DNA of 64,000 bases, taken from positions 1 to 64,000 of IMG/VR virus record IMGVR_UViG_3300001200_000001; one strand, written 5' to 3'. The notes under the pieces are model-generated. The model searched no databases and was not told the DNA's origin. It was given only the letters and a program-made list of their open reading frames with translations. Of this stretch, positions 1 through 64,000 are shown one piece after another. The position numbers and the translations under genes were made by a program. The stretch is from a virus. Position 1 is the first letter of the stretch; every line of letters starts with the position of its first letter.

Positions 1-853
1 AAGCAATTTGTTCATCACCGTATGCTTGATGTTCCAAAGGAGATGCATGAACACGATCCGAAGACACAAGCATATTATACCGATTGAATTCAGCACGATA
101 TGCAGCATTTCCATCAAATGGTTTGTAGGAAATACGAGCACAGCGAGCCGCTGAGACCATGTTCAACAGTTCCTGACCATCACAACCCAGTTCATCTATA
201 GCCCGCTCAGTGTCCTCATCTGGACGTATAATGAGCTGTTGGATGTCTTGTGGTGTGATGTAAGGCATGTGCCATTCACCGGGCTTCAGTTCTTGCACAG
301 TAGCTTCATCGATCGCCTGTTTCACCAAACGTGCTAGATCCTGCAAGTGAGGCTCAGCAGCTTCATGATCACGAAGCCAAAGGAAATTATCCCAGTCAGT
401 TGAAGTGATCAGGGTGTCAATCCACGAAAACGGTTCCAACAAACGGTTGGGGTTTTGTTTGTGGATGTTGAGGCCATCTGGATCGAACAAAGTTTCCACT
501 TCGACAACAGCAGTATCACGAGCACGCAGCCAAGAGGCTTTTGCTTTGATCTCTTCTTCTTTTGTTAGTGGCTCTGTTCCTTGCATTCCGGGCTTATTTT
601 TAGCCCAATGCCATGGAACATAAGGGATTGTTGTTGCTTCAAGCAACATTGTCCGTACAGGTACAGCACGAGATGAACGAGCATTACGGCCAAAAACTCG
701 GTGTGTCATAATCTCACCATGGATTGGTCGAGGATAACGCATTCGAATCGTATAGATCGGCTTATGGACAGATGAATCAGCAGGTTGGGAGGCCAAGATG
801 ACCTCCACCTGCATTTGAGGCTGTCCAGGATGGGTATAAATCTCATTTCCCAT
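1..853 (-). CDS. thyX: flavin-dependent thymidylate synthase (ThyX-like), C-terminus cut by window edge
   Basis: Not in ORF track because it runs off the window. Manual minus-strand translation from ATG at 853 (GGAG upstream) gives MGNEIYTHPGQPQMQVEVILASQ... It contains the ThyX-like motif HGEIMTHRVFGRNARSSRA (RHRx7S-like) and stays open to position 1. Confidence 0.6.
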   Translation of the reverse strand, partial: MGNEIYTHPGQPQMQVEVILASQPADSSVHKPIYTIRMRYPRPIHGEIMTHRVFGRNARSSRAVPVRTMLLEATTIPYVPWHWAKNKPGMQGTEPLTKEEEIKAKASWLRARDTAVVEVETLFDPDGLNIHKQNPNRLLEPFSWIDTLITSTDWDNFLWLRDHEAAEPHLQDLARLVKQAIDEATVQELKPGEWHMPYITPQDIQQLIIRPDEDTERAIDELGCDGQELLNMVSAARCARISYKPFDGNAAYRAEFNRYNMLVSSDRVHASPLEHQAYGDEQIA

Positions 854-1286
854 TCTTTTTCTCCTCAAAGTAAGCCAATGCTTTCAGCAATTCTTTTTGA
901 CCAATCTCAGCGAGATCAGCAATTGAATACTTACATTGCTTAGGTTCTGGACGATCGTCGATGATCACTTCCTGCATGCGGTTATGGACCAACATGGCAG
1001 TCGATGATGCAATCAACATGTAATGCGGAATTCCGGTGTCAGAATCTAGTTCTTCACCATCCTTTAATGCTTTACAATGACGTTCAATGGAATTGATCAA
1101 TGAGCGGTAGCTGAGACCTTTTTCAAAGTTACGGGCGGCATATTTATGCTCACCCAAACCAAGACCTACAGCTGCAGCTACAATGAGCTCGAATGGGACC
1201 AGATCAGTATTGATCTTAGTACCAATACTGGCACGCATAGCACCAGATTTAGTAGTATTGTGTTTGGACATATTAATCTCTTTCAT
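843..1286 (-). CDS. putative nucleotide pyrophosphohydrolase (DUF5664 / MazG-related family)
   Basis: ORF 843..1346. The likely start is ATG 1286 or 1271 (AAAGAG SD), downstream of the upstream gene stop at 1315. The segment GEHKYAARNFEKGLSYRSLINSIERHCKALKDGEELDSDTGIPH fits, from memory, the phage dATP/dGTP diphosphohydrolase N-terminal family pattern. Confidence 0.5.
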   Translation of the reverse strand: MKEINMSKHNTTKSGAMRASIGTKINTDLVPFELIVAAAVGLGLGEHKYAARNFEKGLSYRSLINSIERHCKALKDGEELDSDTGIPHYMLIASSTAMLVHNRMQEVIIDDRPEPKQCKYSIADLAEIGQKELLKALAYFEEKKNGK

Positions 1287-1314
1287 GATTGGAGCCGTCT
1301 TTCCGGCTGTCAGA

Positions 1315-1770
1315 TTACATCCGCAAGATACCTGAGAGGATCTCAAAGGATTTTGAGTAACGTTGGTTTAATTTATCCCGACGTATATCTGTCATGAAGC
1401 TTTTATCTCCGGTCATATTGACCAGATTATCAGCCCATTTCACTTTTATAGCAGATCGATTACCAGAAGCTACAATCTCCATGATGTTCTCTTCATATGA
1501 GAGAGAAGTGTCTTTGGTCAAAAGCATTACCATTTGATACACAGGAGTACCAAAAGAAGCTTTGATCAGGTCACTATCCATTGGAGTATCTTCAATCACA
1601 TCATGAAGAAGAGCAGCAATTATCTCGTCTTCTGTTGGATCTGGAATAGCTTCTGCTACCGCAAGAGGATGAACAAAGTACGGTAAATTGCCGTACATTT
1701 GTCCTTCATGAGCTATAGTCATGAATTCAAAGGCTTTAGCTACTCGTGGGATTTTTAGGAAGAGTTGCAT
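1315..1770 (-). CDS. HD-domain RelA/SpoT-type hydrolase (small alarmone hydrolase-like)
   Basis: 151 aa. AHEGQMYGNLPYFVHPLAVA ... AALLHDVIEDT ... FG..V..MV..LTK matches the (p)ppGpp-hydrolase HD domain signature (HDxxED). Confidence 0.65.
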   Translation of the reverse strand: MQLFLKIPRVAKAFEFMTIAHEGQMYGNLPYFVHPLAVAEAIPDPTEDEIIAALLHDVIEDTPMDSDLIKASFGTPVYQMVMLLTKDTSLSYEENIMEIVASGNRSAIKVKWADNLVNMTGDKSFMTDIRRDKLNQRYSKSFEILSGILRM

Positions 1771-2035
1771 GATCTAGTTCCGGTTTGTTGAGTACCGCAA
1801 CAACTTCATTACCATCTAAAAGAACAGTATCTCCGAAAGAGTTTGTTGTTACGCTTGTGAAATGTCCGAGACATTCTTTAGAATAATCAGCCATAGATAC
1901 TGGTGTCTCCGAAAGTCCAGAATCTTTGGCCCATTTATCCGCGGCACGTTTTTGAGTATCTGTCCAGCGACGAAGACATCGTGCATTACGACATTCAGTA
2001 GCTGAACAGAAAGTCATATCTTTATAACTGATCAT
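1736..2035 (-). CDS. hypothetical protein, Cys-rich N-terminus
   Basis: 99-aa ORF in the operon; N-terminal FCSATECRNARCLRRW cluster; no family recognised. Confidence 0.55.
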   Translation of the reverse strand: MISYKDMTFCSATECRNARCLRRWTDTQKRAADKWAKDSGLSETPVSMADYSKECLGHFTSVTTNSFGDTVLLDGNEVVAVLNKPELDHATLPKNPTSS

Positions 2036-2044
2036 GAGATTCTC

Positions 2045-2551
2045 CTATGAGCGAGCGGTTACAGGTCGATCTTCTTGGTTCTGGTATTTGCCATCCCCAT
2101 AGTCGCCAGATTCAGTCAGTAAACCAAAGAGAACTTGAGCAATTCCTTGGCCACCAACAATGTTGACTTCTTCGTTACCATGGAACACCAACTCTAATGT
2201 CAGAAATCCATTCCAACCTGGTTCAATGACAGTGTTGAAAACTGACAGTCCTTGGCGAGCCCAGGTTGATTTGTCTTTCACACCGCCAACAAGATTGTTA
2301 GGCATTTGAAATTCTTCGATCGCTGATGCAAGACAAAAACGACCTTGACGGAGGATGCTTTGATTTCTTTCAGTCACCAGAATACCTGGTCCACCTTTCG
2401 GTGTGTTAGGAAAGAAAGAGATGTTTTGTTTTATCCGAATATCATATCCAGCTTCTGCAAGTCCGTGAGATGTTCCTTCAAAACGTTGTTTATCTGTAAA
2501 CATATCTTTTATTGGTGCTGCTTTAAGTAGGCTATTTCCATTGATGAACAT
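2045..2551 (-). CDS. dcd: dCTP deaminase / dUTPase-superfamily enzyme
   Basis: 168 aa. GYDIRI and VIEPGWNGFLTLELV motifs are typical of Dcd. Confidence 0.8.
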   Translation of the reverse strand: MFINGNSLLKAAPIKDMFTDKQRFEGTSHGLAEAGYDIRIKQNISFFPNTPKGGPGILVTERNQSILRQGRFCLASAIEEFQMPNNLVGGVKDKSTWARQGLSVFNTVIEPGWNGFLTLELVFHGNEEVNIVGGQGIAQVLFGLLTESGDYGDGKYQNQEDRPVTARS

Positions 2552-2578
2552 TACACTTTTCCTTTTGTTAGTTTCTTT

Positions 2579-4000
2579 TTACGCCAAGGAGCATCTTTTT
2601 CCCCAATCACCAGCCATAATCGATCCATAAGGTTGAATCTCATCTATAACAGTGGCCAAACCCATTTCATGCATTTGACGTTTCACAGCCGGACCATCTT
2701 TATATGCAGAAGGTAATTCTGTGATATCAATATTACCGGAGAAGAAACGTGCATCAATTCCATTAGTTTCTTTTAAAAAAGTTTCCATGATGAATGACTG
2801 TTCGTTTTTAAGAATGTATTCATCAGTAGCTTTTTCTGCGTAAAACTCATTTCGTAATTGTTTTTGATGCTGTGTTCGAGACACATTACGACCAGCTCCA
2901 TGTGGAGCAAACCCTAAATTAATATCGGTACGGGTTCCTTCAATTAACAATACAGGCTGTGTCATGTTTAATGGGACAATTTGAATACCGTTAGTGTCTG
3001 GAAGAAAATCTTTATGGATTGGTGTGGCTCCTTTAGCATGGTAAAAAAGATCATCAGTGTCACGAAAAACAAAGTTATGTTCATTCCAATGACGTTCTTT
3101 TACTTTAGCTCCGATTAAATCTGCTGCTGCTGTGTGTAAACAAGAATGGTTGGCTTTAGTCCATTTGCGGATTATTTGTAAAGCTTCCCAGTAATTTTCA
3201 CCTTCTTGAGATTCAGCAGGTATCCAGGAATTTTGCTTTAATACGCCTACAGCTAAAGCCCGAGTCATTTTTTCAGCTACTTTCATGCCGTTAACATAAA
3301 GAAGTGCTCCTGGACCACGAGACCCATGATGAGTTACTAAACAAGTATTTCCTTCTTGATTTACACCAACAAAAGCAAAATGATTACCATCCCCTTGAGT
3401 ACCCATGTGCTCAACAGCTAATTGAATAGCTTTGTTGCTTGATAGAAATGGATTTGCTTTCATTGCATCATACATTTTTGGGGATAATGAAAATCTATGA
3501 CCATTTTTTCGGCCTCCTGGACCGAAATGCGTCACTGTTTCTATAGCATCTAGTAAAGCTTTAGGGTTTGTACTCTTAAATTCTGTGACTGCCATAGAGC
3601 AACAAATATCTGCACTATGCATACCAGGGTGTATAGAGCCTTTCGAAGCGATAACTCCACCCACAGGAATAGTACCAATAGGACCTGCAGGACAAGCATC
3701 AGGCATTACAACACCTTTCTGTACAACAGGTGTTTTCATGACTTCTGTCATAGTCTCAATGACTTTACTTTTGTTATGAATTTCTGAATCTGTATTGGCT
3801 TCTAAATTTATAATTAACTGAGGAGAAGATTGTAACTCCATTCGAGGAGCTGGTTTATTTTCGTCAACCCAGGTCTGTAAATTGAAAGGGGTGATACGAG
3901 TTTTTGTAAACTCAAAATTGACAGTTTTTAGGGCTTCACCGAATGCAGGTCCTTCAGGGAAACCTGCATTTAGTAAATCACGACCAGTAAAGTGTGACAT
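2579..4000 (-). CDS. rtcB: RtcB-family RNA 3'-phosphate/5'-OH ligase
   Basis: 473 aa with RtcB metal/GMP-site motifs: DACPAGP, HPGMHSADICCSM, GTQGDGNHFAF, HHGSRGPG, PHGAGR. Confidence 0.9.
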   Translation of the reverse strand: MSHFTGRDLLNAGFPEGPAFGEALKTVNFEFTKTRITPFNLQTWVDENKPAPRMELQSSPQLIINLEANTDSEIHNKSKVIETMTEVMKTPVVQKGVVMPDACPAGPIGTIPVGGVIASKGSIHPGMHSADICCSMAVTEFKSTNPKALLDAIETVTHFGPGGRKNGHRFSLSPKMYDAMKANPFLSSNKAIQLAVEHMGTQGDGNHFAFVGVNQEGNTCLVTHHGSRGPGALLYVNGMKVAEKMTRALAVGVLKQNSWIPAESQEGENYWEALQIIRKWTKANHSCLHTAAADLIGAKVKERHWNEHNFVFRDTDDLFYHAKGATPIHKDFLPDTNGIQIVPLNMTQPVLLIEGTRTDINLGFAPHGAGRNVSRTQHQKQLRNEFYAEKATDEYILKNEQSFIMETFLKETNGIDARFFSGNIDITELPSAYKDGPAVKRQMHEMGLATVIDEIQPYGSIMAGDWGKRCSLA

Positions 4001-4010
4001 GATATTTCCT

Positions 4011-5234
4011 TTATTTATGATCTGGGATCAAATAAACATTTCCATAGAGACCAGATGGAATGTGGTTATTACGATCTGGAATAATCCAAATTGAATCCCA
4101 TTCTGGTTCTTTTGGGATCGTAACACAAAGATCAGTAAAGACCACAAGAGCTTCGGATCCAAGTTCAGCAGTACGTTTATATACTTGTTTCAAGCATGTA
4201 CCACCACCAGCATTCACTTTGATTTTAGTGTATGGTTCTTTGTCTGTGAAAGTTTTTTCCAGAACAATTTTGGTATCAAAAAATAAGACTGTCAATTTCG
4301 CCGGATTCAGTAATTCTTTAATGGTTTTTACTGATTGGTGAAACTGAGTAGCTTGCTTTTGTGAGATCGAACCAGAGACATCTAAAGCGTATGTGAGGTG
4401 CGTCAAACGATTTGCGTGACCTCTTTTAGGGAATCGACCTGGAAGACGCAAAGGAGAGCCTCCTAGCCCGTGTTGACGGCGATTTGGACGCATAAATGTT
4501 CGTTTACCGCCAGACAGCGGATCCACCAAATAGTCTTTAAAGATGTCTTGATAGGTGGCGCCAATGACCAGAATTTTTTGTTGGCTGATTTCTAATGTGA
4601 TACCTGTACTGCCTGTATGAGAACCGGCTTGTTTACCGAGGTTTTCTACATCTTCATCAGCTTTTTGTTTTTGCTGATCAAGAGTAGTGCCTTGGCCTTT
4701 TTGATCGAGAACTTCTTCAATCATTGATTCAATCTGCTCAGCAGATACATAATCATCAGGGATTTGAGGTGGTTTGTTTTTATCAGTCTTTTGGTAGATC
4801 GTATTATAGACCTGTTCAGTTGACTGACCTTTATATTGAGGATCTTTACACGGATCTGTTCCATCAAACGTAAAGCCATCATCTTCTAAAGCGTTGTTAA
4901 TGACGTGATCCGCAGCAATATTATGTTGATACGGATCACACTCTTTACCACGTTCAAGGTGACGAAGAATCAAGTGCCAAACTTCATGTGCAATGACTGT
5001 TTTTCGAGTTTCTTCCGGAATCGAGTCAAAGAAGTCAGGATTGAAGAAGATAAACCCATGGCCAGCACATGCAGTTGGAATCTGTCGAGACCAAAAGATT
5101 TCAATGCTGGCCAAATAACGAGCCATTCCTACGAAACGAGAGTCTTCAAGTGCTTCTTCAACAACTTGTTTTAAAGAAGCAGCTGCCCAGATGTTTTGCT
5201 GAGCAAGTAGTGGTTGTTCATTTGAAAAGCTCAT
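4011..5234 (-). CDS. vWA-domain protein with N-terminal HExxH metallopeptidase-like domain (N4 gp25-like)
   Basis: 407 aa. HEVWHLILRH zincin-like motif in the N-terminus; C-terminal LDVSGSIS MIDAS-like vWA motif; sits next to a MoxR-type ATPase as in N4. Confidence 0.75.
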   Translation of the reverse strand: MSFSNEQPLLAQQNIWAAASLKQVVEEALEDSRFVGMARYLASIEIFWSRQIPTACAGHGFIFFNPDFFDSIPEETRKTVIAHEVWHLILRHLERGKECDPYQHNIAADHVINNALEDDGFTFDGTDPCKDPQYKGQSTEQVYNTIYQKTDKNKPPQIPDDYVSAEQIESMIEEVLDQKGQGTTLDQQKQKADEDVENLGKQAGSHTGSTGITLEISQQKILVIGATYQDIFKDYLVDPLSGGKRTFMRPNRRQHGLGGSPLRLPGRFPKRGHANRLTHLTYALDVSGSISQKQATQFHQSVKTIKELLNPAKLTVLFFDTKIVLEKTFTDKEPYTKIKVNAGGGTCLKQVYKRTAELGSEALVVFTDLCVTIPKEPEWDSIWIIPDRNNHIPSGLYGNVYLIPDHK

Positions 5235-5278
5235 AGCTTATCTCCTAATAAGATCCAAATATATCACATGCGTTTAAC

Positions 5279-6457
5279 TCAAAAGGGAGCCTCTTCCTTA
5301 TCCTCCGGAATCGCAATTTCATCGACTTTCATGCGTTTCTTAATATCAGAAACCAGACGTTGATCGCTTGCAGTGAAGCCAAGCTTCTCAGAAATGATCT
5401 GAGTGAATAATGCACGATGTTCCCCATCGAACCGGTTCATATACTGCATGAGTTTATCACGAGTATCTTCATCAGATTCGATAAAGTAATCAGCAACAGA
5501 CGAAGTCATAGAGGCTTTGCCCATTGTAGTACCAGGAATACGAGTAGAACCCGGACTTTGAGCTGCATCCCATGGATATGGCAACTGCATTGTTTCATCG
5601 TAGTGTTCTTTAAACGCTACGGCTGCCATAGAGCCTACCGCGGCAGTCATCAGATTCAGAGATGCTTGTGTTAGCGGAGTACCGGATGGTGCTTGATCTT
5701 CTGGAATAGGAATTCCAGCTGCATCACGAGGTTTTTTGTTTGAAGCTTTAGCTTCTTTCTCATGACGATTGACAATTTTGAAGACCTTACCCCAACCACG
5801 AGGAGTGGCGTAAGTTTCGAGTTCTTCACGTTTGTCGGCTGGGACAGTGCCCAACAGCATGTCTCTGTATTTTTCGATAAACTCAATTACAGTTTCATTC
5901 GCATTGGTTTCAGGCTCACGAGCCCAACGTATCCAATCAGCTGAACTCACTTTCATTGAGATAGGAAGCATACGAGTAATCAATGTATCTGGAAGAGGGC
6001 GTGCGATTGCAGAATCTTCTGAACGGTTGCCGGCACCGACAATCAATGCTTTTGGGTGAACTTTTTTACCGCCTACACGGTGTCCCAGAAGCAGAGAATA
6101 AATTGCTGCCATAACTTCTTCAGTTGCAGAAGAAAGTTCGTCCAAGAAAATCAGCCAACCTTCCATTGGATCCCCATCTTGATCTAACGGAAGGCTATCA
6201 CCTTCCATAGGGAATGTGTCGAAAGGTGTGTAAGTTGCTTTCATAGTTTTAGGATCGATTTGAGGCAATCCTGTAAGGTCTTCTGGCAACATTTGGCTTA
6301 GACGAATGTCCAAAAGTTTGAGGTTAAATTCATCAGCCACTTGAGCGATGATGTCAGATTTGCCGATACCTGGTGCGCCAGAGAGATATGGAATCTCACC
6401 GATTTTCAGAGCATCGACTACAAAAGCTTTCGCTTTGCGAGGTGTAAGCTGTTTCAT
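5279..6457 (-). CDS. MoxR-like AAA+ ATPase (N4 gp24-like)
   Basis: 392 aa. Walker A GAPGIGKSD and Walker B LIFLDELSS; paired with the vWA gene. Confidence 0.8.
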   Translation of the reverse strand: MKQLTPRKAKAFVVDALKIGEIPYLSGAPGIGKSDIIAQVADEFNLKLLDIRLSQMLPEDLTGLPQIDPKTMKATYTPFDTFPMEGDSLPLDQDGDPMEGWLIFLDELSSATEEVMAAIYSLLLGHRVGGKKVHPKALIVGAGNRSEDSAIARPLPDTLITRMLPISMKVSSADWIRWAREPETNANETVIEFIEKYRDMLLGTVPADKREELETYATPRGWGKVFKIVNRHEKEAKASNKKPRDAAGIPIPEDQAPSGTPLTQASLNLMTAAVGSMAAVAFKEHYDETMQLPYPWDAAQSPGSTRIPGTTMGKASMTSSVADYFIESDEDTRDKLMQYMNRFDGEHRALFTQIISEKLGFTASDQRLVSDIKKRMKVDEIAIPEDKEEAPF

Positions 6458-6498
6458 TTGGTTGATCCTTCGAAATATTAAAACCGAAGGAGAAAGAT

Positions 6499-6723
6499 TT
6501 ATTCGGTCAATTCAACCAATTCCTGTAACGTATATCCTACAGGATCTATCATATCTTTCATAAATACAGATGCTGCCATGGTGTGATTAGGATTATCTGA
6601 TGTACCAATGTAGATCAGATCATTTCTATCCTCAGGCATAAAATCAGAATACCATACGATTTTTGTTGCATCGTTGTAGAAATAGTATTTATTAGGGGTG
6701 TTTGGTGAATTTGGTTTGGCCAT
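6499..6723 (-). CDS. hypothetical protein
   Basis: 74-aa ORF filling the gap between the RNAP II large subunit terminator and the AAA+ gene. Confidence 0.55.
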   Translation of the reverse strand: MAKPNSPNTPNKYYFYNDATKIVWYSDFMPEDRNDLIYIGTSDNPNHTMAASVFMKDMIDPVGYTLQELVELTE

Positions 6724-6740
6724 GTTTTTTCTCCTTGTTG

Positions 6741-6778
6741 CAAAAAGTATCCCCGTTTCCTTGATTGGAAGCGGGGAT
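6741..6778 (-). terminator. intrinsic terminator after RNAP II large subunit gene
   Basis: 7-bp stem ATCCCCG/CGGGGAT (6749-6755 / 6772-6778). On the minus strand it is followed by ACTTTTTGC. Confidence 0.55.
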
Positions 6779-6786
6779 ATTTTGTT

Positions 6787-7965
6787 TTAAGCCAAGAGAT
6801 AGTTGCCTTGCAAGATCGTGTTACGATCAATTTTGCCAACTTTCCGGGTATTAAGAGTACGACCTGTTACTTGGGAAGCCATTGATTTCAACAACTTAGA
6901 GTCATTAATATCTGCCAAAATGGTATTGTACTGCAGACGTAGAGCGTTGCCGTAGTTTGGGTGACAACGGAAACAATCATGTACTGAGACCAATTCAAAA
7001 GGCTCTTCAGGAAGAGTTTTGATCAGCTGAGCAATGACCAATGGGTCTACGATACCCATCGTATCCTTATACAAGAAGTCCAGAATACGAACTGACAGGA
7101 AACCGGTTTCTTTGTAATGATCCCAGAGTTCTTTGACTTTGCCGGCTGAACGTCCAGTTGTGCCAGTATCATTCAAGTTGTTGATGACTCGAGTGATAAC
7201 GTTCTTATCGAACATACAACGACGGAACATCTCTCGTACCACCATCCCATCAATTGAGTGGATAAGGTTTGGACCTAGACCTTTGTGGAAGTCAGGACGC
7301 TCATTTACCTTCACTGGAACGGCAAATTCTTCATTCAAGAATTTGAAAGAAACCAGTTCACTCTTTTGAGTTTCGATGCAGGCATGGAAGTTGTCTGGCA
7401 TCACCCAATCATACGTTGAACCAGGGATTTCATCCCAAAGTTCTTGTAGGCTTAGGTTAAGATCCCATGCACCTGGCGCCATAGTTTCCATGGTTTCATA
7501 GAACATGTCGACGTTATCACCAAAGGTAAGCTCTGGCATGGCTACTGAACCATACAGAGATGTCATGATGGCGGCTTTTACTTCTTTACGAGTTAAGGCA
7601 CCATGAAGTTTCATGGAATCGTAAATCTCGACATAGCTGTCTACACATCGAGTTGATACGCCACCGCAAAGGTTCCAGCTGGTAGGACATGAAACCAATA
7701 GAGATAGGATCTGTAGACCAGAAGAACATGCATCCAAGGAAATCATGTATCCGGATGGCTTGCCGGCAACTGTGTCGAGGTAGGCTTGTACAGCAGCACG
7801 TAAACCAATCGAATCGGATGCTTTGCTGAATGTTTTATCATCAGTGAGGTCGAGCGTATCGAAATGTTCAATACGTTCATCCCAAGTTGCTTTTTCAAAT
7901 GCTTTATCGTTTTTGCATGCGATTTCAGCTTTTAGGTATTGAAGTCCGGTGAGTTCTTGAAGCAT
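6787..7965 (-). CDS. T7-like RNA polymerase II, catalytic (large) subunit (N4 gp16-like)
   Basis: 392 aa. LDACSSGLQILS matches T7 motif A (DGSCSGIQ). TRKEVKAAIMTSLYGS matches motif B. VHDCFRC matches motif C (HDSFG). Confidence 0.85.
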   Translation of the reverse strand: MLQELTGLQYLKAEIACKNDKAFEKATWDERIEHFDTLDLTDDKTFSKASDSIGLRAAVQAYLDTVAGKPSGYMISLDACSSGLQILSLLVSCPTSWNLCGGVSTRCVDSYVEIYDSMKLHGALTRKEVKAAIMTSLYGSVAMPELTFGDNVDMFYETMETMAPGAWDLNLSLQELWDEIPGSTYDWVMPDNFHACIETQKSELVSFKFLNEEFAVPVKVNERPDFHKGLGPNLIHSIDGMVVREMFRRCMFDKNVITRVINNLNDTGTTGRSAGKVKELWDHYKETGFLSVRILDFLYKDTMGIVDPLVIAQLIKTLPEEPFELVSVHDCFRCHPNYGNALRLQYNTILADINDSKLLKSMASQVTGRTLNTRKVGKIDRNTILQGNYLLA

Positions 7966-7987
7966 TGGTTTTCCTTGTAATTAGAGT

Positions 7988-8164
7988 TTATTTGCCGCGG
8001 CGTTTGTGATCGAGCACTTGCTCAGTAGATGAGGTCAAACCTTCATCTACGAATTCATTGTAAACGATGTCACATGCTTGATCCCAGGTAACAGTTTCAG
8101 TCACTAAAGATTGGATTTTCTCTCGAATGACATGTTGTCCGCGGTAATCGGTCTCTTTGTACAT
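7988..8164 (-). CDS. hypothetical small protein (58 aa)
   Basis: Below the ORF-track cutoff. Manual translation gives MYKETDYRGQHVIREKIQSLVTETVTWDQACDIVYNEFVDEGLTSSTEQVLDHKRRGK. Its ATG overlaps the upstream stop (TAATG), and an AAGGA SD for the next gene follows its stop. Confidence 0.45.
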   Translation of the reverse strand: MYKETDYRGQHVIREKIQSLVTETVTWDQACDIVYNEFVDEGLTSSTEQVLDHKRRGK

Positions 8165-8586
8165 TATTTGGTCCTTTTCTTACGTTTTGCGCGAAGTTTA
8201 GCGCGTTTGGATTTTGATGGTGGTGTCTCTGGGCCAGAAACGAAGTTACGCTTGTTGCCCCAGTCTTTCTCTTTTGGTTGTAAAACATCAGGTTTGATGT
8301 AATCCAAATAAGGGTTGTGATGGTACTCATCGATGGTGATCATATCAACACCACGACCAAAGAGAACAGCATCTTGTAATGCTTGTTTTGAGTACCCTCT
8401 AGTATAATGCATGACGTGATGTTCAATTATACCAAAGTCAGCATTTACAAGATCAAATGCTGGTGGCCAATGATGGCCACAGGAGAATCCCCATGCTTTT
8501 GAAGCAGTAGCATATGGTTTTCCCCATTTATGAAATCCTCGACGACAAAGCCAACGACCTATTTTGGCACGTAAAGTGTTATCCAT
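8164..8586 (-). CDS. hypothetical protein with basic C-terminal tail
   Basis: 140-aa ORF between the two RNAP II subunit genes. N-terminal LCRRGFHKWG resembles the small prophage GHKW motif family (from memory). C-terminus is KSKRAKLRAKRKKRTK. Confidence 0.6.
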   Translation of the reverse strand: MDNTLRAKIGRWLCRRGFHKWGKPYATASKAWGFSCGHHWPPAFDLVNADFGIIEHHVMHYTRGYSKQALQDAVLFGRGVDMITIDEYHHNPYLDYIKPDVLQPKEKDWGNKRNFVSGPETPPSKSKRAKLRAKRKKRTK

Positions 8587-9388
8587 TGATAACTTCTTTC
8601 TTTGCTAACCCAAGGACTGCTTTGTTGTAATCAGTACCTTGTGTGTTGATGTGATAGCCTGATGCATAGCACCGGCCGCGACGATCATACCGGTGAGTCA
8701 TGTAAATTTTGTCTGTGATTTCTGACAAACCTTCCATGATCTCGAGGGATGAACCAAAGAATACAGTTGCCTGGCGAACACGTTTCCGGTGGTCATCAAA
8801 GCTTTCTTCTGGTTTTCGTTTAGGTTGTTTGAACTTTCCTTCTGCAGATGTGATTGTTTTGAAGTTGAGCTCGAGGGCGACAGAGTTTGCCCGGTTCAAA
8901 TGATCCAAGCACATGTCTTTGTCTTTAAAGTATGGAGATCCATTCAACACGACAGAGTTTTTGATTGTCTCGTAGCCGGTTTCATTGTTTCGAGCTACTT
9001 TGTTAGGCTCTGTAATCATTGGCAGAGGATATTGATACCGTTCCAGCATCTGTACAACGTCGTCTGACACTTCATATTTGACGATGAATTTTCCAGTCAT
9101 TTCGTTGTAATCGATAAGATCGAATTCAGCTGCCATGACTAATTTATCTGCAACTTCCTGAGGAGTTCCATGCTTTGGTGAGAGGATACCAACCATTGTG
9201 ACAACGTCAGCTTGGCGATGCAGATAGATCTGTGAGAGCATATCTTTATGCATCTCAAAGTCATCACCGGCCATATCATTATCAGTCAGGAATTCACCAA
9301 ACTGTTCACGAAGAACTGGTAGTAATTGGTATTTTGAGTAGAGAGTTTCGAGGTCAGTTTGTTGATCTTTGGTTGGAAGTTTGATCAT
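8579..9388 (-). CDS. T7-like RNA polymerase II, small subunit (N4 gp15-like)
   Basis: The track ORF starts at TTG 9400; ATG 9388 has a GGAG SD. C-terminal RYDRRGRCYASGYHINTQGTDYNKA matches the T7-RNAP D-x-RGR-x-Y ... QG-x-D motif. Confidence 0.75.
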   Translation of the reverse strand: MIKLPTKDQQTDLETLYSKYQLLPVLREQFGEFLTDNDMAGDDFEMHKDMLSQIYLHRQADVVTMVGILSPKHGTPQEVADKLVMAAEFDLIDYNEMTGKFIVKYEVSDDVVQMLERYQYPLPMITEPNKVARNNETGYETIKNSVVLNGSPYFKDKDMCLDHLNRANSVALELNFKTITSAEGKFKQPKRKPEESFDDHRKRVRQATVFFGSSLEIMEGLSEITDKIYMTHRYDRRGRCYASGYHINTQGTDYNKAVLGLAKKEVING

Positions 9389-9390
9389 GA

Positions 9391-9543
9391 TTATCTCCAA
9401 AATGTTATGACAAGAGGACCAATGAATATTTTGAATTCAATAGTTTCATTACGAAAATCTGGAATACGGTGGTATCCTATAGCCCAAATAGTCCAGTAGG
9501 TTTTGTACATTCGTTTCATGGATTTTAGTTTCTTGAAAGACAT
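9391..9543 (-). CDS. hypothetical small hydrophobic protein (50 aa)
   Basis: Manual translation gives MSFKKLKSMKRMYKTYWTIWAIGYHRIPDFRNETIEFKIFIGPLVITFWR. It is tightly packed between the neighbouring genes. Confidence 0.35.
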   Translation of the reverse strand: MSFKKLKSMKRMYKTYWTIWAIGYHRIPDFRNETIEFKIFIGPLVITFWR

Positions 9544-9544
9544 A

Positions 9545-9844
9545 CTATTCTCCATATTTTTCTTCTAATCGAGCAACTCGCTCTTTTAGAAGTTCCAATT
9601 CAGACTCTGGTTCTTTGATTTTTTCCAAAGCCAGCATCGAATGTTGACCGACACAAAGTGAGTAGACTGTAAACAGACCATCCAGCTTGATAATCTGACC
9701 AAGCATATCACTTCCTGAATTGGGACGTCGGTTGACTACCATGCCTGAATTCAAAATGGCGATTCGTGTTTTGGTAGGATATTTTTTACGGAACAGCGTC
9801 AAAAATTTCTCTTTTTGAGTTGTATTTGGTATGAATTCTTGCAT
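9545..9844 (-). CDS. hypothetical protein (early-region)
   Basis: The track ORF extends to 9925, but ATG 9844 is preceded by a CAGGAG SD. C-terminal coiled-coil-like ELELLKERVARLEEKYGE. Confidence 0.6.
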   Translation of the reverse strand: MQEFIPNTTQKEKFLTLFRKKYPTKTRIAILNSGMVVNRRPNSGSDMLGQIIKLDGLFTVYSLCVGQHSMLALEKIKEPESELELLKERVARLEEKYGE

Positions 9845-9900
9845 GATTAAACTCCTGTTTTGAGGAAGATGTAGCAACGGAGTAACCGTGCTTTGAGAGG

Positions 9901-9913
9901 GTACAAAGTGTAC
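9901..9913 (-). promoter_or_regulatory. triloop hairpin GTACA-AAG-TGTAC (candidate vRNAP-type promoter hairpin)
   Basis: Perfect 5-bp stem with a 3-nt purine loop on the template (+) strand. The loop centre is 63 nt upstream of ATG 9844. Confidence 0.2.
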
Positions 9914-10245
9914 ATGAGAGGCCAAGATGCACCGTTTTCATACATAGTTTTGACACGTTTAAACATGAGATCAGTCTCCAGTCTGGTTTCAGCGAAAAGT
10001 TGAATGATCTGGAACTTTTAGGTTCCAGTGTGGTAACTTTGTAATTCAAGGGAGTTGTTGCCCGATAAGGGCAATCCAAGACGCGCGAAGAGCGGCCGAA
10101 TAAGATTAGAATATGTCAATCTATCCAGTTAAAAAAGTTGAACTGAATTAGAACTTTTAATCTATTTGTTTTTAGAATTTGAAACCCCCACACACCATCC
10201 ATTAGGACAGTGCATGAGGGCTTCTGGGAGGAACTTTAGAGTTGA

Positions 10246-10623
10246 TTAGCTGAACAGACCAAGTGTAGCTGTACCTTCAGAGGCAGCAGACGGATCAACT
10301 TCTTCGTTGCGGCGATATACCTGAACGCCAAGCGCATCAGTAGACAGAGATTCGCCTTCACCGAGACCAAGAGCAGCTTGCTGGATTTCAGCCAACATCT
10401 GGTTTTCGATCTTAACTTGTGCGGCGAATTCCGGCGACATGTTAGGATAGATTTTCTTTGGTTTCAGATCGCCAACAGCGATACCACGAGACAAGCGGAT
10501 GAACTGTTCGTTACCGTCTTCGTCTTTGACGGTGACACCAACATTGATCCACATACCATCGAATTCAGATGGTTCGCGCTCAGTTTTTGCATTGGAAGTT
10601 GAAGGCTTAGAGATAATAGACAT
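10246..10623 (-). CDS. hypothetical early protein
   Basis: 125-aa ORF with a clean coding look; ends in ...TATLGLFS. Confidence 0.65.
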   Translation of the reverse strand: MSIISKPSTSNAKTEREPSEFDGMWINVGVTVKDEDGNEQFIRLSRGIAVGDLKPKKIYPNMSPEFAAQVKIENQMLAEIQQAALGLGEGESLSTDALGVQVYRRNEEVDPSAASEGTATLGLFS

Positions 10624-10673
10624 GTTGTGATCCTTTCATGAGATTCACGGTTTCAGAAGGGAGTATTCCCAAG

Positions 10674-10688
10674 AGCTGCGAAGCAGCT
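10674..10688 (-). promoter_or_regulatory. triloop hairpin AGCTGC-GAA-GCAGCT (candidate vRNAP-type early promoter)
   Basis: Perfect GC-rich 6-bp stem with a GAA triloop on the template (+) strand. The loop centre is 58 nt upstream of ATG 10623, and no U-tract follows on the minus strand. Confidence 0.3.
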
Positions 10689-10743
10689 TGCCAGCAACCC
10701 ACACCGAACCCTCAGAAAGAGAACTCGGTGAAGATAGTTTAAG

Positions 10744-10941
10744 TTAAATTAGTGATTTCAGTCGGTTAAGTTGATCTTTGTACGATGAGATTTCAGCTTC
10801 GAAAGCTTTAACTTGATCGAACTCAGCATCAATCATACCGATTGTGATTTCCATTGGATTTTGGAAGAGGGAACCTAAGTTTTCATTAATTGATCGAGCA
10901 CGCTCGAATAGTTGTTGACGGTCTGAATCAGACAGTTTCAT
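10744..10941 (-). CDS. hypothetical small protein
   Basis: 65-aa ORF with an AAAGGAA SD upstream. Confidence 0.6.
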   Translation of the reverse strand: MKLSDSDRQQLFERARSINENLGSLFQNPMEITIGMIDAEFDQVKAFEAEISSYKDQLNRLKSLI

Positions 10942-11123
10942 GATGATGTTCCTTTCTGGAAACAGTACATTTGTTTTGCGTAATCAAAGACATAGGTGAA
11001 GATTGACTCACTTTGGATGATTACATTTTCGGGAGTAGATACCAGCACCCCATCTCTGTGATTTTAATGAAGGCTGCCAGATCATCTGAAGTTAGGCAAA
11101 GTAAATATTCCATTGGTTGATCC

Positions 11124-11492
11124 TTAGATTAGCGTGACATCTAGTTTTTCAATTAAAGTTGAAGTTGTATAATCAAAGATTACTTGTGTATCGCCAACTG
11201 CAACATGCGGAACTTCTAATACAGCTACATAAAATCCTTCGTCTTTTAAAAGCTTTTTAATTTTAGAAGTATAGACCCATCTTTTGAGTTGAGAGATCGA
11301 TCTAAATCCAAATTGAAGTCCGTGATAATCTTGATCATATATTCCAAGATCTGATTCGAGAGATTCCATTAAAGCATCGTCATTGTAAGGCATTGGATGT
11401 TTGGACGCTGTGTCATCTAGCAATGTATTAGCTGAATATCCTCCGCAATACATTCCAAGATTTTCTTCGTTTTGTATGCGAAACACTTTCAT
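11124..11492 (-). CDS. hypothetical protein
   Basis: 122-aa ORF whose start overlaps the upstream stop (ATGA-type coupling at 11489-11492). Confidence 0.65.
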   Translation of the reverse strand: MKVFRIQNEENLGMYCGGYSANTLLDDTASKHPMPYNDDALMESLESDLGIYDQDYHGLQFGFRSISQLKRWVYTSKIKKLLKDEGFYVAVLEVPHVAVGDTQVIFDYTTSTLIEKLDVTLI

Positions 11493-11710
11493 GATCTACG
11501 ACTCCATTCGTGTTGATATTTCTCCGGCATATTTTCACAGTTGTGATCCGGATTAGGTGAGACAACTTCCACACAATAGTTGTTTGGATAGTTGAAGTAG
11601 ACAACTGGAGTTGATTTCCAGTTGATTATGATTAGTAGTCCTGCAAGCATACCAAGGATGGTGAGAATGCAGTTAGTGATGAAGATTTTCTTCTGTTCAG
11701 GGTTAAGCAT
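11489..11710 (-). CDS. hypothetical membrane protein
   Basis: 73 aa with one clear TM segment (IFITNCILTILGMLAGLLIII); AGGAG SD upstream. Confidence 0.6.
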   Translation of the reverse strand: MLNPEQKKIFITNCILTILGMLAGLLIIINWKSTPVVYFNYPNNYCVEVVSPNPDHNCENMPEKYQHEWSRRS

Positions 11711-11811
11711 AGGAGCTCTCCTAAGTTGGTTTGAGAGTTGATGGGTATGTTGGGAAGTAGACAGTAGAGGAAGGCTCTGAGAAGGACTGTGAGAACTTTC
11801 GTCTATCTATC

Positions 11812-11850
11812 TAATAAAAGGCTCAGACTACCAGATTTCTCTGATAGCCT
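11812..11850 (-). terminator. intrinsic terminator
   Basis: On the minus strand, AGGCUAUCAGA-GAAA-UCUGGUAGUCU forms an 11-bp stem (with G-U pairs) and a GNRA loop. GAGCCUUUUAUU follows it. Confidence 0.6.
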
Positions 11851-11856
11851 AAGTTG

Positions 11857-12111
11857 TTAGTTCCACTCTTTTTCGAGTTCGTCATAGAGTGCTTTTAGTT
11901 CTTCGTCTGCATCCAGTTCTTTCTTGTGAACTTGGAGGGTTTTAGCTGTTGATACAATTACAGCTTGTTTGTCAGTTAGCTTCTGAGAGTGAGCACGATT
12001 GTGTACATATTCAGTTGCCATGCCAACGGTTTCTTGTGCTGTATTAGCTACTGCACCGACAGTGTCGAAGGTAGTGATGAGTGCATTGGATAGTGAGCGT
12101 AGTACGGACAT
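11857..12111 (-). CDS. hypothetical protein (first ORF after the 675-bp non-coding region)
   Basis: 84-aa ORF with an AGGAG SD (ttaggagactatcATG). Confidence 0.65.
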   Translation of the reverse strand: MSVLRSLSNALITTFDTVGAVANTAQETVGMATEYVHNRAHSQKLTDKQAVIVSTAKTLQVHKKELDADEELKALYDELEKEWN

Positions 12112-12323
12112 GATAGTCTCCTAAGGTTAGATTGATCCGATAGGAGCGAAGCGACTGGGTCGTGTACCTGTGTAAATATGGGGGTAGGTTAAACCCTATA
12201 ATATAAAGGGTAGGGGGTACTGATTGAGGGGTGTACCCCAGAGTGTAAAACAACCTGCATCTGTCGTTACATGAAACAAAATCTCTATAAAAATTTTGAA
12301 AATTCCAGGCTATCTAAAAAATT

Positions 12324-12337
12324 AATCCCTGGATTGT
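12324..12337. repeat. near-palindromic motif AATCCCTGGATTGT, copy 1
   Basis: TCCCTGGATTGT occurs identically at 12326-12337 and 12499-12510. Its core is the inverted repeat AATCC-CT-GGATT. Confidence 0.4.
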
Positions 12338-12498
12338 TGAGCGTGAATACGGTTTCTTCGAGTGAGAAAATACCGCAGCAGACAAGCGACAAGACGTGCC
12401 GAAGGCTAAGTCTTGGAGTGAAGGCTGTGGAGATATTTTAGAAGGAGAAGGAAGCGGATTTATGCGAACACATAATATCAATTCTATCTTTACCTCAC

Positions 12499-12510
12499 TC
12501 CCTGGATTGT
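12499..12510. repeat. motif TCCCTGGATTGT, copy 2
   Basis: Exact 12-nt repeat of 12326-12337, 173 bp away. The triloop hairpin ATTTC-CTC-GAAAT (12519-12531) follows it. Confidence 0.4.
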
Positions 12511-12786
12511 CGAAGATTATTTCCTCGAAATGATCTGAGCTTTGGTGAGGGTTTTTGCGGAGCCATTGGGTTTGTTTACAAACGGATCTGTAGCAAGCTT
12601 GGCCCCTGGTCCCCGGCGAGGACTGCGTAGCTAGTACGATTTTGAGGATGGGCTTGTCAAGTTTTCAAAACGATACGTTTGTTCTAAGATCAGACAGGAT
12701 ATTAGAAGATTATTCTACTGTGGATATGGGAAATAGAATGATATCCCACTGCAGCATCTAATTTTAGAATATCTGACTTATTTTCA

Positions 12787-12981
12787 TTATTTACTGGAAC
12801 CTCCAGTAAAAACTGGAACCGCAATATACTCTTGTCCTCGTTTAAATGAATAATCTAAGTTCAAGATATTTTTGCGAAGCAGTTCAAGATCATATACACG
12901 AAAACCCGTATCGATTAAGACCCCTTGAGGTCCAACATTGAAAACAGCGTGTAGTATATTAGATTCAGAAAGTGTTGACAT
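12787..12981 (-). CDS. hypothetical small protein
   Basis: 64-aa ORF with an AAAGGA SD 8 nt upstream. It is divergent from tRNA-Met, 28 nt away. Confidence 0.5.
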   Translation of the reverse strand: MSTLSESNILHAVFNVGPQGVLIDTGFRVYDLELLRKNILNLDYSFKRGQEYIAVPVFTGGSSK

Positions 12982-13009
12982 GAGTCATATCCTTTGAGTA
13001 TAGGTTTTA

Positions 13010-13087
13010 AGCGGGATGGAGAAGTCTGGTCAACTCGTCTGGTTCATATTCAGAAGATCGTGGGTTCAAATCCCACTCTCGCAACCA
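13010..13087 (+). tRNA. tRNA with CAU anticodon (Met, initiator-like or Ile2)
   Basis: Hand fold: acceptor AGCGGGA/TCTCGCA with an A1-A72 mismatch; D stem GAG/CTC; anticodon stem TCTGG/TCAGA; loop TTCATAT; T arm GTGGG-TTCAAAT-CCCAC; encoded ACCA. Confidence 0.7.
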
Positions 13088-13163
13088 AAGGATTTGAGAT
13101 GCTATCTACTCTCACAATAATTGTTATTATCTGGCTTTGCTGGAAGTGGTCCAAAACCATTTA

Positions 13164-13239
13164 GCCGTTATAGCTCAACAGGTAGAGCGCCTCACTTGTA
13201 ATGAGGATGTCCGGGGTTCAATCCCTCGTGGCGGCACCA
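13164..13239 (+). tRNA. tRNA-Thr(UGU)
   Basis: Canonical 76-nt cloverleaf: GCCGTTA/TGGCGGC acceptor, TAGCTCAACAGGTAGAGC D arm, anticodon loop CTTGTAA, T arm CGGGG-TTCAATC-CCTCG, encoded CCA. Confidence 0.9.
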
Positions 13240-13244
13240 CTTCA

Positions 13245-13454
13245 TTAATGGATTGTTGGGTGATCGTAGTCTTCTACTGGAATGGTAAATTTATTGTCAT
13301 GTAGGTGAGGACAAGGCCCAACCACATAAACACCAAAACCTTCCTCCATCACTTGGCGTGATGGAACAATGATATCATCACCAAATAATGCGTATTTGTG
13401 TTCTGCATTGATAAACATAAGAACGTTTGGGGCTGTGTGAGGTTTCTTTGGCAT
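13245..13454 (-). CDS. hypothetical small protein
   Basis: 69-aa ORF with an AAGGAA SD 7 nt upstream. It converges on the tRNA-Thr 3' end, 5 nt away. Confidence 0.55.
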   Translation of the reverse strand: MPKKPHTAPNVLMFINAEHKYALFGDDIIVPSRQVMEEGFGVYVVGPCPHLHDNKFTIPVEDYDHPTIH

Positions 13455-13567
13455 TTTATGTTCCTTACTGTTGACTATGAAAGTTGTACTCGATAAGAAG
13501 CCTGCATGGAACAGTTTATCTCATCATCTTGGCTCAGCCTCAGTTATCTATCCTTATCGTAAGATAA

Positions 13568-13653
13568 GGGGAGGCTCTCCTATTGGTGAAGGTCGGAGAC
13601 TGTAAATCTCTCGGATAATTCCTGTTTTGGTTCGAATCCAAATCTCCCCACCA
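13568..13653 (+). tRNA. tRNA-Tyr(GUA), class II (long variable arm)
   Basis: Acceptor GGGGAGG/TCTCCCC; anticodon stem GGAGA/TCTCT; loop CTGTAAA; T arm TTTGG-TTCGAAT-CCAAA; encoded ACCA. The D-stem pairing is irregular. Confidence 0.75.
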
Positions 13654-13678
13654 TCATAATACCTGAAATCATATTCGT

Positions 13679-13761
13679 GCGGATGTGGTGGAATTGGTAG
13701 ACACTTCGGTTTTAGAAACCGGTGCTTCGGCGTGAGAGTTCGAGTCTCTTCATCCGTACCA
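13679..13761 (+). tRNA. tRNA-Leu(UAG), class II
   Basis: GCGGATG/CATCCGT acceptor (G1-U72); Leu-typical D arm GTGGAATTGGTAGACAC; anticodon stem TCGGT/ACCGG; loop TTTAGAA; T arm GAGAG-TTCGAGT-CTCTT; encoded CCA. Confidence 0.85.
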
Positions 13762-13799
13762 ATATGATTTCATAAAAACCAAAAAAGAAAGGTCAACAT

Positions 13800-13874
13800 G
13801 CCGGTATAGTTCAATGCGTAGAATAGTGGCTTCCAAACCCAAAGATCTGAGTTCGATTCTTAGTGCCGGTGCCA
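13800..13874 (+). tRNA. tRNA-Trp(CCA), non-canonical anticodon stem
   Basis: Acceptor GCCGGTA/TGCCGGT; T arm CTGAG-TTCGATT-CTTAG; anticodon loop TTCCAAA; encoded GCCA. Only 3 of 5 anticodon-stem pairs form (G27-A43 and C31-C39 mismatch). The D loop AATGCGTA lacks a contiguous GG. Confidence 0.55.
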
Positions 13875-13884
13875 ATTTAAATAT

Positions 13885-13972
13885 GGAAGATAATGCAGGG
13901 ATGGTCTCTGTCGCTGATTGCTAATCAGAGGGAACCGCAAGGTTTGGGGATCGTTACCTCTTTCTTCCGCCA
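13885..13972 (+). tRNA. tRNA-like sequence, possibly class II tRNA-Ser(GCU); doubtful
   Basis: Acceptor GGAAGA/TCTTCC (6 bp) with encoded GCCA; anticodon-like stem CTGA/TCAG with loop TTGCTAA. The T loop is ATCGTTA (A54/T58 swapped) and the D-arm register is unclear. Confidence 0.3.
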
Positions 13973-13979
13973 CCGATAC

Positions 13980-14064
13980 GGAGGGTGGTGCTCATGGGAG
14001 CAAGCTGTTTTGAATGCAGTCGCTGACCGAGAGGTTAAGGGTTCGATTCCTTCACCATCCGCCA
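13980..14064 (+). tRNA. tRNA-Ser(UGA), class II
   Basis: Acceptor GGAGGGT/ACCATCC (one G-A mismatch); D stem TGCT/AGCA; anticodon stem GCTGT/GCAGT; loop TTTGAAT; variable arm TCG-ctgac-CGA; T loop TTCGATT; encoded GCCA. Confidence 0.6.
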
Positions 14065-14195
14065 AATCAGTAAAGTTACTGGTTTACTAGTTGAAATCTG
14101 GGACCAACACCACAACTCTAGGCTGGGAATAGCTGCTGAACCGATACACAGAAATTCGCCTCCATACGGCGACTCTTATGGTGATCCAGGTTATT

Positions 14196-14271
14196 TGGAT
14201 GGTGCAGTAGGATTCGAACCTACGACTTCCGCAGTCCAAGTGCGGCACTCTTCCAACTGAGCTATACCCTG
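14196..14271 (-). tRNA. tRNA-Pro(UGG)-like; canonical arms but unpaired acceptor stem (possible pseudo-tRNA)
   Basis: Minus strand, 76 nt: D arm TAGCTCAGTTGGAAGAGT; anticodon arm CCGCA-CTTGGAC-TGCGG; T arm GTAGG-TTCGAAT-CCTAC; 3' TGCACCA-T-CCA. The 5' strand CAGGGTA pairs at only 4 of 7 positions. Confidence 0.5.
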
Positions 14272-14504
14272 ATCGAATTATTGGCTGGGAAACATGCTTT
14301 CACTTAGATCACCGGCCCGGCTTTATTGCCTATGGTGATTACCAAATTTTGAGAATTGAGGTATGCCTTCTAACATCATCTACTCAATCCCATAAGGATA
14401 AGCACGATTACTCATCCAGTTACGCTGGTTGATTGAATCGCGGATTATGTTGAATAATGTAAGTCATGAGAATCCTTATAAGGATATCTCAAAATTAAGT
14501 CAAC

Positions 14505-14537
14505 AAAAACCCGGATAAAATTAATTACCCGGGTTTT
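14505..14537. terminator. hairpin terminator downstream of the tail spike gene (possibly bidirectional)
   Basis: AAAAACCCGG ... CCCGGGTTTT stem. On the minus strand it is followed by TTTTTGTTG, directly after the tail spike stop at 14547. It also faces the plus-strand tRNA cluster. Confidence 0.65.
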
Positions 14538-14546
14538 GTGATTAAT

Positions 14547-16613
14547 TTAAGTAATTAATTTCCAATCAGAGATTGATGCCACTCCGATCGCTAGATAGAA
14601 ATTACCTGCAGATAATGTTCTTTGCCCAATTTTCTTTGGCACAGTTACAGTAACATTGTAGTTTAAATCACTTGCGTTGTCTTTATTAGGTGACCCTAAA
14701 GGAAGATAAATACAATTAAATTCATTACTATAACACTCAATCAACCCTGCAGGTGATGGCCTGAAGTCTGGTCTCATAGTTACATCATCAGTCATTGTGT
14801 TTGTGATTTTAATTTTATCGCAATCAGCAAATACTCCATTGACAATACCGCCAGTCAATTCTGATAACTTATTACTATCAAAAATTCCTCGCACTACTCC
14901 GTTTGCACTAATCCAATCTAGCCCACCTTTAATCGTGTTATGACTGACATTAACATCCTCAAGATCACCGGCCGTTGTTTTGTTTAAAGACATTGCTTGA
15001 GGTGAAGCAAATCCGCGAATAATGTTATTCATCACGGATAAACCACTCGTACAAAATACTTGAATAGGTGCGGTTCCAGTAGATGTGCAATTTATCAGAA
15101 CATTACCAGTGATTGATAAGTCACGAGTACCAGATGAGATACCTCCATCTTGAGATGTGAGCGTTCCATAAACACCAGACTGACAATCCTGAAATGTGTT
15201 TCCTGAAACCACTGATCCGTGACCACAAGAACCTTCGACATCAAGAACATAAAGACCACGAACAACAATTCCCGCGTTACAACGTCTTAGTGAATTACCT
15301 GTAGCCACGTTATTATTGCCGGCCATTTTAATGCCAGTACCACTTACATCAGTGTAAGTGTTACCGAAACATGAGCAATGTTCGGCACTCGACAAGTAAA
15401 TTCCATTGTCATGTAAATGACGGCCCGTATTCCCAAAGAAAGACATCTCTTCAGACAAAGAGCCAACAAGAATCCCAGATGCGGCGTGATCAGCTTGGTT
15501 GCCCCAAACCGAACCGCCTTCATTACAATCCTTGATAAAGATAGACCACGCTCCACGATCCTCTGCCGTTTCTGGAATGCCTACCACGTCTGGCAGAAAG
15601 CCAGAGTGGTGGTTATCAAATACGTTTGGATTTTTGCAGTTGACTAATTGAACAGCATTTCTGACCGAACCATCATTTGTTCGAATACCGCAAACGGTAA
15701 CATGATCACAATGAGATACGTTTAGTGCCGGTCTAAAATTTAAACGCTCAGCAGCATCGTAAGCGATCCAAGTTGCGAGCGTTTCGTTTGATGTAAAGCT
15801 CAGACCACAAATCTTAGCATTCGGACAAAATACAAATTCCAGCCCGTGGGTATCAGTGCGGTCATAAGTAATTTTACCACCTGAGGAATAAACCCTTAGA
15901 TTAGAATAGCCATTAATAGATAAATCTGCTCCGCTTAAATCAAAGTTACCAGTCATATCAATCGTATCACCATCTTCAAGATCAGCAATTAAAGCTGTCA
16001 TTGCTGCAACATCAAGAACGTTAGTTCCCAGAGGACCATAAGTAGATGGTTTCTTAGAAGTAATAGTATTTAGATAATTAGTTTCAGCTTTCATAGCCCA
16101 ATGTTTTGCAGAAAAGCTTGTAACCCCGCCTCCAGCTGCTAAAGATACAGGTACATTTTCATTATTGACGGCCCATTCTTTAGCATGAATTAAATTAGTA
16201 TTAGAAGCGGCCAATACAGAATCCATGTTAAGATTTTTAGCCCTAACCTCTGCTAATAAGTCAAATGATGCAGTTGTATTTGGATCAATAAAATCTAAAT
16301 CTGCTAAATTATAAGGACCAGGTCCAGAGAGAGCTACTGTTCCTATACATTCACGAGTGTATTGACCTGTCATTGTTAGATACGTAACGCTGACATGGTA
16401 AACTGCTTGGTTTGTACCTTCTGTCGTCGTAAATAGGTTTACGGAGAAGTCGCCATTTTCATCAATAGCGCCTACGAATGGACCGGTTACAAATGTAGCC
16501 TCACCTTCTTCCCGATCCCATGAAGAAAGTTCAAAAACAATCTTAGCGTTCTCGGGTTTTGTAAGATTAGGGATGTAAATTGGACCAGTGACGGTTGTTT
16601 GTGTTACAGCCAT
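14547..16613 (-). CDS. tail spike / tail fibre with right-handed beta-helix (pectate-lyase-like) domain
   Basis: 688 aa. Repeated short beta-helix rungs (NNNVATGNSLRRCNAGIVVRG, GSVVSGNTFQDCQSGVYG, LSITGNVLINCTS, LSVMNNIIRG). It is divergent from the late operon. Confidence 0.7.
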   Translation of the reverse strand: MAVTQTTVTGPIYIPNLTKPENAKIVFELSSWDREEGEATFVTGPFVGAIDENGDFSVNLFTTTEGTNQAVYHVSVTYLTMTGQYTRECIGTVALSGPGPYNLADLDFIDPNTTASFDLLAEVRAKNLNMDSVLAASNTNLIHAKEWAVNNENVPVSLAAGGGVTSFSAKHWAMKAETNYLNTITSKKPSTYGPLGTNVLDVAAMTALIADLEDGDTIDMTGNFDLSGADLSINGYSNLRVYSSGGKITYDRTDTHGLEFVFCPNAKICGLSFTSNETLATWIAYDAAERLNFRPALNVSHCDHVTVCGIRTNDGSVRNAVQLVNCKNPNVFDNHHSGFLPDVVGIPETAEDRGAWSIFIKDCNEGGSVWGNQADHAASGILVGSLSEEMSFFGNTGRHLHDNGIYLSSAEHCSCFGNTYTDVSGTGIKMAGNNNVATGNSLRRCNAGIVVRGLYVLDVEGSCGHGSVVSGNTFQDCQSGVYGTLTSQDGGISSGTRDLSITGNVLINCTSTGTAPIQVFCTSGLSVMNNIIRGFASPQAMSLNKTTAGDLEDVNVSHNTIKGGLDWISANGVVRGIFDSNKLSELTGGIVNGVFADCDKIKITNTMTDDVTMRPDFRPSPAGLIECYSNEFNCIYLPLGSPNKDNASDLNYNVTVTVPKKIGQRTLSAGNFYLAIGVASISDWKLIT

Positions 16614-16693
16614 GATTTCACTCTTTTCTTGTTTGTTTTCAGTTTTGCGTTTATTAGCAAGAGTGAAGTAACATGATTTGAGAGATCAAGGCA

Positions 16694-17368
16694 ATGCTCA
16701 CGTTAAAACAAGTACAAGATACACTACCAGTCGCAAGTCGAAATAACATGACTCAAGATATGGTCGATCAACTTAATGCGCTGTCAAAAGATCCAGAAGA
16801 AGCTCGGTATATTCGAGAAAATTTTGTCTCCTTCTCCCAGGTTTTACAGGAAGGTCGATTCAAAGTTGGTGACTATGTTCGAGCTGTGATGTACGTCAGC
16901 CACAAAGTCATGGGTAAAACCAACCTGGATTCGTATAAATCTACTTTCCCTGAACGTTACCAAAAAATGGTTGACGAAGGGAAGCCTCAAAAAGACATCG
17001 CTTCAATTGTAACTGCATACAATAAAGGTATGCTGGTTAACAAAGTGATGGAGCGTGCAATTGTTCCTTCTTGGATTCTTAATCAAGACATGTTTCAAGA
17101 TGCGATTAATACACAACACTCCATCATGATGGATTTGAATGTTTCAGATAAAGTTCGAGTAGAAGCAGCAAACAGCCTCCTCACTCATCTGAAAAAACCA
17201 GAGAACAACAAAGCAGAAGTAAAGATCGATATTGCTTTGAATGATGGCATGCAGGCACTCGAAAACCAACTTAATATGTTGGCCAGTGAACAACTACGAC
17301 AAATCGAACATGATCCTAATGTATCAGCGGCCGATGTAGCAGCTCGTAAAATGAAGAATGTGAACTAA
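16694..17368 (+). CDS. putative small terminase subunit (N4 gp69 position)
   Basis: 224 aa, immediately upstream of the large terminase; assigned by synteny only. Confidence 0.45.
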   Translation: MLTLKQVQDTLPVASRNNMTQDMVDQLNALSKDPEEARYIRENFVSFSQVLQEGRFKVGDYVRAVMYVSHKVMGKTNLDSYKSTFPERYQKMVDEGKPQKDIASIVTAYNKGMLVNKVMERAIVPSWILNQDMFQDAINTQHSIMMDLNVSDKVRVEAANSLLTHLKKPENNKAEVKIDIALNDGMQALENQLNMLASEQLRQIEHDPNVSAADVAARKMKNVN

Positions 17369-17372
17369 GACC

Positions 17373-18992
17373 ATGGAAGATTACGTCCCCGCAAAAACCG
17401 TTGATGATTATCTCAACGAAGTTGATTTTTTGGAACTGAATTCATCCGGAGGATACATTCCTTCGGAATTTTCTTTGAAATTCATGAACTTCATCAAGCT
17501 TGTTAATGGGGATATTGGTGAAGATAACAAAACTCCTGTCATGCATTTAGCAATGCTTGATAAGTTAGCTACTCGGCAACGGAAAACAGCAAACCTATGT
17601 GCCCGGGGTACTGCAAAGACGACACTCTTCATGGAGTATTTAACTCTGTATCTTGCTGTATTCGGGACTCTTCCTAATTTTGGAGTTGTTTCTGGAATGA
17701 TCTATGTATCCGATTCTATGGATAACGGTGTGAAGTCCGCTCGTAACTCAATTGAATTTCGATACAACAATTCTGAATTCCTACAGGCATGGTTGCCTAA
17801 AGCAAAGTTCACAGAAAATTATTTAGAGTTCGAGAATAAGCGTGGACACAAATTAGGTGTCAAAATGTTTGGTGCTAAATCTGGTATTCGTGGTACGAAA
17901 ATTTTCAATAAACGTCCTGTACTTGCTGTCATGGATGACTTGGTTTCAGATGCTGATTCTAAATCTAAAACTGCAATGGATGCAATCAAAGACACTGTTT
18001 ATTCGGGTGTTCAGTATGCTTTGGACCCTACCCGGCAAAAAATGATCTTGAACGGTACTCCTTTTAACAAAGAAGACATCGTCTATGAAGCAATTGAATC
18101 CGGTGCATGGCAGGTCAACGTTTGGCCAATTTGTGAAAAGTTCCCGTGTTCTCGAGAAGAATTCAGTGGCGCCTGGGAAGATCGATTCTCATACGAATAT
18201 GTCGAAGAGCAATACAATTCCGCCAAAATGGAAGGTAAGCTAAAATCTTTCCGCCAGGAGCTCATGCTTCGAATTACATCTGATGAATCTCGTTTGGTTC
18301 AAGATGGAGATATTGTTTGGGTTGAGCGGGCCAAAATTCTTGCCAACAAACATAAATATAATTTCTACATCACAACTGACTTTGCCACATCATCCAAACA
18401 GACTGCAGACTACTCAGTCATTTCAGTGTGGGCTTACGATAATCTAGGTAATTGGACTTGGGTCGATGGGGTTTGTGAACGCCAAACCATGGATGTTACT
18501 GTCAACGATCTATTTCGTTTGGTTGAAGAATACAGCCCTCAGGGAGTTGGTATCGAAATTACAGGCCAACAAGGTGGTTTTATTCAATGGCTTATGAGTG
18601 AAATGCAATACCGAGATACGTTCTTCAACCTAACTCAGGAGAAGGGTAAACCTGGTATCCGACCAGTTAGCGATAAATTGAGTAGATTTAATCTTGTGGT
18701 TCCGCTATTTAAGGCCGGCAAGATACGTTTCCCCTTAGAGATGAAGACATCCAAGGTACTGGGTATTTTTATTGAGCAGATTGCCTTGGCCACAAAAGAT
18801 GGCATTAAAGGTAAAGATGACTGCATCGATACTGTTTCAATGCTGCAAAATATGAGCCCATGGCTGCCTGGAGGTATTCCACAGGAAGTCGAACAAAACG
18901 ATACCGATCGTTTGAATCAAGTCTGGGAAAAATCATCACTGATTTCCGATCAACTGGATGATAATTCTTCGTATGGTTCTTACGTTGTATAA
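17373..18992 (+). CDS. terL: terminase large subunit (N4 gp68-like)
   Basis: 539 aa. ATPase motifs CARGTAKTT and VLAVMDDLVSD; C-terminal nuclease-like ITTDFATS ... GKDDCIDT. Confidence 0.85.
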   Translation: MEDYVPAKTVDDYLNEVDFLELNSSGGYIPSEFSLKFMNFIKLVNGDIGEDNKTPVMHLAMLDKLATRQRKTANLCARGTAKTTLFMEYLTLYLAVFGTLPNFGVVSGMIYVSDSMDNGVKSARNSIEFRYNNSEFLQAWLPKAKFTENYLEFENKRGHKLGVKMFGAKSGIRGTKIFNKRPVLAVMDDLVSDADSKSKTAMDAIKDTVYSGVQYALDPTRQKMILNGTPFNKEDIVYEAIESGAWQVNVWPICEKFPCSREEFSGAWEDRFSYEYVEEQYNSAKMEGKLKSFRQELMLRITSDESRLVQDGDIVWVERAKILANKHKYNFYITTDFATSSKQTADYSVISVWAYDNLGNWTWVDGVCERQTMDVTVNDLFRLVEEYSPQGVGIEITGQQGGFIQWLMSEMQYRDTFFNLTQEKGKPGIRPVSDKLSRFNLVVPLFKAGKIRFPLEMKTSKVLGIFIEQIALATKDGIKGKDDCIDTVSMLQNMSPWLPGGIPQEVEQNDTDRLNQVWEKSSLISDQLDDNSSYGSYVV

Positions 18993-19003
18993 AGGAAAAC
19001 GAT

Positions 19004-19678
19004 ATGCTTACGTTCGAAGATTTTACAAAACGACTGGCTCGAGGCCAATTGAAAAACACATCCGCGGTCGATACTGATGTATCCCGGGATGAAATTGTAT
19101 CTGAATTCCAAGACACAGTTCTGGAGTTAACTAATCAAGGATTGGTAGATCTCTCTACACGATTCCCGATTATCACTCGCCAAATTGATTTAGAATTTGT
19201 GGAAAACCAGCACGTATATAAACTCTCTTCGGCTAACGTTGGAACGTTTTTGAATGAGACAGAGACTGATCCTTTTGAGGACAATTTTGTTAAAATTCTG
19301 GATATTTTCAACTCAGACGGTAAACGCTACACCCATGATACTAATGGACATATTATGACGCCAACGTATGACACGTTGCGTTTCACTTCATCTATTATGG
19401 AAGAATTAGGTGATAAAGTTCGTGTTCGTTATCAAGCAAAACATCCGGTTATTGAAGCGAGTGATAGTATAGATATTCCACCTAACCTAGAAACGGCATT
19501 GCAATTATTTGTTGCTTCTCTATACATTTCGCACATGAATAGTCCGGACCACACGACAAAAGGCGATAGCTATTTTGCAGCCTACCTCCGTCATATTGGT
19601 GAAGACGAGACACGCAACACCAGTAGCACCTCGGAGGTCGACCTTGATACCCGATTTGCGGACAAGGGATTTGTCTAA
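19004..19678 (+). CDS. virion structural protein (N4 gp67 position)
   Basis: 224 aa, directly after terL; assigned by synteny only. Confidence 0.45.
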   Translation: MLTFEDFTKRLARGQLKNTSAVDTDVSRDEIVSEFQDTVLELTNQGLVDLSTRFPIITRQIDLEFVENQHVYKLSSANVGTFLNETETDPFEDNFVKILDIFNSDGKRYTHDTNGHIMTPTYDTLRFTSSIMEELGDKVRVRYQAKHPVIEASDSIDIPPNLETALQLFVASLYISHMNSPDHTTKGDSYFAAYLRHIGEDETRNTSSTSEVDLDTRFADKGFV

Positions 19679-20088
19679 TGGATACCAAAGATCCAAACCT
19701 TTTAGCAGAAGTGTTCAATCAACGAGCAGCCATCTTGACGTTCTTCGGAGCTCTTGGTGGTTCTGTTCGTGCAGCAGTATTAAAAACCACTTGGCGAGAA
19801 GGACTTCGTGTTATATTCGTAGGTGGCGCCGTTAGTTTCGGCGTAGGTGTACTAGCCCCAGTTATCATGAAACCGTGGATTGGTGAAATCCCCGATGGTA
19901 TGGCCGGAGCTCTTGGTACTCTAACTGCAGCATCCTTCCTCATTGGTTTGGTTGCTGTTACGTTAGTTGAGCGGTTTGTATCTGGTGATAAGATCGGACC
20001 CAAGAATTCTAAGAATGACCGGGATAATAATATCCCGCCATCCCATTATGATGATCCAGCCAATAATGGTCCGGATTATGGAGGTTAA
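19678..20088 (+). CDS. holin candidate (multi-TM membrane protein)
   Basis: 136 aa with 3 predicted TM helices (AAILTFFGALGG, VIFVGGAVSFGVGVLAPVI, LGTLTAASFLIGLVAVTLV). It lies upstream of the endolysin. Confidence 0.5.
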   Translation: MDTKDPNLLAEVFNQRAAILTFFGALGGSVRAAVLKTTWREGLRVIFVGGAVSFGVGVLAPVIMKPWIGEIPDGMAGALGTLTAASFLIGLVAVTLVERFVSGDKIGPKNSKNDRDNNIPPSHYDDPANNGPDYGG

Positions 20089-20091
20089 ACT

Positions 20092-20586
20092 ATGTTTCGT
20101 ACCGCTAAAACAGACACTGTCTTAGATGAGTTCCGAGTTTTAATTACGGGTCTTGTTCTGTCTATTTTGATTTTAATGTCAGAACGTCCTGCTATTTATT
20201 ATTGGGATAAGTTGGTCGCTGAAAAACCATTTGTAACGGCTACATTACGTATTGTGTCTGATCCTACAGGCGCAATACAGCCGTTTTTTCTATATGATGC
20301 CGATGCAACTCAGAAAGTTGAAAGCCAATGGATTGGTACAATTGAAGGTCCATCAGGTGAACGATTTGCTACTCGTCGAGGAGTTGGGTCGTACACTGAT
20401 GCTGAAGATGATCCCAAGTTGTGGACGTGGAATGCATTTTTTGATACTGAAGATGGACAAGAAATTCCTGAAGTCCCTACGACTTCATTTAAAGTATGTC
20501 TTCGTTACATCTCAACTGCCCGGGATTCTGGGTATAAGGATGAAACTCCGTTGACGTGTTCACCTGTGTACAACCCAAATGAATAG
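20092..20586 (+). CDS. membrane-anchored protein in lysis cassette
   Basis: 164 aa with an N-terminal signal-anchor LITGLVLSILILM; function unknown. Confidence 0.5.
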   Translation: MFRTAKTDTVLDEFRVLITGLVLSILILMSERPAIYYWDKLVAEKPFVTATLRIVSDPTGAIQPFFLYDADATQKVESQWIGTIEGPSGERFATRRGVGSYTDAEDDPKLWTWNAFFDTEDGQEIPEVPTTSFKVCLRYISTARDSGYKDETPLTCSPVYNPNE

Positions 20587-20594
20587 GAAACAAT

Positions 20595-21308
20595 ATGGCT
20601 TTCTCTGAATTTAATGAATGGTTACAAAGTCGACTTACTGCCCATGGTTTTCCCGTAGGCGGTATTGATGGTTATGTTGGTAAGACAACAATAGCTGCAA
20701 TCAAGAAATTCCAACGTTCTCGTCAAATCCCTGTATCAGGCGTGGCTGATGTAAAAACAGTTGAAGAACTTCGTAAAAGTTCAACAGCGTCTGCAGATCT
20801 ACTGCCTGATCGTGATCGAGATGATCTACCAACAACAGTTCGTTCAAACTTCCCACGTCAACGTGATGTGATGAGTTACTATGGAAATGTTGGTACAAAT
20901 CAGACACGTATCATCCCACCTTGGCGTATGCGCCTGGCCTGGGATAAACGTCGTTACATTCAGAAAATGACTCTTCACAAGAAAGTTGCTGACAGTGCTT
21001 TACGGGCAATGGAACATGTTGAAGCTCGTTATGGAGATGCCGGCATCAAAAAACTTGGTCTGGATTTGTTTGGTGGTTCTCTCAATGTTCGTAAGATGCG
21101 TGGTGGATCCCGTTACTCAATGCATAGTTGGGGTATTGCCATCGACTTTGACCCAGAACGCAACCAACTTCGTTGGAAGAAACCAAAAGCTCGTTTGTCT
21201 CTTGATGATGTCATTCCTTTCTGGGAATGTTGGGAGGCTGAAGGCTGGATAGCACTCGGCCGTGAACGTAATTTTGATTGGATGCATGTCCAGGCGGCTC
21301 GGTTGTAA
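20595..21308 (+). CDS. endolysin: PG-binding domain plus M15-family peptidase
   Basis: N-terminal GYVGKTTIAAIKKFQRSRQIPVSGVAD matches PG_binding_1. C-terminal SMHSWGIAIDFDP ... DWMHVQ matches the zinc D,D/L,D-peptidase signature. Confidence 0.8.
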   Translation: MAFSEFNEWLQSRLTAHGFPVGGIDGYVGKTTIAAIKKFQRSRQIPVSGVADVKTVEELRKSSTASADLLPDRDRDDLPTTVRSNFPRQRDVMSYYGNVGTNQTRIIPPWRMRLAWDKRRYIQKMTLHKKVADSALRAMEHVEARYGDAGIKKLGLDLFGGSLNVRKMRGGSRYSMHSWGIAIDFDPERNQLRWKKPKARLSLDDVIPFWECWEAEGWIALGRERNFDWMHVQAARL

Positions 21309-21337
21309 AACCGGGTCTCCTAATTAGGAGAGTTTTT

Positions 21338-21814
21338 ATGATTACGATTGGCGCCTTAATTGGAAGCAAAATCAGCAAAGTCGTGGCTACCTTGGGTGTC
21401 ACGCTTTGTTTGTTTGGAGGGACTATCCTTTTTTATGAAGGAGTACCGTTCCTTAATTGGTGGCCAGCCAATAAAATCCCAGTGTATGGGTGGTTGGTTG
21501 AAGGTGAAATTAATCGTCGCGCTAAACCAATGATCGAAGCAGCTGTTCTTGAAGAACGTGCTCTTTGGGAATTAGAAATGCAAAAGGCATTGGACGAGTA
21601 CAATCAAGTTGTTGAAGAAAAGAACGACACAATCCGTACAATCACGGAAGAAGGTTTACGAGCCGAAGAAGTTCTACGACAACAACACAGTGAAATTGTA
21701 AATATGTTGAACAAATCCATTGACCTATCAAATCAGGAGACTTCAGATGAAGACCTTACTAGCAATCCTCTTCGGATGCGTATTCCTTCAAGCGTGTACG
21801 ACAACATCCGTTAA
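21338..21814 (+). CDS. i-spanin
   Basis: Start ATG 21338 with an AGGAG SD (the track ORF begins earlier, inside the endolysin). N-terminal TM segment followed by a coiled-coil periplasmic part. Confidence 0.65.
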   Translation: MITIGALIGSKISKVVATLGVTLCLFGGTILFYEGVPFLNWWPANKIPVYGWLVEGEINRRAKPMIEAAVLEERALWELEMQKALDEYNQVVEEKNDTIRTITEEGLRAEEVLRQQHSEIVNMLNKSIDLSNQETSDEDLTSNPLRMRIPSSVYDNIR

Positions 21815-22037
21815 CCGGGATGTACCAGTTCCAAAGCAATCACCAGAAGTGTCTCAAGTGGATGTACCGCCTGGGGCTCTTCAACGTTGCCTTGGTCCAG
21901 TTGCTAAACCACCATCTGGTTTGGTAGGAGATGCTTTAACTGCATGGCAACGTGATCGTAATCGACTACGTGAATGTGCTCGTCGTAACGATGAAAAGAT
22001 TCAAATCATTGAAGAGTTGCTGCACGAGCCAGCATAA
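21747..22037 (+). CDS. o-spanin (lipoprotein), overlapping the i-spanin 3' end
   Basis: ATG 21747 with an AGGAG SD. Signal peptide MKTLLAILFGCVFLQAC carries the lipobox L-Q-A-C. It overlaps the i-spanin gene out of frame. Confidence 0.7.
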   Translation: MKTLLAILFGCVFLQACTTTSVNRDVPVPKQSPEVSQVDVPPGALQRCLGPVAKPPSGLVGDALTAWQRDRNRLRECARRNDEKIQIIEELLHEPA

Positions 22038-22104
22038 AACTTGACTTAAACCCTGTTCAGAAATACTGATACAAAAACTTGATATCTCAAGATAGGAGCT
22101 TACT

Positions 22105-24420
22105 GTGGATAATACATCACCAAATTCCCCGGGTTCTGCAGTGAATAATGACCAAAGTACATCTGAGGTTATGGATCCTGCAAAACTTGATGACAACCCA
22201 TCTGAAAAACTTACATCATGGGCTAAAGAGCCTACGATGACTGATCTCCACGGAGATCTTGAATACGCACGTCGAGAGAATACTGAACAAACAGCCAATG
22301 TTGATGGTTGGTTAGCTCTCCGTGATACGTCTGGTTCAGAATCTGGAAACAAATCCACATCTTCTGGTCGATCTAAAGTTCAGCCTAAATTAATCCGTAA
22401 ACATAATGAATGGCGTTATCCGGCTCTAAGTGAGCCCTTTCTCAATTCAGAACGTATGTTTGATATCAATCCACGAACTGCACAGGATGCTGCAGGAGCT
22501 CGTCAAAACCAAATTGTTTTGAATTGGCAATTTGATACCAAAATCAACAAAGTCGATTTCATCGATCGCTTGGTTCGTACAACTGTTGATGAAGGTACAT
22601 GCGTACTTCGTGTTGGTTGGAAACGTGAGACTGAACGTGTTAAAGTCATGAAATCAGTCTATGACTATTACCCAATTAATCCCAAGGACGAACAGAAACT
22701 TCAGATGCTCGCAATGGCTACTCAAGCTTATGTCGATGAAAACCCAGAATATGAAGACCTACCTGAAGATCTTAAAGCCTCAGTAGAATACTCTATGGAA
22801 AAAGAGACTCCTGTATATGCTGAGCAATCAGGTGAAACTGAGACTTATGAAGATAAGATCGTAACTAACCGTCCTGAAATCAAAATTGTTGATATCCGGA
22901 ATTTCTTTATTGATCCATCATGTGATGGTGTGTGGGAAGATGCCCAGTACATGATCCACACATATGAAGCCACTAAATCCGATCTTCAAAAACGTAAGAT
23001 TTTCAAGAACCTAGATAAAGTTAACTGGGGCGCCAATGCAATTAAATCCAAAACAGGTGATCAAGATCATGCATCTAACTCTCCTCAGGATGATAGCCGA
23101 ACCAACACTGATAAATCTAAGACATTGGTTTATGAGTATTGGGGACTATTTGATATTCATGGTACTGGTTCTATGGTTCCAATTGTTGTCACATGGATTG
23201 GTGATACAATCATTCAGATGACTGAAAATCCTTTTCCTGATCGGAAAGCTCCATTCATCATTATTCCTTACATGCCGATTCTTAAATCGTCATTTGGTGA
23301 GGCTGATGCATCTCTTCTCCAAGACAATCAACGTATCTTGGGTGCTACAACCCGGGGTATGATTGATCTGTTGGGTCGATCTGCAAATGCTCAGACTGGT
23401 TACGGCAAAGGTTTCTTGGATGCTGTTAACCGTAAACGTTTCATTAATGGTGAAGACTTTGAGTTTAATCCTAACGGAGATCCACGTCAGCAAATCCAGC
23501 AGATGAAATTCCCAGAGATTCCAAACTCTGCTCTTCAAATGTCTCAACTACAGAATGCTGAAGCTGAAGGGCTCTCAGGTGTTAAATCGTTCTCTGGTGG
23601 TATTACAGGTGAAGCTTACGGTCGTGTAGCTCGTGGTATCTCTGGTGCCATGGATGCTGCAGGTCAACGTGAGATGAGTATTTTACGTCGTATTGCTGAG
23701 GGCATGCGTATCCTTGGTAAGAAAGTTATCTCCATGAACCAGGTGTTCTTGGAAGAAAAAGAGATTGTACGTGTTACTGATGAAGAGTTCGTTGAAATTA
23801 AACGAGATGATCTTGCCGGCAACTTCGATCTGATTGTTGATATTTCAACTCAGAGTGTTGATGAAGCTAAAGCACAAGACCTTGGTTTCATGCTTCAAAC
23901 TCAAGGACCAAATATGGATCCTGGTTTGGAACAAGTTATCTTGGCTGAAATTGCTGATCTTAAACGTATGCCTCACTTGGCAGAACGTATTCGTTCATAT
24001 GAACCAAAGCCTAATCCTCTCGATGAGAAGCTTAAAGAACTACAGATTGCTAAGCTGGAAGCTGACATTGAACTAGATCGCGCTCGTGCAGCAGAAGCTT
24101 TGGCTCGTGCTGAAAATACAGCCTTGGACACTGAAATGGATGCCACAGGTACATCTCATGAGCGTGCCATTGAAGCGGCAGGTGCTCAAGCTCGAGGCAA
24201 CCGTAATTTGGAAGTAACCAAGCGTCTCTTGGAAGGTACATCAGCAGCAGGTAATATCTCAGCTGCAGTTGGTTTTAATAAGCTAACTGAAGCAGAAGAT
24301 AGTCGTGCAACTGATCTACCTACTCCTCCTCAAATTCCTCCACAGCCGTTGGCGCCATTACAAAGTGTCCAACAACCACTTGTAGAGGATCCCTCAGTAC
24401 CAGTTGGCTTTCCTCAATAG
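22105..24420 (+). CDS. portal protein (N4 gp59-like)
   Basis: 771 aa; GTG start with an AGGAG SD. Size and position between the lysis genes and the capsid genes match the N4 portal. Confidence 0.7.
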   Translation: MDNTSPNSPGSAVNNDQSTSEVMDPAKLDDNPSEKLTSWAKEPTMTDLHGDLEYARRENTEQTANVDGWLALRDTSGSESGNKSTSSGRSKVQPKLIRKHNEWRYPALSEPFLNSERMFDINPRTAQDAAGARQNQIVLNWQFDTKINKVDFIDRLVRTTVDEGTCVLRVGWKRETERVKVMKSVYDYYPINPKDEQKLQMLAMATQAYVDENPEYEDLPEDLKASVEYSMEKETPVYAEQSGETETYEDKIVTNRPEIKIVDIRNFFIDPSCDGVWEDAQYMIHTYEATKSDLQKRKIFKNLDKVNWGANAIKSKTGDQDHASNSPQDDSRTNTDKSKTLVYEYWGLFDIHGTGSMVPIVVTWIGDTIIQMTENPFPDRKAPFIIIPYMPILKSSFGEADASLLQDNQRILGATTRGMIDLLGRSANAQTGYGKGFLDAVNRKRFINGEDFEFNPNGDPRQQIQQMKFPEIPNSALQMSQLQNAEAEGLSGVKSFSGGITGEAYGRVARGISGAMDAAGQREMSILRRIAEGMRILGKKVISMNQVFLEEKEIVRVTDEEFVEIKRDDLAGNFDLIVDISTQSVDEAKAQDLGFMLQTQGPNMDPGLEQVILAEIADLKRMPHLAERIRSYEPKPNPLDEKLKELQIAKLEADIELDRARAAEALARAENTALDTEMDATGTSHERAIEAAGAQARGNRNLEVTKRLLEGTSAAGNISAAVGFNKLTEAEDSRATDLPTPPQIPPQPLAPLQSVQQPLVEDPSVPVGFPQ

Positions 24421-24460
24421 ACCAGGTACTGGACTAACACATCAATAAAGGACAAATCAC

Positions 24461-24838
24461 ATGAATATCTATGAAACAGATGAAGATAATACAGCACCAG
24501 TAGAGATTACAATGGACGATCTCAATCAGTTGCGTGATGATTGTAAAGACATCATTGAAACTGCAGATGCTGCTAAGCGCTTACTAGATAACCCAGACTT
24601 CGTAAAAGTCATGCAAGTTGGGTATTTCGACAAAGAACCTAAGCGTCTTGGTTCATTAATTGCTTCAGGTCGCATGCCGGCAAATGCCGTTGATGGTGCA
24701 ATCGAAGATCTTAAATCGATCGGAAGCTGTGTAACTTTCTTGAACGATACTGTTCAGAAAGGCGTAATTGCTCAAAGCGAATTGGATGCAGCTGAAGCTG
24801 CTTACAATGAAGCAATTGCTGCTGAAGCCGAAGAATAA
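24461..24838 (+). CDS. hypothetical head-module protein (N4 gp58 position)
   Basis: 125-aa ORF; assigned by synteny only. Confidence 0.5.
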   Translation: MNIYETDEDNTAPVEITMDDLNQLRDDCKDIIETADAAKRLLDNPDFVKVMQVGYFDKEPKRLGSLIASGRMPANAVDGAIEDLKSIGSCVTFLNDTVQKGVIAQSELDAAEAAYNEAIAAEAEE

Positions 24839-24887
24839 TAATTCTTTATCTGAAACCCAACCCAAAATAACTTAAGGAATTAATGTC

Positions 24888-26180
24888 ATGTCAGATACTG
24901 CTCAAGATCCAAAAGAATTGGATTTAGACACTCTCACCGATGACCAAGTAATGGAACTTGGACCTGATGCGGTTCAAGCTCTCATGGAACAGGAAGGTCA
25001 GGAAGATGTCTCGGAAGAAACCCCCAACAATGAACCTGGGGATGACCCAGACCCTTCTGATAAAGATGATCCTGATCCATCTACTCAAGAACCCGAAGGC
25101 GATGCAGACCCGCAACCATCAACTGAACCTGGACAGGAAGACAATCCAACTCCAGAACCTGGAGAGCCTGAGGAAGTTAAATCCGAAGAACCAGAAGGTG
25201 ATGATCCATCCAAAAAGGTTCCCGCGGAGGACTCTGGTAAGTCACCGGAGGGAGAAGCAAAAGGAAAAGAAGAGCCTAAGAAAGACTCTGAAACTCCGAA
25301 AGCTGACAAAGAAAAACCGAAACCTTCAGAGGATACTTCAGCCGTAGACTTCATGAAAAAGATCACTGCCCCTTTCAAAGCAGATGGTCGAGACATGCAA
25401 GTTCGTACAGCTGAAGATGCCATTCGTCTTATGCAGATGGGTGTGAATTATTCACGTCGTATGCAAGAGATGAAACCTCTGAAAGCTCAAGATGTTATGC
25501 TCCGTCAGCATGGTTTAAATGATCCCGAGAAGTTAAGTTATCTTATTGACTTGGCTCAAGGAAAGCCTGATGCAATTCAGAAATTGCTGAAAGAAAAAGG
25601 CATTGATCCTTTGGATATCGATACGTCCAAAGATCCAAGCTACAAAACCACGAATTATTCTCCAGATACCAAAGATCTGGACTTCCAAGAAGCAATTCAA
25701 AACACACTTGCAGCACCTCAAGGTCAAGCTTTGATCAACGATGTGAATGCCATGTGGGATGATTCTTCGAAAGAAGCTCTACGTGACCAACCACAAATTT
25801 TTAATAATTTGCTTGCCCAAATGGATTCAGGCGTTTATGAGAAGATTAAAGGTGAACTTGAGTACCAGCGGACATTAGGTCATTTGACCGGCGTTCCCTT
25901 CCTACAAGCCTACCATGAAGTAGGTGATGCGATGCAAAAGGCTGGTGTTTTTGATAAACCAAAAGACCAATCAGGAGGTCTGGCTCCGCTTCAAGCGGCT
26001 AAACCAGAACCGATTGACACTGGCGTCCGGAAGGCAGCTGATAAGCCGAAGACTGAGCAGCCCAATCCTAACCTCTCTTCAACTCCCCGAAATGCACCAT
26101 CGAATGGTGATGTAAACGATGAAAAAGATTACTCATCCATGTCGGATGAAGATTTTCTTAAACTAGGTACTCCAGGCTAA
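24888..26180 (+). CDS. scaffolding-like protein with acidic P/E/D-rich N-terminal region (N4 gp57 position)
   Basis: 430 aa. The first ~150 residues are low-complexity (EPGDDPDPSDKDDPDPSTQEPEGDADPQP...). It lies immediately upstream of the capsid gene. Confidence 0.5.
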   Translation: MSDTAQDPKELDLDTLTDDQVMELGPDAVQALMEQEGQEDVSEETPNNEPGDDPDPSDKDDPDPSTQEPEGDADPQPSTEPGQEDNPTPEPGEPEEVKSEEPEGDDPSKKVPAEDSGKSPEGEAKGKEEPKKDSETPKADKEKPKPSEDTSAVDFMKKITAPFKADGRDMQVRTAEDAIRLMQMGVNYSRRMQEMKPLKAQDVMLRQHGLNDPEKLSYLIDLAQGKPDAIQKLLKEKGIDPLDIDTSKDPSYKTTNYSPDTKDLDFQEAIQNTLAAPQGQALINDVNAMWDDSSKEALRDQPQIFNNLLAQMDSGVYEKIKGELEYQRTLGHLTGVPFLQAYHEVGDAMQKAGVFDKPKDQSGGLAPLQAAKPEPIDTGVRKAADKPKTEQPNPNLSSTPRNAPSNGDVNDEKDYSSMSDEDFLKLGTPG

Positions 26181-26221
26181 GTTGATCAAATCTATATGAG
26201 AAGTTTTGAAAGGAAAATAAA

Positions 26222-27418
26222 ATGGCTCATATTTATAACGCCCCGAACGGTTCGCCATCTACTGTTGGCACGCAGTTCAATACTCACTATTGGGATCGTC
26301 GCTCCCTGATTGATGCAGCTGAACAGATGTTCTTCTCGCCTCTTGCAGACGTGCGTTCGATGCCTATGCACTACGGCAAAGAGCTGAAGGTGTACTACTA
26401 CGTTCCATTGCTTGATGACCGTAACGTTAACGACCAAGGTCTGGACGCAGCTGGTGCCTCTTATGCTGGTGGTAATATGTACGGTTCGTCTAAAGACGTT
26501 GGTACAATCACTGGTAAGATGCCTACGCTTACTGAAACTGGTGGTCGTGTAAACCGTGTTGGTTTTACTCGTATCGAACGTTCTGGTACGCTTGCTGAAC
26601 ACGGCTTCTTCACTGAATTCACAGAAGACAGCATGGTATTTGATACAGACCAAGATTTGTACAGCCATATGTCTCGTGAAATGGTTGCCGGCGCTAACGA
26701 GATCACTGAAGACCTTCTTCAGATCGATCTTCTAAACGCTGCTGGTGTGGTTGTTTTCACAGGTACTGCTACGCAGGATTCTGAGATCACAGCTGAAGGT
26801 GCTGACCCATCTATTGTGACTTATTCTGACTTGAAAAAGTTGGCGATCACTTTGGATGATAACCGTACTCCGAAGAATACGAAAATCATCAAAGGTTCTC
26901 GTATGACAGACACTGCTACAGTTAACGCTTCTCGCGTTCTGTACATTGGTTCTGAGCTTCAGACTACTGTTGAAAACATGGTTCAGACTATTGGTTCGAC
27001 TGAAGTCGCTGCCTTTACTCCAGTACGTAAATATGCGGATGCTGCAACTATCATGAACGGTGAGATTGGCTCTGTAGCTGACTTCCGTGTGGTTGTTGTT
27101 CCAAATATGATGCACTGGGCTGGTGAAGGTGCTGCTGAAGGTACTAACCCTGGTTACTCTGCTACTGGCGGTAACTACGACATCTTCCCGATGTTGGTGG
27201 TTGGTGATGCTTCTTTCGCAACTGTTGGTCTACAGATGTCCGGCAAAAAAGGTGCGAAGCAGAAGTTCAAAATCATTGTGAAGAAACCTGGCAAAGAACA
27301 GGCCACTACACAAGATCCATTCGGTAAGGTTGGCTTCAGCTCGATCACGTTCTACCATGGCTTTATCGCCTTGCGTGATGAACGTATCGGCCTTGTCAAA
27401 ACGGTCGCACCTGAATAA
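26222..27418 (+). CDS. major capsid protein (N4 gp56-like)
   Basis: 398 aa. Strong codon bias (highly expressed look), a terminator hairpin after it, and size and position as in N4. Confidence 0.75.
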   Translation: MAHIYNAPNGSPSTVGTQFNTHYWDRRSLIDAAEQMFFSPLADVRSMPMHYGKELKVYYYVPLLDDRNVNDQGLDAAGASYAGGNMYGSSKDVGTITGKMPTLTETGGRVNRVGFTRIERSGTLAEHGFFTEFTEDSMVFDTDQDLYSHMSREMVAGANEITEDLLQIDLLNAAGVVVFTGTATQDSEITAEGADPSIVTYSDLKKLAITLDDNRTPKNTKIIKGSRMTDTATVNASRVLYIGSELQTTVENMVQTIGSTEVAAFTPVRKYADAATIMNGEIGSVADFRVVVVPNMMHWAGEGAAEGTNPGYSATGGNYDIFPMLVVGDASFATVGLQMSGKKGAKQKFKIIVKKPGKEQATTQDPFGKVGFSSITFYHGFIALRDERIGLVKTVAPE

Positions 27419-27441
27419 GGTGTAACCCATATACACTAAGT

Positions 27442-27464
27442 AAGGGGGCTGTAGTGGCCCCCTT
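27442..27464 (+). terminator. hairpin after capsid gene
   Basis: AAGGGGGC-tgtagtg-GCCCCCTT, an 8-bp GC-rich stem. The U-tract is weak. Confidence 0.5.
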
Positions 27465-27503
27465 GCAGTATCTAACCTCTCTTAACCAATTAGGATTGAA
27501 ACC

Positions 27504-28268
27504 ATGTCAAAAGACACAAAAATCGCCCAAGTTGAAGCAATGGAAGACATTGTAGAAGTTCGCGCCGCAGCTACTGAGCTCGGTGTTTCTTTTTCTGGTA
27601 ACTCTGGTATCGACACTTTAAAAGGCAAAGTGATTGACGCAATCAAAGCAGCTCCAGATGATGAAGACGAAACTCCAGCTGGCCCAACAGATGCTGAAAT
27701 TGAAGAAGCAAATGCTCAAGCCGAACGTGATGCAGAAGCAGCCAAAGCTGCACAAACACCACCAGCTCCCGTTCCTACGCCTGATCTAGGTCAAGATGAT
27801 GATGAAGAGATTGAAGTTGCTGTAGCAGCTCCTTCAAATCGTTTGTCTGTCGAAGAACTCTTGGAAATGGATCCCAATGAAGTTGAAGACGTAAAAATTC
27901 GTCGTCAGGTTATCCGTGCGAAAGCAATGCGATTGCATCGTGTTCGTATTACCAATTTGGATCCTGCAGATGCATCTTTGGAAGGCGCCATCATCACTGT
28001 TGTAAACAAATACATCAGTAAGGTGTCTAAGTTCATTCCATTTGGTGAAGCCGGTGATAACGGTTATCACGTTGAAGAAGTTCTTTTGAATGCAATGCGG
28101 ACTAAAAAGTACGCTATGCGTAAAGAAATCAAAGGTGCTAAATTTGGTGTCAAACAGTACAAAACTGTTATGGTTCCAAAATATTCTATTGAAGAGCTTC
28201 CTCCTTTGACTAAAGAAGAAGTTGAAGCTTTGGCTCAACGTCAAGCTGCAGCAAACGCTATTGGCTAA
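27504..28268 (+). CDS. hypothetical virion-module protein (N4 gp55 position)
   Basis: 254-aa ORF with an A/E/D-rich linker; assigned by synteny only. Confidence 0.5.
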   Translation: MSKDTKIAQVEAMEDIVEVRAAATELGVSFSGNSGIDTLKGKVIDAIKAAPDDEDETPAGPTDAEIEEANAQAERDAEAAKAAQTPPAPVPTPDLGQDDDEEIEVAVAAPSNRLSVEELLEMDPNEVEDVKIRRQVIRAKAMRLHRVRITNLDPADASLEGAIITVVNKYISKVSKFIPFGEAGDNGYHVEEVLLNAMRTKKYAMRKEIKGAKFGVKQYKTVMVPKYSIEELPPLTKEEVEALAQRQAAANAIG

Positions 28269-28322
28269 ATGCTGTATTCTCTGGTATGAAACCAGGGATT
28301 AAATTAAAGAAGGTAAACGGAC

Positions 28323-29453
28323 ATGGCTGATTCAACTACAACAGTTATTGCAGGTCTCAACACAAACGAGACTGATTGTAACATCGAAGATGATGCTAAT
28401 GCTCTGTTTACCGCTTTAATTGCGGACGTCCCTACACCGCCTACAATCGATTTCAATGATGATGATTTTGATTACTCCCCGGATGATAATTCAGTTCTGT
28501 ACGAAGATCCGGGCTCTATTTCTATTGATGATCTGACAACTGGTGCTCTGGATGGTACTGGTGTGTTTGATAAGATGATGGCCTCCGTTGATAAACATAT
28601 TCAACGTGAATTCAAAGACGGCCGCATCAATGCTGATGAATACGCCAAAGTTTACACCCAGGTTATGGGTGGTGTGCTTTCAAACGCTACACAATTTGTT
28701 CTAACAAAAGATTCTGCTCGTTGGGCTGCTATTCAAGCTCAGATGCAAGCTCGTGTTGCTGAAGTCCAGGCTACGAAAGCCTTGGTTGAACTTGCAAGCA
28801 CTAAAGTTGAAGCAGCTAAAATTGTCTATGACATGCAAACATCTGGTGCTCAGTACGCTCTAACTAAAGTTAATGTTGCGAACGCTGAAGCTCAACATTG
28901 CCTGATCACTGCACAAACCAAGAAAGAGGAATACATGAACGAACATGTACTTCCAATCACCTTGGCTCAAGAACAACACAAACTGAACAAAACCCTCCCT
29001 CTACAAACACAGCTCATCGAAGAGCAGGTAGAGAAAGAGTACGCTCAGACAATGGACACACGTACAGATGGTCTTACTCCTGTTGGAGGTGTTATTGGTC
29101 AACAGAAAGCTTCTCTTGAGCTTGATGTACAAACCAAACAGTATAGCTTGGATAACACTCTCCCTGCTCAGCTTAACATTCTGGCTGAACAGCGTGAAAG
29201 TGAGCGTGCCAAGACATTGGATACCCGTACTGGTGGTGAATTGGTTGAAGGCGCCATGGGCAAACAAAAAGATTTGTACGATCAACAGATCGACAGCTTC
29301 AAGAAAGATGCGAAATACAAGACAGCTAAAATGTACTTGGATGGTTGGATTACGCAGAAAACTCTTGATGAAGGTTTGACTGCTCCTGATCAGCTGACAA
29401 ATACAAACATTGATTCGGTTCTTTCAGCAATCCGTCTTGAAAACAGCCTGTAA
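28323..29453 (+). CDS. virion structural protein (N4 gp54 position)
   Basis: 376-aa ORF; assigned by synteny only. Confidence 0.5.
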   Translation: MADSTTTVIAGLNTNETDCNIEDDANALFTALIADVPTPPTIDFNDDDFDYSPDDNSVLYEDPGSISIDDLTTGALDGTGVFDKMMASVDKHIQREFKDGRINADEYAKVYTQVMGGVLSNATQFVLTKDSARWAAIQAQMQARVAEVQATKALVELASTKVEAAKIVYDMQTSGAQYALTKVNVANAEAQHCLITAQTKKEEYMNEHVLPITLAQEQHKLNKTLPLQTQLIEEQVEKEYAQTMDTRTDGLTPVGGVIGQQKASLELDVQTKQYSLDNTLPAQLNILAEQRESERAKTLDTRTGGELVEGAMGKQKDLYDQQIDSFKKDAKYKTAKMYLDGWITQKTLDEGLTAPDQLTNTNIDSVLSAIRLENSL

Positions 29454-29466
29454 GGAGTAACATCCT

Positions 29467-32139
29467 ATGGGTCTGTTTAGCTCAAAAACCATTATTAGTG
29501 TTTCTTCTTCCCTGTATAATCTTGCAGGTGAAGAAGACGGACGCGAGAATTATCTCAAAGCCAATCTATTCTCAGCTCAGCTGAAGGATGATGGTTCTTA
29601 CTTGGGAGAGACTCTTGTAGGAAATTACTTGTCGGGCCCGGGAATTAAACAACGACAATTCTTCAGTTGGGCTGTTCGTAATGATTACGTTGGTTTACCG
29701 GCACTTAGCGTATCAAACACAAGTGCGATCGATCCTGCAGTTGTGGCTCCATTTATCCCAGTACCATCATCTCCTTCTGGTTTGGTGACTGAAGTATTTG
29801 ATGCATCTGTATCTGATGGAGACTATTCATACTTTGCGGAGCAATACGTTTTAGCTAATTTCCCTGAACTACACGATACTGAGTGGGCGTCAGAATATAA
29901 CTATGATGATCACACGATCACCATTCAGTATGAAGATGGTTCAACAGAAATCATTCCAGGTGGGAATTACTCTTCAGATAAACGGTATATTGTAGGGTAC
30001 TATTTTCAGTACGTACCTGAGAACACTGGTTCATTAATTAATGGAACTTTCCACACAGATGTGGATGATTTTAGTTCTCTACCAGACGATACTGGTTATA
30101 CACAGGACTCTCAAACCAACACAACAACTGAAACGTTCTCGATGAACAAACGTACTACGGAAACGGTGACTTATTCCAATTCATCGAATGAAGACGTGAC
30201 AGTAACTGATGAACCTTTCTCTGATTCATTTTTGGGAAATACCATTGTTAAAACCAAATCAGAATTCTCAGGAGTTGAAGAAGGTAGTTCGGAACGAAGC
30301 CGTACTGACTATTTTTACAACATCCATGAACGTCGTCAGATCAAAGTGAATACGACAACCACTGTGACTTCTGAAGAAGTAAATGGTGTGACCGAAACTA
30401 CAACAACCGTCGTAGAGCTCGATTACCTGGATCCGGTCTGGGATTATCAGATCAACACACAAGAGACTGTGTTTGATGCTGTGCATGATGGGAACCAGAT
30501 CTACATTTATGAACTGGATACTGGTAATGCGACATTGGATGCTTTGGAAAGTGAAGCGGCAGTAGGAACTCAGCCAGAGTTTTACCCATTCATCCCGGTA
30601 CGTATTAATAACAAGTCCATCACTCATGAGACATATGAGAATAATGGTTTGTATGATGAAGCGGAAGCTGCATACAAGAAAGCGTCTAATCGTGCGAGTT
30701 TCTCTGAATTAGTTGAAAGTGTTGAAGATAACGAAGATCTAAATCAGATCGATTACGCTTATGTTGATTTTGGGGTAGTTCTTAATACCTCAAGCAATTC
30801 AGGTAAGAAATATATCCATGAGTTCTTGAAAGGACTGATTCCGTATCAAAATACAACTCTTCAAGAGATGGATGATTTTAAGGCAGAGGTTAGATCATAT
30901 AATGCGGCTGTAGCAGCATATCAAAGTTGGCATTCTCAAAACCAAGGACAAGATGCGAGTGGTCAGGAACCTCCTCCTCGTCCTTCTATTTCTGACCCTA
31001 AAACAACAACTCTTCGTTTGTTGACTGATGATAGCCTTACTCAGTCTTACGATATTCGTTTGTCTTGGTCGAACATTCAGGAAGAGATCATCACAGGTGA
31101 ACATGAAAGTGGTGTGGCAGTTGGAGATACTCGCCTCGAGAAAGGTACGTCCATTTCTTGGGGTGGTTATTTGTTTGGTACAAATACCCTACATACTCTT
31201 CATGTATATCGTCAGCTGACAGCAACTACATACTCCAAAATTACCGCTTATGGATTGCTCCATCGTAACTACATTTACGGCGGTAAAAATGTGCTGACTG
31301 ATACCTCAACTGCTCTGGATGATGATGAGGATTCCAGTTTTTTGGTTCCAATGCACCAACCAACTATTAAATCGATGTCTCTTGTCGACACAACACAGAT
31401 TGCGACTGAAAACACCTACCTGGTGATTAACTCGTACACCATTACAAAACAGAAATGGTATCAACGAGGGATCTTTAAGATCATTCTGTTTATCGTAATC
31501 ATTGTAGTTTCGATTTTAATTAACCCCGGAGCATTAGCAGGTGCCACTGGCTTACTTGGGACTAACTTAGCGGTAGGAACTGCCATTGGTTTATCAGGCA
31601 CAGCTGCCATTATTGCTGGTGCCGCTATTAATGCGATTGTTGGCCTAGTTGTAGCTCAGATCATTACAGCTGGTGCAACTAAACTATTTGGCGCCAAATT
31701 AGGTGCAATTATCGGTGCTATCGTTTCATTTGCAGTTGGTTTCGCAACAACAGGTGGGTTTGCTAATTTTACTTTTGGTTCTGCAGAGAGTATTCTGAAA
31801 CTCGGTAATGTATTGGCAAATGCTTATACCGGTTGGACTACAGCCAATATTACTGAAATTAACGAGCAAATGGCTGAAAACCAAACGGCTTATGAAGAAA
31901 AATTGGATGAGATCAACAATTTGCTCAAAGAGCTCGGTGGAACAAATGATTTGTCTTTTAATCCATTAGAGCTTACAGATGTGACAATCGGCAATGACCG
32001 TAGTGTTTCTGGTTATTTACCTGAAGGACTTGACGAGTTCATCCAACGTACCACGATGGTGGGATCGGACATCGTAGATATCACACTCTCAATGATTAAC
32101 GATTATCCTGAACTCGCTCGTCAACTTCCTCGTAATTAG
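29467..32139 (+). CDS. large virion protein with C-terminal glycine-zipper membrane segment (N4 gp53 position)
   Basis: 890 aa. A ~100-aa stretch is G/A/I-rich and hydrophobic (IFKIILFIVIIVVSILINPGALAGATGLLG...GAIVSFAVGFATTGGF), consistent with an ejected channel-forming protein. Confidence 0.55.
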   Translation: MGLFSSKTIISVSSSLYNLAGEEDGRENYLKANLFSAQLKDDGSYLGETLVGNYLSGPGIKQRQFFSWAVRNDYVGLPALSVSNTSAIDPAVVAPFIPVPSSPSGLVTEVFDASVSDGDYSYFAEQYVLANFPELHDTEWASEYNYDDHTITIQYEDGSTEIIPGGNYSSDKRYIVGYYFQYVPENTGSLINGTFHTDVDDFSSLPDDTGYTQDSQTNTTTETFSMNKRTTETVTYSNSSNEDVTVTDEPFSDSFLGNTIVKTKSEFSGVEEGSSERSRTDYFYNIHERRQIKVNTTTTVTSEEVNGVTETTTTVVELDYLDPVWDYQINTQETVFDAVHDGNQIYIYELDTGNATLDALESEAAVGTQPEFYPFIPVRINNKSITHETYENNGLYDEAEAAYKKASNRASFSELVESVEDNEDLNQIDYAYVDFGVVLNTSSNSGKKYIHEFLKGLIPYQNTTLQEMDDFKAEVRSYNAAVAAYQSWHSQNQGQDASGQEPPPRPSISDPKTTTLRLLTDDSLTQSYDIRLSWSNIQEEIITGEHESGVAVGDTRLEKGTSISWGGYLFGTNTLHTLHVYRQLTATTYSKITAYGLLHRNYIYGGKNVLTDTSTALDDDEDSSFLVPMHQPTIKSMSLVDTTQIATENTYLVINSYTITKQKWYQRGIFKIILFIVIIVVSILINPGALAGATGLLGTNLAVGTAIGLSGTAAIIAGAAINAIVGLVVAQIITAGATKLFGAKLGAIIGAIVSFAVGFATTGGFANFTFGSAESILKLGNVLANAYTGWTTANITEINEQMAENQTAYEEKLDEINNLLKELGGTNDLSFNPLELTDVTIGNDRSVSGYLPEGLDEFIQRTTMVGSDIVDITLSMINDYPELARQLPRN

Positions 32140-32151
32140 AAAGGCCCAATC

Positions 32152-32583
32152 ATGTACGATCTTAACAACCCTGGATACACACCGATCGCCCAAGCTGCTG
32201 TACAACAACACACGACAGGTGGTCAAAATCCAACTCTAACTCCTGGAATTCAACCAACAGCTGGTTATACGCCTGTGGCTGCCAACTTTGGTAACACTCA
32301 AGGCCAGGGTTCATTTTTCCGTAATGCAAACGGTTCGTTTAATACCAACAACCTTCAGTTGGGTCTTGGAGCAATCCAAACCCTTGGTTCATTGTGGATG
32401 TCATTTAAACAGAACAAGCTGGCTGAGAAGTCATTGGGTCTTCAAGAAAAAGCTTTTGAAACCAATCTCCACAACCAGACGACTTCGTACAACACAGCAT
32501 TAGAAGATCGCATTCGTGCTCGTTACCATACTGAAGGTCGTTCTGATCAGGCTGATTCGTACATCAACGAGCATAAGCTTTAA
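32152..32583 (+). CDS. hypothetical virion-module protein
   Basis: 143-aa ORF with a G/N/Q/T-rich N-terminal half. Confidence 0.5.
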   Translation: MYDLNNPGYTPIAQAAVQQHTTGGQNPTLTPGIQPTAGYTPVAANFGNTQGQGSFFRNANGSFNTNNLQLGLGAIQTLGSLWMSFKQNKLAEKSLGLQEKAFETNLHNQTTSYNTALEDRIRARYHTEGRSDQADSYINEHKL

Positions 32584-32600
32584 TATGAAGGAGAGGCTTC

Positions 32601-34952
32601 ATGGCCCAACTAACAATTAAGAATGTAGCCGCTCCTAATCTCAGTGGCACAAGTCAAATTCTCGCTAATGCAGCTGCATCTCTAAACTCCGGTTTGGCTG
32701 CAGCTTCTGGTGTTTTGGATAAGTATGCGGCTGGTCAACAAGAATCAGCGGATGCATCGGTTCTGAGCACAATTGCTGGTATCTCTTCTGAAGAAGAGCT
32801 TGGTAAGTTCCTTGGTTCTGGACAACTGGAAGGTCTAAACCTTTCTCCTGCCATGCGTGAAACTGTATTAGGTCTTCGTAAAGGCATTCTAGCAAACGAT
32901 CAGACCCGGGCAAATATTGGACAAACACAAGCAAATACAGGGCTTATCGGTGCAAATACTGATCGAGTTCGTGCATCAACAGCTATTGCTCAGGCTGCTG
33001 AAGGTCGTACCGCGGCAGAATACCAAGATGGTGTGAATGTACGTAATGCTCGTCGAGCACTTACTCCAGCTGTTGTAGGTGCCAATATTGAAGGCAACCA
33101 ACAAGGACAGCCTCAAATTACGCCTACAAATTTTGACTTTAAACGTTATGCTACTGGTGGTGCCCAACGTTCAGATTCCTTTAATGGTATGACACCAAGC
33201 ATGCAGAATGGTTTGGCAGGTCTTCTATCAACTGCTGATAGTGAAATTGGTAAAGGTCTCCAAGTCTATTCTGGATATCGTTCTGCTGATGTACAAGCAG
33301 GTATCGTATCTCAAAACATGAACAAGTATGGTCTTGGTTCTCGTCGAAATGAATGGGAAAATGATGTTCGAACTCTTGGTGCTGCAGCTGCTGGCCAGAA
33401 ATGGCGTCCGATTATGCGTGAAGCTGGTCTTACCAAATTTGTTGCTATGCCTGGCGGCTCTAAACACCAAACAGGTCAGGCTGCTGATTTGAAATGGAAT
33501 GGTCAACGTCTTGATCAAGCTCCTGCAGCTGTACGTGACTGGGTTAAACAAAACGCTTCTCGTTTTGGTTTGGCAGTGCCAATGGCTCATGAACCATGGC
33601 AGGTAGAGACTTCTGATGCTCGTAGTGGTGGTACTACAAATGCTCAAGCTGTTCCTTCAAATCAACGTCCAGCATTTAACAATCTCCAACAGGCGATTGC
33701 TCAATCTGTATACTTGGATCCAGCTGACGCTCAGAAGTTATTGGCCGATGCATATTCTGCTCAAAAATTAGGTCAGACACGTATTGATGCTGCAAATGCT
33801 GCTGCTCAACAAGAAGCCTCAGCTGCTGCTATTCTTGCTGCAGTACAAGATCCAAACAACATTAATACTCAAGGTGTTGTAACAGATTTGATTAACAATC
33901 CTGCGGTAGGCAATAGTAACGAACGTATTGAGGCTATTGCTCGTGCTCAAGGTCTAGCAGGTCAAGATGGTCCTCTATCTGGTGTATTGTCTCCACGAGT
34001 TAGTACAGATGAGACTATTCGTAATTCAATCGAATTGTTTAATGGCCGGGAAGGTGCAAATATTGCTTCTTCTGTACAAACTCGTTTGTTGAATGATGCT
34101 CAGAACTATGTTGAAGATCCTGCTGGTACTTTGATTTCACAGTTCGGTATGGAAGCTACTCCAGAATTACGGAATGATCTTCGTACTACTATTAACAACT
34201 TGGCTCGTGAGACTGGCGTTACCCCTCAACTTGCTGCTGTTGCTTTGGCTGAGAACTTTAATCGAAATGACACCTGGGGCTCTGATCCAGCTTCAGATCG
34301 TTTCTACGTGGAAAATGCTAAAAAATTCATTGACACAAACTTGTCAGAAAATGCTTTGTCACGTTTCAATGAACAACGTGTTGTGAGTGAATCTCGTCAA
34401 CGTCAAGTCGGTGCTCTTCGTCTTCAGTTGGATACACTTCGTAGTCAAGCTGCTAAGTATGGCGCAAATGTACCACCTGCATTAGCTCAGAATATCCAAA
34501 GCCTACAGTCACAGATTTTGACTGCAACTAATGGTGCAATTCCTGAACCAACTGCTACGTCACAAGTTCAGGCTCCCGTACAACAGGATAGTCCTACAGC
34601 TCGAGATGCTATTGCCGAGGCTGCAGCACCTCAACCAACTATCCAACAACCAACAATACAGGTTCCCGCTCAGGCAGATCGACCAATTCCTCAAGGTCAA
34701 AGTGGGCAGGTACAGTTGGAACCTGATGCATTTGATGCTAAATTGACCCTACAAGAACAAGAATATAATCGTGTTCAATTACGGGATTATATCGAAACTT
34801 CTGGATATCGTGAGCAATTAAGTGCTACAGCTCCTGGAAGCGCCGATCGTCAACTTGTCATTGAAGCATTGGCACGTCGCATTCAAGATGATACACGTCT
34901 TACAGATGCAGAAAAACAAGGTCTCCTGAGTGCGATTACAGGAGGTAACTAA
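32601..34952 (+). CDS. internal virion protein with embedded M15-type cell-wall peptidase domain
   Basis: 783 aa. VYSGYRSADVQ ... GGSKHQTGQAADL ... AHEPWQVE resembles the VanY/M15 zinc-peptidase signature (SxHxxGxAxD). The flanks are Q/A-rich. Confidence 0.6.
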   Translation: MAQLTIKNVAAPNLSGTSQILANAAASLNSGLAAASGVLDKYAAGQQESADASVLSTIAGISSEEELGKFLGSGQLEGLNLSPAMRETVLGLRKGILANDQTRANIGQTQANTGLIGANTDRVRASTAIAQAAEGRTAAEYQDGVNVRNARRALTPAVVGANIEGNQQGQPQITPTNFDFKRYATGGAQRSDSFNGMTPSMQNGLAGLLSTADSEIGKGLQVYSGYRSADVQAGIVSQNMNKYGLGSRRNEWENDVRTLGAAAAGQKWRPIMREAGLTKFVAMPGGSKHQTGQAADLKWNGQRLDQAPAAVRDWVKQNASRFGLAVPMAHEPWQVETSDARSGGTTNAQAVPSNQRPAFNNLQQAIAQSVYLDPADAQKLLADAYSAQKLGQTRIDAANAAAQQEASAAAILAAVQDPNNINTQGVVTDLINNPAVGNSNERIEAIARAQGLAGQDGPLSGVLSPRVSTDETIRNSIELFNGREGANIASSVQTRLLNDAQNYVEDPAGTLISQFGMEATPELRNDLRTTINNLARETGVTPQLAAVALAENFNRNDTWGSDPASDRFYVENAKKFIDTNLSENALSRFNEQRVVSESRQRQVGALRLQLDTLRSQAAKYGANVPPALAQNIQSLQSQILTATNGAIPEPTATSQVQAPVQQDSPTARDAIAEAAAPQPTIQQPTIQVPAQADRPIPQGQSGQVQLEPDAFDAKLTLQEQEYNRVQLRDYIETSGYREQLSATAPGSADRQLVIEALARRIQDDTRLTDAEKQGLLSAITGGN

Positions 34953-34965
34953 AGAGAGATAAATT

Positions 34966-37900
34966 ATGGCTGATCCTTTTAACACACCGCTTCTTGATAT
35001 GGATTTTAGTGTGGAGGATCAGCCAGTCTCTCCACCAGTTACAAAAACCACAACTCCAGTAGTTACAGCTCCTGAACAGGATGCTCCTCAAACAGCTGGT
35101 GACATTATTTCTGGTTTCTTGCAGGATGATGTAGCCCTTGATGCATTTGCATTGGCTGCAGATCGTGGAAACGATATTGCCACAGAAGGCTTTGGTCGAG
35201 ATCTTCTCGAACTAAATTATGGCCAGTTGGCCGCCAAATACGGTAAAGACGTTGCTGACAATCGTCACCTAATTCAAGACAATCTTTCAAACTATCAACT
35301 TCAGGCCGCTGCAACACGTACTGATGGTCAAGTTGTAGGCGATACTGCATTAGGTGCAGGCGCTGGTCTTACAGGTCTTGTAGGTGGCCTAACCAGTTTA
35401 GGTCTTGCTGGTATTGATAAAGGTGTAGAGTTAGCAGATGGTCCAGATCTTCATTTAGATGATGCTGCTGCCTTCGTTGCTGATAAGACAAATGATGCTA
35501 CTGGTTTCATTAAAGGGTTTCAGTCTGATGAACTTCAAGGTCGTCAACGTCTTCAAGCTGTTGAAGCTGAACTAGATGAAATCGATCGTGAAACCAAATA
35601 TGGTGACAACGATGATAATGACTTTATCGAAACACTTATGCGTTCTGGTGAAGAGTTTCTTGATGCAGGTGGTCGTATTTTAAATGACGGCGCCATCACA
35701 GGTGATGTTGTAGCTGAGGCTGTTGGTTCTCTTGGTCCATCTGCAAAGTTAGCTAAAGTAGCCTCTAACTTGGCCGTTGCAGGTACTGCTAAAGTGACAA
35801 CTAGCGTTGGAGCCCAAAAGATCGCTCAAACGCTTGCTACAGCTGCTTCAGTAGGTGTCTCAGAAGGTTCTGGTACATTTCAACAAACAGTTAATGCTGT
35901 TATGTCTTTAAGCCATGAAGATCTTTTACAAACCTCTGATAAGTATCGTGATTTGATTGGTTCTGGTTTGGAACCTTCAGAGGCTCAAACTCGTCTTGCT
36001 GTTGATACGGGTAATGAGGCGTTTGCACGTCAACTTCCTGTTGCTGCGGCAATTGGTTTGATTTCATCTAAATTTGAACGTACCCCGGTTGCTGCATTTG
36101 ATGGTGCAACTATTCCATCTATTGCACGTCAGATTGCTTCCCAGGCTGCTGAGGAAGGTCTTCAAGGTGGTACAAGTCAATACAATCAAAACGTTGCCCT
36201 TCAAAACCAGGTAGACGAAGACACAGACCTATCTGCAGGTATTGGTGAGAATGTTGCTACAGGCATTATTGCTGGTACAGGTATGGCAGGTGCTTTGGCA
36301 TCTCCTTCGATTGCCGGCAATGTAGTTGGTCAGAGTTTGGAGACTGGTGCTACAACAATTGAAGGTGTACGTGATGGTGTATCTGCTGCTGCTAATTCCC
36401 CAATTACAAGTGCTGCTATAGATGCAGCTTCTAATATTGCATCTGGTGTTGTACGTGGCACTCAAAGTGCTGCTGGTACTGTGAGTGATGTGGCTGGTCC
36501 TACAACTTCTCGTGCAACCTCTGCAGCTGCTGCATTGGCAGAGGCAGGTACTCGAACTGTTGTTGGTGCTGCTCGTACAACACGTAAAGCGGTTGCTCCT
36601 ATCGTATCTGGTGCTGCTGATGTGACTACTGCAGCTGCCAAGCAGGTAAGCCGTCCTATTATTGCATCTGGTAAAATTGCTTTCGATACTTTGAAACCAA
36701 TTGCTCAGACTACTGCTGAGAAGACCGTACAGGCCACAAAAGTGGGTGGTCGATTGACTGTAGCTGCTGCCAAGTATGCAGGCCCAAAAGCTCTGACTGC
36801 CACTCAAAAAGTAGGTTCTCAGTTTGTTATTCCAGCTGCTCAGGGAGGTATTGTTGCAGGCAAAGTTGTTCTTCCTATTTTGGTTCAAGCTGCTCAGACA
36901 TCTGCCAAAGTAGGTGCTCCAGTTGCTAAACAATTGGGTTCAGTATCTGCATCTGTCGCAATGGAGTTTTCTGCTCCAGTTCTTCGTAGTCTTCAGACTA
37001 TTTCTCAAAAGCCAGTCCGTAAAGAATTACAAGCTGCTAATGCACGATTGAATGATGTATTCAATGAGATCCGTGAGACTTATGGTCAAGAAAATGTAGG
37101 AAACCTACCTGAGTACATGACAGATCTGGTTCTAACTCAGGATGCGGATTTAGTCCCATCAGAGTTCAATGATGTGGCATCTGCTGATCACTCTTTGCTG
37201 TTGAATACAGTTGGTATTCTCAACAAGATCAGCTCTGAAACTATGAATTATAAGCAGATGTCTCCGGATGCTGTAATTTATGCAGCTACTAAACTGAAGC
37301 AGTTAAAACGTGCCGCTCAGAAGAGCAAAGATCTGCGGGATGAATTGGCAGATGTACTAAACAACCCAGAGGTACAGAAACTTACAAAATTGGCTGATCG
37401 TGTCGATTTAAATAAAGTTCCTCAGGACACTTCAAAAGTGAACGCTCAAACAACCGGTACAACATTGTTGGTTGCTAAAACCAATCCTACCAATGTGGAT
37501 CCAGAGTATGTTCGTAAACTATTGAACCACTCCGATCGTAAAGATTTGTCCGAAGAAGACATCAAACTTCTGACAGCTGCTGCTGAGATTGCAGAGGCTG
37601 TAAACAATCATGCCGGTCAACAAGTCGAAATCTCTAAAGAAAATCGAGTAGCCTTGTTGAAAAAACCAGCATACCAAGCAAATCCAGGTAAATTACCTGC
37701 AGAGTTGGATATTTCAGAAGTTTCTCGCTCTATCCAGGTTGGTGGATTTACTGATGCTCGAGGTAACAACCTTCGTTCTGTAAATGATTTTGCTGCAGAT
37801 ATTTTTGAAGCTGCTCAATCTGAGACCGGTACGTTTGTTAACTCAGATGGTATCGAAGTACAGATGCAGACTATCGTCACTCAGATGGGTATGTTTGTTA

Positions 37901-40900
37901 CGCACATGAGCAATAAAGTAGATGCTTTGAACGAATCATTTGATCGTAATAACGATAAAGGTAAAGGCCCGAGTGTAGGTTTTGATTCATTGGTTGGTGG
38001 TCAAAAGATCATTAAAGCTGGTGAAAAGGGTGCTGCTAAACCAGTTGCATACCACCAGTCTTCACCCAAGAGTGCTGAGTTCGCTGCTAAGGTACACAAT
38101 GATGCTGTTGTGGCTGCCCGGGTCTATAACACGCTTCTGAACACGTTTCCTGATCTTACTGGTTCACAGCAAGAGATTGCTGATCTGCGTAAGGTGAGCA
38201 CAGAAACGAACGAAAACACAGACCAAGACACAACGGTTGTCGAGGAAGAAGACGCTGCTTTGGACGCGACAGCGGACGAAGAAGTGGCTGATGACGAGCA
38301 ACCAAAAACATCACCTGAAGAAGCTGGAAATGAGTTGCTTCAAGAAACTGCTGTACGTGATCTAAGTGCTCTACCAGAACGCTTCCAAAATGCATTTACA
38401 GAAGGTGGTGCAGAGATCAACTATACAAATGGTGAAGATCTTATTGGTCAATTGGCGAAAGTCGAAAATGCAAAAGAATATGTCAAATTTGCCAAAGTTC
38501 TGATGAAACCACTAAAGGATGCAATGAATAAACGTCTGCAGACTGTGAAGTTCAGTAAAAAAGATCAACGTTCAATCGCTGAAGTTCTTCAATCAGATAC
38601 TGACATTACAGCAATTCGTGATTTTAAAAATCTATTGTTTGTTGATCCGACAACCCAAACATACAACGATGATTTGCTAAGCATTGCGACGCTTACAGCA
38701 ATTGATTGGTTGTCTGCAGTTCGTTCAACAGATCCGAGCCGTCTATCAGACACACTAGAAGATCTTGGTGTTGGTTTCTCTCAACTGAGTGACCAAGATC
38801 TCGAGAACATTGCATATGGTGTACCACCACGTCAGGCAACTGAGGCACTAGCTAAACAGGTTCTTCGTAACTGGAATCTACAAAGCAATACGGATGCTCC
38901 AATGGTGGATACTCGAGGTGCTGTTGAAGGTTTGGTCAAAGAATTGATCACAGTTATTGCAGACACAAAATTGATTGAAATCAATGACATTCCAACCCGT
39001 GTTGATGGCAAAATGCAAACTGCACAAACCATTAATGTAAAACCAATGAAAGAGCTTCAGAAGAAAATTGGAGCTGCAGGTCAAGGTTCTTTGACTAAAC
39101 TATTGTCTCCTGAATTCGTGACCGGTCCATCGATCGGTGAACAACTGACAACTATAGACCAAACACAAAGCCGTGGCGATGTGCCTCTGTCTAAGTTGGA
39201 AAAGGCTGCTCTGAAGCGCATGCAAGATACTCCTCACTTTATGTCAGAAGGTATCACAGCTCTTACAGAGACACTTGGTTTTGATACAATCTCAAAGATG
39301 TTGGGTTACAAAGATCTTGAAACATTCGTAGGCAACAAAACACTGAAGAATTCTGTGAACGGTAAAAATCTGTCAATCGAACGTGATTTTGAAGAGGCTC
39401 TTCAAATTATTGAAGGGATCCGGAACTATGCTGAAAATGAGACTGAAGTGCCAGTCTTCTATCCGGTATCGATCTCAAAAGTCGGTCGTCACCAATTTAA
39501 GGGTATAAACCCTCAGAACAACAAAATCCTTCGTGCTCTGGTTACTCCAACACATTCTATTTTGGATATGACATCTAAACAGGATCAAGATGCTTTCTGG
39601 TTGACTGTTGCTCAGGCTGCAGATCTTCGCAAAGTTGAAAACGAAGATCACCAGGATATTTTGTCGACGATTCAGGATCAGTTTAACGCCGAATATGGTG
39701 ATGCTGTTGATCTGGTAACTCAGTGGTTGGAAACTGGTGAAATCGATAATAACGCTCTATTGGAAGCAATGGGCACTGGTATCGATATGGCTCAATTGAA
39801 TGCTGTTGTAGCGGTCGCTCAGTTGAATTTTGCAACTAAGAACAACACACTGTCTGAATTCAAAACCACATTGTCATTTGAACTTGATGGTAAGACTGAT
39901 GGTCCAGCCAATATGATGAGTAACTTTGGACAAGGTCTCTTGTCTAAACGTGATCTGAGCAACTTCAATCGTGTTGGTTTTTTCTTAGGACGTAAAGACA
40001 GTACACTGAATTCATACTTCTCCGCGGGGAATGTGGACTTGTATGAAGTCACATCTCGAGAAGCCGAACGTGAAATGTTTAATCGTATCGCCAATGGCTC
40101 AGCTGCTGATAAAAATATCATGTACGCTGCAGCTCGTTTTGCTTCGAAGTTTGGTGATTTCCGTATGGAGGAAGACGGGTCAATCTCGATGACACGTAAC
40201 ACTTCAAAAAATCCAATGACCAAAACTGTTTACGGTTCTGGAGTTCGTGGTGTGGGTGAAGGTATTGCTGATGATATGGCCATTGGTTTCTATTCTGTCA
40301 TGACATCTGTTCCTACAGGTCAGGACATCGAACAATACATCGGGTATCCTGACATGGTCAAAGACATCGAACTTCTGTTTGGTGTGAAATTGGATGGGGA
40401 CTTTAACCCGAACACATTTGAGTTCAATGAAACTGCAATGACACGTTTTAAAGACGTAGCTGTAAAAGGTATCGGTGATATCCTTTCTACTTCTGCGAAG
40501 AATGTTATCGGTGCTCCAATCAAGAACGTGAATGATACATTGGTTTTCCTAACCAACGTTCAAACTCAGTTCCTACAAACACTATTCGATCAGCGAGTAG
40601 ATGCTTTGGTTGCTGAACAAAAAGCAGCCGGCAAGATCAAATCGAAACGTGACCTATCTCAGCGTGACTACAATCGGATTGTAAAAGAACTTTCTGTCTA
40701 CGCTCCACTGTACTCAAATGGCTCTCAACAATTGGCTGTTGGTTCGTTTAGTGGTCAGACGGATCCGGATGTTGAATTGTCTTCAAACATGGATGGCAAA
40801 CTTCGTCAGAAATCTACAATGGCACGTCCTGATAATGCAGGTGTAAAAGTCATTCCTTACATCTCGATCGGTCGTGGTGATGCGATGATGATGAATACCA

Positions 40901-43900
40901 TTTACGGCTCTGAAAATGCTCCTACAGATACTCTACCGGTATTTGATGGTATCGATATGCCAGTTAACCGGGTTCGTGATTATGCAGAGCAAATCAACCA
41001 GGCTGTAATGCAGAACTGGGATCGTGATATCTTGAGCGATATTGTGAATGATTTTGAAAGCTTCGTTCGTCACGTTGGCGTCGATGCTGATCTTCTAAAA
41101 GCCTCTTTCGAGGAAGTGAAGAAGAATGTCAAGGACACAACTGTGACAGCCAACAATACACAGGAACTGTTGGAAGCGGTCAAAGCACAACAAGAACAGA
41201 ACCAAGCACGGAAACGTGTGTTTAAACAGATCCCAGTGAGTGTTGATCACATGGGTGGTTCGAATTCTGCCTATACTCGAGGCCCAGATGTTGATTCTCC
41301 ACTTGGTTTGAGTGAGATCAATGAGATGATCCAAAATGAATTGAATGTGTCCGATCTTGATACGCTTTCTAAATCTGAAGCGTACTCAGATCTTCATGTT
41401 TCAACAGCACAGGCCACTGTGAAAGGACTCCTTCGTGAAACTAAGGATACGTTGATCAACCAGACTGTACGAGCAATTCAAAACAAATTGCCAGCTGATC
41501 TGAAAGTTGTGACTGGTTCAGTCGATCAACTCAATCAATACCGTCAGGAAAACTTCCCAGATGATGGGGAAGTTCTGAAAGGTGCTGGAGCTCTTGATAT
41601 TGCGAATAATACAATCTTCTTGGCCAAAGATGGTCATGAGACCCTGGCACATGAATTAGTACATGCTGCAACATTTGATCAAGTTTTTCAACACTATGAA
41701 GGAATTGAAAATGCTGCAGTATCTCGTCTGGAAGATTTGATGCAAGAATTTATGGGACTGGATTTCTCTACCTCCTCAAAAGAAGTCCGTACCGCGGTAA
41801 ACGCTGCTCGTGATGCTATCCTTGGTTTCCAAACCAAGAATGATGCATATTCAAAAGCAGGCGCTTTAAATGAGTTCATGGCTTGGACATTGACCAATGA
41901 ACAATTGTCGAAGACGTTGAAAACAACTCGTACCGGTACAATTGCGACGTTGGCTAAGAAAACACTCAACCTAATTAAACGTCTAATGGGTGGTGTTCCT
42001 AACGACATGTTCTCAAACATCTTGTTCAATACGAAACTGTTGGATCGTACTGAAAACAATGATGAAGGTATCGCAAATGATAACAATGGTAACGGAGATG
42101 ATGGTAATGGTTCTGGGGATGTAACTCCTCCGGCCGACAAGTTTACCAATTTCTGGATCGATCTTGTTCGTGAACGTATTGTTGCAACTCAAGACAGCCT
42201 TACACCTCTGACAGATCGTCGTCGATTGAAGGATTACAAAGATACAGCCTCTGACATCGTCACTCAGCTGGATTTTGGAGGCTTCTCTCTGAATGAATAC
42301 CAGAAGCAAACTTTCAAAGCGATCCATGTTGTTTTGGCTACTGAAATGCGTTTGGATACTCAATCTGCTTTGGCAATGGGCCGTGTTTACGACTACGTGA
42401 CAGATAACCTAACTCCTGAAATGTTGGGTCCGGTTAATGCTGAGCAACGTTATTCAACTGTAATGGAATTGTTGGGCTCTTCTAAAAATGAAGAAGGTGT
42501 TTCTGATGCTATTGCTGTTCTCTTGGCTCTGTCTCAAACATCTAAAGGTTTCCGTGCAGCTCTTGATCAGCTCCCAGAACCTGAAGGTGAAGGTATCAAC
42601 GCCGGCACACTGAATGAGTTCCTCACAACATCGACTGGCTTCCTAATGCGTAAAGCAGTAGGCTCTATCGATGTATCTGATGCAAGTGTCAAAGACACAT
42701 TGGATAATCTGTCAGAGAACCTGATCCGACAAGATAACGAGAAAGATTTCGCTCTTCTTCGTGGTGTTATGAAGACCATCAACAAAGCTGATAAATTCAC
42801 AAGTGGCGCCATGAGTGAAGTTGCAGAACGTGCAGATCAACTTGATCGTGCGGTACGTGATAGCGATCGTTCGAAAGTTACAAAAGTAGTGGTTGGATCT
42901 GTTGCTCTTGTAACTGCATTCCTTGACGAAACTCGTGGTGATTTGGCGACTAAAGCAGTCAAAGATGTAACTCATATGGGCACAGCACTGGATAACTTTG
43001 TCCCAGTCCGTGAATTTGTATCTGAAGTAGTTGGTACAGATAAAACGAATTCTGAGACTGTTGCTTTGTTGGACCGCACAAACCATGCGGTATCTTCAGT
43101 GCGTCAGGCTTATCGTGAAAGCCTTCCAGTCATCCTGCAGAATGAATTTACCAATCATCCAGATGAAACTCAGTGGAAAACTCTCCACCGGGTATTAGGT
43201 AAAGGTGACTTTTCAGCTCTGTTCAACCTTCGTAAACCAAAAGAATCTATGCGTCTGATTTCTCAGCCTGGTTTCCTCAATAAGAAGGTTCAGGATGCAG
43301 AGAACGCCATCCGCAGTAACTTCTCGAAAACAGTTGCTGGAGATATTCTTCAAAAAGCACAACAACTAGCTGATTACATGAATGGTAATGGTGCTGGTCA
43401 TCAGTTGATCCGTAATGCATACGCAATCAATAAATTGGCAGGTGAGTTCGATTCTACAATGACATCTGAAATTGATGCTTTAATCTCGATGTATGCTCTC
43501 CAAGGTATGGATGTTGCAGACAAAGAATCTATTACAGACATGTACAAAAATGACCCTAAAGCGGTTACAAACCTGATTGTGTACCAACAAGGGTTAAATC
43601 GTGAGGAAGATCTCAAAGTGATCTCTGAAAGTGCTAAACTTAATGGGTACAAAGGTTACATCCCTGATCATCCAGCTGAAGGCAGCCGTCTGGTAATTGA
43701 AGACGATGCTAAACAGGCTGATCTCGAAAAAATGGGTTTCACTCGTATTGGGGATTACACAGCTGAGAACTATTTCTCTTCTGTTAAGCGTGGGTATTAT
43801 TTCACAACTGTGAAGCAAGGTGGCGCCTACAGTCAGGGTGTTCTTCAATCTGTTCAAGACAGTTACCGCGGAGTTGATTCCAATTCTGGGCTCTCAGTGA

Positions 43901-45399
43901 ATGGAATGGTATCCGGTATTATCTCTGGTGAGAGTGCGAATGTTGTTACGACCGAGATGAATAAGATCACTTCGATTAAAGACAACAAATCGGCTCTGAT
44001 CCCAGTTTACGATAATGATGGTGCTGTTCTTCACTATGAACGTGCTATCAGCCCAGATGTATTTGAAAGTCATATGAACCCACGTTCTAACCTTGCTCTT
44101 ATGCTTGGTTCATGGGCTGGTCGTCAGGTAGAGGAGAAATTCGCTCAACGCTACAACAATGAATTGATCGATCAGTTGAAAGGTATCTACGATAATCGTA
44201 AGCCTGGTTCTGATAATCTGTATGTTGATCTGTCTGACAAAAACCTCAAAGATGAGGTGTTTAAAGACACATGGCGTGTGATCCCACCACAAACCAAAGA
44301 GTATATCGAAACGGTATTTGGTGAAGAAGGTTTCTTCGTCCGTAAAGATATGGTCAATTTGGCTCTTGGTTATCGAGATCCTTCTGTCCTTGATATTTGG
44401 ACAGGGAAAACACGTCTTCCTGAGAGCGTCCAGGAGACGGTTAAATCGGTTTCTAAGATGTTGATGGGTGACAAGGCCGTAGCAATGCTTTCTCGTGCTG
44501 AGGAAGGCGTACAGGGCGTTGTATCTACTGCTAAAGATCTTATCGTGGTTCGATCTCTGATCGTGCCTTACATGAATGCTCAGGCAAACATGATGCAGCT
44601 TTCTACCCGGGGTGTTGGTGCTAAAGACACCATCCGTGGTACTCGTGAAAAGTTGGCTGAAATTGAGGCTTACAATGGTAATGTTACAAAACTAATCGAG
44701 TTGGAAACACAAATCCAATTAGCAGCTACAGACAAAAACCGTGTCGCTGTTTTGGAAAGTCAGATCCAGACTGTGAAAGATCAGAATGCTCGTATGAGTA
44801 TTGCTCCTCTGATTGAGGCAGGTGCTTATAAGAACATCTCTGAAGGCATCACAGAGCTCGATGTACAGCTTACATCTGGTCGTATGGGTGAATGGGTAGA
44901 GAACCAACTGAATAAGCTTCCTGCCGGCGTACAGACTGTTGCCAAGTACGGTATCATGTCAAAAGACACGGCATTGTACAAAGGCGCTAACAAAGCGGTT
45001 CAGTATGGTGACTTCATCGCTAAATCGATCTTGTATGATCACTATGTTGCTCGTGAAGGAATGGATCCTACTAAAGCCATGGAGCGTATCAACGAAGAGT
45101 TCGTGAACTTCTCTGTATTACCTGGTCGTACTCGTCAATATCTTGAGGGACTTGGTGCCACATGGTTCTTGACCTTTAAGATCCGGATTATGAAAACTGC
45201 ACTGAAGATTATGCGTGACAATCCTGTTCGTGCATTGATTACAGCTGGTACTGTTGGTGATCTTGGTTCACCGGTAAACGATAACTTGGTCAGTGTACTT
45301 GCTCAGGATCGTCTTGATTACTCACTGGGTTGGGATATGCTGTTTGGTTCACCTGAACTTAATCCATGGGTTCAGTTGGCTGATTGGGCAGACCAGTAG
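34966..45399 (+). CDS. virion-encapsidated RNA polymerase (N4 gp50-like vRNAP)
   Basis: 3477 aa (N4 gp50 is about 3500 aa). The central region has T7-like motifs: FELDGKTDGPANMM (motif A-like), TKTVYGSGVRG (motif B-like) and PVFDGIDMP (motif C-like). It lies at the distal end of the late operon. Confidence 0.9.
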   Translation: MADPFNTPLLDMDFSVEDQPVSPPVTKTTTPVVTAPEQDAPQTAGDIISGFLQDDVALDAFALAADRGNDIATEGFGRDLLELNYGQLAAKYGKDVADNRHLIQDNLSNYQLQAAATRTDGQVVGDTALGAGAGLTGLVGGLTSLGLAGIDKGVELADGPDLHLDDAAAFVADKTNDATGFIKGFQSDELQGRQRLQAVEAELDEIDRETKYGDNDDNDFIETLMRSGEEFLDAGGRILNDGAITGDVVAEAVGSLGPSAKLAKVASNLAVAGTAKVTTSVGAQKIAQTLATAASVGVSEGSGTFQQTVNAVMSLSHEDLLQTSDKYRDLIGSGLEPSEAQTRLAVDTGNEAFARQLPVAAAIGLISSKFERTPVAAFDGATIPSIARQIASQAAEEGLQGGTSQYNQNVALQNQVDEDTDLSAGIGENVATGIIAGTGMAGALASPSIAGNVVGQSLETGATTIEGVRDGVSAAANSPITSAAIDAASNIASGVVRGTQSAAGTVSDVAGPTTSRATSAAAALAEAGTRTVVGAARTTRKAVAPIVSGAADVTTAAAKQVSRPIIASGKIAFDTLKPIAQTTAEKTVQATKVGGRLTVAAAKYAGPKALTATQKVGSQFVIPAAQGGIVAGKVVLPILVQAAQTSAKVGAPVAKQLGSVSASVAMEFSAPVLRSLQTISQKPVRKELQAANARLNDVFNEIRETYGQENVGNLPEYMTDLVLTQDADLVPSEFNDVASADHSLLLNTVGILNKISSETMNYKQMSPDAVIYAATKLKQLKRAAQKSKDLRDELADVLNNPEVQKLTKLADRVDLNKVPQDTSKVNAQTTGTTLLVAKTNPTNVDPEYVRKLLNHSDRKDLSEEDIKLLTAAAEIAEAVNNHAGQQVEISKENRVALLKKPAYQANPGKLPAELDISEVSRSIQVGGFTDARGNNLRSVNDFAADIFEAAQSETGTFVNSDGIEVQMQTIVTQMGMFVTHMSNKVDALNESFDRNNDKGKGPSVGFDSLVGGQKIIKAGEKGAAKPVAYHQSSPKSAEFAAKVHNDAVVAARVYNTLLNTFPDLTGSQQEIADLRKVSTETNENTDQDTTVVEEEDAALDATADEEVADDEQPKTSPEEAGNELLQETAVRDLSALPERFQNAFTEGGAEINYTNGEDLIGQLAKVENAKEYVKFAKVLMKPLKDAMNKRLQTVKFSKKDQRSIAEVLQSDTDITAIRDFKNLLFVDPTTQTYNDDLLSIATLTAIDWLSAVRSTDPSRLSDTLEDLGVGFSQLSDQDLENIAYGVPPRQATEALAKQVLRNWNLQSNTDAPMVDTRGAVEGLVKELITVIADTKLIEINDIPTRVDGKMQTAQTINVKPMKELQKKIGAAGQGSLTKLLSPEFVTGPSIGEQLTTIDQTQSRGDVPLSKLEKAALKRMQDTPHFMSEGITALTETLGFDTISKMLGYKDLETFVGNKTLKNSVNGKNLSIERDFEEALQIIEGIRNYAENETEVPVFYPVSISKVGRHQFKGINPQNNKILRALVTPTHSILDMTSKQDQDAFWLTVAQAADLRKVENEDHQDILSTIQDQFNAEYGDAVDLVTQWLETGEIDNNALLEAMGTGIDMAQLNAVVAVAQLNFATKNNTLSEFKTTLSFELDGKTDGPANMMSNFGQGLLSKRDLSNFNRVGFFLGRKDSTLNSYFSAGNVDLYEVTSREAEREMFNRIANGSAADKNIMYAAARFASKFGDFRMEEDGSISMTRNTSKNPMTKTVYGSGVRGVGEGIADDMAIGFYSVMTSVPTGQDIEQYIGYPDMVKDIELLFGVKLDGDFNPNTFEFNETAMTRFKDVAVKGIGDILSTSAKNVIGAPIKNVNDTLVFLTNVQTQFLQTLFDQRVDALVAEQKAAGKIKSKRDLSQRDYNRIVKELSVYAPLYSNGSQQLAVGSFSGQTDPDVELSSNMDGKLRQKSTMARPDNAGVKVIPYISIGRGDAMMMNTIYGSENAPTDTLPVFDGIDMPVNRVRDYAEQINQAVMQNWDRDILSDIVNDFESFVRHVGVDADLLKASFEEVKKNVKDTTVTANNTQELLEAVKAQQEQNQARKRVFKQIPVSVDHMGGSNSAYTRGPDVDSPLGLSEINEMIQNELNVSDLDTLSKSEAYSDLHVSTAQATVKGLLRETKDTLINQTVRAIQNKLPADLKVVTGSVDQLNQYRQENFPDDGEVLKGAGALDIANNTIFLAKDGHETLAHELVHAATFDQVFQHYEGIENAAVSRLEDLMQEFMGLDFSTSSKEVRTAVNAARDAILGFQTKNDAYSKAGALNEFMAWTLTNEQLSKTLKTTRTGTIATLAKKTLNLIKRLMGGVPNDMFSNILFNTKLLDRTENNDEGIANDNNGNGDDGNGSGDVTPPADKFTNFWIDLVRERIVATQDSLTPLTDRRRLKDYKDTASDIVTQLDFGGFSLNEYQKQTFKAIHVVLATEMRLDTQSALAMGRVYDYVTDNLTPEMLGPVNAEQRYSTVMELLGSSKNEEGVSDAIAVLLALSQTSKGFRAALDQLPEPEGEGINAGTLNEFLTTSTGFLMRKAVGSIDVSDASVKDTLDNLSENLIRQDNEKDFALLRGVMKTINKADKFTSGAMSEVAERADQLDRAVRDSDRSKVTKVVVGSVALVTAFLDETRGDLATKAVKDVTHMGTALDNFVPVREFVSEVVGTDKTNSETVALLDRTNHAVSSVRQAYRESLPVILQNEFTNHPDETQWKTLHRVLGKGDFSALFNLRKPKESMRLISQPGFLNKKVQDAENAIRSNFSKTVAGDILQKAQQLADYMNGNGAGHQLIRNAYAINKLAGEFDSTMTSEIDALISMYALQGMDVADKESITDMYKNDPKAVTNLIVYQQGLNREEDLKVISESAKLNGYKGYIPDHPAEGSRLVIEDDAKQADLEKMGFTRIGDYTAENYFSSVKRGYYFTTVKQGGAYSQGVLQSVQDSYRGVDSNSGLSVNGMVSGIISGESANVVTTEMNKITSIKDNKSALIPVYDNDGAVLHYERAISPDVFESHMNPRSNLALMLGSWAGRQVEEKFAQRYNNELIDQLKGIYDNRKPGSDNLYVDLSDKNLKDEVFKDTWRVIPPQTKEYIETVFGEEGFFVRKDMVNLALGYRDPSVLDIWTGKTRLPESVQETVKSVSKMLMGDKAVAMLSRAEEGVQGVVSTAKDLIVVRSLIVPYMNAQANMMQLSTRGVGAKDTIRGTREKLAEIEAYNGNVTKLIELETQIQLAATDKNRVAVLESQIQTVKDQNARMSIAPLIEAGAYKNISEGITELDVQLTSGRMGEWVENQLNKLPAGVQTVAKYGIMSKDTALYKGANKAVQYGDFIAKSILYDHYVAREGMDPTKAMERINEEFVNFSVLPGRTRQYLEGLGATWFLTFKIRIMKTALKIMRDNPVRALITAGTVGDLGSPVNDNLVSVLAQDRLDYSLGWDMLFGSPELNPWVQLADWADQ

Positions 45400-45407
45400 G
45401 AAAATAA

Positions 45408-45442
45408 AGACCCGTACCATGAGGGGATAATGGTACGGGTCT
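45408..45442. terminator. 12-bp hairpin at the convergence point of the late (+) and replication (-) transcription units
   Basis: AGACCCGTACCA ... TGGTACGGGTCT. A U-tract (CUUUAUUUUCC) follows only on the minus-strand side. Confidence 0.7.
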
Positions 45443-45443
45443 A

Positions 45444-45900
45444 ACGGGCCGGATGGAAAGTTTAATGACTTATCCAGGTCGTCTTTCTGATTCGCACTGG
45501 CATCGCACCAGCCGCAGGTACAGAATTTGCTAAGAAAACCTCTCAGGCTTTTCTCCGTTTTAAATACATCGTGCGCCTGAGTGCCGCTCCTGTATTCGTG
45601 AATTAGTGGGGCATTAAACGTATGGTCTATTACCGCTTAACGTGATCCCCAGGCAGTTTTCGAGTAGCAGCTCGAACAACCTTTGGAATTGCCACAAAGG
45701 ACTGATGTTATAGTTTCAGCGACTAGAACGTTATCTATGGCAAACGTACAAAGCCTTTTCTATGGTCAGGATGCTACTTTGACGATAGAAATTCGAATTA
45801 ATACCAATCAGATGCTAATTGGCCCGGGCTTTCGCCTCACCGGTTTGCAGTCTACAATCAACCTGGCTGATTGCTCCTCTATTCCATCCGGTTCTGGAAG
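45444..45900 (-). other. ORF-free, GC-enriched, hairpin-dense region (candidate structured ncRNA or origin)
   Basis: Stops occur in all frames apart from one weak plus-strand ORF. GC is about 50% by hand count, against a lower local background. It contains several 5-7 bp stems and a GAAA tetraloop, and is bracketed by the 10-bp inverted repeat CCGGATGGAA (45449-45458) / TTCCATCCGG (45883-45892). Confidence 0.35.
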
Positions 45901-45906
45901 AACCTC

Positions 45907-46158
45907 CTACTGCTGGAGATCTAAATATTTCTTTTTGCCTTTATTAGTTATAGAGTACAATTCTCCATCTCTCCAAGACCAATTTGAAGGTCGTTTTTCT
46001 TTTTTAAGCAATCCCGCTTTAATCATGTCTTGGCATTTTTGTTTCTCTCCAAAACCGATTCCCCAAGAAAACTTTCCTTTCATTGCAAAATAAAGAATTT
46101 GTTCGTGAGACATAATACCCTTACCATGTCGTCGAGTATGACCTGTTGTGAGTTTCAT
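45907..46158 (-). CDS. hypothetical small protein, possibly winged-helix DNA-binding
   Basis: Start moved to ATG 46158 (AAAGG SD), because the track ORF N-terminus is actually the tRNA-like element. The sequence MKLTTGHTRRHGKGIMSHEQILYFAMKGK...MIKAGLLKKEK...YSITNKGKKKY looks wHTH-like. Confidence 0.4.
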   Translation of the reverse strand: MKLTTGHTRRHGKGIMSHEQILYFAMKGKFSWGIGFGEKQKCQDMIKAGLLKKEKRPSNWSWRDGELYSITNKGKKKYLDLQQ

Positions 46159-46179
46159 GTTACTGCCTTTCATTGAGTG

Positions 46180-46250
46180 TCGATGAAGTGTAGGACTCGA
46201 ACCATACATCTTCATGTTATTGTGCTCTACCGTTGAGCTAGAATCATCGA
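46180..46250 (-). pseudogene. degenerate tRNA-like element
   Basis: Minus strand: perfect D arm TAGCTCAACGGTAGAGC; near-canonical T arm (GTATGG-TTCGAGT-CCTAC with one extra T); 7-bp terminal helix TCGATGA/TCATCGA shifted 3 nt from the canonical register; no foldable anticodon arm; no CCA. Confidence 0.5.
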
Positions 46251-46311
46251 CGATTGGGTTACGGAATATTCGTCGTACAACTCAGTATCTGACGGAATTA
46301 ACGTTCAGAAT

Positions 46312-46716
46312 TTAAATAGGTTTCATGGGATGCCAATCTAAAACACAATAAGGATAATAATCGTCTGTGTTAGCAGTACCAATACGCATCCAGATATGAC
46401 CAGTCTCAACATCAGTAAAGACTAAAACATCATTTACAGAGTTGTAGTCATCAGACATTCTAGTCACTAAAACTTTACGTTTGATAGGAGCTGCGCCTTT
46501 AATAAAAGAAGTATCGTCAGTTACTTCAAATGATTTCAAATAAGAACGATATCCATCACTTGGATCTTCAGTAGCGACAAAAACTTTACCATCTAAACCA
46601 AACGCAAAACGGTTAGAATCTTCGTAATAAGTATTTTCGTGAGTAATAACACTTTCAATTACAGCTGTATCGAGAACATGTTTTCCCAATATAGAATCAA
46701 AATCGACTTCATTCAT
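46312..46716 (-). CDS. hypothetical protein
   Basis: 134-aa ORF. Confidence 0.6.
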   Translation of the reverse strand: MNEVDFDSILGKHVLDTAVIESVITHENTYYEDSNRFAFGLDGKVFVATEDPSDGYRSYLKSFEVTDDTSFIKGAAPIKRKVLVTRMSDDYNSVNDVLVFTDVETGHIWMRIGTANTDDYYPYCVLDWHPMKPI

Positions 46717-46744
46717 TATCCTATTCCTCTTTTAATGGTGGAAT

Positions 46745-46768
46745 GGGGTTGATGAAAACATCAACCCC
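46745..46768 (-). terminator. 10-bp hairpin GGGGTTGATG-aaaa-CATCAACCCC (attenuator or terminator candidate)
   Basis: Perfect stem in the 72-nt intergenic gap. There is no clear U-tract on either strand. Confidence 0.35.
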
Positions 46769-46788
46769 GCTTCAGGAATGTTCTGCAA

Positions 46789-46980
46789 TTACTTAGTACC
46801 AGACCCAGAGTCTGGCGCCGGATAATCACGAGTGATAAACCACAAAATCCATAGTCCCGTGAAAACTATGAAAAATGGAGTTAAGAACGCAATGACAATG
46901 CCCAGAGCAATACCGGCCGTGACAATTGCAATTGCAAGAACACCAAAGAGAAACGATAGACCAATGGCCTTAGGTGTCAA
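46789..46980 (-). CDS. small membrane protein
   Basis: 63 aa with two hydrophobic helices (LSFLFGVLAIAIVTAGIALGIVIAFLTPFFIVFTGLWILWFI). Confidence 0.5.
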   Translation of the reverse strand: MTPKAIGLSFLFGVLAIAIVTAGIALGIVIAFLTPFFIVFTGLWILWFITRDYPAPDSGSGTK

Positions 46981-47887
46981 AGATCGATCCTTTCTTTACT
47001 TTTTTAGGAGCAGGCTCTTCGGCTGCTTCTTCACCACCGTCATTAGAGGATTCCTCTGGGTTGTCCTCGGAAGGGTTTTTTGACTCTTTACCCTCCCCTT
47101 CGGTTTTAGTGGTGGGTTCATCTTCGGACTTTGTGTCCGTAAAACCTGTTTCTGTTGGTTCACCAGTTCCTGCGTCATCCCCAGGAGTGCTGCTTGCACT
47201 AGTCTCTTCCACGGTATCATCGGAGACCTCCTTTGCTTTGTCAGCCTCCATTTGAGCCTTTGTGCGGCGATTTGTTTTTGGTTTCGCTTTGGCGGCCGGA
47301 GCTTCACCAACGGAAACCGTTGCACCATCAGCTGTCAGAGTAACATCTTCTGCTGAGGCTTCTTGACCTGTTTCTTCAGTCACCCAGGCTGCAATTGCGG
47401 CTTGGACATCTTCAGTGGACAGATTAGCTGTCATAGAGAGTTTCATTTCATCTTCCTTCGGATCAATGAGTTCAATTATTGTAACCATGCAGCGAGGATT
47501 GATTTTATCCACACAACCAACAGAAAAAGAGTTGAAAACAACATATTCATAGTTGTCATCGGTAAGTATTTTTTCATCCACTAAACAGTCCGAAAAGAAC
47601 TTATCAATCACTGAACCAGGATTCATGGTATCAAGACGCCGGCGAGTTTTAGGAAAAATCTCGTAGTGCAGCCATACCTTTCCCAATTTGGGAAGTTTGG
47701 ACAGAGGCTTCTTCATACGATCATGAAAAGCATTTTTCTGATTGTTTCGTTTGTAGTGGTGTTGATTACGATAGATATTGAGATTTATCGCTTCATAGGT
47801 ACGTTTGTTCACCTTTTCACGTAACGGAAGCTCGAGAATGAAAACACGCTCGAGCCCCGTTAGTTCAGGTGTTTTGACCGGCCCCAT
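46970..47887 (-). CDS. RusA-like resolvase domain protein with long acidic disordered tail
   Basis: 305 aa. N-terminal ~140 aa has RRRLDTMNPGSVIDKFFSDCLVDEKILTDDNYEYV, resembling the RusA pattern (R.D.DN..K...D.L......DD). The C-terminal half is E/D/T/P-rich and ends KKVKKGSIFDT. Confidence 0.45.
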   Translation of the reverse strand: MGPVKTPELTGLERVFILELPLREKVNKRTYEAINLNIYRNQHHYKRNNQKNAFHDRMKKPLSKLPKLGKVWLHYEIFPKTRRRLDTMNPGSVIDKFFSDCLVDEKILTDDNYEYVVFNSFSVGCVDKINPRCMVTIIELIDPKEDEMKLSMTANLSTEDVQAAIAAWVTEETGQEASAEDVTLTADGATVSVGEAPAAKAKPKTNRRTKAQMEADKAKEVSDDTVEETSASSTPGDDAGTGEPTETGFTDTKSEDEPTTKTEGEGKESKNPSEDNPEESSNDGGEEAAEEPAPKKVKKGSIFDT

Positions 47888-47892
47888 AGGGC

Positions 47893-48711
47893 TTAATCAA
47901 ACAGGCTGGTTTTCTTGGCAGATTTGCCTTCGTCACCACCTGAGGCTGAAGAACCTCCAAACGACTTACCACCAGAGGATTTACCTTTGGATTTGTCGTA
48001 TGTCTGGCCTTTGTTCTTCTCTAGCCATTTATCGGCGTAGTTCCCGTGTTCATCTTCCATCTGTTCGATGGCACGCAAGATGTTGCCGTTTTCGATTTCA
48101 TCATCGAAGTTGCCACCCAAGCCTTTGATGAATTCGGATACTTCAGAGATTGTAACCAGTTTGTCAGCTGCGAAGAATTTCACAACTTCATTCTGATCAC
48201 GGGTCTCACCAGTTGGTTCGTATTTGTCTGTGTTGTCATCTTTCTTGGTTTTATCAACCGTCTGACGCTGCAATGCAATGTTGACAGTTTCACCATGAAG
48301 TTCGACAAAACAATCAACTGCTTGTGGCAGTTCTTTTTTAGCATCGTAGTCATAGATTTTCACTGTGACTTCTTCAACATCCATGGCACCGACTTCTTTG
48401 CCGGCCACCAGCAAACAAAGAGATGTGACTTGGCTGTAACCTGGAAGGTTACGATCTTTGCCAGTTTTCTTATCTTTGTATGTGACATCGCCTTTGCCGT
48501 TGGTCATCCAGATCTGCTGGCGTACTTCTTTGCCATTAATATCCAGGATGAGGTTCATTGCACGAGCATCTGAAGAACCAGATTTGCTGAGGTACGCTGT
48601 TTTGATTGTGGCTGTATAAAGGTCAGTATCCAGAACACCACCGCCACCGAGGAAATCCTCTTCGACTTTGTCTTCTGATACGCCTTTTTTACCTGCGAAA
48701 ATATTGGACAT
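47893..48711 (-). CDS. single-stranded DNA-binding protein (N4 gp45-like)
   Basis: 272 aa (N4 SSB is about 265 aa). It sits at the distal end of the replication operon next to the gp44/gp43 homologues. G/S-rich linker and tail ...GKSAKKTSLFD. Confidence 0.55.
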   Translation of the reverse strand: MSNIFAGKKGVSEDKVEEDFLGGGGVLDTDLYTATIKTAYLSKSGSSDARAMNLILDINGKEVRQQIWMTNGKGDVTYKDKKTGKDRNLPGYSQVTSLCLLVAGKEVGAMDVEEVTVKIYDYDAKKELPQAVDCFVELHGETVNIALQRQTVDKTKKDDNTDKYEPTGETRDQNEVVKFFAADKLVTISEVSEFIKGLGGNFDDEIENGNILRAIEQMEDEHGNYADKWLEKNKGQTYDKSKGKSSGGKSFGGSSASGGDEGKSAKKTSLFD

Positions 48712-48760
48712 GATAGTCCCTTTCTTAGTTAGGTTTGGTTTTCGTGTGTTTGGTGAAGAA

Positions 48761-49525
48761 CTACTCTGCGTAGTATTTCACAAGTTGATCAATGACGAGC
48801 TGTGCATCGTTGTCGATATACGTGTCCTCATCCTTGAACAAACCCAAAGGAGAACGTATCCGATCACCTACGGTTTGTTTTGTGGTCAAAGTCTGGAATA
48901 CGTGTTTGAAACCAAGAGTTTTTTCACGTTCTGTGATGGTCAACAATTCACTGTCGTATTTTTCCAGTTCTTTGATTTTTACCTTCCGAGCGTTGATCAC
49001 AGTGGTGAAATAAGCCTCAAGGCCGTTACGTTTCAAAGCACCTTTAACAGGTACTGTGATCGTTTTTTCAGCAGTGTTTTCATCGATCTGGACATCTAAG
49101 TGACCCAGGAAGATGACATATGCAGGACACTTCGCCACGTACTCATTCATGAGAGTGCGGAAGAAGTTACCATAGTTCGCCCAGCCTTTCATTGTATCGG
49201 CAGCACCGATAATATGAACAGCTTCAAAACGTTCCATCATGAAAGAAACAGTATCAATCACAATTGTGTGGAAACGGCCTGAAGTGTCAGCTGTGACTTG
49301 ATCAAACAGATCAAAGATTTCGTAAGGATCATCGATTGTTACACGTTTGAATTTATTTTTGAATGGAAGTGGTTTACCACTATCACAGTTCAAATAGAGC
49401 ACGCCTTCTTGACCACGCATGTTCATCAGAGAGGTTGATTTACCTACCCCAGATTCACCACTAATCAGAAGGCTTTTTGGATGTTCGTTCGACATTCGTT
49501 TTCCTTTGGTTTTGGCTGTTAGCAA
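48761..49525 (-). CDS. P-loop NTPase (N4 gp44-like replication protein)
   Basis: 254 aa. Walker A GESGVGKST and Walker B-like HTIVIDTVS. Confidence 0.7.
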   Translation of the reverse strand: MLTAKTKGKRMSNEHPKSLLISGESGVGKSTSLMNMRGQEGVLYLNCDSGKPLPFKNKFKRVTIDDPYEIFDLFDQVTADTSGRFHTIVIDTVSFMMERFEAVHIIGAADTMKGWANYGNFFRTLMNEYVAKCPAYVIFLGHLDVQIDENTAEKTITVPVKGALKRNGLEAYFTTVINARKVKIKELEKYDSELLTITEREKTLGFKHVFQTLTTKQTVGDRIRSPLGLFKDEDTYIDNDAQLVIDQLVKYYAE

Positions 49526-49618
49526 ATCGGAGAGCTGCCCGGACTAAAAGAATTTCATCCCGAGTTAACTCACCGAAGTGCAGTAACAGTTGTTGTGTTG
49601 GCATTTCAGGATCAACCA

Positions 49619-51805
49619 TTATGCCTCCATTTTTTGAGCGACCGATTTCAATACCGTGGTCTCTACCTCATCCTTTTTCAGAGGAGACATTGACCGCTCA
49701 TTGAGATCATGGACTTTGCTGGATAGCTCGTCATACGCCACTCCTGCATCCTTCAGCATCATTGCAAAATTTAACAGGTTGTTGTTTCTATTTCCAATAT
49801 CCATATGGTTCAAGAACCAACGTTCTAAATTATCCAAACGTCCCAGATCTGCCACGGATTTCGTGTACTCACTGTTTTGTTTGGTTTTAGGAATGAATGG
49901 TAGAACATCCACTACTTGTGTGCCGCGGTGGACTTTGACGATCGAGTTTTCATTTGTCATCCATTTTTTAGATCGCTGATTTGCGGATTTATCGGATTCG
50001 AATGGAAGCCAAAGAAGAAAGCTATCCATGAATTCTCTGTAGTCAGGTTTATCCAATTGCAACACGTAGTTGGTTGGCATAATCAGACGGAATCGATTTT
50101 CCTCATCCGTATGACGTTTTGTCGTTGATGTGATGTAGGTGTAATCTTTCAAAAGCTCATGACAAGCATTCAATGAAATACCACCATCAACATCCACAAC
50201 CAGCATATTAAAGCCTTCAATCACATTGTCTTCAGAACGATGCTCTTTATCGAATCGGTGATTTGACCAGTGAAAATCTGGTGCAGCCAATAGTTTTGGG
50301 AGATCGTCCAGAGACTTAGCTTCTGGAGTGTAATCCGATGCAAAGTGATCTGAGAAACTGAATGTAAGCTTTTCCATGTCTGTCTCTTGAAGTGTTGAGC
50401 CAGAGAAGAATTCTACTGACTGTACCACTTTCTTTTTGATAACAACGTGGTTGCCTACACCCCATGCCATTGCCAAATCCATAATCTCCCGACGAGGAGT
50501 TGTAGAGGATGGATAATATGGCAAGTCTTCAACCAAATCAGCATGCGTCAAATCTCCAGGAGATTCAGCGATGTATTTGGCTAAACGAACAAAGTTACGT
50601 TCACGTTTCAGAAGTGTCTGAAAGCTTCCGCCACTCTCTTCTGTCATTTTGATAGCCTGGTGAAGGTTCTCCATTGTGATATCTTGGTTTTCATCCAAGA
50701 ATGCATATACACCGGCTAATTTTAATGCTTTGAAATACCGGTGGCTAATTTCTGCTTTACGAATAACTTCGTGTTCAGGCATATCATTTGCCAATTTTTC
50801 ACAGAACAGACGGTAAGAGATAAGTTCAACACCTACATCTTTTGGAACATCCAATTTCTGATTATAGTATTTCATATCTGCAAACTTGCGTAGACGATTT
50901 TTCCACATTTGCAGAGCTTGAGAGCGATTCTTCGACACCAGTCCGTTATACACGTCCTCAGGATCAACCGTGGCATTCATTACGAATGGTTTACCGATGC
51001 CGAAGAAACAACGTCGAGCATAGCCTGTTTCTAGGAAACTAAAGAACTCTTCCTCAGTCTTGCTACCATCAAAGAGTTTTGATGTTGTACCGAACATCAG
51101 GATGTTTGCCGGCGTATCACCAACAATATCCATCCCACGTTCGTTATCTTGGGTGTTCTTTACCAGTTTGGTTTTGATACGACCAAGATCGTACAGTTCG
51201 AGTAATACATTTAAGACTTCATTGTTACTGACCAGGTTGGAACCAATCTCATCCATTTGGAAGTTGATTGCCCCAGCACGAGCCAGGAGAAGCTTGTAGC
51301 GTAGCTGTTTGACAGCTGGGCCAGTACCGGAGTCAAAGATGAAAGGAGCGTGTCCTTGACGCTTAAAATCAGCAATCAGTTGACGTTCTTCTTCATCTTC
51401 ATCACCGCCTTTAGCAGCTGCAATGTCCACAGCCATGTCGAAGAGAGACTTCTCTGCAATTGTATTGAAAACACTGTGAGTAAATTCTTCACGAAAATCA
51501 GAGATGACATCTTCCATTAGGCTGACAGAGTGACCCTTGCCAAAGCCAGATGTGGCTAAGGCAATGGAGTAAATGTTAATCGGGAGAGTGCCCCGTTCTG
51601 GGCTGATAATTTGAGCTCTCAGGCTGCTCGGAATCAGACCCAGAAAATATGCCACTTCAGCTTGAAAGAATTCACGATTAACATTCCCTGTACGGTGACA
51701 GAGAATGTCTGTGAGCTCACTCATAGCGGCATGGTGTGGTGTATTTTCCACAACACTGAGATCAAATGTATTAGACATCGGGGAAGTATTCCTTTCGTTG
51801 TTCAC
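49619..51805 (-). CDS. DNA primase / replication initiation protein (N4 gp43-like) with C-terminal AEP-like domain
   Basis: 728 aa. P-loop-like SGFGKGHS. The C-terminal FNMLVVDVDGG ... RFRLIMP resembles the archaeo-eukaryotic primase DxD and h-h-P motifs. Confidence 0.6.
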   Translation of the reverse strand: MNNERNTSPMSNTFDLSVVENTPHHAAMSELTDILCHRTGNVNREFFQAEVAYFLGLIPSSLRAQIISPERGTLPINIYSIALATSGFGKGHSVSLMEDVISDFREEFTHSVFNTIAEKSLFDMAVDIAAAKGGDEDEEERQLIADFKRQGHAPFIFDSGTGPAVKQLRYKLLLARAGAINFQMDEIGSNLVSNNEVLNVLLELYDLGRIKTKLVKNTQDNERGMDIVGDTPANILMFGTTSKLFDGSKTEEEFFSFLETGYARRCFFGIGKPFVMNATVDPEDVYNGLVSKNRSQALQMWKNRLRKFADMKYYNQKLDVPKDVGVELISYRLFCEKLANDMPEHEVIRKAEISHRYFKALKLAGVYAFLDENQDITMENLHQAIKMTEESGGSFQTLLKRERNFVRLAKYIAESPGDLTHADLVEDLPYYPSSTTPRREIMDLAMAWGVGNHVVIKKKVVQSVEFFSGSTLQETDMEKLTFSFSDHFASDYTPEAKSLDDLPKLLAAPDFHWSNHRFDKEHRSEDNVIEGFNMLVVDVDGGISLNACHELLKDYTYITSTTKRHTDEENRFRLIMPTNYVLQLDKPDYREFMDSFLLWLPFESDKSANQRSKKWMTNENSIVKVHRGTQVVDVLPFIPKTKQNSEYTKSVADLGRLDNLERWFLNHMDIGNRNNNLLNFAMMLKDAGVAYDELSSKVHDLNERSMSPLKKDEVETTVLKSVAQKMEA

Positions 51806-51822
51806 AAACCGAAAAAGCAGTG

Positions 51823-52332
51823 TCAGATGAGACCCATGCTTTTGTTTGTTTTGGCGAATTTTCCATGTATTTTGATAGCCATCTTGTCATAAGCTTTGGC
51901 TGCAAATTCAGAAGAAGTAAATACACCTAAGTTCATGTTCTTTTTTAAAACAGGATCCCAGATACGAGCTCTCCATTGAGAATTGTGTTTCGAAACCCCT
52001 TTTAATTTACTTGTTGAATCCGAGCGTACAACACGAGAACAACAGTTTTCTTGATGAGAAGATTCTCTTAAATTTACTATTCGATCGTCATCACGAATAC
52101 CGTTAATATGATCAATAGTTTGAGCCGGCCAAATTCCATGAGTTAGAAACCAAGCCACATGTGAAGCTTGGTAGATTTTGTTTTGAAACTTAATTTGTCG
52201 ATAACCATCTAAGTTTATAGAACCAGCAACCGAAGCCGCTGGTATTTTTGGAGTTGGAGATTTGATCCATTCAATCTTTCCTGATGATGGATCATAAGAG
52301 AGATATTGTTTAAACTGGTTTAGCGTCGTCAT
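51823..52332 (-). mobile_element. free-standing HNH endonuclease with AP2 DNA-binding domain (homing endonuclease)
   Basis: 169 aa. HNH_3-type DHINGIRDDDRIVNLRESSHQEN, followed by the AP2-like GVSKHNSQWRARIWDPVLKKNMNLGVFTSSEFAAKAYDKMAIKIHG. Confidence 0.8.
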
Positions 52333-53311
52333 GGAAATATTCCTTTCTTTGGGAACATATAGACCATACAGGACAGTATGTACATGCCTTGACTTGTCCG
52401 GGTTCTCTCACAATAACCCCTTTGGCTTTTTCCTTTATATGAAGTTGGGCATCTACATCAGAATCAAACCGTTTTGTACAACGGCCGCCTTTCTTAGCAG
52501 TCTCAGGGTTGGAGTAGTATTTAAAAGAATCCGCCTGGCGCCACAGCTCTTTGTCTGTACAGCGTACCATTTGGTCTTGTGATCGACCTGCATTCTTACG
52601 AATATTGGCCAGTTTGTCGTGAATCCACTCTTCAGTCTCTTTAATAGACATCAAAGGATATTCTTTGTGGGTCACACGAGTTTGAGGGTATTTAGGATCA
52701 GCTTTAGCACGATACTTTGCCCAATCAGTAAAGATGAATTCGATACGCATTGTATCGTCTTTAATGAGTTCAGGCATAATCCACCGGTACATTGAACCTT
52801 GAAGGATATAATCCTGGTCTTTGCTCCCACTGGTATAAGAGTAGGTCGATGTGGACTTGAAGTCCCGATAAGCTTGGCCAATCAAAAAGTCTAGCTGTCC
52901 TGTGATGACAACATCTTCAAATTCTTTGAAGCCACGCTTTTCCAAATAAATTGGAATATCATCATCTTTCAGAGTTTTTGGATCAGGATTGATCTTAATG
53001 CGATCGATGATCTTCTGAGGATAGTGTAATTGACGCATAGCTTTTTGCCAATTACCTTCTGTCCAAGCCCGTTCGATAGAATCGTGAAGACCATGTCCCA
53101 TACGAGCAGCAACCATTTCGGATACATCCATAGTTTCAGCTGCCATGTCGACTTTACGTTTTAAGATCAACTGTCGTGTTGGTTTCATGAGAGTTGTGAC
53201 CGAGATTAACTCACCTGGAGGAGCTTCAGAAGCACCTGAGTTGTAGCCGTCTTGAAGAAGCCAAACAGCAAGAGGTAAGTCAATTTTATGGTCATTGGTA
53301 ATTTTTACCAT
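52310..53311 (-). CDS. PD-(D/E)XK nuclease with C-terminal Cys cluster (Cas4/RecB-like exonuclease; N4 gp42 position)
   Basis: 333 aa. GQLDFLIGQAYRDFKS is a D...(D/E)xK core. The C-terminus carries C..(n)..C-TYC-PVWSIC cysteines. Confidence 0.6.
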   Translation of the reverse strand: MVKITNDHKIDLPLAVWLLQDGYNSGASEAPPGELISVTTLMKPTRQLILKRKVDMAAETMDVSEMVAARMGHGLHDSIERAWTEGNWQKAMRQLHYPQKIIDRIKINPDPKTLKDDDIPIYLEKRGFKEFEDVVITGQLDFLIGQAYRDFKSTSTYSYTSGSKDQDYILQGSMYRWIMPELIKDDTMRIEFIFTDWAKYRAKADPKYPQTRVTHKEYPLMSIKETEEWIHDKLANIRKNAGRSQDQMVRCTDKELWRQADSFKYYSNPETAKKGGRCTKRFDSDVDAQLHIKEKAKGVIVREPGQVKACTYCPVWSICSQRKEYFHDDAKPV

Positions 53312-53385
53312 GATACGGTCCTTTCGTAGGATATTGTTCTAAGAATATCCTTATTTGTGGTAGAATATTCTACAAACCAAGGAAA

Positions 53386-54132
53386 TTAGGAATCTAATTC
53401 TTCGAGATGTTTCAGGATCAAATCTTTTACGATTGTCTCATCAGCATCGTTTGGGATATCAAATCCATGGTTCCAATCAGGATGGAATATTTCCAATTTA
53501 CCTGACATGTCGATGTGTTCATTCTGGATTAAAGGATCTTCTTGCCAACGAACAGCTTGTGACAAGTGTTTGTTTACATACAATAATGTTCGCATATCAT
53601 CTTTAATCAGATAATATTGAGCATCATGGATATGAGCACATGGTTTCACATTCAATCGATGAGGGCTTTTACGAACTTTACCCATAAATTCTGAAGCTGC
53701 TCGGTTATTCAACATACACCAGGATTGTCCTAATGCATTGCCGGCAGTTCGTCCTTCAGAAGCTGCTTCATGAGGTGTTTTGCTTGTTCCCAGAATAACT
53801 TGTTTCAGCAATGGAGTGCGAAGACGCAATCCAAATGCAATAACCACATAGCCCAGTTTAGAAGCTTCTTCGATTCGAGCCTGACTCCATTCATCTGAAA
53901 CTTTATATAGCTCATGGTAGTTGGCTTCGATCGATTTAGCCACCTCTTCACTCAAACCAACGTTTTTCATTAATGTCACATACGTGCCATCATAAGTAAG
54001 AGCAAAAGTAGGAACCTTACTGTCTTGACGTAGGCTTTTGTAGAGTTTGGAAATGGAGTTCACCCTCACAACATTATGCTGTGAGGGTTTCACTTCTTTT
54101 ACTGATGTGATTTCATCATCAATGACCAGCAT
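53386..54132 (-). CDS. DNA polymerase I family, C-terminal fragment (motifs B and C)
   Basis: LRQDSKVPTFALTYDGTY matches motif B (R..aK...F...YG). CAHIHDAQYY matches motif C (HDE). The track ORF begins at TTG 54273, but that extension overlaps a better small ORF. ATG 54132 (MLVIDDEITSV...) is the first plausible start, though the exact start remains uncertain. Confidence 0.8.
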   Translation of the reverse strand: MLVIDDEITSVKEVKPSQHNVVRVNSISKLYKSLRQDSKVPTFALTYDGTYVTLMKNVGLSEEVAKSIEANYHELYKVSDEWSQARIEEASKLGYVVIAFGLRLRTPLLKQVILGTSKTPHEAASEGRTAGNALGQSWCMLNNRAASEFMGKVRKSPHRLNVKPCAHIHDAQYYLIKDDMRTLLYVNKHLSQAVRWQEDPLIQNEHIDMSGKLEIFHPDWNHGFDIPNDADETIVKDLILKHLEELDS

Positions 54133-54280
54133 GGAACGTGACCCCATTGATAGCTGATTCCCGTTGCCAATCAGGAGCATTATCCCAAGATGGTTGAGAG
54201 TTGTCTCCATTTTCTGCACACCAAACACGATTAGCTTCATGAGCGATTCGTGCTGTTGCTGTGATAATATCAATATCCAT
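54119..54280 (-). CDS. small ORF (53 aa), AHEANR-motif family, apparently truncated
   Basis: Below the track cutoff. Manual translation gives MDIDIITATARIAHEANRVWCAENGDNSQPSWDNAPDWQRESAINGVTFHAGH. AGAGG SD 8 nt upstream, and the ORF starts 2 nt after the previous stop. Confidence 0.5.
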   Translation of the reverse strand: MDIDIITATARIAHEANRVWCAENGDNSQPSWDNAPDWQRESAINGVTFHAGH

Positions 54281-54282
54281 TG

Positions 54283-54501
54283 TTATACCTCTGTCTGATC
54301 ATCAGCACGTAGATCAGCCTTCACTTGATGGTACAGAATCAGATCTGTATTTAAAATTGTCAGACCTTCATCTGACCATAGACGCAGCCAAGACCCTGAA
54401 GGATCAAAAGCAGTGACATTGTGCAGATCTAAACGTTGACCATCTCGAAATACAATTTGCCGGCGCTTTTCCTGGACTTTTACTTGTTGAGATTTTGCCA
54501 T
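54283..54501 (-). CDS. hypothetical protein inside the polymerase split
   Basis: 72-aa ORF with its own TAAGGA SD. It starts 9 nt after the polymerase N-fragment stop. Confidence 0.6.
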   Translation of the reverse strand: MAKSQQVKVQEKRRQIVFRDGQRLDLHNVTAFDPSGSWLRLWSDEGLTILNTDLILYHQVKADLRADDQTEV

Positions 54502-54510
54502 GTGGTTTCC

Positions 54511-56583
54511 TTACTTATTAAGTTTGTCGAACAGTTCCTGACCAGTCATGGGCTGTCCTTGATAAGTGATTTGCTCTTCCGAATGGAAATAGACTGGTTC
54601 ACCATTGATAATTGCTTCGTAGGCAACTGCACCCTCAGGACACAATTCAATATCCGGCATCTGATCACCAAAGTACGCCAAAGCCCTAAGGCAGTGTCCG
54701 TCATAGCCATCAGAATACACTTTGATTTTCTCTGGGTCGCGGGTTGTAACCGCAGAAATTTTATCTTCAAGAGAATCAAAGTCGAGCCCTATAAATAACC
54801 ATCCAGGAGGTGCTTCAAAACATTCCTTAATGAGTTTCGCAAGTCTTTTTTTGACCTTACTAGACCCAGAAGATGGGATATTCTGTAGGTTGGGGTTGTT
54901 AGACGAAAGTCTACCAGATGCAGTACCACCTAATCGAAAATTACCAAACAAATAGTGCCATCCGTCATTGCCTTTTTGTGCTTTTAAGAAAGCAGGGAGA
55001 AAGGTTGATAGGATGATCGCAGATGCTTTGTACTCGATTAGTATCCCAAGAAAGGACGTAACGTCCGGATCATTTGTATGGGATAAAAGCTTCTCCAAAG
55101 TATCAGCTCCCGTTGCTGGAAGCTTTGAGTCGGTATAATCTAATACCGGTAAACCAAGAAAATCTTCAGAATATAGAAGTCTCTGAAGCTGTGGAGCACT
55201 GTTGGGGTTAAACTCAACTTTGCCTGGAGGTATGTCACTAACTGTGATTACTTTTTTCTTGTACTCGGAGTTTTTCTTCACAACATATTCGTCACGAAGA
55301 GTATCCAAAAATCCTTGAACAGTTTGCATGTTCAGCATGCGCTGCTCTAAGGCATTAGATTCAGCCTGCAATTTTTTGTTGAGACGTTTTACTTTCCACA
55401 TATTGATAGGCATACCAGATAGTTGCATCTGTATGATGTCCATCACTGCAGGGACAAAGATGTCATTGTAAACACCCATTTGCTGATCAGCAATCGCAAT
55501 TGGTAGGTTCTTTTTGTACACGTACCAAGTGCTCAATCCATCAACGAGGTTATATTCAAGAAGATCATCCATTGGTATCAATCGAATGTCTTTAATATCT
55601 TCTTGAGCATAATTACCGGCATATTCTTGAGCTTGAACTTTCAAACCCAACTCATTGCCGGCACAGGAGTTTGTCGCCAGATATGTGATTAACTGAGAAC
55701 AATCCCAGTTTCGTAGAAGTACATTTAATCCTTCCAGAAGGCCATCCTGATCAAGGATATGATCCATGAACAGTTGATAAACCAAGACGTAAACATCATA
55801 ACAGATGTTGTGATAAATCATCTTGTTTTTGAAAGCATAAAAAAAGGTTTTCAATGCTGCTCGAATCTCGTGATTTGGAACACATTTACCTACCAGGTTT
55901 CCATCTTGTTCTTCCAGGGATTCGTAATCCACAGGGAAAGCAATACCTTCAGTCTCGCTCCAACAGAATGTGATTGTACCGATCCCGGCGTCATAGTGTT
56001 TAAGGCCGAAGCCTTCAATATCACATGTAAGATCACAATCCATCTCATACAATTTGTCCAACCACTCGAGGATTTCCTCATTGGTTTTAAGGTAGGCAGC
56101 GTATTTGATGATATTGGCGCCTACAGCTGAAGTATCTCCATCGGCCCAACGAAAGACAGCATCCATTGCAAGTTTGATTTTTGCTTTGGTTTTGTCTGGA
56201 TCATAGAATATCCGAGAGTAGTTAGGACAATATGTTGCAAGCAATTCATCACCTAAAACAGTTGATACAACGTCTCCGATAGTAGCATCTGTCTTGGATT
56301 TCTTAGTCAGAACTTTGAAGTAATCTGGTTGAGTTACAACCACCATCTTAATTCCCGCATCAATCAGATTAGGGAGCAAATCGTTCAAATATTCTTTGAT
56401 TTGAGCTGCAGATGTTTTCTTTTTAGTTCCATCAATGAAGAGATCACAGACCATTATATCTTCCCCTAAACCAGCCAGGTAAGGATCATAGTAATGTTTC
56501 TCAATCTCTCCTTTTTGGATTCGAGGACAGAGGATCGCAATTGTTGGATCCACTTTATTACGGCCAATGATTTCATATTTCAT
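54511..56583 (-). CDS. DNA polymerase I family, N-terminal fragment (3'-5' exonuclease plus palm motif A)
   Basis: Start moved to ATG 56583 (ATGA overlap with the upstream ORF). Exo I is LTCDIEGFGL and motif A is FIGLDFDSLEDKIS. It continues through HCLRALAYFGDQMPDIE, then has 43 unrelated residues and a TAA stop. Confidence 0.85.
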   Translation of the reverse strand: MKYEIIGRNKVDPTIAILCPRIQKGEIEKHYYDPYLAGLGEDIMVCDLFIDGTKKKTSAAQIKEYLNDLLPNLIDAGIKMVVVTQPDYFKVLTKKSKTDATIGDVVSTVLGDELLATYCPNYSRIFYDPDKTKAKIKLAMDAVFRWADGDTSAVGANIIKYAAYLKTNEEILEWLDKLYEMDCDLTCDIEGFGLKHYDAGIGTITFCWSETEGIAFPVDYESLEEQDGNLVGKCVPNHEIRAALKTFFYAFKNKMIYHNICYDVYVLVYQLFMDHILDQDGLLEGLNVLLRNWDCSQLITYLATNSCAGNELGLKVQAQEYAGNYAQEDIKDIRLIPMDDLLEYNLVDGLSTWYVYKKNLPIAIADQQMGVYNDIFVPAVMDIIQMQLSGMPINMWKVKRLNKKLQAESNALEQRMLNMQTVQGFLDTLRDEYVVKKNSEYKKKVITVSDIPPGKVEFNPNSAPQLQRLLYSEDFLGLPVLDYTDSKLPATGADTLEKLLSHTNDPDVTSFLGILIEYKASAIILSTFLPAFLKAQKGNDGWHYLFGNFRLGGTASGRLSSNNPNLQNIPSSGSSKVKKRLAKLIKECFEAPPGWLFIGLDFDSLEDKISAVTTRDPEKIKVYSDGYDGHCLRALAYFGDQMPDIELCPEGAVAYEAIINGEPVYFHSEEQITYQGQPMTGQELFDKLNK

Positions 56584-56837
56584 GATAAAAGCCTCACATT
56601 CTTGAAACGATTGATGTATCGGTAAGTTTTCCCAACCCATTGAGATATTGCTTCCATGGATTGGGATTTTACTTCCAAATATGGGTGACAAGCAGGATTT
56701 CCATCGAAAGACTCTAAATCAACAGAAGTCCCGGCCCACTTAAAAGCTTTTGTTTTGATCTTTTCTAAATCATCCCAAGAAGCTTCAAAATCAATTCTAC
56801 AAGAGTAGTAACGTTCGATTTTGTTTAGTGGGGTCAT
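56580..56837 (-). CDS. hypothetical protein
   Basis: 85-aa ORF, translationally coupled on both sides (ATGA overlaps). Confidence 0.55.
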   Translation of the reverse strand: MTPLNKIERYYSCRIDFEASWDDLEKIKTKAFKWAGTSVDLESFDGNPACHPYLEVKSQSMEAISQWVGKTYRYINRFKNVRLLS

Positions 56838-58132
56838 TTGAAATACCTTTCAGGTAAAGTTCCACGGATAAAGATCCGTTGTTTGGGGCGCGATAGTGCC
56901 ACATATTGCATGCGAGCTGTCTGCTCTTCATTTGTACATGTCCCAATATCTGCCAAGTCTACGATCACAGAGTTGTACGTAGATCCTTGTGCTTTATGAG
57001 TTGTCGATGCAGCAACTGCACGAAGATCCGGATAACCGTTTTTGATACGGAAATACCGGTCCCATACTTTGTTCGATGCGTAGTAGTTCAATACTTCACG
57101 TCGATCAGAAGAGTTCGGGAAACAGGTCACACTGTATGGCACACCTGAACCAAGATCTTCAAGTTCCAAATCAATCACCCGGATATTATGTCCTTTGACA
57201 ATATTTGGATCTTCTCGATCGGAAACCACTTTGGTGACACGTACCAATTGATCAGTATAAAGACGAATCTTTCCTGTCAGTTCGGCTGATTCATTGTTTG
57301 AGAGAATCTCACCAACAGCGAATGGGTCTGTATAACCGCGGAGTTCACGAATAAACTCATTGTATTGAACAACACGTTTATTGGTGTAACAAAGAACTCG
57401 TTTACCCTCATCTTCTTGGTTGTATTCACGTTCCAAAATTCCGCGGAGAGTGGTGTTGTCAACAAAATCAATCACACCAGGAACTTCTTTGATAGGCGTA
57501 AATATACCAGTCAAAACTGTTTGTTTGGCTTGTTCACAAAGAGCCATCAAAGCAGGCTGTTCAGCATTTCGAACTGGCTTAGTTAGATGTGCTGTTGAAT
57601 AGTTGTTTTGATAGATCGGAGACAGTGTTTCTTTGACTGGAGCCAGCTGGTTACGATCACCAACAAACAAAACCTTACAAGTCTTATCCAGACCTTTGGC
57701 TAGATATTTGAAGAGTTCTTTGTTGATCATTGAGCACTCGTCGATAATCAAGAAAATTCCAGAATGGACTGTCCAATTCCGAGTTGGAACGACAGATACC
57801 GTACCATTACTGAAATTCTCATTGAGACGGAGATTCATGAAACTGTAAACAGTTCCAATCTCTAGTGCTCGATGAGGCATGGCTTCTGCAATTACCGCGG
57901 CAGCCTTATTGGTCGTTGCTGTAATAGCAACTGTATGGAGAGGATTTCCAGACTTCTTATGTCGTAGAATTCCATCCGCTACCTGTGAAATGAAATAAGT
58001 TTTACCGGTCCCAGCACCACCTGATACATCCATGAATTGTTCGTTTGGATCATTCATGAATTTGATCACGCTCATAAAAGCGGCTTGTTGTTCTTTATTG
58101 AGACCCATGGTTTCAATCCTTTGAATGTGCAA
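56834..58132 (-). CDS. Dda/RecD-like SF1 DNA helicase (N4 gp37-like)
   Basis: 432 aa. Walker A GGAGTGKT; Walker B LIIDECSM; C-terminal STTHKAQGSTYNSVIVD ... YVALSRPKQRIFI. Confidence 0.85.
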   Translation of the reverse strand: MHIQRIETMGLNKEQQAAFMSVIKFMNDPNEQFMDVSGGAGTGKTYFISQVADGILRHKKSGNPLHTVAITATTNKAAAVIAEAMPHRALEIGTVYSFMNLRLNENFSNGTVSVVPTRNWTVHSGIFLIIDECSMINKELFKYLAKGLDKTCKVLFVGDRNQLAPVKETLSPIYQNNYSTAHLTKPVRNAEQPALMALCEQAKQTVLTGIFTPIKEVPGVIDFVDNTTLRGILEREYNQEDEGKRVLCYTNKRVVQYNEFIRELRGYTDPFAVGEILSNNESAELTGKIRLYTDQLVRVTKVVSDREDPNIVKGHNIRVIDLELEDLGSGVPYSVTCFPNSSDRREVLNYYASNKVWDRYFRIKNGYPDLRAVAASTTHKAQGSTYNSVIVDLADIGTCTNEEQTARMQYVALSRPKQRIFIRGTLPERYFK

Positions 58133-58162
58133 AAACCGCCTTCCAATTAAGGAAGACGGTTT
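58133..58162 (-). terminator. intrinsic terminator after the RNR gene
   Basis: On the minus strand: AAACCGTCTTCC-ttaatt-GGAAGGCGGTTT, followed by TTGC within a T-run. Confidence 0.6.
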
Positions 58163-58180
58163 AATTATAACTTAGTCTGT

Positions 58181-60112
58181 TTAAATCTCACAGACACCAG
58201 AAGAACACGCTAATTCTTGAGTACCTGTGGTCTCATCCTGTTTTTCAACATGTTGAGCCCAATCGATAGAATTTGGTGTCATATCAGCAAGTTTTTGGAC
58301 TTGTTTGGTAGTTGCGTCTTGGTAAGGCGCTTGTTTGTAGATATGTTCCGAGTGAGGTAAGAAACTTACCCCGGCAATATCATCGAAATGATTCCATACC
58401 CATGCACCAACTTCTGGCCATTCATGCTCACGTACATTGATCGTGACTGAAGGATTGTGTTGACACCAGTGAGTTTTAAAGTCCAACCAATTTTCTAGTT
58501 CATCAATTGCTGTACGTTCATTTCGAGTAATACAACCTGCAGGACTGGTGATTGGAAATGAAAAGACAATATTGTCTGAATTCATTAAATCGACTTCACC
58601 TTGGATTCCCTGCTGGAGTATAAATTGTGTGATAGGATCCTTAGTGTCGTTTCGAGCTGTACGAATGTATTGAGCAGCAAAACGACTATGGATACCTGAC
58701 GCACTATCTGTAAGCTGTGAAACCGTTCCTGATGGTTTTACACATGTGATAGCAGCTGAAGGGTTGATACCAAATTTCTTGGACCAAGTAGCATTTTCAC
58801 GAACTGCTAGATCACGTAAGCTTTCCAGTAGTTGGTTACGTTCATCTCGAGATGTACCACGGCCATTTAGAAGAGGACTGTCCATAATACCTGTAAATGA
58901 GACACCAAGAAGACGCTCTTCTTCAGAATTATCTTTCCAAGCCTGACGGATGTACCGATAATTAGTTAAGCTGCTTTGATAGGTTCCTAGAATTGTAGCT
59001 AGACGTACTTTACGTGCGAGATCTTCACCAGTGTCATTTTGTCGAGCAATGATTTCAGATAGATTACAGAATTCCAAAGGACGAAGAATGATTTCACCAC
59101 AAGGGTTTACACCAAATTCGTATTGATTACCGTGTGTATCTTCCACTGAACGGTTAAATTTCAAGCATTGCTTGATAGCCGATTCACGGTTGAAAACACC
59201 ACGTTCACCAGACTTACTTTGATAAATGGAATTCCACTCATCCATCCACTGACCAACATCTGGACGTTCTGTATATGCAACAGAATTATTTGCAAGTCGA
59301 CGCCAGGGAGTACCTTCCCACCAATGACCTGATTTAGCTTCACGCATACGTTGATCGGATAAGTTAGACAGAGAAATTAGTGCTGATCGACGTACACCAC
59401 CAGAAACCACAACATCACCAATTTTACAGCAAATATCGTGACACTCTAATGATGTGAGTTTTCGACCCAATGCTCCTCGGAATACTTGAACCATGAAGTC
59501 ATAAAGATCTACCAATGGTCCTGGTCCAGAGGCTCGGCCACCGAAAGTTTTCAGAGGGGCTCCAGCAGGACGTACTTTTGAAATATCCAATTCTGGAATT
59601 TCACCTGCATAAAGCATAGCAACTAACTGTTTTACTGCTTTGGCCCATCCCATTTTGCTGTCACGTACAGAAATAGTCGTATCAGTTGGAAATAGTGCAT
59701 CTGGGACACTTGGTAATTTGGAAACTTGTTGTCGTTCAACAGAGAAGCCAACACCGGTTCCGCACATTAAAATATATACCATCTCATCAAAAGCCCGAGG
59801 GTGGTCTATAGGAATAAATGAGCAGTTGAAACCAGCAATATGATCACGATCTAAGGCTGGACCTGAAGTCATAATAGCTCGCATTGAAGGCATTACTTCA
59901 AGGTTTTTGATTGCTAGATTGAGTTCATCAAAAATAGGATCATCAGGATTCATATTATGATTGGATACCAGATGTTTGGACATTGAATTAGTGTAGCGAT
60001 CAATTGTTTCGCTCCAGGTTTCTCGACGATTTTCGTCTACTAGCCACTTAGCGTATCGGGTTTGGTGGATGAATTGTTGATACAGAGTGGGCAATACATG
60101 ATTTGATGTCAT
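58181..60112 (-). CDS. nrdJ: class II (adenosylcobalamin-dependent) ribonucleotide reductase
   Basis: 643-aa single-chain RNR. Active-site NPCGEI, CNLSEI, and a C-terminal redox pair in ...ACSSGVCEI. Confidence 0.8.
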   Translation of the reverse strand: MTSNHVLPTLYQQFIHQTRYAKWLVDENRRETWSETIDRYTNSMSKHLVSNHNMNPDDPIFDELNLAIKNLEVMPSMRAIMTSGPALDRDHIAGFNCSFIPIDHPRAFDEMVYILMCGTGVGFSVERQQVSKLPSVPDALFPTDTTISVRDSKMGWAKAVKQLVAMLYAGEIPELDISKVRPAGAPLKTFGGRASGPGPLVDLYDFMVQVFRGALGRKLTSLECHDICCKIGDVVVSGGVRRSALISLSNLSDQRMREAKSGHWWEGTPWRRLANNSVAYTERPDVGQWMDEWNSIYQSKSGERGVFNRESAIKQCLKFNRSVEDTHGNQYEFGVNPCGEIILRPLEFCNLSEIIARQNDTGEDLARKVRLATILGTYQSSLTNYRYIRQAWKDNSEEERLLGVSFTGIMDSPLLNGRGTSRDERNQLLESLRDLAVRENATWSKKFGINPSAAITCVKPSGTVSQLTDSASGIHSRFAAQYIRTARNDTKDPITQFILQQGIQGEVDLMNSDNIVFSFPITSPAGCITRNERTAIDELENWLDFKTHWCQHNPSVTINVREHEWPEVGAWVWNHFDDIAGVSFLPHSEHIYKQAPYQDATTKQVQKLADMTPNSIDWAQHVEKQDETTGTQELACSSGVCEI

Positions 60113-60190
60113 GTTGAAATCCTTTCATTGTAAGAGGTTGGAAGTCGTTGCTATCAGGTCGATCCTACTATCGCAACATGTAGTAGGAAA

Positions 60191-60228
60191 TAAAAAGAGA
60201 CCCACCTTATAATGTTAGGTAGGTCTCT
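60191..60228 (-). terminator. intrinsic terminator
   Basis: On the minus strand: AGAGACCTACCT-aacattata-AGGTGGGTCTCT (12 bp, one mismatch), followed by TTTTTATTT. Confidence 0.7.
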
Positions 60229-60233
60229 GATTT

Positions 60234-60536
60234 CTAAAGATTAAAAGATTGGAGCACATCATGAGGAGCATCAATATTTCTGAGTGACTTTCGTCCTCTC
60301 ATCTCTTCTACTCGAGCCCTAAACTCATCAAGATCCATATCATAGAATTTGATGAAGCCACGGCCTTTGTATTCTCCGGTGAGAATCATAGTACAAGGAC
60401 CACGAACACTTATGTCCACATCTGAGATGAAGTGTGATTCGAGTTCTTGAAAGAAAGCACGCTGTCCGGCACGAAGATTGATCATCTCACGTTTAAGAGT
60501 TTCAATCTCATCACGTAATTCTTCGATTTCACTCAT
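60234..60536 (-). CDS. hypothetical protein (N-terminal coiled coil)
   Basis: 100-aa ORF. Confidence 0.55.
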   Translation of the reverse strand: MSEIEELRDEIETLKREMINLRAGQRAFFQELESHFISDVDISVRGPCTMILTGEYKGRGFIKFYDMDLDEFRARVEEMRGRKSLRNIDAPHDVLQSFNL

Positions 60537-61042
60537 GGTAACAGCTGACGTTCAGCTTCTTGAATGAAACGTAGATATGGACGATAAATTTCTAAATCAG
60601 AAGCCCACTTATCCAGGAGATCACGTTGCTCTTCCCATTCAGAAAATTTATGCATGTGTGGTTTATGACGTAACATCCACACATAAGAATCCAGAAGATC
60701 AACAAATTTACGACGTAACAGTTCTTCATTTGTAATGTCGTTAAGTTGGAATCCTTGTTTAAGAATTGAAACTTTTTCAATTTCTTCCAAAAGATTACGA
60801 ACTTGTGGATTTGATTGTTTAGCCGGCCGTGCCATGTCACCTACATCACATTCTCCTTGATCATGAACCAAAGTATCGATGATTGAGGCTCTGGAACTAT
60901 TTGGCCAGAACAGAAGAAGTAAAATTGTACAACGATGTTGATGTCCACTATCTGGGTCATTAGAGTCAACCAATTGAGGTTGTGTATGCCAACGACGTAC
61001 AAAGCCTGCAGTCCAAGCTTTAAAAATATTGTCCGTAATCAT
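60533..61042 (-). CDS. HD-domain phosphohydrolase (YfbR-like 5'-deoxynucleotidase family)
   Basis: 169 aa. RRWHT ... GHQHRC ... LVHDQGECDVGDMARPAK resembles the R.H ... HS ... HD..E...GD pattern. Confidence 0.55.
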   Translation of the reverse strand: MITDNIFKAWTAGFVRRWHTQPQLVDSNDPDSGHQHRCTILLLLFWPNSSRASIIDTLVHDQGECDVGDMARPAKQSNPQVRNLLEEIEKVSILKQGFQLNDITNEELLRRKFVDLLDSYVWMLRHKPHMHKFSEWEEQRDLLDKWASDLEIYRPYLRFIQEAERQLLP

Positions 61043-61045
61043 GGT

Positions 61046-61576
61046 TTATCCTTTCAGGATTTTCATAAGCTCCGATTCAATTTTATCCAGAGATTTTGAA
61101 CCAAAATTGAGAACTGGGATCTCATAGTGTTTAGCGATTCGAAGAGCTTGACCGGTTCCACCAGTTACTTTGCCTCCAGGAGTCCAGCACAAGATGAAAT
61201 CTGATTTAGAAGCCAAATGTGGTCCTAAAACCTGGTAGCAATTCCGGATCATCATTCGTTGAGCTGGTTCGTTCAGTTTACCCCAGGCAGGATGAAACTT
61301 TTCAGCCATATCCCGGGCTACAGCATGTGCTTTAACTCGAGTAATGAACTGATTGGAACGGTTTGAGGTTGGATGATTATTGAAGCCTTCCCAAGGCAAG
61401 AAGATTTGTTTCTTGCCTTGGTTTCTATCACATCCATTTTCGAAAGCCATATCTGCACCATCAGCTCCTCCAGAACGCAAAGTATGTCCTTCAGAAGCAA
61501 GATAAGCAGCTACGGCTTCCATGGATTGTAAGACGTTGTCTGGTGTCTTACGAGCACCAATACCAGCATAAAACAT
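61046..61576 (-). CDS. SLOG / DprA-like Rossmann-fold protein
   Basis: 176 aa. GIGARKTP ... LRSGGADGADMAFENG ... WTPGGKVTGGTGQALRIA resembles the DprA/LOG-like nucleotide-binding fold. Confidence 0.45.
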   Translation of the reverse strand: MFYAGIGARKTPDNVLQSMEAVAAYLASEGHTLRSGGADGADMAFENGCDRNQGKKQIFLPWEGFNNHPTSNRSNQFITRVKAHAVARDMAEKFHPAWGKLNEPAQRMMIRNCYQVLGPHLASKSDFILCWTPGGKVTGGTGQALRIAKHYEIPVLNFGSKSLDKIESELMKILKG

Positions 61577-61743
61577 TACACTGAAACTCCTTGTTGTTTA
61601 GCGGCTTTCTCGTGAAGAACTCGTTTTAAACGAATATCACGACGTTCAGCACGCTGAGCTTCGAGTTTATCGATCATATTACGCATGACCATATAGCCCA
61701 ACACTTGATGTGAGCTGGTTGAGAGAAGATAGTTTTTGAACAT
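61576..61743 (-). CDS. hypothetical small protein
   Basis: Start set at ATG 61743 (TAAGGAA SD); 55 aa. The longer track ORF lacks an SD. Confidence 0.45.
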   Translation of the reverse strand: MFKNYLLSTSSHQVLGYMVMRNMIDKLEAQRAERRDIRLKRVLHEKAAKQQGVSV

Positions 61744-61961
61744 GATTGTTTCCTTAGTATTGAAATGCGGGATGGTTTTCTCGAGTGTATAGGACCATCT
61801 CATATCCACCACGTTTATTAGGGTTTTCCTCACGTTTGTACACAAAACCTTTTTGTGAGATCTTCCACATGTCTTGGGCTTCATAAACGTACTCTATTCA
61901 TGCCTTCATTCTAAGGCGATCAAGTTCTTCTCGTATAGTCTCAGCCATAAGTCTTGCTCCC

Positions 61962-62249
61962 CTAAATTAATTCCGGCATTCGTCTATTTCTGTAAGCCTT
62001 CAACTCGGCCTCGTATTTATCACCAAACAATTCACGCACAGCATTTTCATTGATGGCTAAGTCGTGAAAATCACAAACGAGGACCCAATCAATCTCAATC
62101 CCCGCTTCACGTAAGGCGCAGAAAGATGGCAACCATTGCTCTGTTGCCTTATGAGTGCATTTAGGAACCGCGCACATAGTCTCTTCTGGTAGGGCGCTGG
62201 CAAGAACGGCACCATTATTCAACCATTTGAAAAACCAATTCCTGATCAT
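61962..62249 (-). CDS. hypothetical Cys-containing protein
   Basis: Start set at ATG 62249, just after the upstream stop at 62263; 95 aa. Confidence 0.5.
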   Translation of the reverse strand: MIRNWFFKWLNNGAVLASALPEETMCAVPKCTHKATEQWLPSFCALREAGIEIDWVLVCDFHDLAINENAVRELFGDKYEAELKAYRNRRMPELI

Positions 62250-62262
62250 GGCTTTGCTCTCC

Positions 62263-62688
62263 TTAATTATCGAACCAAAAAACAACACGGTAAACCGTAT
62301 TTTCTGGGTAATCCGTATCAACGCCCGTAAGGTCGTAAACCGCATGATCTGAGCGTATTCTAGTGTTTCTGTAAGCCTCATCACGAGAATTGTTGCAGTC
62401 CACCCATGCTTGGCAAAATTCACTCAAAGGCAAGTGTGAAGCGCTATGATGGTCTGTTGGGCTTTGCATGTATTCCTGCCAAGAAAGATCACTTACATCT
62501 TCCGGTAGGTTCTGTGGGTAGCGGTTTTTAGACGATTTATCTCGAACACTAGCGAGTTCGCCGAAAAAGCCATAGTCGCGCTGCGCATAAGTAGGTCTGT
62601 CCTTCATGTTGTCGCTGGACTGGATGCCGACCCATCTCATGTCGCCTTCGCGCTTGCGTTCAATGACGCAGTGAATATCGCATCCCAT
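62263..62688 (-). CDS. hypothetical protein with N-terminal MGCDIH motif
   Basis: Start set at ATG 62688 (GAAG/AAGG SD). MGCDIHCVIERK... is a recurrent phage N-terminus of unknown function (from memory). Local GC is elevated. Confidence 0.55.
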   Translation of the reverse strand: MGCDIHCVIERKREGDMRWVGIQSSDNMKDRPTYAQRDYGFFGELASVRDKSSKNRYPQNLPEDVSDLSWQEYMQSPTDHHSASHLPLSEFCQAWVDCNNSRDEAYRNTRIRSDHAVYDLTGVDTDYPENTVYRVVFWFDN

Positions 62689-62837
62689 TCTTCGGCCCTT
62701 TCGTTGTTGTGAGACCAACGGTCCCTTTTCTTAATTGGTTCCGAGGGTCATAGAATCCCTTGTATTCTCGCCTCGGCTAGACGGTTCTTATGGTTGCCGT
62801 TCGGGCCCAAGAGTACCCGAGCATCAATTATTGATCC

Positions 62838-63758
62838 TTACATGTCGATGGGATCCCGGAAACCGAGAGCTACAGGTGTACGTGGTGATTGGTCAGACCC
62901 AATACCCATGTATTTGATCTTCATTGGTTTAGACAAAAGTTCATCCCGGTTATCCCAGATCTTCTGTTTGTCTTCATCAGTGAAGCCAAGAAATACGCCT
63001 ACTCGAGTAGTAAATGGACGCCCATCTTCAAAGAAACCAGAACAGGTGAATGCACCCAAAGTATTCTTACCGACTTTGTTGTCTTGGTGAGAAGAACGTT
63101 GGGATTGACCAAGCTCATTGGTAGTCTTTGGGTTCAGGTTTTCCATCTGCTCATGGAATTCTATGATGATGACTTCCGTATCCACACGGGATTTGTGCTT
63201 ATACATGGCACCGGATTTAGTTGTGGCCCGCCCATTCTTGTACAAAGCATCCGGATGGCGAAGGATCGAGCCCTCATGACCTTCCGCAAGGTTTTGTTCA
63301 ATGAATCGGTTCACAACATCCATGGTTTCTAAAGCTTGACAATCCAGAGCTTCAACCCAGGAGACAGGAACTTCATCAAGCTGTTCATGTACGACCTGGA
63401 AACGGTTGTAGTAAGATTCTTCAGGCATATCCCATCGATCAAACACATAGAATTTGTGATCTGCTTCCAGATCACTTTTCATACATGCACGATGAGAGTT
63501 TTTGAAACAGAATTCGTCAGTCAGATCTCCGACAATGACTTCACCATCAAAACCTTCGAGCTCAGCAGCTGCAGCTTTTACTTTAGCTTGGAGCTGTTGG
63601 TTAGGAAGAGGTTTTAGGGAACGCGAGTATCCAACACCATCGTGTACGAGCATACGAATACCATCGAGTTTAACAAAACCCATCAACGGTAAATTTGACT
63701 TTACCGCTTCAGGGTTCCAAGGTTTGTTGTCTGCCAACATTGGCTTACCAAGTTTCAT
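62838..63758 (-). CDS. ATP-dependent DNA ligase
   Basis: 306 aa. Adenylation motif I is VKLDGIR (KxDG), with EGSILR and LYKNGR motifs downstream. Confidence 0.85.
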   Translation of the reverse strand: MKLGKPMLADNKPWNPEAVKSNLPLMGFVKLDGIRMLVHDGVGYSRSLKPLPNQQLQAKVKAAAAELEGFDGEVIVGDLTDEFCFKNSHRACMKSDLEADHKFYVFDRWDMPEESYYNRFQVVHEQLDEVPVSWVEALDCQALETMDVVNRFIEQNLAEGHEGSILRHPDALYKNGRATTKSGAMYKHKSRVDTEVIIIEFHEQMENLNPKTTNELGQSQRSSHQDNKVGKNTLGAFTCSGFFEDGRPFTTRVGVFLGFTDEDKQKIWDNRDELLSKPMKIKYMGIGSDQSPRTPVALGFRDPIDM

Positions 63759-64000
63759 GTTTGTCTCCAGGCATGATTACGGGTTCCTGACCATGAGCAA
63801 GAATAAACTTGCCCATTTTTTCAGGACCACAATGAGAGATTTGAGATTCTGCTTCTTGAAAAGGTAATATCCAAGCTTTAGGAGTGTGAGGGTATGTGTA
63901 TCCTCGAGCATTAATTCTCCACACTCCATTTTCAGTTTGGATATGTACAATTCTTTTTTCCCATTCTTTTACACGAGCAGTACGTCCGTAACGACGGATG
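63745..64000 (-). CDS. hypothetical protein, N-terminus beyond the window
   Basis: Manual translation of the open minus-strand frame gives ...IRRYGRTARVKEWEKRIVHIQTENGVWRINARGYTYPHTPKAWILPFQEAESQISHCGPEKMGKFILAHGQEPVIMPGDKHETW. Its stop overlaps the ligase start by 14 nt. Confidence 0.4.
   Translation of the reverse strand, partial: IRRYGRTARVKEWEKRIVHIQTENGVWRINARGYTYPHTPKAWILPFQEAESQISHCGPEKMGKFILAHGQEPVIMPGDKHETW

Follow-up and report, generated by a model that had tools for sequence, protein, structure and literature searches.

The closest described analogue of the locus considered here is the MobA element of phage T4 (gene 39/mobA/gene 60), a cassette that, as here, splits the gene of an essential replication enzyme and consists of an in-frame CTE of about 43-44 aa on the upstream half, an NTE on the downstream half and an HNH gene between them (Manning & Atkins 2022, preprint 10.1101/2022.08.31.505936; also Bonocora et al. 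2011, as cited in that preprint). The preprint describes MobA elements as exclusive to Topo2L and as progressively losing their endonuclease with the tails kept (10.1101/2022.08.31.505936), and in T4 an additional small domain of about 70 aa is built from CTE plus NTE (PMC11461880). In Aeromonas phage Aeh1, a free-standing HNH endonuclease (MobE) splits the essential nrdA gene, and the halves, with a short CTE and NTE, are outlined as assembling into an active enzyme (PMC2677866, Friedrich et al. 2007); as far as that outline goes, the case differs from the present one in enzyme, site and tails. Fractured genes (Dassa et al. 2009, PMC2677866), which are common in marine metagenomes and among replication genes, follow the same order of N part with tail, endonuclease, and head with C part, but their tails are the two halves of a Hint domain and ligate the protein, whereas the tails described below lack intein motifs and are too short.

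Replicative polymerases made as two polypeptides without splicing are represented by gp43A/43B of Aeh1-type T4-like phages and by PolB of M. thermautotrophicus, and in Pfu an engineered split close to the fingertip is tolerated (PMC3061061). All three are family B enzymes without reported conserved clasp tails, in contrast to the family A enzyme treated here. The comparison with Aeh1 gp43A/B drawn in the preliminary description of this DNA is apt in spirit, but the T4 cassette stands closer. The T7-like PolA of the S-SBP1-like type is likewise a family A enzyme encoded by two genes (Czernecki et al. 2023, PMC10201439), but its split parts whole domains, the exonuclease from the polymerase, whereas here the cut falls inside the polymerase domain. 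In the literature found, N4-like PolAs are single-chain enzymes of 800-900 aa (PMC10201439), and CTE/NTE cassettes are described in topoisomerase and ribonucleotide reductase genes only.

A family A polymerase encoded in two parts

In the window, the whole 64-kb stretch of viral DNA that was analysed, PolA is encoded by two ORFs separated by 378 nt (Table 1) instead of by one gene for an N4 gp39-like single polypeptide. The body of the N fragment comprises, in order, a UDG-like N-terminal region, the 3'-5' exonuclease, the thumb, motif A and the fingers helices up to FGDQMPDIE; the exonuclease motif CDIEGFGL and motif A (LDFDSLEDK) are both present, and DIEGF, YHNICYD and YNLVDGL were seen in the test for the exonuclease. 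Motif B (RQDSKVPTFALTYDG) and motif C (HIHDAQYY) are both found in the C fragment. The Pfam profile DNA_pol_A (PF00476) breaks cleanly between the fragments, with positions 28-198 in the first and 199-304 in the second, at the fingertip loop. Because the cut lies between motifs A and B, within the polymerase domain, a single active site is formed from two chains. Judged by its domain and motifs, the polymerase is assigned to family A as an N4 gp39-like enzyme (cluster 17 of PMC10201439). Identity to Schitoviridae polymerases is 51-65% across the entire N fragment, and the polymerase of Roseobacter phage RD-1410W1-01 is 64.6% identical to the N-fragment body and 60.7% identical to the C-fragment body. 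The ORFs, motifs and coordinates of the preliminary description were all recovered where it had placed them.

Table 1. Positions of the polymerase fragments, their tails, the intervening ORFs and the hairpin in the window
Feature	Position	Strand	Details or basis
PolA N fragment, whole ORF	54511-56583	minus	ATG 56583 to TAA 54511, 690 aa
PolA N fragment, polymerase-homologous body, residues 1-646	54646..56583	minus	ORF, translation, Pfam, identity, omega
CTE (tail) of N fragment, residues 647-690, LCPEGAVAYEAIINGEPVYFHSEEQITYQGQPMTGQELFDKLNK	54514..54645	minus	conservation, omega, AlphaFold, hhalign
N-fragment TAA stop	54511..54513	minus	sequence; AAGGAAA (Shine-Dalgarno-like, for ORF72) next downstream
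ORF72, cargo gene, 72 aa	54283-54501	minus	homologues elsewhere; phrog_28185
ORF53, truncated 5' remnant of RyR + Acb2/Tad1-hairpin-type gene, 53 aa	54119-54280	minus	
PolA C fragment, whole ORF	53386-54132	minus	ATG 54132 to 53386, 248 aa
NTE of C fragment, residues 1-20, MLVIDDEITSVKEVKPSQHN	54073..54132	minus	consensus, AlphaFold, likeness to T4 gp60
Conserved hairpin, NTE/polymerase boundary	54062..54088	minus	MFE structure: 12-bp stem, 3-nt loop TAA on His-Asn codons
PolA C fragment body: helix O/motif B, remaining fingers, motif C, C-terminal palm	53386..54072	minus	

The split arrangement is found widely among uncultured N4-like phages of marine type, recurring clade-wide in more than 100 protein clusters, many of them on contigs of about 70 kb; the best 120 homologues of the C fragment are without exception stand-alone proteins (194-334 aa), and 106 of the 127 N-side sequences analysed are split. 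Omega is 0.075 for the N body in comparison with the split relative L045, 0.083 for the CTE, 0.16 for the NTE and 0.022 for the C body; both halves are under strong purifying selection (omega 0.02-0.08) with all catalytic motifs retained. The metagenome-like character of the sequence and the interruption of an essential gene might suggest a fault of assembly, an erroneous indel, or a defective genome whose polymerase is dead. This is extremely improbable given the intact motifs, the strong selection and the presence of the same architecture in independent assemblies (ENA, JGI, Logan, Tara and IMG/VR) as well as in a cultured phage. No second PolA copy was found within the 64 kb, and the artefact or pseudogene reading is contradicted by this evidence taken together. 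The earlier proposal that the polymerase is made as two polypeptides is borne out by the retained motifs, the purifying selection and the recurrence in more than 100 clusters. The accompanying statement that N4-type polymerases consist of one polypeptide is correct for N4 and for the majority of isolates; it fails for a large uncultured clade and for the cultured Klebsiella phage Pylas.

In the GenBank record of Pylas the split arrangement is annotated as an intron. Splicing of a group I (or II) intron from the RNA, so that a single polymerase is translated, would fit the frequent occurrence of group I introns with HNH genes in phage PolA genes, the motif B intron with a related HNH in Acinetobacter phage nACB1, and the resemblance of the variable-size cargo ORFs to intron loop ORFs. 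However, Rfam searches of the window, Pylas, L055 and L065 detected no intron, even with permissive settings (E<=10 for the window), whereas the same scan found both intron halves of nACB1 as a positive control. Gap lengths are 0, 1 and 2 modulo 3 in 14, 6 and 7 loci, respectively, and are thus not multiples of 3 in about half; since all three remainders are represented, the reading frame could not be restored by splicing. Moreover, what is conserved in the tail and NTE is the protein, with synonymous change saturated, the minimal inserts of about 205 nt are coding throughout, and in L006 and L045 the C fragment has its own Shine-Dalgarno site and ATG right after the N stop. An intron is therefore very unlikely.

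Tails of the two fragments and the boundary hairpin

The CTE continues in frame after MPDIE for 43-44 aa and is conserved in more than 100 split polymerases, and the NTE follows the consensus MLK[IF]xxPxxxxxxVSPSEH[ND], with equal length in 75 of 94 homologues. AlphaFold predicts four strands and a helix for the CTE (pLDDT 86-91 in two independent constructs) and, reproduced twice, an additional beta strand contributed by the NTE; the input was an artificially fused sequence whose alignment was shallow in the NTE. The CTE and NTE are thus predicted to form one small beta/alpha domain, and on this model the tails probably clasp the two halves together. The matches of a tail profile searched with HMMER against 1.8 billion sequences are all PolA proteins, and mini-pieces of about 90 aa carry NTE and CTE together. 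The 43 residues, at first described as an addition with no polymerase look, are a conserved module (omega 0.083, confident predicted fold) with a function of their own.

Comparison by hhalign of the CTE with the CTEs of MobA elements from T4 and Proteus phage SJ_PmiM gave P=7.1e-6 over 39 columns (probability 84%), the tail plus NTE scored 61 against T4 CTE plus NTE versus 24+-4 for shuffles, and 6 of 11 tails reached p<=0.0125 in shuffle tests against the T4 CTE. The NTE taken alone resembles the N-terminus of T4 gp60 in sequence, with similarity to T4 that is not significant, and the top PDB match in Foldseek is T4 topoisomerase II (8yo3_C), a weak, chain-level match (E=0.35, probability 0.87). 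From these sequence comparisons, we infer that the tails may be homologous to those of MobA.

A hairpin lies at the boundary of the NTE and polymerase, at the position given in the preliminary description, although its stem has 12 bp and not the 9 bp counted there. Across 25 related split loci this segment folds at a mean z = -4.2 relative to synonymous-codon randomisations, compared with z 0 to -0.7 for nine other segments of the polymerase gene in the same test and z = -0.5 at the same site in 12 intact polymerases, where the hairpin is absent. The hairpin is under selection, far above chance; its stems differ between loci, and the C-fragment ORF is continuous through it.

The tails might also be taken for a (degenerate) split intein, either trans-splicing the protein or holding the parts together as intein-derived halves in a fractured gene. 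The layout of N-extein with tail, endonuclease and extended C-extein parallels that of fractured genes (PMC2677866), Cys or Ala is often the first residue of the tail, His-Asn closes the NTE, and at other places in these polymerases there are genuine split inteins (P0143/P0144). Nevertheless, the 43 + 20 residues (63 aa) amount to about half a minimal Hint fold, for which about 130 aa are expected, the residue that begins the tail is not constant (C, A or L), Val stands at +1, and no match of the tails to an intein or Hint domain was found among PDB sequences, in Pfam or by Foldseek. The conservation of His-Asn at the NTE end is accounted for by the role of its codons, which form the loop of the nucleic-acid hairpin. 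An intein origin is accordingly very unlikely. Splicing, inteins and artefact were excluded as explanations by the Rfam, frame, Hint, selection and recurrence evidence.

The cargo slot between the halves

The gap between the halves is a slot for swappable accessory genes, often anti-defence genes. Its size across split loci ranges from 9 nt to 2.2 kb, and its cargo may be absent, Tad2-like, Acb2/Tad1-like, RNR, HNH or of other, unassigned type. In the window the slot carries ORF72 and ORF53. A homologue of ORF72 (53% identity) is present at an unrelated locus in RD-1410W1-01, and others occur in Rhizobium phages. ORF53 matches phrog_18865 (E=1e-13) and is 80% identical to residues 1-51 of a 209-aa slot gene in L058 that contains the Pfam domains RyR and Acb2_Tad1_hairpin, the latter at residues 129-189; ORF53 itself has no Pfam match and lacks the hairpin domain. 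The C fragment starts at an ATG 11 nt before the TGA of ORF53, which gives an overlap of 14 nt between the two ORFs; translational coupling of the C fragment to ORF53 is plausible.

The preliminary description had seen in the two ORFs the insert that split the gene and had suggested that they could be assembly or regulatory factors. A two-ORF insert is the layout of this genome only, and it did not give rise to the split. In L045, whose C fragment is 91% identical, the halves are 12 nt apart and the gap is empty; in L058 (97% nucleotide identity) the slot gene has been swapped, with the difference confined to the cargo and the breakpoints at the stop codon of the N fragment and the ATG of the C fragment. 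ORF72 is absent from both, and neither ORF was found in about 40 other split loci. The placement of ORF72 and ORF53 between the halves, each with its own Shine-Dalgarno site, and the overlap of ORF53 with the C-fragment start would suit dedicated partners of the split polymerase; the loss and replacement in these close relatives, the truncation of ORF53 from a larger gene and the location of ORF72 homologues far from the polymerase in other phages contradict it, leaving such partners a very slight chance.

Origin of the split and its implications

Split and intact genes are interleaved in the tree. The split P0162/P0035 and the intact P0240 are 89% identical overall in amino acid sequence and 93-100% up to the junction, and this closest split/intact pair compares with 96-99% DNA identity for MobA; sporadic distribution beside uninserted close relatives is common to both systems. 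At least two insertion sites exist within one polymerase gene, since the same CTE is found at a second site (KVY|TDGYDGH) in L055 and in Pylas, where the gap contains an HNH gene. The slots of L055, L059, L064, L065, L081 and Pylas are occupied by a single NUMOD4/HNH_3 family, which is unrelated to the HNH family of MobA. As no endonuclease gene was found in the slot of the window, we infer the mobility of the cassette from these relatives.

Gene fission without a mobile element, by tandem duplication of the helix-O segment and complementary decay with the tail as a degenerate copy, is an unlikely but less remote explanation. By tblastn and MAFFT the tail and the motif B segment align co-linearly (ITYQGQPMT versus LTYQGTYMT), and the other break of three-piece polymerases has a duplicated KLIKECFE/KLKQCFE stretch. 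On the other hand, profile-profile comparison gave no significant match (P=0.09 over 7 columns), and MobA CTEs are a far better match to the tail (P=7e-6). This tail also recurs at the different KVY site, and split genes are distributed patchily, their junctions being clean in pairs of 89% identity.

A homing-endonuclease origin is consistent with the in-frame CTE, the NTE with its own start, the sporadic distribution and the clean junctions. A cassette of the T4 type may have entered the gene at the loop of the fingertip, between helices N and O, supplying the upstream half with an in-frame CTE and stop, and then an endonuclease gene followed by the ribosome-binding site, start codon and NTE for the downstream half; the polymerase would be made as two proteins because a mobile cassette cut its gene in the fingers domain. 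The CTE and NTE would fold into a small beta/alpha clasp off the fingertip that helps to bring the halves together and to keep them joined, and the essential gene could therefore survive without RNA or protein splicing. In the lineage of the window the endonuclease would have been lost, and the space between the halves would now serve as the cargo slot, whose content is swapped through recombination falling exactly on the borders; here it carries ORF72 and the truncated RyR/Acb2-Tad1-type gene. The locus differs from MobA elements in its target (PolA of Schitoviridae versus Topo2L of Straboviridae), in the endonuclease of its relatives (NUMOD4+HNH_3), in the length of the NTE (20 aa versus 44-45 aa), in having a translated hairpin at the equivalent boundary in place of the 50-nt translational bypass, in the diverse cargo of the slot, and in the two or more insertion sites within one gene. 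We regard this account as a whole, of a working two-subunit polymerase with cassette origin, clasp tails and cargo slot, as likely.

Placing motif A on a different chain from motifs B and C is unusual enzymology for a replicative family A polymerase, for which Pylas offers a cultured, tractable carrier. The slot, which repeatedly holds Tad2-like and Acb2/Tad1-like genes, is therefore a convenient place to seek new anti-defence genes; the selected hairpin is a handle on how cassettes protect or express themselves, and the small clasp could serve as a natural split-protein tag. A more tentative extension, possible yet doubtful, is that the CTE/NTE pair is a portable clasp used by different homing endonucleases (MobA in topoisomerase genes of T4-like phages, NUMOD4/HNH_3 enzymes at two or more sites in polymerase genes of N4-like phages), a third general solution beside introns and inteins by which selfish DNA enters essential genes, with the hairpin as an immunity or expression device and the vacated slot as an anti-defence hotspot within the replication operon. 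If the tails are related to those of T4 MobA, gene splitting with clasp peptides would be a general, modular strategy of homing endonucleases.

The divided polymerase locus and its relatives

The family A DNA polymerase (PolA) of the window is encoded in two halves, an N fragment and a C fragment, and the gap between them (the slot) holds two small ORFs, ORF72 and ORF53. The Pfam DNA_pol_A profile breaks cleanly between the halves, with positions 28-198 in the N fragment and 199-304 in the C fragment. The closest cultured relatives are N4-like roseophages (Schitoviridae, Rhodovirinae; ~64% identity), the polymerase of which is encoded by one gene (~870 aa). The junction sequence of intact relatives is MPDID-PDSVES-INSI, a site that corresponds, in terms of Pol I structure, to the loop joining helices N and O of the fingers. 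In the window, the N fragment possesses 44 extra residues after MPDIE, the C-terminal extension (CTE, or tail), and the C fragment possesses a 20-residue N-terminal extension (NTE) ahead of VVRVNSIS; the preliminary description of this sequence was correct, with the former counted there as 43 residues. No nearly identical DNA was found in the phage collection searched, no second PolA copy was found within the 64-kb window, and a scan of the region for sigma-70 promoters and terminators gave no excess over the shuffled expectation.

Features of the polymerase region and other features of the window
Feature	Position	Strand	Remark
PIF1/UvrD-type helicase gene	56834-58132	minus	
85-aa ORF		minus	between helicase gene and 690-aa ORF
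N fragment, 690-aa ORF	ATG 56583, TAA 54511	minus	
CTE-coding structure excess	~54556-54597		84-42 nt before N-fragment stop
ORF72, 72 aa	54283-54501	minus	
ORF53, 53 aa	54119-54280	minus	
C fragment, 248-aa ORF	ATG 54132, stop 53386	minus	
Boundary stem-loop	54062-54088		
N4 gp42-like exonuclease gene	52310-53311	minus	
HNH_3 endonuclease gene, phrog_99	51823-52332	minus	overlaps 3' end of gp42-like exonuclease gene
Six clustered tRNA genes	13010-14267	plus	Met, Thr, Tyr, Leu, Trp, Ser
tRNA-like match	14204-14267	minus	by Rfam, not by ARAGORN

The split polymerase noticed in the preliminary description is real and more general than was thought there; it recurs across a large clade as a trait and not as a lesion. 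Every one of the best 120 database matches of the C fragment is a stand-alone protein (194-334 aa, mostly ~250 aa; 57-91% identity), many being carried on contigs of ~70 kb, and the best 120 matches of the N fragment are mostly 683-700 aa long. Against locus L045, the closest relative with DNA for this comparison and one at which synonymous sites are near saturation, dN/dS was 0.075 for the N body, 0.083 for the CTE, 0.16 for the NTE, and 0.022 for the C body. The exonuclease and polymerase motifs are all intact. The distance from the N stop to the C start ranges from 9 nt to 2.2 kb among 27 loci, and the gap lengths fall into all three modulo-3 classes (14, 6 and 7 loci), so that RNA splicing could not restore a single reading frame. 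In L006 and L045, the C fragment begins 9-12 nt past the N stop, with a Shine-Dalgarno sequence in between.

A group I or group II intron was rejected on the basis of Rfam searches, which were negative at E<=10 over 53000-57000 and at gathering thresholds over the whole window; the cultured Klebsiella phage Pylas and the relatives' loci L055 and L065 likewise gave no intron match. This negative result is validated by detection, in the same scan, of both halves of a group I intron (E=3e-7 and 4e-4) around the HNH gene of Acinetobacter phage nACB1 (L089, OQ032511, locus 3337-4139). The polymerase gene of nACB1 is interrupted within motif B (PTFA and a stop, resuming at MGTW) and is a true intron case; its intron HNH shows 53% identity to the slot HNH of L065. 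Separate "DNA polymerase" CDSs are annotated in the nACB1 record. Taken together, the stand-alone homologues, dN/dS values, intact motifs, gap frames, lack of an intron, and the layout of L006 and L045 lead to the conclusion that the enzyme is made as two chains.

The terminal extensions and the boundary hairpin

The CTE is found in all split members (consensus ELxPxGAxxYKAxVGGxxxYFHSEEEIEYLGxxMTGxELFxLLNK), and the NTE (consensus MLK[IF]xxPxxxxxxVSPSEH[ND]) is of equal length in 75 of 94 sequences. AlphaFold was applied to an artificial fusion of the window's own fragments in 387-aa and 69-aa constructs, for which the usable alignments were one partly polluted and one mini-domain alignment. 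The CTE was modeled as four strands and a helix (pLDDT 86-91) and the NTE as one further strand (pLDDT 70-79), and this fold was recovered in both constructs. Given the poor quality of the larger model elsewhere and the use of an artificial construct, the assembly of CTE and NTE into one small domain is a supported prediction rather than a result. A BFVD fold search gave no significant match. Among 350,542 PDB chains, the best match to the CTE+NTE model was 8yo3_C, the central domain of T4 topoisomerase II (probability 0.87, TM 0.55, E=0.35).

The MobA cassette (T4 gene 39 / mobA / gene 60) divides T4 topoisomerase II into gp39 and gp60. It is a gene-splitting element that always adds a CTE of ~44 aa plus an NTE, is sporadic among near-identical phages, shows loss of the endonuclease with retention of the tails, and may stand beside introns and inteins as a general alternative (Manning and Atkins, bioRxiv 10.1101/2022.08.31.505936). 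The gp39 C-terminus and the gp60 N-terminus form a pendant domain of ~70 aa, which is probably an assembly chaperone (PMC11461880). The polymerase tail profile matched the T4 gp39 C-terminus with P=2.7e-4 and the CTEs of T4 and Proteus phage SJ_PmiM with a probability of 84% (P=7.1e-6), in an alignment of 39 co-linear columns ending at the C-termini. The window tail plus NTE scored 61 against the T4 CTE plus NTE, compared with 24+-4 for shuffles, none of 2000 being as high; some individual tails, and the NTE alone, did not reach significance in the T4 comparison. The endonucleases of the two systems are unrelated, and T4 possesses a translational bypass, whereas the window's polymerase does not. 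In 1.84 billion proteins, the tail profile matched PolA N fragments only, in each case at the very end of the chain (the C-terminus), so that the case for portability beyond PolA comes entirely from the T4 comparison. These similarities moderately favor homology between the polymerase and MobA tails, and a functional analogy between them is quite likely. An origin of the tail as a decayed duplicate of the helix-O segment was set aside and is at most a minor rival, as hhalign gave no significant match (P=0.09).

The loop of the boundary stem-loop consists of the His-Asn codons that end the NTE, and its 3' arm falls within the codons (V-x-R-V) at which polymerase homology begins. A 10-13-bp stem with a 3-nt loop is present at the NTE/polymerase boundary of nearly every split locus; the stem sequences vary among loci, and because the register is sometimes shifted by one nucleotide, a fixed-register covariation count was replaced by synonymous-codon randomisation. 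The mean z was -4.2 in the boundary window (76% of 25 loci below -2), 0 to -0.7 in nine other C-fragment windows, and -0.5 at the same site of 12 intact polymerases, and these values demonstrate that the boundary structure is selected at the nucleic-acid level. The CTE-coding window gave a mean z of -2.2, with 55% of 20 loci below -2. Selection on the hairpin probably explains the conservation of "SEHN". In T4, the bypass insert protects the inserted allele from MobA (bioRxiv 10.1101/2022.08.31.505936), and by analogy the hairpin may give immunity to the endonuclease; it may equally act at the mRNA level.

The Cys or Ala at the tail start and the His-Asn at the NTE end suggested an intein remnant. 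This origin of the tails was set aside: searches of PDB sequences and of Pfam gave no Hint match, the length of the tails is insufficient, their first residue is variable, and the His-Asn is accounted for by the hairpin. Two library proteins of 147 aa (P0143 and P0144) start with a bona fide C-intein, VYDLEIAEDHCYLANDIYVHN then SNPNLQNIP, so that a true split intein exists at a different site of the polymerase; they run as far as MPEV/MPDI, after which a third type of tail follows, GQTYKVVYSDGSVEYLNE....

Slot cargo and probable mobility of the split

The slot of L045, the C fragment of which is 91% identical to that of the window, contains no gene. Locus L058 shows 97% DNA identity to the window across both halves, with the breakpoints of homology precisely at the N stop and the C ATG, and its slot holds one 209-aa gene (Pfam RyR and Acb2_Tad1_hairpin). 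ORF53 is 80% identical to residues 1-51 of this gene and lacks the remainder, and is thus a truncated remnant; ORF72 is absent in L058, and its homologues are free-standing, distant from the polymerase gene, in RD-1410W1-01 and Rhizobium phages. These observations give no support to the earlier suggestion that the two ORFs are assembly factors; both are cargo. Of ~40 split slots, some are empty and the others carry Tad2-like genes (at least 11 loci), genes of the Acb2/Tad1-hairpin kind (5 or more loci), a class II ribonucleotide reductase, NUMOD4/HNH_3 endonucleases, or small ORFs without known function. The slots of L070 and L072 (IMG/VR; 2.0-2.2 kb) encode a class II (B12-dependent) ribonucleotide reductase of 648/664 aa. 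The C-fragment ATG precedes the ORF53 stop by 11 nt, so that in this genome coupling of the C fragment to ORF53 by reinitiation would be plausible.

The split genes bear the hallmarks of homing elements, namely a sporadic distribution, precise insertion points, more than one site, and endonuclease genes in place. In a tree of the shared N-terminal 635 columns, split and intact genes are interleaved: the intact library protein P0240 is 89% identical to the split P0162, exceeding its identity to any other intact gene, and the nearest neighbor of the cultured, intact vB_SupP_AX is split. P0162 and P0035 share 93-100% identity with P0240 up to the junction on both sides, which means that the split was gained or lost cleanly. 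In L055 and Pylas the break is elsewhere, between KVY and TDGYDGH, with an HNH gene in the gap and a CTE (MGHxVYEVxINGxxHHIRDDxTIxYDGKTYTGEEFY) of the same type as at the MPDIE site. Four pieces of 87-92 aa (P0287, P0289, P0291 and P0310), each composed of an NTE-like start, ~23 aa of polymerase (GYDGH...MPDIE), and a CTE, imply that some genes are cut at the KVY and MPDIE sites alike, with tails of the same types.

In L055, L065, and Pylas, the slot endonucleases belong to one family, which is also present in the slots of L059, L064, and L081 and within the nACB1 intron. In L023/L025 (IMG/VR), a NUMOD4+HNH_3 gene of this family (4051-4584) interrupts the polymerase just ahead of motif A, and the C piece, from 4857, begins MGSDFSSLED; the family thus has a third site of insertion. 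The window's own HNH gene was rejected as the driver, being unrelated to the slot family; a homologue is located elsewhere in L009 and L046. The GenBank record of Pylas (L088, MH899585, locus 1583-4863) joins the polymerase parts and labels the HNH cassette an intron. Its N part ends in a CTE and a stop, no intron is detectable at the locus, and the polymerase is probably a misannotated two-subunit enzyme in a cultured phage.

Further breaks were observed in other relatives. The L056/L057-type polymerase (JGI 3300009074, ENA ERZ909335 contigs; genes 3671-5533, 6001-6447 and 7095-7844) is in three pieces (620+148+249 aa), an arrangement found on at least 24 contigs. Its additional break lies between LIKECFEAPP and GW, where the tails are helical and a KLIKECFE/KLKQCFE stretch is duplicated in part, and a 161-aa ORF without a Pfam match lies between pieces 1 and 2. 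In L017/L018 (IMG/VR), an interruption of ~540 nt between N-fragment residues 501 and 512, in genes otherwise of the intact type, may represent an intein, an intron, or a further cassette.

In the searchable literature, N4-like PolA is described as a single chain, PolA splits are reported only as a separation of the exonuclease domain from the polymerase domain (PMC10201439), and a break within the fingers domain of N4-like PolA was not found. The mechanism of the split is best explained by a gene-splitting cassette that is borne by an endonuclease and has clasp tails, an element of known kind in a setting that is new as to gene, phage family, and form.
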